DNA of 20,000 nt from Asterionella formosa (lineage: Eukaryota): NCBI GenBank assembly GCA_002256025.1, contig NKIB01012822.1:50030-70029 (forward strand), in the 5' to 3' direction. Position 1 is the stretch's first letter. Each line of letters begins with the position of its first letter. Of the stretch, positions 1-20,000 are shown piece by piece. The position numbers were made by a program, and so were the translations under genes. The notes below the pieces were generated by a model that did no database searches, had not been told where the DNA came from, and saw only the letters and a program-made list of their open reading frames with translations.

Positions 1-1486
1 GGGAGACGGCTTCAATCACAGAATTCAAGACGGCGGCTTCGTTTCCAGCAGAAATTGTTCGACTGTAATCAAACTGTGACAAGGGCTTGCCACGAGTATC
101 TTCAGGCGTCATTTGCATGAGTCTAAGGTATTCCAACAATTCCACAGGATAACGATCTGCATAACAAGGAAAGTCCACCATTTTGTCGCGTCCAGAGTTT
201 TCCAAGAATGCAATCTTCTCTTCAGCAAGTGGATCAACAGGTACATCCGTGTCAGCAATTTCCTTGACAAAAGATTCCGTTCTAGGTGCAATGGCAACTG
301 TCACATCTACAGAATTGAAAGGGTTTCGTTCCACAGCAAACCCGTACAGCAACAATAGGTCAGCATTCGACTTTGGTCCGTATGAAATATAAACTTGTTC
401 CATACGTCGGTATGATCGATCTGCGTAAAGAATGACTTCTTCGTCTCCTGTTTTGAACAACCAGTCTCCCGATTCGCGTGCATCGATGTAAGCTTGAGAA
501 AAGGGCGAATGATTGATCAGGTCAGCATATGGAACCATGGCAAGGGTTTCACCTTGACGTAGGTTTCGAAGACGAATTGCACGCGAAAACAGCATCGTGA
601 ATGCCCATGTCCAGTTTTCTCGAGAAAAAACCTGTAACGCAAACAAAACGGGATTAGAAAAACACATGGCCATCTTCAAGCCAATCCCTTCGTCCGCCGC
701 ACCTACCTCTGCGGGAAATCTCTCTGGGAACTTAGCAATCAATCCCGTCGGTCCACCAAGCAAGGCTTCATACTCACGCGCAAGCTTCATTTGAAGACTA
801 CGTGTCGCTGCAATAACCGGAGAACCTTCCAAGAATTTCAAGTCTTCGTCACTCCACGTAAAAGTCGGGTTGACTTCATCTATTTCTGGCAGCACTCCTA
901 CATATGCCTTCCAGTCCGATTTGTCTCCCATTAAGTACTTTTCATGAATCAGCTGACACGCAATGGCCAGATATTCGTTAATCTCGGCAGGCAGGGCATC
1001 CTTGCCAATCGCCTTGCGAGCCGACCTTTTCGTAAAGCACATGGACATTGGAATCTTCAGTAGCTCGTCTCCATCACTGACATCGCGTCGAGCCAAGAGT
1101 CCCCGACCAGAGGATTCGTTGGTAATTTCATCCCTCGTTTCCGTCGAAATGGCCATGGGATGAGGCGCTTCTCCCCATGCGGACATTTCGCTCAAATACA
1201 CCTCGCCATTCTCTTCCAGCCACTTGACCAGCTGAGCGTTGGCGGAAAGCTTCGGGTTGTCGACTCCGCCCTTCTTGAGGAGTCCCTTCATTTTCATTTC
1301 GGCTTCAAAGTCGCCGGGCAAAGCGCCGTTGGCATCATCTAGGGCCTTTAACCATTCGGATTCGCCGCCTTCTGCTCGAAGAAACGAGGAATATCTGGCG
1401 ATTCTGCAGCTGCGCGCCGGAGCGGAAAAGGCCGAAGCTGTGGAAAGCAACAAGACGATTGGGAGGACTCTGGATTCAACTCTCAT
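1..1486 (-). CDS. Plastid-targeted SET-domain lysine N-methyltransferase (Rubisco LSMT-like); 3' end lies outside the window. Exons 1486-707 and 631-<1
   Basis: Manual translation from ATG at 1486 gives MRVESRVLPIVLLLSTASAFSAP (signal peptide + ASAF motif), then GRGLLARRD, LLKIP, WKAYVGVLP, WAFTMLFSRA, LAMVPYADLINH and EQVYISYGPKSNADLLLLYGF. These are typical LSMT/SETD3-family SET motifs. The ORF track lacks it because the frame has no stop inside the window. Confidence 0.9.
   Translation of the reverse strand, partial: MRVESRVLPIVLLLSTASAFSAPARSCRIARYSSFLRAEGGESEWLKALDDANGALPGDFEAEMKMKGLLKKGGVDNPKLSANAQLVKWLEENGEVYLSEMSAWGEAPHPMAISTETRDEITNESSGRGLLARRDVSDGDELLKIPMSMCFTKRSARKAIGKDALPAEINEYLAIACQLIHEKYLMGDKSDWKAYVGVLPEIDEVNPTFTWSDEDLKFLEGSPVIAATRSLQMKLAREYEALLGGPTGLIAKFPERFPAEVGAADEGIGLKMAMCFSNPVLFALQVFSRENWTWAFTMLFSRAIRLRNLRQGETLAMVPYADLINHSPFSQAYIDARESGDWLFKTGDEEVILYADRSYRRMEQVYISYGPKSNADLLLLYGFAVERNPFNSVDVTVAIAPRTESFVKEIADTDVPVDPLAEEKIAFLENSGRDKMVDFPCYADRYPVELLEYLRLMQMTPEDTRGKPLSQFDYSRTISAGNEAAVLNSVIEAVS
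632..706 (-). other. Predicted spliceosomal intron (75 nt) in the SET methyltransferase gene
   Basis: Minus strand GAG|GTAGGT donor, CTAAT branch-like motif, pyrimidine-rich TTTTGTTTGCGTTACAG acceptor. Splicing joins ...RFPAE to VFSRENWTWAF. Confidence 0.75.
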
Positions 1487-1500
1487 CGTTCAGCGTCGTC

Positions 1501-1562
1501 AGGTCAGGTTAGGTCAGGACAGGACAGGACAGGACAGGACAGGACAGGACAGGACAGGACAG
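1501..1562. repeat. Pentanucleotide microsatellite (AGGAC)9 preceded by degenerate AGGTC/AGGTT units
   Basis: Read directly: perfect AGGAC x9 at 1516-1560. The array begins about 15 nt upstream of the SET gene ATG. Confidence 0.95.
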
Positions 1563-1689
1563 TGGGACATAGATGTATGTAGGGTATGTGGAGGCGAGAC
1601 GATGGAACAAGCATCAAGCAAGCGATGATGATTGAGACGCTTCGAAACCACCTGGCTCGATCATTCAACCGTACTGTTCGGTATCTGAA

Positions 1690-1819
1690 TACCGGCACCT
1701 GGTACCAGTACTGTCGTCATATATTTATAAACCTACTTACCGGTATGTATTGTGTAATGTTGCTTAGACAGATACTATACACTGGTGCCTGGTACCTGGT
1801 ACCTGGTACCGGTACCAGG
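1690..1819. repeat. GGTACC/(CCTGGTA)n palindromic motif cluster 1
   Basis: GGTACC at 1701, 1791, 1798, 1805 and 1811; TACCGGTA at 1738. Confidence 0.9.
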
Positions 1820-2071
1820 CAAGTTGCGGAAAAGCAATGAGAAATACAGCTATGTTTTCATGATAGTAAAAACCGTCTTTTACCGCAACTCCGTACAGGA
1901 CCTACATACATCATATCCTCATTATTGCTTCTTTCTGCCTGTACATCACCATACTTCGCGACGGTTCTGTTAGGCTACAAAAGTCAGTCCCCCTTGGTGG
2001 TGGCATGTGCTGGCTATTCTCAAATATTCCATTCGAATGATCCCAAACAAGCATTGGATTGAAGCCCCAAG

Positions 2072-2992
2072 ATGAAAGACATTGATCACATTCCGACGCT
2101 GACGGATGAAGAAAAGGATGATCTCTCCATCCAAGCGCACGATCAAGCAAAGGATGCAGTGGATGTGCTTGAATCTCCTGATGAACAGGACCACCATTCG
2201 GAAGAACTTTTTGCCGACACGTTTTCTGTGGGTGATCATGTCTACAAGTGGTACTCATTCGCTGGTATTCCCTACATGTCTCAACACCACGGGATTATTT
2301 GGGAAATGGACGAGAACACTTTGACTATTGCTGACTTTCACAACATGATTCGCAGAAATGAGGAGTACCCCAAATTCCTGGTGGTCTCACGTGGAAATTT
2401 ACGACTGACAGGGGACGAATCGGCCAAGAAATGGAATAAGGTGGAATATGATGCTTCATTATGGAAACGATCCCTGTGGAGATCAGGAACATGCACAGCT
2501 GCCAAGGCAGATCCGCCAGGATTAGTCATGGCTAGAGTACAATTTTTGATGGACATTGCAGACAAACTTCCCAACTTTCATTTTCTCAAGGCTAATTGTG
2601 AATGTGTAGCTGTATGGTGCAAAACAGGAACGTGGGCAACGCTTCAAGCTTCCTCCTTGCTGCATGCCGCTGCGGCTGGACAAGTGAAATCTGCGACAAC
2701 ATTGGCCCTCTTCGCGTCGTCACAAACAGTCGCTGTCCCATCCGCTGGGATATGGGGATGGTTGGGTTATACAACCAAAGTATCCTTAATGGCTACACAA
2801 CCATGGATTTTGCCAGCCCTTGCCGGATACGGGGTGGTGACAGTGGGTGGGCCAGTTTGGATTTTGGCTAGAGCCAAATCGTTTTGGAGCACTACGACAA
2901 CAAGATTAAATAAGGAGTTCTGGGAATCGGCAATTGATCGGCCCGAGTTGTTTGCGGAATGCATCACTGAATGGAGTCAGATAGAGACTTGA
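2072..2992 (+). CDS. LRAT/NC-domain protein (permuted NlpC/P60, HRASLS-like), 306 aa
   Basis: GDHVY...QHHGI H-box and NCEC NC-box. GTCTAAKADPPGLVMARVQFL resembles plant NC-domain proteins. The C-terminal part is hydrophobic and Ala/Gly-rich. Confidence 0.85.
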   Translation: MKDIDHIPTLTDEEKDDLSIQAHDQAKDAVDVLESPDEQDHHSEELFADTFSVGDHVYKWYSFAGIPYMSQHHGIIWEMDENTLTIADFHNMIRRNEEYPKFLVVSRGNLRLTGDESAKKWNKVEYDASLWKRSLWRSGTCTAAKADPPGLVMARVQFLMDIADKLPNFHFLKANCECVAVWCKTGTWATLQASSLLHAAAAGQVKSATTLALFASSQTVAVPSAGIWGWLGYTTKVSLMATQPWILPALAGYGVVTVGGPVWILARAKSFWSTTTTRLNKEFWESAIDRPELFAECITEWSQIET

Positions 2993-3423
2993 AAATATTA
3001 GCTAAAAGTTGTGGCTGAAATCAGCGGTATCACTCCCTAGGCGAGCCGAACGTTTTATCGGCTTGATGGAGAACAAGAAATCGCACAACTTGACCACGAT
3101 TAGGATTTGCTATTTCATTCATCGGCATGTATTGAATCGAGGTCAGGCATCTGATTGAAATTCTGTGATCAATTTCAAGTAAAGTCGAAAAATAGTAAGA
3201 CGAGGTTGTATACACGTTGCTATTTACGAATCTTGACATATTGTATCACTGATGCTGCTAAGGAAAGTTGATTCGAGCTAGTAAACCTGTTGTTGATGAG
3301 TACCGACTGTTAACTTCTTGCCCTATACCAGTATTCTTCTCTAATCAGAGGCACCTAAAAGTTGTGGAAGAAAATTTTTGTTAGTGGTTATTGGACATGC
3401 ACACTGGTTGTCATTGCTCAAAA

Positions 3424-5623
3424 TTATTCTTCAGAGTCTCCAGCCAAACCCAAATCCTTCAAGATCGTAAAACACCGCTCGCCTAAATCGTCAATGGCGG
3501 CATACTTGGCTGCGAGAATCCTTTCTTCAGCACGGCTCCGTGGCATCTTAGGTACACGCATAATGGCGGGACCACTTGGGACAAGAGCAAGGTTGGCTTC
3601 TGAAGCGAAACGAGCTGCCATTAGTGCTCTGGCAGTCATCTCGTCCTTTTTAGAGTCAGAGTGAACCTTGACCTTCTCAGAAGGTCGAGTCAATGCAGGT
3701 GCGACGACTGCTTCTACCTGCAGCGCCGCTTCCGCCTTTTGAACCATCTCTGCAAGTGCCCTGGCTTTCTCCGCAATTTGAGCTGCCTCTACACGAAAGT
3801 TGGCTGTCACAGCGTTTTGAGTGTCAAAAGCAAGCGATTTGGCCAGTTCAACCTTTCGATTTGACTCTGGAATCGTCGCTCTAACCACCATTGGTTCGGC
3901 CTTCATACCCATTGCAATAGCCTTAACCTCCTTTTCCCTTAGCTTCCTATCAAGGACTGTTAACATCTTACCTCCAGTTTCTGCTGCTAATTTAAGTTCG
4001 CGCTCCAAAGACTCTTCAGCAAGTTTCTCCATCAGTTCTTCATCAAAGCTCTCAGTGGCATATTTGACCTCCAATTTGGCATGCTCGGCCAAGAAATCGA
4101 AGACGATCGACCGAAGAATAGTAGTTTCGACTTTTCCGCGGATCATGGCTTCATCGATTTCCTCTCCTTTTGCATCTTTCTTAATGGCTTCAATCTGTTC
4201 TTCAATCTGGTAGTCAGGAACCTCAAGTCCTTCAATACGAGCAATCTCATCAGTGGCCATGGACACCTTGAAGTCCCTGACAATATCGTCCTTGACAATC
4301 TTCTTGTACTTCAAAAAATTCTCAGGTTTGATCTGTTTCTTGATTTCCTCATCGGGGAGACCATTATCACGCATTTCCGTCATCATCATGGCAAACTTTT
4401 CACGAGCTTGGTTTGTTACGAGAGTATCAGGAACTTCAACGTCCATAACTTTCGCCAAAGCAGCAGATAGGGCAGCATTGCGAGCACCAACATATTCCTT
4501 GGAATCTTCCGAGTCCACAGCTTTTCTAAGTTCGAGCGCGAGAGTTTCTGCAGTGAGACCAGGGCGGACCATGTTGGCAAATTCGTCCGTTACATCAGGA
4601 AGACTGCGGTGGGAGGCCTCTAGGATATCAACGTCAAAGATAGCCTTTCTGCCAGCAAGGGACTTGTCGCGAAGTATCTAGTTCAAATAATTGTTAGCAC
4701 ATCGCTTGAATGCAGATCATTGACAAATTACAGTGGCAAATGATTCTTACCATGGGGAACTCCACAGTCACAACACGAGATTCTCCAACCTTGGCACCGA
4801 CAAGACCTTCTACTAAACCCACCATGTAGCGTCCAGTGCCCAGTACAATTTCCACATTGTCTCCAGATGCTGCATTGGGAAGAGGATCTCCCTTGCTACC
4901 ATCATCTTTCGCCATGTATCCAACCATGTTGACACGACAGGCATCACCTATAGCCAAGATGCTACCTTCGGCGGCAGGCTGCAAGGTAGCATAACGTTCT
5001 CTTAAATCATTCATGGCCTTATCCATTTTCTCTTGGTTGAATGGCTTGCGTGAGTAAGATCCCGTTAAACCGTAGTATGGCTTGCCGCCGTTGTCTTCAG
5101 CCCACTGGATTTCTGGCCATACGTCGCACTTGACTAGGAGTTCGACGTCTTCCCCTGGACTAAAGGTTGCAGCAAGGTCTTCTACGGGAACAACAAGAGA
5201 AGGCTGCCCAATTGGCTCTAGACCATGTTCGTCCTTTAAGGCAGGCCCGATCAACTGCCCCAAAAGCGAATTAATAGCTTCCACTCTAAGGGCATACCTG
5301 CCTCCCTCCTTGCTTGACATGCACTGCTCCAAAACTTGCGGCGGAATCCGGGCCCCTTTACGAAAGCCCGGAACGACGAGTGTCTTGGAAAGCTCAAAAC
5401 ACGCCTTGTCATAGGCAGCTTGGGTGGCCTTGCCAGGGATCTTGAGAGAAATCTCTACGGCAGAGTCAGGGAGCCGACTCAAGGTTGAGGATCCCTCTGC
5501 CGCAACCCAGAGTTGCACGGCATGACGTGCAAAGGCTGGATGGCTAGGGCTAAAGGCGACGGCGCTGTTGGACGCGGCGAGGGCAACAACGAACGCAAGC
5601 GCGAAATTGGATATACGGACCAT
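3424..5623 (-). CDS. tig: Plastid trigger factor (ribosome-associated chaperone/PPIase), about 708 aa. Exons 5623-4751 and 4677-3424
   Basis: Signal peptide + SAVAF|SP presequence; ribosome-binding motif VPGFRKG; FKBP-like segment (LGTGRYMVGLVEGLVGAKVGE...FP, then LAGRKAIFDV); C-domain (VEVPDTLV, IARIEGLEV). One intron joins the two listed ORFs in frame. Confidence 0.92.
4678..4750 (-). other. Spliceosomal intron (73 nt) in the trigger factor gene
   Basis: ATG|GTAAGA donor, CTAAC branch motif and TAG acceptor. Splicing gives ...VEFPM-ILRDKSLAGRKAIFDV. Confidence 0.85.
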
Positions 5624-5954
5624 TTCTTCTTTCTTGAGAAGTGATGGATGTGACGGTAGTTACTATTGATGAGGATAGGACAGGGCGATAACAATAGCGA
5701 GAAGTAGACTTGTCTGTCTACTCAAGCAATGGAGATCTGTTCGAGTTTGTTGATGGCAAAGTGATCTGAAGACAACACCTCTATTACATATGTCATATCA
5801 TGACCCTCGCTTTGATGTTTCCTTACAAATAAAACAGATGGACGGACGCGGGCTGTATTCACATCCTAACATCATGCGTCACTCCCCGCCTCCTCCAGTG
5901 GTTACTCTACCAGTATAGCTGTATGGAGTTGTACAGTAAGTACACAACGAGACA

Positions 5955-6243
5955 GTACCTGGTACCTGGTACCCTGGTGCTGTACCAGGTACGTGTATGG
6001 TACTGGTACTAGGGAGTGAGCGATGGCAGCAGAGTTCAGGCCAGCCGCCCTACATACCAGGTACCGGCATACAACTCCCCATGTACAGTGTAGTAACCAT
6101 GACTATGTATCTATGTATTGATATACCGGTACCTGGTACCAGGTACCAGGTACACATTATCATAAGGTACGTATCGCCAGTTATCATGAGGGGTGGTCGT
6201 AATAAAATACATTTGTACAGGACTAACCTGGTACTGGAGTACC
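5955..6243. repeat. GGTACC/(CCTGGTA)n palindromic motif cluster 2
   Basis: GGTACC at 5961, 5968, 6060, 6128, 6135 and 6142; perfect 20-bp palindrome at 6128-6147. Confidence 0.9.
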
Positions 6244-6397
6244 ACAGAACAACTGACCTTCCGGTTCATGGCCGAATGAAGCAATTCTGAGGATTCATCC
6301 TGGATGATGGTGTAGTAGGAGAACATACTGGTACATATTATTACATAATCGTAGAGTGGAGGATCGTATTCATTCCATTGCCACAAATGATATCACC

Positions 6398-7327
6398 ATG
6401 AGCGCTTCCAAGGCTTTCCGCAGCCACTTGATGCAACAGTTCGCGGCTGTAGCTCGGACTCAAAGTCGCCCTCCACTAGCTTTGTCGTGTTCAAGCTCGA
6501 CAAGGCGCCATCAGACGAGCTCTTCATTATTGAACGTTTCTGATCTGTTGGAGCCAAGCACGTTTCAGTTTCAGCAGGCGAGCAAGAACGCAAGTTCTGC
6601 AAAGAGGCATGACGCAGTCGAGCAGGAACAAACAGGAAACGATCAGGAACAATCAAGAATCGATCAAGGCTTGGCAGAAGTCTCGGAAGCAGCATCAACA
6701 TTCCAGTCCACACTGTTATCTCGACGGACTATCTCTAACTTGACTCCTATCCCACCAGCCATGCTCAAGTCCTCGCTCGATCGAGCAATACTGTGTGCTC
6801 AAAATGCACCAAATCATAAGCAGACCGAACCCACCTTCTTCAAGCGAATTATATCGCCATCTCCAGCCATTGATACCCTAGCTCAGATTGCCTATAATGT
6901 CACATACAATAGGAAGTTGCAAAGGGATCCGGAAAATGCAAAACATTTAGCAACGAGGAAGCGAGACAAGTGGAGTCAAATACCAGCATATTTAGTAGTG
7001 GCCATCAAGAATCAGCCACCCCAATGTGTTGAGGATGAAGATCCATACCAAGAACTTGACTTTGTACCACCCAAAACAGAGTTGCAACTTGAAGACTATG
7101 CTTCGTCATGCGCTGCTACTCAGAACATTCTTCTAAGTTTGCATTCAGAAGGCATCGGAACAAAGTGGGCAACAGGACCAGTCATCAAGACAAGGTCCTT
7201 CCGCTCTTTGATTGGGTTGACCGATACCGATCGAGTGGTGGGACTCATTATGGTGGGAGGCATTGGGTTCAACCCCGCACCACGTAGGCGACGCCAGGAA
7301 TGGACAGACTCTGTTGAGGATTTGTAG
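6398..7327 (+). CDS. Nitroreductase-family flavoprotein, possibly with a mitochondrial presequence (309 aa)
   Basis: LLSRRTI, AQNAPNHKQTEP, EDYASSCAATQNILLSLHSEGIGTKWATG and VVGLIMVG match the YdjA-like nitroreductase fold. The N-terminus from ATG 6398 is Arg/Ser-rich and acid-poor. Confidence 0.88.
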   Translation: MSASKAFRSHLMQQFAAVARTQSRPPLALSCSSSTRRHQTSSSLLNVSDLLEPSTFQFQQASKNASSAKRHDAVEQEQTGNDQEQSRIDQGLAEVSEAASTFQSTLLSRRTISNLTPIPPAMLKSSLDRAILCAQNAPNHKQTEPTFFKRIISPSPAIDTLAQIAYNVTYNRKLQRDPENAKHLATRKRDKWSQIPAYLVVAIKNQPPQCVEDEDPYQELDFVPPKTELQLEDYASSCAATQNILLSLHSEGIGTKWATGPVIKTRSFRSLIGLTDTDRVVGLIMVGGIGFNPAPRRRRQEWTDSVEDL

Positions 7328-7992
7328 ACTTGTACAATTTTCTGAGAGGAATGAAGCAAAAAATTCTTGAACAGCATTGCAAAGACCGAAAAATGGGCAG
7401 TGACCAATTTCTGGGGATTTGCTTCAAATGAACCTAGGTTACTGTTGCAATTCCAAACTTCGCCATGACTACCGGTAAGGAGCAAACCAAGGCCATGATC
7501 GTGACACAAACTTCATTCCATGTTACCTATTACGAGGGAAGTGGAAGTAGAAGTAGAAGTGGCAACGAATTGAATTCGTTGGATGCAAGCGAAACTGGAA
7601 TAGCTTCTACGTTTGAGGCACAAACTGATCGCTACAGATTTTGAATTGTTACGTTGCACTGTCCATTATTCCAATCCGTTTAAGGAGCCATCCAATATCA
7701 GGAATAGGAGACTAGTGCAGATAGAGAAATAATCAAGTATTGATGCCTCGAATTCATTGCTAAACAACCATAGAGAATGTCAAATTGCTCCCTCATCATT
7801 TTTGGCGTCACAGCGATTAGAGTTCGTGTCATGTTGTTTGACCTAAACAATATAGGTGAAATTTGGTAACAACTACATCCATGATGCCGACAAAGCTATG
7901 TATTGTTCGTTAATTTATCTCGGAGCAAAATAATCCTTGTTTTCGATTTCTAAATTATACAACTCTTTCACTCTTTAGTCAATGACAGAGTC

Positions 7993-9954
7993 CTAATGAA
8001 ACGTTGGAATATCAGTAACCCAATCTGCTCTATCCGGTAGTTCATGATAAGCTTCCAACAAACGCTTGGTAATGTCGCCCATTTTACCACTTCCAATCAC
8101 GTGTCCATCAATCATAGTGACAGGTGTCAGCTCATCAAGAGTTCCAGCAGAAAACACTTCGTCCGCCGATAAAAATTCCTCCAACGGAATTCGCTTTTCC
8201 TCAGTTTCAAGTTCAAGTTCCTTGGCCAATTTCAAGACAGTCGATCGGGTAATATCATTGGCAGGAGGTGTCATCAACACACCATTCTTCACCATGAACA
8301 AGGAAGCCGAACTTGTCTGGCTAACATAGCCATCAATATCCAGCATGAGTGCATCAGCAACTTTCGCCTCGTTGGCTTGAATCTTAGGCAAGATATTGTT
8401 GATCATGTTGTGGTGACGAACATTTGGGTTCATGCATGCAGGAGAGCACCTTTGATCAGCCGTAATCAAAACAATACCGCTGGTGTGAGCGACTGGTTTC
8501 CATTCGGCAAGAACTATCAACGTCGTTCCATAGATATTGAAAGTCGGATTCATCGACGAACAAGACTTTTCGCCTCTGGTATGGCACGTGGATAGTTACA
8601 TGTGTGAGCACGAGATGATAAAACACAAAAAATCAATCGCAACAAAACTCCCTCCCCCGGCGACACCACAAACAACGTACCTGGTCAAAGTCACTTGAAT
8701 GTATACTCCATCCCGCATTCCGTTGGCTGCCAGCGTTCTAAAAATTGCTTCCTTCACTTCTGCCTTGGAATGCACAAGGTGTCCATTATGTCCAAATCCC
8801 AATGCCTCAGCTGATATGAATAAGCCATCTAAATGTTCCTCTAGCTCCAGTAGCTTGCCGTCATAAAGACGAATTCCTTCCCAGCAAGCATCTCCGCCTT
8901 GAACGGACGAGTCCCAAGGACTAACCGAGGCAAAGTCACGCGGGAGTAGCTGTCCCTTGCCCTGTGGCCCCCCGACCCAAACCAACAGTCGCATGTTGTC
9001 AGGGTTCTCATGCACTGTCGTTCTTCGGGCACGACTTGTCAAGGACTTGAGGTAGAGGTAGGCCGGCATCGATGCCGTCAGCGCGTCAATGTAAATGGGA
9101 TCAACGGATCGGTATCGTCGTTGCGGTGTCATTTTATTTTCTTGCACCCAACCGCTCGACTTGTGCAGGTCCTTGTACCACCACGGGGCCCAGGGTCCAT
9201 CGCATTCGTGAGGCCCACTCTCCCAGGTCAGCATCTCGGTTGTCCAAGGAATTTCAAGTTCACTACACAGAGCCGCGAGTGTTTGCTCCGGATCCGACAC
9301 AATGTCGTCCGAATCCAAAAAGACCATTTTGCTCTTGGATGCCGGACGCTTGGAGTAGATTCCCAACATGGGTACGATTCCCACTTGTTCAATCGATACA
9401 GTATTTCCGTGCACTTCGCCGTTGACTCCCCAGCTGGAAAGGACAGCAACGGGATCGCGGAGCAACAAGACGTGCTTATGAACGATATGCACTGTTTCAT
9501 CAGGATTCTCCAACACGGACACTCGCTCTACCTTATCTTCTTCGAACATAGTTTCTTGCTTCGCCAAATGCTTGACAAAAACCACACCTTCTGGCTGGTT
9601 CTTCAGCTTGGAAATGGCACTTTCAATTCGAACAGTAAAATCCAATAATTCCTGAGGCCACTTCCACTTATCACATTCTGCAGTCCCGACAGGAGGAATG
9701 CCGGCAATGAATTCGTCACGATAAGGCCGCAGCATGTCGGATTTAGATTTGTGAAACAAGCGAGACAGGGGTTCATCAATCGCCACACAATCCGATCGAG
9801 CTTCAAAGCTGTAAAGTAGGGCGGTGGAGCGCGAGCGAGGAGCTGACCAGCAGTGAATAACGGTGACATTACGCGTCGGGACATGAGGTTCCGCACAGTC
9901 CCCCGAGGCAACGGTGGAAGCGATTGACGATTCGTCGGTTGAATTTGGCGACAT
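7993..9954 (-). CDS. Branched-chain aminotransferase-like fusion protein: N-terminal sulfotransferase-like domain + class IV aminotransferase domain, about 618 aa. Exons 9954-8681 and 8575-7993
   Basis: N-domain: WSAPRSRSTALLYSF, DEP, FVKH, LLRDP, MLTWESGP, DGPWAPWWY. C-domain: DSSVQGGDACWEGIR, LTRG (across the intron), DALMLDIDGYV, ITR, ADEVF, IDGHVIG. This architecture is known from plant BCAT-like proteins. Confidence 0.88.
8576..8680 (-). other. Spliceosomal intron (105 nt) in the BCAT-like gene
   Basis: AG|GTACGT donor and CAG acceptor. It contains the in-frame TAA at 8596-8598. Splicing restores TLTRGEKSCSSMNP. Confidence 0.85.
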
Positions 9955-10253
9955 GATTATCGATTTGGCTGGACTGCAATGAAAAATAGTTGTGTTGCGC
10001 ACAATTGTTGAATTCAGATAATACCGCTATATGTGGCTGGGTGAAGTTTGAGATCTTGTGTGGGCGGCCATATAGAAATGGTAATATGAAAGCCTTGTTT
10101 GGGAGGTCTAAATTTTCCGTTCCCCTACCATCAGTAATACATATTCCAGTTCCACTCAACTCTTGCCATACTCCCTATGTAGTCTACTATGTAGCATCAA
10201 GATTCGCTCGGAGCTCACAATCCGCCGCAGCCAACAAATCTACCTGTGTAAAC

Positions 10254-10810
10254 TACCAGGTACCGGTATCTGGATTCTGTACATTCGAATATATTTGGTG
10301 CTGTATGTATGTATATACCGGTATAACATGTAAAAGCAAGCGACAAGAATGCCGGTGTCAAGCATGATGTATAGCAACCGGTATATACATAGTAGTAGTC
10401 TACCGGTACGTACAGTACCCAAAAATACAATTATCTACACGGCCATTATAAATCGAGGTATGGTACCAGGTACTGTACCAGGATACCAGGTACCTGGAAT
10501 GTATGTACCGGTAGTTCTCGGAGTACCAGGTACCCGGGTACTTTAGCTCCGTACCAGGTATGTACGGTAATACTAGACTCTACCGGGAGACTGCCATGTA
10601 GATAAGGAAAAACATAAATAGACTACCGGGTAAAAGTGGTACCAGGTACTACGTAAACTATATGTATCCGGAGGAGCACCAGGCACAACCACATAAACAT
10701 TTCTATCGTGTTTCCCTTACCGTGGGTGGTATCAAAGCAACAACTGTCGTTCTATTCCACACCTCACGTTCCGGTAGTCTACCAAGTACCAGGTACCAGG
10801 TACCTGGCAC
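10254..10810. repeat. GGTACC/TACCAGG/TACCGGTA motif cluster 3 (the largest)
   Basis: Many copies, e.g. TACCAGGTACCGGTA at 10254, TACCGGTA at 10316 and 10401, a dense run at 10461-10560, and GTACCAGGTACCAGGTACCTGG at 10786. Confidence 0.9.
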
Positions 10811-11099
10811 AATTCCGATAGATTACATACCTTTAAGGCCGTCAATTCTGCTCATTGGATAGTGCATTACTAACAATGGACGAGCGAGTGATTTCAAGGT
10901 TCCATTGTCTGAAATACCGAATAATGAGAAATTCTAGATTCCAGTTGGTTCATGGAGCAAATTACCGTATGTTCAGTACGATCCTATTTTTATGTAACGT
11001 AAATTGTGCTTCATCATAATCATAAGGGATCTATACTACTGTCAATGATGTTGATGATTGATTTGTCCATCGCAGAATAGTTCAAAAGCAACCGCTAAA

Positions 11100-11777
11100 A
11101 TGTCAGGACGTGGAGGAAGAGGAGGAGGCAGAGGTGGTGCGTACAAGGCCCCCACAGGCGGTCAACTATTTTTGCAACGATCGGCTCAAGAGTGTGGCCT
11201 AGACGATCGCAATCTGAAAACACTTCAAGACATTACCAGACCTTCGCTCTTCCCACCCTTTGAATGGCATTCGTCGGGATCGTCTGAAGTTGATGCTGAT
11301 GTCAAAATTCGACCTACCTACAATACCTATCTCATTCGCAAAGGACGTGATATAACTCATCGAATGCAACAATCGCCTTGTTATTTACGACCCACACAAG
11401 AAGTCGATGTGTTACGGTATCGCAAGAAGCGTCAGCGAAGACCATGTGATATGGCAGTCTTGGAATATTTAGGGCATGCTGCCAGCAAAGAATATATTCC
11501 AGATGAATTGCTAGGAAAGAAACCAGTAGCGAGGGACATGAACAACAACGACTTGCTGACGACCGACAACATGTCCTTGGAAGAGTTGGCTGCAATGGAA
11601 CTCCTCAAGTCGAAGGAAAAGGAAGACGGAGAAGAAGGCGAAGAAGAGGAAGATGTTGATGATGATGGTATGTTTGAGAAAGAGGAAGAAGATGAGGAAG
11701 CGGAGGATTATGTTATGAATCACTATGAGAGTGAAGGCGATGAAAGTGATGGAGGGGATGACGAGCCCACGTTTTAG
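11100..11777 (+). CDS. RPC31: RNA polymerase III subunit C31/RPC7 (POLR3G-like), 225 aa
   Basis: N-terminal MSGRGGRGGGRG, then PSLFPP, SPCYL, DVLRY and YIPDEL. The very acidic C-terminus contains DYVMNHY and ends in EPTF. This layout is characteristic of RPC7/C31. Confidence 0.8.
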   Translation: MSGRGGRGGGRGGAYKAPTGGQLFLQRSAQECGLDDRNLKTLQDITRPSLFPPFEWHSSGSSEVDADVKIRPTYNTYLIRKGRDITHRMQQSPCYLRPTQEVDVLRYRKKRQRRPCDMAVLEYLGHAASKEYIPDELLGKKPVARDMNNNDLLTTDNMSLEELAAMELLKSKEKEDGEEGEEEEDVDDDGMFEKEEEDEEAEDYVMNHYESEGDESDGGDDEPTF

Positions 11778-11983
11778 GTTCCTTTGAGTTGAAAGTGCCA
11801 TTGACCCGATATCTAATCTAGAATGATTCCTGTTGATACGCGATGATGATGGTTGTACTAAAATTACGTCCCGAGACTAACTATAGAGGGCTATTTAAAA
11901 TTTAAATTAATTTATAGTGCCATCGGTATAGTTGAGTTTCATTTCGATGCTCAACTACTTCCCCGGTCAGAACAAACTTTGCT

Positions 11984-12595
11984 CTAGGCCAACATCAAAG
12001 CTTCAATACCGTCAATCACTTTGCCCACTGTTACTTGCGACGACCACAGCACCACTAAGGCACCAATGCCTGCCTTAGGTAGTCCAAATCGAGCAACTTT
12101 CATACCCAAACCCACATAGGACAACGGAAAGAGAAATCCTTGCAAATAGCCCATCGCAAGATCTTCATCAATTAAGGAAACCTGGTCGTCATTAAGTCGC
12201 GTACCGTCGATCTTGAGGATGGGCAAGGAATAATAAAGTGCAGCCACAACAGCGTACAAAATCAGTGACCCATTCTTCACAAGCTTGGCGACTTGCTCCG
12301 ACTTGGACTTACGAGATGCCACTAGTTTCGCTAGCTCTTTTTCTTTCGACAGCACTTGTCGCTCCAGTTTCGAGGTTTCCACAAAGGCAGAAGGGCCTAA
12401 ACGACGCTTTTGAGCAGCTTCGAAATTAAGTTGAACCAGAAGTTGTTCCGCTGTTTTCTCTGTTGGTGATTTCGATTTGGCTGAGAAAGAAAGTCCTCTA
12501 GAAATAATTTCTAAAACTACTCCGATGCAAAGAAGTGACCAGATGTCGAAAGGACGAATCTCCAACAGCGGAATGGCTTGATGCGGCACGACCAT
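11984..12595 (-). CDS. GET1: GET1/WRB-like tail-anchored protein insertase subunit (203 aa)
   Basis: N-terminal TM helix, then a coiled coil containing SAFVETSKLERQV (compare the GET1 'F..(W/Y)AKL.R' segment), then two more hydrophobic segments with FPLS and IGALVVLW. Confidence 0.6.
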   Translation of the reverse strand: MVVPHQAIPLLEIRPFDIWSLLCIGVVLEIISRGLSFSAKSKSPTEKTAEQLLVQLNFEAAQKRRLGPSAFVETSKLERQVLSKEKELAKLVASRKSKSEQVAKLVKNGSLILYAVVAALYYSLPILKIDGTRLNDDQVSLIDEDLAMGYLQGFLFPLSYVGLGMKVARFGLPKAGIGALVVLWSSQVTVGKVIDGIEALMLA

Positions 12596-12782
12596 GGTGA
12601 AAGAGAGCGATGATATGCTGTTATAATATGCTACTCGGAGTATTATCTACCGGTACATGCTTGCATCATGAGAACGATGGCCGAGGATGGCGGGGGGATT
12701 GAACAGCCATCCTCAGTCATAAGAAATCAGCAGACTATAACGCTATGCATACCTAGCTCCAGGGGCGTGTGCCATTATAGTC

Positions 12783-12905
12783 CACCGGAGTACCGGTATA
12801 ACAGGTACTGGTACTGGTACTGGTACCTGGTACCAGAGGACCCTGATGTTGGTTTTGCTAAGCTACCTAGTGTACCACGTACCAGGTACCGGTTCATACC
12901 GGTAC
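12783..12905. repeat. GGTACC motif cluster 4, including a (GGTACT)n hexamer variant
   Basis: TACCGGTA at 12791, GGTACTGGTACTGGTACTGGTACCTGGTACCAG at 12804-12836, and GTACCAGGTACCGGT at 12879. Confidence 0.9.
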
Positions 12906-12999
12906 ATACATGCCTGACGACTTTCATCGCTTGCAAAGCAAACACCAGGAACGGAATCCAGAATACGTTTGCCTGATGCTTCATCCATCTCGAAATAGT

Positions 13000-15050
13000 T
13001 CTTATATAAAGCATCACTATTACACTTGTTTTGGAAATTTTGCTACTAAGAACCTCCTCAATCGAAATTATTTTACCAATTTGAAACTCTGCCTATAAAC
13101 TGCTACTAGCCTACTCTAAGTAATTTTTGATCATTCTTTGTTGCTTACAAATCTGAAACAACTTTCCAGCTGTAGCTGAGAGCATGTACCAGTACTAGGG
13201 CTACTCTATGTGTGAAGGAGTTACTGGTACACAGTCAATTGTCGTATGTCCAATATAGTGATGTGAAAGTGTCAATCAGCAGATTTCAAAACAGCAGTTT
13301 ACCACATCCTTGGAATATGCAGTAACATGTAACCCCTCTGTTCCGCCAGTATAGCTGAAACATGCTCAGTGGCTAACCCAACTTCATCCAATTCCTTTTA
13401 AGAAGCCCTCTGTAGAAGCAATATACATTTTGGGCGAGTCCATTGAGGGACTCTTTTGGGTTGCAGACTAGGAAACAACCATAGTGATGGTAAGCAAGAG
13501 CAAGGCTCCCACATAAGGCGGCTCTTAGAGTGTGTGTAGACGAGCCAACAATGTAGGTAGGAACTGATGGCGGAGAGGAAGTCCAATCAAGAAGTAGAAA
13601 GGAAGTATGGAAACTGCATGGCCATTTTGGGAGAAACATTTCAAATGAGAGCTGGAATTGGAGAATCAATTGAAGTGGTACTAGTAGCCTGATGAAGATA
13701 TAAGGTGACGAGAGCAAGAGAAGGGTCTTGAGAGACGCAGAAATTATATGGCAAACTGTATTGCCATTTCGGTGAATTTAAATTTGAATTATAAATCCTG
13801 GCAGGCGATTGCCAGGATGAAATGTAGGACAGAATGGTCTTGAGGGCTGTGAGGAGTGCTGCTGTTGCTTTGGGGTGGTTGACGCCAAGGTAAGACAGTG
13901 AGCTTCTTTGTAGCAGTAGTGTCAAGGGAGTCGGCCAAGGTGTAATTGGAGTAGAGGGACTAAATGATCGCTTTTCGTTGTTGTGGACCGAAGCGGCGAA
14001 TGGGGTCAAGAGTGGTGGTCGGAGGGTCAGAGGAGTGAGATAGGGTAAAATAGATGACATTTCAATGGAATCATGCACCCAGCCAAGCGTGGCTTTCCGG
14101 TTTTGAACGAAGTTGCAAATGTAGACTTGGAGTATTTGCGAGAGGATTTGCATGCTGAGGGATGAACAGGATTGAAGGAGACAGTTTCAGCCAGCCATAG
14201 GAATATCAGGAGGAACAGGAGTGGGAGCAGCAGCAGCATGGGTGGAGCGAAGCAAAGCACCATGGTCAAGGATGACTAAAGCATCAGCAGCGCCATGGGA
14301 ACGGCTGTAGGCTGTCTATCAGAGTAGTATAATTAATAGAGGGCAAGTTAGCTACCCCAACAGTTCAATGTTGCATTCTTGTTGAAAAATTAGTAATCAC
14401 AAAGATACACATTGTACTTTCAACATAGTCAGGATAAACCCTGACAATGACAAGCTACTGGTACTAATGAATTCTTCTATTAGTACCTAGTTTCTGTGAG
14501 TCATAGGCGGTTAGTACAAGCAAGACTGCAGAAAAAAATTATATTGTGTTCGAGACATAGTAAGCAATATCAAAACTTTCGATTGGGTCCTCAGGTGACC
14601 CTTCTTTCCCAGACTAGATCAAACAGGCGAATCTAGATTAATTACCATTAGCTCAATCTTTTTAAATCTATGAATTTTAGTAGGGCTGATGGCATAGGCA
14701 GCAAAGGACAGAACAAGAATCAAAGACTAGAATGTTCGTTGGGCTGACCCAGAAAATGTACACAAATAGCAGAATTACTGGACCTTCCTGGTGATGTTGG
14801 TCCAAAAGCAAACTCTATTGCTGTTGTTCATATGCTGATACGTCTAGAGTACTACCAGTATGTAGAGAAACAGCTAGCTGACAACAGTACCAAGGGAATA
14901 ACTGCCAATGCCTTGTTTGAGAGATTGAAGGAGGAGGCAATACACTCCAGGAGGGCAACACAAAGAATGGGATAACCCCGATCAAAAGGTTTCTCCAGCA
15001 CTCCTGTTTTGCGTTCTTACCTCTAGTTGCCTTTCGTTTTTTGCTTAGCT
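13000..15050. other. CpG-depleted block with broken ORF remnants; possible degraded transposable element or foreign insertion (boundaries approximate)
   Basis: Only 2 CG dinucleotides in 13081-13380, versus 9 in the 120 nt of gene sequence at 1021-1140. Fragmented ORFs at 13373-14269 (-). No TE domain was recognised. Confidence 0.4.
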
Positions 15051-15077
15051 CTTTTTTGCTTTTACTTGCTACACATC

Positions 15078-15200
15078 CCGGTAGGTACCTGGTACCAGGT
15101 AGTACTACCTACACTCGACTTGACATCGACCGAGGGTCGTCTATTTAAGGTACCTGGTACCAGGGTACCAGGTACCTGGTCCCCTGGTTCTCCTACCAGG
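15078..15200. repeat. GGTACC/(CCTGGTA)n motif cluster 5
   Basis: GGTAGGTACCTGGTACCAGGTAG at about 15080 and GGTACCTGGTACCAGGGTACCAGGTACCTGGT at about 15149; a further TACCGGTA at 15361. Confidence 0.9.
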
Positions 15201-15615
15201 TCCAGTCGTGTCGTATACCAATTTTTCGGGTGGAATGTATGAAAAATATTCTTTTCTTCCTTTGGAGTTCCCTGTTGGGCTTCAACACAAGCAGGTGGGG
15301 GCGAGGTTTTTAAGAGTACAAAGGTAGAGTACTATGATGAGTGGGGTCCGGACACATCCATACCGGTACTCGGAGGCAAGAACGACACCACCTCTACTTC
15401 GGGTGTTTACGAGTTACTCCGACTACCATTGTATTTGGTGTCAACAAAACGCGATATGATTCCTTTTGATTTATCTTGAATGTCGCACGACATTGCTCTC
15501 TGAAACCCTTCCTACATTGAGGAGCTCCGAAGATGACTGCCTCCTTGAAGCGCATAGAAAACTCATTTTGCGAAGCATTCGTTCATAACGATCCCACGAA
15601 TACAGCAGTGAGAGG

Positions 15616-16476
15616 TTGTCTTCGTCAATAGTGTCGTTATCCTCAGCGACATCCTTATTTCCGCCATCCTCCGCTTTGTTCGTCAACATACACAGTCTCC
15701 ACTGGGAATCTCCATGGAACATGGCTCCTGTCTCTCCATATCTTCGCCGCTTGAATGCAGGAAGCAAGCAAAATGAAGTGGGTTGGCTCGTTTTCGACAA
15801 GCCAAAAACAAGAAACACCAGTACCCCTGCATCGTTGCAGACTTTCGCACTTCCAGTCTTGGCCAAGGCATTACCTGACTACATTGAAGCTAACGGAGTG
15901 CAGGCTGTCAGAGATGTCATGGGGCTCTTGCCGAGTGATTCACTAGCAGCTCTTTCGATTATTTGTTCCGAAATGGGAATCATGTCCCTGAATATTATGG
16001 CGGTCCTTTGCCATTCGCATGCACAGCGACTGGCCGTGTATTTCCAAGAAACTGTGCATGAAGAGGATTGGATTTCCATTGTTTCTCTTGATACTTCTCA
16101 TGACTTGGAACGACTTGAGTTGGTCAATGTCAGTATTTCAAATCGTGGCATCGTGACGTTGATCCGACTGGCCCCGTCGCTTATTCAATTGTCTCTAAGT
16201 CGATCAAAAATCACAGGGGCTAGCATTGACTTTCTTCCTCTCTTCCAAAATTTGCATGTTCTGGATATCTCCCACTGCGATTGGATAGAAGAAGATTTTG
16301 TCAGAAAGTTATGTCCAAAAGCGAGCAATCTGCAGCTCATTAGCATGCACCACTGCCAGCATCTGGGAGCTCTTGATCTCATTATTGCTTTAAATTTCTA
16401 TACTCGGGGACATCCTGTCTGTTCCATAAAGCTGCAAAGCAAGGAGAGATCTTATTCCTGGGAGGGTTTCAAATGA
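15616..16476 (+). CDS. Leucine-rich repeat (RNI-like/AMN1-type) protein; true start uncertain (first in-frame ATG at 15721)
   Basis: LERLELVNVSIS, LIQLSLSRSKIT, LHVLDISHCDWI and LQLISMHHCQHL are LxxLxL-type repeats. PASLQTFAL precedes them. Confidence 0.65.
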   Translation: MSSSIVSLSSATSLFPPSSALFVNIHSLHWESPWNMAPVSPYLRRLNAGSKQNEVGWLVFDKPKTRNTSTPASLQTFALPVLAKALPDYIEANGVQAVRDVMGLLPSDSLAALSIICSEMGIMSLNIMAVLCHSHAQRLAVYFQETVHEEDWISIVSLDTSHDLERLELVNVSISNRGIVTLIRLAPSLIQLSLSRSKITGASIDFLPLFQNLHVLDISHCDWIEEDFVRKLCPKASNLQLISMHHCQHLGALDLIIALNFYTRGHPVCSIKLQSKERSYSWEGFK

Positions 16477-17519
16477 TTGGATGTGGCTCCAATCCAGTTA
16501 TTGACAGAGACGAAGGAAGCAGGATTGTATTATGGTTTGATCTGCTGCAATCGACTTTGAATTTTGAGAACACTTGTATGGTGTTACCTATTCTCAATCA
16601 GCGTATTTCCACATTCCATAAAATTGGGCTTGCTTGCTGTTTACCAGCGCAAAAATGGTGTTGATTGCTTCACCTGCACATGATGGAAAGAATTTTTGTT
16701 GTATGTTAGGCTCTTCGATTATACTTCAAGTTGACCATTGGTGCCTTGTACCGTCCATTGATAGCATTGACGCTGAAAGAGGAGTTTTTCATTAATCGCA
16801 ATGAACAAAAAATCAGACCAATACAAGAACAAAGTAAAACATGATAATTTTCTGTGGAGTACATCTTTTTATCATTAACATTTTTCAATTACATGCAGTA
16901 ATCTGAGAGGGAAGGTCCATTTGAAGCATACTTCCCATACAATTTTTCTGGAAACTCTTGCCTTGCAGCATTGTGTGGCATTCTTTTGTACCATAAAAGC
17001 AAGGGTATCATATGCTTGTTTTGATTTGATGTTCAATTTGATAATGCAGTCTTCTTTCACTCTTCAACTTATGATTCTTAAGGGAAGCTATAGTATAGGT
17101 GCAGCAATAATACTGAAATATCTGATGCAAATGAGGTAAATCGAATGAACCTATATTATTATTGTGAGCTAGAACAACAATCGATTCCAATCCCTAGTTG
17201 GAAAAATTGAACAGATTTAAAGGCTCATATTTGAGTGGAAACCAGAAATTCAATATTATTCCGTCATTTCAGCCAGAATAGAAAGCACAAGCCAACCATA
17301 AGTCCTGCACGTTTTGACAGGCACTACCGCTAATATCTTGAACCTCCTGACGTCAACATTCATCTAAATTTCTACACTAAACACATCTGGTTATACTCAA
17401 CAAAAAATGCAGTAGCTTGAAAGGTCGTATTGTACACAAAGCCAGGGGGGAATGCTTCCAACTGATTTCGTGCTGTTTCAACTCTAACAACAGACATCAA
17501 CAGTTAATTGATGCTTATA

Positions 17520-18416
17520 TTATCTTGTCCCCTTTTCTTTCATTGCTTTTGGCAACTTGACAGAAACAAGCATATCATTCTTTATTTTTTTCATTCGACC
17601 CTTGATATTGATGACTGTAAACTCGTTATTCCTCTCGTGTAGCTTACCCTCAATAGTCTTGTTCGTCTTTTTCTTCGGGTCCATAAAAGTAACTAAGACA
17701 TCAAATCCCTTGTATGCTCTAAACATTACTGGCCCTTGTAGCTCATCGGAGGCTCCTGGTGTAGTGACTTCAATTTCGTGGGCCTCCGCAATCGCCAAGC
17801 CTACGCCGCCGTCATCAAATGCAATATTAATGGCTCTAGCCAGTGCCGAAATGTCAACGCCTCTTGGTTGAACTCCTTCGCTTTCGAGTTCAATGCTAAC
17901 TTCTGAAAAGGTGCTATCGTTAATTGCGGCGTTTCCGTCTGCAGCAATGTCGTCGCCTTGAAAAGTTCCATCATTATCTTCATCATTGTCAAAATCTGCT
18001 TCCTCTCCATCGTCGTCAACATCGTCACTCTCGTCCTCATCGGTGTATTCTAACTCAATATCGTCATCGCCATATATCTCCTCCTCGTCTTCACCACTGC
18101 TTTCAACATCAGAAACGTACACGTCTCCATGAACTGTGATAACGACGCGCCCACCCTTCCATTCAATCTTTAAGTTGTCTTCACTTGCCCCACATTGACG
18201 CGCAGCCTCCAGAATAATGTCATTCCCGACTTCTTGATAGTCAACAGGCAACAGGGCAAATAGATGAGTCACTAACGGTCTCCTTGAGAGGAAAGGATGA
18301 TAATTCGTCGGCCAGGCAACAGATGACGGCACTAGAACAAAGAGGACGAGAGCTGGTGACAACACGCACCACGAAAAAAGGACGGAGAAGAGTGAATAGT
18401 AGTAGTTGCAACGCAT
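17520..18416 (-). CDS. rimP: Plastid-targeted ribosome maturation factor RimP-like protein (298 aa)
   Basis: IEVTTPG..DEL (compare LEVSSPG..RPL), FRAYKGFDV and TIEGKL are RimP motifs. The hydrophobic signal peptide ends SSVA|W and is followed by a transit-like segment. Confidence 0.85.
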   Translation of the reverse strand: MRCNYYYSLFSVLFSWCVLSPALVLFVLVPSSVAWPTNYHPFLSRRPLVTHLFALLPVDYQEVGNDIILEAARQCGASEDNLKIEWKGGRVVITVHGDVYVSDVESSGEDEEEIYGDDDIELEYTDEDESDDVDDDGEEADFDNDEDNDGTFQGDDIAADGNAAINDSTFSEVSIELESEGVQPRGVDISALARAINIAFDDGGVGLAIAEAHEIEVTTPGASDELQGPVMFRAYKGFDVLVTFMDPKKKTNKTIEGKLHERNNEFTVINIKGRMKKIKNDMLVSVKLPKAMKEKGTR

Positions 18417-18529
18417 TCTGTGATAGCTATAGATTTGCCAACTTAAAATGATGCCGAGCGAAGAAAGGACTCGACCTTACACCCACATAGGTAGTGAGAG
18501 TGAGTGTAATGGAACCAAGTATTTCAGAG

Positions 18530-18812
18530 AACCAGGTACTATACTGGTGCTTTTGCGACTGCGATGATTTTTAATTACATAGTAAATGTACAGATTGTTG
18601 GATCAGAAACGTACTACCTGGTCTACCCTGGTACCAGTATTCCATATATGATACCGGTATTCGACTGATATACCTATACCGGTATGAATTCTAGTATTAT
18701 CGTCTGGTGGATGGTTCCAGACCAGGGTGGTATACCATATGCACTTCCTGTACGATGAGGATCATGATCAGACAGCCTGATCAGGTTATGCCAGTGCGTA
18801 TTGTATACCGGT
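18530..18812. repeat. GGTACC/TACCGGTA motif cluster 6 (looser), upstream of rimP
   Basis: ACCAGGTAC at 18531, CCCTGGTACCAG at 18626, TACCGGTA at about 18652, 18677 and 18805. Confidence 0.75.
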
Positions 18813-18857
18813 ATCGGAATATACACCTAAATATGCCAGCATCAAGTTGCTGTCATT

Positions 18858-18859
<2 letters not shown>

Positions 18860-18889
<30 letters not shown>
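18860..18889. repeat. (CAT)10 microsatellite
   Basis: Read directly. Confidence 0.95.
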
Positions 18890-18893
<4 letters not shown>

Positions 18894-19849
18894 CTATGAA
18901 CAGCCACTGCTTCCAACTCTTGGCATGCTTTGCTTGCCTATATATTTAGCTACACTGCACTGCTTGCCATCACCCTGCAAAACCATCATTTCCATCTGTT
19001 GTCTGTAAAGGAATGCATTGCTGGTGAAAAAAGCGAAAGCTCGCTCTGCAATATTGGTAAGGAAATGAAGGGCATCACTGATATCTTATCATCCACTTTT
19101 GACTTGGATGCATACCTAGCTAGTTTATGCATAGAATTTTCCAATGCGGTGCGTGCCCATCAGGTCCTTCATAAGAATGTTAGCGCGGTGCGCAGCGGCC
19201 AAATTTTCTAGACAGAGCTTTCTTTCAAAGGGAAAGCGGATGGATTGCATCGCACTGGTCCAACAATGCATAATTTAACTAATTTCACTTTATTGACTTT
19301 CCAGAGCTTGAAAGCAGCTGATTCCGAAGCTTGCTTCTTTAGCGGGAACTTCGACACCACCAGTGGGGAAAATCAAGAAGGAGGACATTCCTATCATCAA
19401 GACGGCACCCCATTCCTTGGTACAAGCGCTTTGTTATAAATTCCATACTGGTCCAATGCGCGCGCCTCTGGACAACGATCCATCTGTAGGGCGGTGTGGT
19501 ACGGTGATATGGTGGTATTTTTCTTCGTTTCTTGTACAGAAGGCAGCTGCACCTAGCGAAGGGGAGGTTGAGACTTGGGAGGAGGCATTCGATTCTTGTT
19601 CCTTTCGAGTGTCGTTACAACTGGTCCGCTAAAGTTGATCGTCAAGATAGGTCATGAGTGAGTTACGCTAGAACAAATAACGGATTCGATAAGCAATCAC
19701 AAAAGAGACTTTGACTTTGCCACTTGCCACTCCGCTACGCTCGCTTGCTTGCTTCCTTTCCATTGACCGGAAGAAGCAATACAACCACTCTCCATAGTGG
19801 ACACGAACAAAGCTCAATAGCACAAGCGCGGCACTCACATCAGCCACCC

Positions 19850-19889
19850 GTTCTGCTCTGTTCTGTTCTGTTCTGTTCTGTTCTGTTCC
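19850..19889. repeat. Pentanucleotide microsatellite (GTTCT)n, 8 units including 2 variants
   Basis: GTTCT GCTCT (GTTCT)5 GTTCC. Confidence 0.95.
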
Positions 19890-20000
19890 ATTCGCGTTGA
19901 CTTGAATCTCAGTTACCACCGGTCACCCATTGCGCCGTGCATCGCTCGCTTTCATTTCTCGTCATGCTCACACTGGAGAATACCGGCTCAGCAGCCAGCC

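Follow-up and report, generated by a model that had tools for sequence, protein, structure and literature searches.

The window, that is, the whole stretch of 20,000 nt of Asterionella formosa DNA analysed here (contig NKIB01012822.1 of GCA_002256025.1, positions 50,030-70,029), carries the genes A to I, and the neighbours of the repeat clusters described below include a SET/Rubisco-LSMT-like protein, a trigger factor, a nitroreductase, a sulfotransferase-aminotransferase fusion and an LRR protein, among others. All the cluster-flanking genes are expressed, as seen from RNA contigs, and the named homologues of gene D retrieved in a homologue search were from diatoms without exception. For gene I a weak RimP-like lead was obtained (score 0.82, Atlas search), and the 2.2 kb bracketed by clusters 4 and 5 hold no clear gene. 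A first-pass annotation of this DNA had described six clusters of palindromic repeats and had regarded them as not specific to any pathway, a view in line with the unrelated functions of the flanking genes. All six were found where that annotation had placed them (Table 1), and its limits hold except that two copies of TACCGGTA, at 12648 and 15361, lie just outside them.

Table 1. Repeat clusters and single sites in the window, with the RNA contig ends found beside them.
Feature	Position	Setting	Contents	RNA contigs
Cluster 1	1690..1819	Head-to-head spacer of genes A(-) and B(+)	TACCGG, CCTGGTACC, TACCGGTA	
Array of cluster 1	1788-1819		CCTGGTA x3, then CCGGTACCAGG; Tandem Repeats Finder period 7, 5.1 copies	
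Cluster 2	5955..6243	Head-to-head spacer of genes C(-) and D(+)	Arrays 5955-5973, 6124-6153	Ends at 5688-5694 (gene C), 6357-6467 (gene D)
Cluster 2, scattered sites	5982-6010, 6055-6067, 6227-6243			
Lone TACCGGTA	7470..7477	Tail-to-tail spacer of genes D and E	Only full site outside 5' regions	
Cluster 3	10254..10810	Head-to-head spacer of genes E(-) and F(+)	Largest, 19 sites, among them four isolated TACCGGTA and array 10786-10808	Ends at 9913-10042 (gene E); 10758, 11033, 11114 (gene F)
Solitary TACCGGTA	12648..12655	53 nt upstream of gene G ATG		Within gene G RNA contig (reaches 12707)
Cluster 4	12783..12905	Upstream of gene G(-)	(GGTACT)3, GGTACCTGGTACC, TACCGGTA at 12791 and 12897	
Cluster 5	15078..15200	Upstream of gene H(+)	Arrays 15084-15101, 15149-15180	Gene H contigs start at 15248-15346
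Solitary TACCGGTA	15361..15368			Within gene H RNA contigs
Cluster 6	18530..18812	Upstream of gene I(-)	Isolated TACCGGTA at 18652, 18677, 18806; CCTGGTACC; half-sites	Gene I contigs end at 18520-18572

The arrays had been described as built from GGTACC hexamers. These are indeed present and, as reported, clustered (28, whereas 200 dinucleotide shuffles average 2.38, the largest value being 7 and none of them reaching 28), and all 28 fall in the six clusters. Nevertheless, the repeated unit is better given as TA-CC(W)GG-TA, which takes two forms, the 8-mer TACCGGTA and the 9-mer TACCWGGTA; since adjoining (TACCWGG)n units share their TA, GGTACC is the junction between units. One TACC half-site is used with two spacings, with 0 or 1 bp between the half-sites, and both site types are centred on a symmetric C(W)G, i.e. 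CG or CWG within CCGG or CCWGG; TAGCGCTA is an example of a point-mutant counterpart of the intact site. With Tandem Repeats Finder, short head-to-tail arrays of period 7 and one of period 6 were obtained (2.7-5.1 copies, 81-94% matches), and other microsatellites are present in the same 5' spacers. The distance from site to site is a multiple of 7, as far as 70 nt, while helical phasing of the sites at 10-11 nt was looked for and none was seen, a combination which points to repeat ancestry and not to placed sites. Moreover, the DNA around the sites is rich in GTA/TAC words (GTAC 8.6-fold, TACATA 25-fold).

In the 5' spacers (6513 nt) the full site TACC[W]GGTA is present in 37 copies, as opposed to an average of 0.23 and at most 3 after shuffling of these spacers; the tail-to-tail 3' spacers (2345 nt) contain one copy, and the genes of the window, introns included (10441 nt), contain none. 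A half-site, GTACCTGG, is located at 8677, within an intron of gene E. The 8-mer alone accounts for 15 copies, 14 of them in 5' regions and one at 7470, which had already been singled out as the sole copy in the four tail-to-tail spacers. Because the sites of one array are not independent, a test per spacer was chosen as the conservative option, and at least three sites were found in 5 of the 5 5' spacers and in none of the 4 tail-to-tail spacers (Fisher p = 0.008). In this window, neither the 2.3 kb of tail-to-tail spacers nor the introns contain any array. A coding origin was dropped, the arrays of the window lying outside ORFs and outside RNA-supported genes.

The edges of the clusters are 114-521 nt from the nearest ATG and, in the case of genes C, D, E, G and H, 48-261 nt upstream of the RNA contig ends, which are not mapped 5' ends, so that these distances are approximate. 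The claim that the repeats are tied to 5' flanks is therefore upheld both by the spacers and by the contig ends. Some sites are transcribed, namely those at 12648 and 15361, which are probably part of the 5' UTRs of genes G and H, respectively, as well as cluster 1 (one contig) and the array at 10786-10808, which is taken in by the one contig of gene F that ends at 10758. RNA contig depth over the clusters was left unused, as contigs from other loci with common array words are summed there. The three head-to-head spacers have their clusters in a central position and the site is palindromic, which bears out the orientation independence that had been proposed.

The repeats are also present at many other loci, as the first-pass annotation had expected. 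In RNA libraries, many contigs have 20-22 nt of array in common and then diverge (24 among the matches listed and 295 more), and array-bearing contigs of other loci reach depths in the hundreds. A metagenome scan yielded at least 124 array-bearing stretches; these loci were picked by a three-unit seed and are therefore biased towards arrays, and the DNA examined extended about 2 kb to either side of the array. At least three further sites lie beyond 60 nt from the seed in 37 of the 88 low-GC loci among the matches listed. The 20-mer was found inside long ORFs only in high-GC, bacteria-like loci (21 of 35 among the matches listed), which were set aside as unrelated. Among the matches listed, the longest match of any locus to the window is 49 nt and confined to the arrays, and an all-against-all comparison of 123 listed loci gave 6 matching pairs: 4 consist of overlapping or identical stretches, and the other two are related pairs. 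The same word is dominant at many unrelated loci from two or more diatom lineages, and the named homologues for one locus, L014, are from diatoms only.

As regards orientation, the Pfam-validated genes adjoining multi-array loci point away from the array in 13 cases and towards it in 5, and the nine multi-array loci with ORFs on both sides are divergent in 4 cases, tandem in 5 and convergent in none, both counts referring to the matches listed. Three further Pfam-validated genes point towards arrays from more than 1.1 kb off (L010, L043, L045). A crude count by ORF only, noisy and with some double counting, gave 43 away from and 28 towards arrays among the matches listed. The confinement to 5' flanks that had been claimed thus holds for the arrays within the window but is not supported in a strict form across organisms: in L020 a single array is situated in a convergent spacer, and that of L015 borders directly on a truncated peptidase ORF and possibly lies in an intron. 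At L035 an array lies beside a copia-type gag ORF.

The pair L049 and L063, with flanks 96.5% identical, illustrates the turnover between close relatives. In this one pair, whole arrays have been gained or lost via indels of 17-26 nt, the motif columns showing 30% gaps and 30% mismatches as against 16% and 12.7% elsewhere; single arrays in these orthologous promoters are not conserved, while several arrays are retained in both despite the gain and loss of others. In addition, one RNA contig contains an additional TACCGG unit behind 15109, in cluster 5, a one-unit insertion variant. Arrays therefore grow and shrink by whole units, as microsatellites do, and the code envisaged in the first-pass annotation is not supported in a fixed form, since single arrays come and go between close relatives.

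The clusters look like an undescribed, fast-changing promoter signal, because they lie upstream of genes and are absent downstream and inside them. The explanation preferred here, which on the sequence evidence we hold to have about an even chance of being right, is that they are self-expanding clusters of sites to which a general promoter factor would bind as a dimer. A lineage-specific DNA-binding protein would recognise TA-CC(W)GG-TA, tolerating either spacing between the TACC half-sites, and would act on promoters in general, either by keeping the upstream DNA that two genes share open or by activating the genes on both sides. New copies of the site would arise through replication slippage, and selection would retain a cluster per promoter and not any single array. 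The isolated exact 8-mers, 15 compared with about 0.2 predicted for both site types in the 5' spacers, favour a distinct word that is recognised as such over the mere expansion of a repeat. By contrast, the transcribed sites, the turnover of single arrays, the 7-nt spacing, the ORF-only count and the genes pointing towards arrays all count against a promoter factor, as does the richness of the surrounding DNA in GTA/TAC words, which is more in keeping with composition or structure. A wider version, which is put forward only tentatively and is rather to be doubted, would have TA-CC(W)GG-TA as a near-universal, lineage-specific word of some diatoms, multiplied by slippage and bringing a putative general factor, a dimer, to nearly all promoters and above all to the bidirectional ones, with copies turning over and the cluster persisting.

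Several of these observations could also be accommodated by DNA structure independently of any protein, tracts of GG/GT/TA/AC/CC steps and long palindromes disfavouring nucleosomes or extruding cruciforms under transcriptional supercoiling and so keeping the promoter open. Sequences of the d(GGTATACC) type are classic A-form formers, and poly(dA:dT) excludes nucleosomes in yeast, both of which offer parallels. Moreover, the arrays fold as DNA hairpins of 8-16 bp (-7.4 to -16.9 kcal/mol), with z of -2.9 to -5.7 in 4 of the 5 tested, the array at 1788-1819 giving a 16-bp hairpin and z -5.7; the entire 5' spacer, beyond the exact site, is enriched in GTAC, GGTA and TACATA words; and copy number varies freely, as expected if bulk sequence matters rather than the site. 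Nevertheless, in one of the five arrays the fold is no improvement on shuffles (z -1.45), the stems are on the short side for extruding a cruciform and the isolated exact 8-mers are hard to derive from bulk properties, which leaves a structural role rather unlikely. A neutral origin, a slippage-prone 7-mer microsatellite family piling up in open promoter DNA with no role of its own, is likewise unlikely. It would be in keeping with the period-7 tandem arrays and their register as far as 70 nt, with whole arrays gained or lost between near-identical contigs, with the insertion at 15109, with the further microsatellites of the same spacers and with the convergent array of L020; such a family, however, should fill 3' spacers too, and in the window arrays are found in every 5' spacer and neither there nor in introns. 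The dominance of one word in different diatom lineages and the perfect palindromes isolated outside arrays also speak against it.

Transcription of some arrays raises the question of an element acting at the RNA level, as hairpins in 5' UTRs or upstream transcripts, for which the sites and arrays inside RNA contigs and the depths of hundreds at other loci can be adduced. This is improbable: the RNA contigs of genes C, D, E, G and H end before reaching most of the clusters, depth at common repeat words sums many loci and is no measure of one transcript, an Rfam search gave no match to known RNA families, and a symmetric palindrome central in bidirectional spacers fits DNA recognition better. 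The methylatable C(W)G at the centre of both site types would allow the clusters to be a cytosine-methylation target serving as a methylation-dependent epigenetic mark. Diatom methylation, however, falls mostly on repeats and transposable elements and not on the promoters of expressed genes, such as those flanking the clusters, and this reading appears very improbable. Finally, it is barely credible that the clusters are leftovers or ends of a family of transposable elements or MITEs. The array beside the gag ORF at L035 and the bracketing of 2.2 kb by clusters 4 and 5 would fit such a family, but no listed locus matches the window beyond the arrays, matching pairs among the loci are few and mostly overlapping or identical stretches, no TIR or LTR was found around 12.6-15.7 kb, where the flanking repeats are only array-derived, and a search of viral_contigs gave 0 matches. 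As the same arrays occur at many loci with unrelated flanks, a transposable element family was rejected, and the first-pass view that the clusters are not the ends of one is borne out.

If the wider version is true, a general promoter element would have been defined in diatoms for the first time, and it would be a self-renewing promoter code. One short word marking every 5' spacer would provide a handle on the factor opening or activating diatom promoters, a simple sequence rule by which promoters could be annotated and genes oriented in metagenome contigs of diatoms, and a natural case of slippage-born, quickly turning-over regulatory sites. Even if the arrays are neutral, they would still be of use for marking open promoter DNA and strain variation.

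Little is understood of diatom promoters. As far as our searches reach, no description exists of a general upstream element in them or of the motif itself. The array strings GGTACCTGGTACC and GGTACCAGGTACC have no literature report as an element, their text matches being primers only; among the matches listed, TACCGGTA appears only in primers or barcodes and GGTACC, as a diatom promoter motif, only in KpnI cloning sites; and searches for diatom bidirectional or palindromic promoters, or GTAC promoters, returned only irrelevant work. In the main text of a Phytophthora binding survey (PMC11267843), a term search showed no GTAC, CCGG, GGTA or TACC string and no bZIP with this half-site specificity. 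Candidate binding factors, by resemblance only, are SBP (GTAC core), Grainyhead (AACCGGTT), AP2 and bZIP. In the last family, dimers bind sites with two spacings, CRE (TGACGTCA) and TRE (TGASTCA), and the diatom site similarly uses one half-site with a spacing differing by one base pair (TACCGGTA versus TACCWGGTA), an architectural analogy only.

Cyanobacterial HIP1, GCGATCGC, to which the clusters had initially been likened, is also an 8-bp palindrome that is present in extreme abundance and whose centre can be methylated. The analogy fails, since HIP1 is spread genome-wide, coding DNA included, whereas the diatom site is eukaryotic, forms tandem arrays and is confined to 5' spacers, being absent from the 10.4 kb of genes in the window. 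General regulatory factor sites, such as that of yeast Reb1 (TTACCCG) or those of human NRF-1 or GABP in bidirectional promoters, are likewise sequence-specific words in the region between divergent genes, which is nucleosome-depleted in the known cases, but they occur singly or in small numbers and not as self-overlapping arrays. In Drosophila, the DRE (TATCGATA) is bound by DREF and BEAF-32, and GAGA-factor sites are (GA)n. These, too, are an 8-bp palindrome or a short repeat in promoters of unrelated genes (housekeeping ones in Drosophila) and between head-to-head genes, i.e. general rather than pathway-specific promoter or boundary elements. The diatom word differs from them in sequence and lineage, and its arrays overlap at period 7 and are far less stable.

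Unstable tandem repeats in yeast promoters were reportedly described by Vinces et al. in 2009. Microsatellites of human promoters are treated in PMC3566118. The diatom arrays resemble the yeast and human repeats in having short, promoter-concentrated units whose copy number varies between close relatives, and the repeats of yeast and human have been proposed to tune promoter chromatin and expression. While those repeats are heterogeneous in sequence, the predominant repeats of all the diatom 5' spacers examined belong to a single family of palindromic words, of which isolated exact copies are present as well.

The gene set of the window was built from ORFs, Pfam matches and RNA contigs, and the orientation of genes A-I alternates without exception (-,+,-,+,-,+,-,+,-; window 1-18416), so that spacers are alternately head-to-head and tail-to-tail. 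Such strict pairing across 18 kb is unusual, and bidirectional promoters shared by neighbours would fit it. The 20-kb sequence is eukaryotic, with 45.5% G+C and short GT..AG introns at 629-703, 4678-4750 and 8576-8680 confirmed by RNA contigs. The named homologues of gene D are all from diatoms (e.g. Amphora, Seminavis, Skeletonema, Cyclotella) at only ~40-45% identity, while the best unnamed matches come to 55-58%. Translation of genes A and C shows ASAF|SAP- and AVAF|SPS-type signal-peptide junctions, which we take to be typical of diatom plastid targeting. The source is hence a diatom with no near relative among the named sequences. Sequencing runs containing this DNA are labelled as lake, freshwater or algae metagenomes. 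In gene C, 3352 is joined to 3970 in all four RNA runs (GT..AG, minus strand), a splice taking out 617 nt (3353-3969) which form part of the uninterrupted ORF; the true 3' exon lies at about 3198-3352, and the ORF-based end at 3424 is probably wrong. Gene E is an unusual fusion: a single transcript spanning intron 8576-8680 combines a sulfotransferase domain (PF19798) with a class IV aminotransferase (PF01063). The 2.2 kb between clusters 4 and 5 (12906-15077), covered by RNA contigs in some runs, hold no ORF above 181 aa, no Rfam match and, for the one ORF tested (13641-14153), no Pfam match, and may be transcribed as non-coding RNA or belong to a multi-exon gene that went unrecognised. The 5' regions contain further microsatellites ((CAGGA)12.6 in the gene A leader, 1500-1562; (TCA)11, 18859-18891; (GTTCT)7.8, 19850-19888), and RNA contigs are interrupted at all three.

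Genes and GGTACC clusters in window coordinates, with the ends of the longest RNA contigs
Feature	Position	Strand	Product	RNA contig ends
Gene A	2-1486	-	SET/Rubisco-LSMT-like	
Cluster 1	1690-1819			
Gene B	2072-2992	+		
Gene C	about 3200-5623	-	trigger factor	5688-5694
Cluster 2	5955-6243			
Gene D	6398-7327	+	nitroreductase	6357-6467
Gene E	7993-9954	-	sulfotransferase + class IV aminotransferase	9913-10042
Cluster 3	10254-10810			
Gene F	11100-11777	+		10758, 11033, 11114
Gene G	11984-12595	-		12556-12707
Cluster 4	12783-12905			
Cluster 5	15078-15200			
Gene H	15721-16476	+	LRR	15248-15346
Gene I	17520-18416	-		18520-18572
Cluster 6	18530-18812			

A discrete palindromic word is restricted, within the window, to the 5' spacers and is central in bidirectional promoters. 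The six GGTACC clusters reported by the first-pass annotation were confirmed, all 28 copies falling inside them against 2.38 expected, a number reached in none of 200 shuffles of the window. The hexamer itself is not the building unit it had been taken for, being the junction between two units. In the marked-up sequence TACC(W)GG (W, A or T) is the smallest unit and TA-CC(W)GG-TA the full one, which appears as the isolated perfect 8-mer TACCGGTA, as the 9-mer TACCWGGTA, and as tandem (TACCWGG)n with TA common to adjacent units. Tandem Repeats Finder returned period-7 arrays of 2.7-5.1 copies plus one of period 6, and the alternation of A and T at the unit centre turns several arrays into longer palindromes. 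Full sites, TACC[W]GGTA, number 37 in the 5' spacers (6513 nt; shuffled mean 0.23, maximum 3), one in the 3' spacers (2345 nt) and none in the genes of the window (10441 nt); 23 are W-type and 15 non-W. Because sites of the same array are not independent, a test per spacer is safer: at least three sites were found in 5/5 5' spacers and 0/4 tail-to-tail spacers (Fisher p = 0.008). Of 15 copies of TACCGGTA, the one at 7470 is, as first noted, the only one in a tail-to-tail spacer, the others lying in 5' regions. Motif words occupy 5-14% of 5' spacers and 0-1.2% of 3' spacers, and related words are enriched across whole 5' spacers (GTAC 8.6-fold, GGTA/TACC 6.8-fold, TACATA 25-fold).

Transcript ends were taken from assembled RNA contigs only and are therefore approximate; by these, the transcripts of C, D, E, G and H stop ~48-261 nt short of the cluster edges, and in the three clear head-to-head spacers the clusters occupy the middle. 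Transcription does reach some sites: the solitary ones at 12648 and 15361, the 10786-10808 array and cluster 1 (each in one RNA contig, 1569-2656 for cluster 1) and, in cluster 6, the first half-site. Contig depth across clusters was left out of the analysis, since contigs of other loci with array words are summed there.

Many genes and loci unrelated to one another have the word. Numerous contigs from elsewhere in the four RNA runs match an array for 20-22 nt and continue in unrelated sequence (24 such loose ends listed and 295 further), and many false joints between clusters appear. Scanning metagenome contigs with a seed of three consecutive units gave at least 124 stretches, 123 loci being analysed. 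Among those listed, 35 have at least 55% G+C; in 21/35 the 20-mer lies within an ORF of at least 150 aa, further sites being rare (0.14 per kb among the matches listed). These loci (e.g. L001, L023, L030, L037, L073), on bacteria-like contigs, were set aside, the 20-mers presumably encoding peptide repeats in frame and having nothing to do with the diatom element. The 88 lower-GC loci encode diatom-typical proteins (light-harvesting, DUF6824 or HA domain proteins); 37/88 have at least three additional sites at a distance of over 60 nt from the seed, and overall 1.85 further sites per kb were counted among the matches listed. At these loci W-type sites number 421 against 41 non-W among the matches listed, the seed favouring the W type. 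The endonuclease V of locus L014 has named homologues in diatoms only (best Seminavis, 54%), and this, together with a W-type share differing from that of the window, places the element in at least two diatom lineages.

As regards neighbouring genes at the loci listed, an ORF-only count gave 43 pointing away from the array and 28 towards it, a noisy count which includes single-array loci of other organisms and some loci twice. Among Pfam-matched adjacent genes, 13 point away (L014R, L016L, L024R, L033R, L035L, L038L, L040L, L045R, L047L, L061R, L062R, L071R, L078R) and five towards (L014L, L018L, L051L, L064L, L069L), three more pointing towards it from over 1.1 kb (L010, L043, L045). The nine listed multi-array loci that have an ORF on either flank are divergent (4) or tandem (5), none convergent. 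At L015 a truncated peptidase-M3 ORF ends against the array, which may lie in an intron. At L020 (643-876, on an unassigned contig with 47% G+C) a single array lies between the 3' ends of MCM and Pho88 genes, a counter-example to strict 5' location. The original claim of arrays in every 5' flank and in no convergent spacer thus stands for the window and fails as an absolute rule elsewhere, the 5' association being a strong tendency in diatom-like multi-array loci. At L035 (1-1149 and 1968-2110) the array is upstream of a copia-type gag/zinc-knuckle ORF, so the word may also be present in promoters of retrotransposons in these diatoms.

Arrays turn over rapidly. L049 and L063, the same region in two close relatives, are 96.5% identical in 282 array-free aligned positions, while arrays present in one are absent in the other as 17-26-nt indels; in motif columns gaps and mismatches each make up 30%, in the other columns 16% and 12.7% (gaps, Fisher p = 3e-6). 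Cluster 5 has a length variant of one unit in the natural population, a single RNA contig of run X10 (depth 9.9) having an extra TACCGG unit behind 15109. Distances between site centres favour multiples of 7, up to 70 nt, the 7- and 14-nt peaks being partly forced by the seed, and no 10-11-nt phasing was seen among them. From the indels, the extra unit and the 7-nt register it follows that slippage both creates and erodes arrays; the individual array is not conserved.

The most likely reading, to which we give about an even chance, is that the arrays are multi-copy putative sites for a dimeric sequence-specific protein, which would bind them as a general promoter factor, slippage supplying new copies and selection acting on the cluster. 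It is favoured because isolated exact 8-mers are far commoner than composition allows, because one half-site is used at two spacings, and because a neutral repeat should fill 3' spacers and introns too. The last point weighs against a neutral microsatellite biased to promoters, which we judge unlikely; a protein-independent structural or nucleosome-excluding element is slightly less so. As single-stranded DNA the arrays fold into 8-16-bp hairpins, better than shuffles in 4/5 tested. A hairpin acting at the RNA level is improbable, a methylation target a shade more so. Remnants of transposable elements are the least credible: the clusters are not ends of one such family, as the first-pass annotation had allowed. 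The 123 loci listed match the window only in the arrays (longest 49 nt), and only six pairs align all-against-all (four overlapping or identical stretches, two related regions). No TIR or LTR was found around clusters 4 and 5, nor any match in 2.9 million viral contigs, and this origin was rejected.

A literature search of open-access main texts found no description of the TACC[W]GGTA word in diatoms or elsewhere. This is a real, statistically solid and, it seems, undescribed family of promoter-associated repeats or sites in diatoms, with a putative function. The proposed likeness to HIP1, the cyanobacterial palindrome, did not hold, since the distribution differs, genes of the window being free of sites. 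Among known systems, it probably comes closest in behaviour to unstable tandem repeats of promoters and to palindromes or repeats serving promoters in general, for example the Drosophila DRE and GAGA sites or yeast general-regulatory-factor sites.
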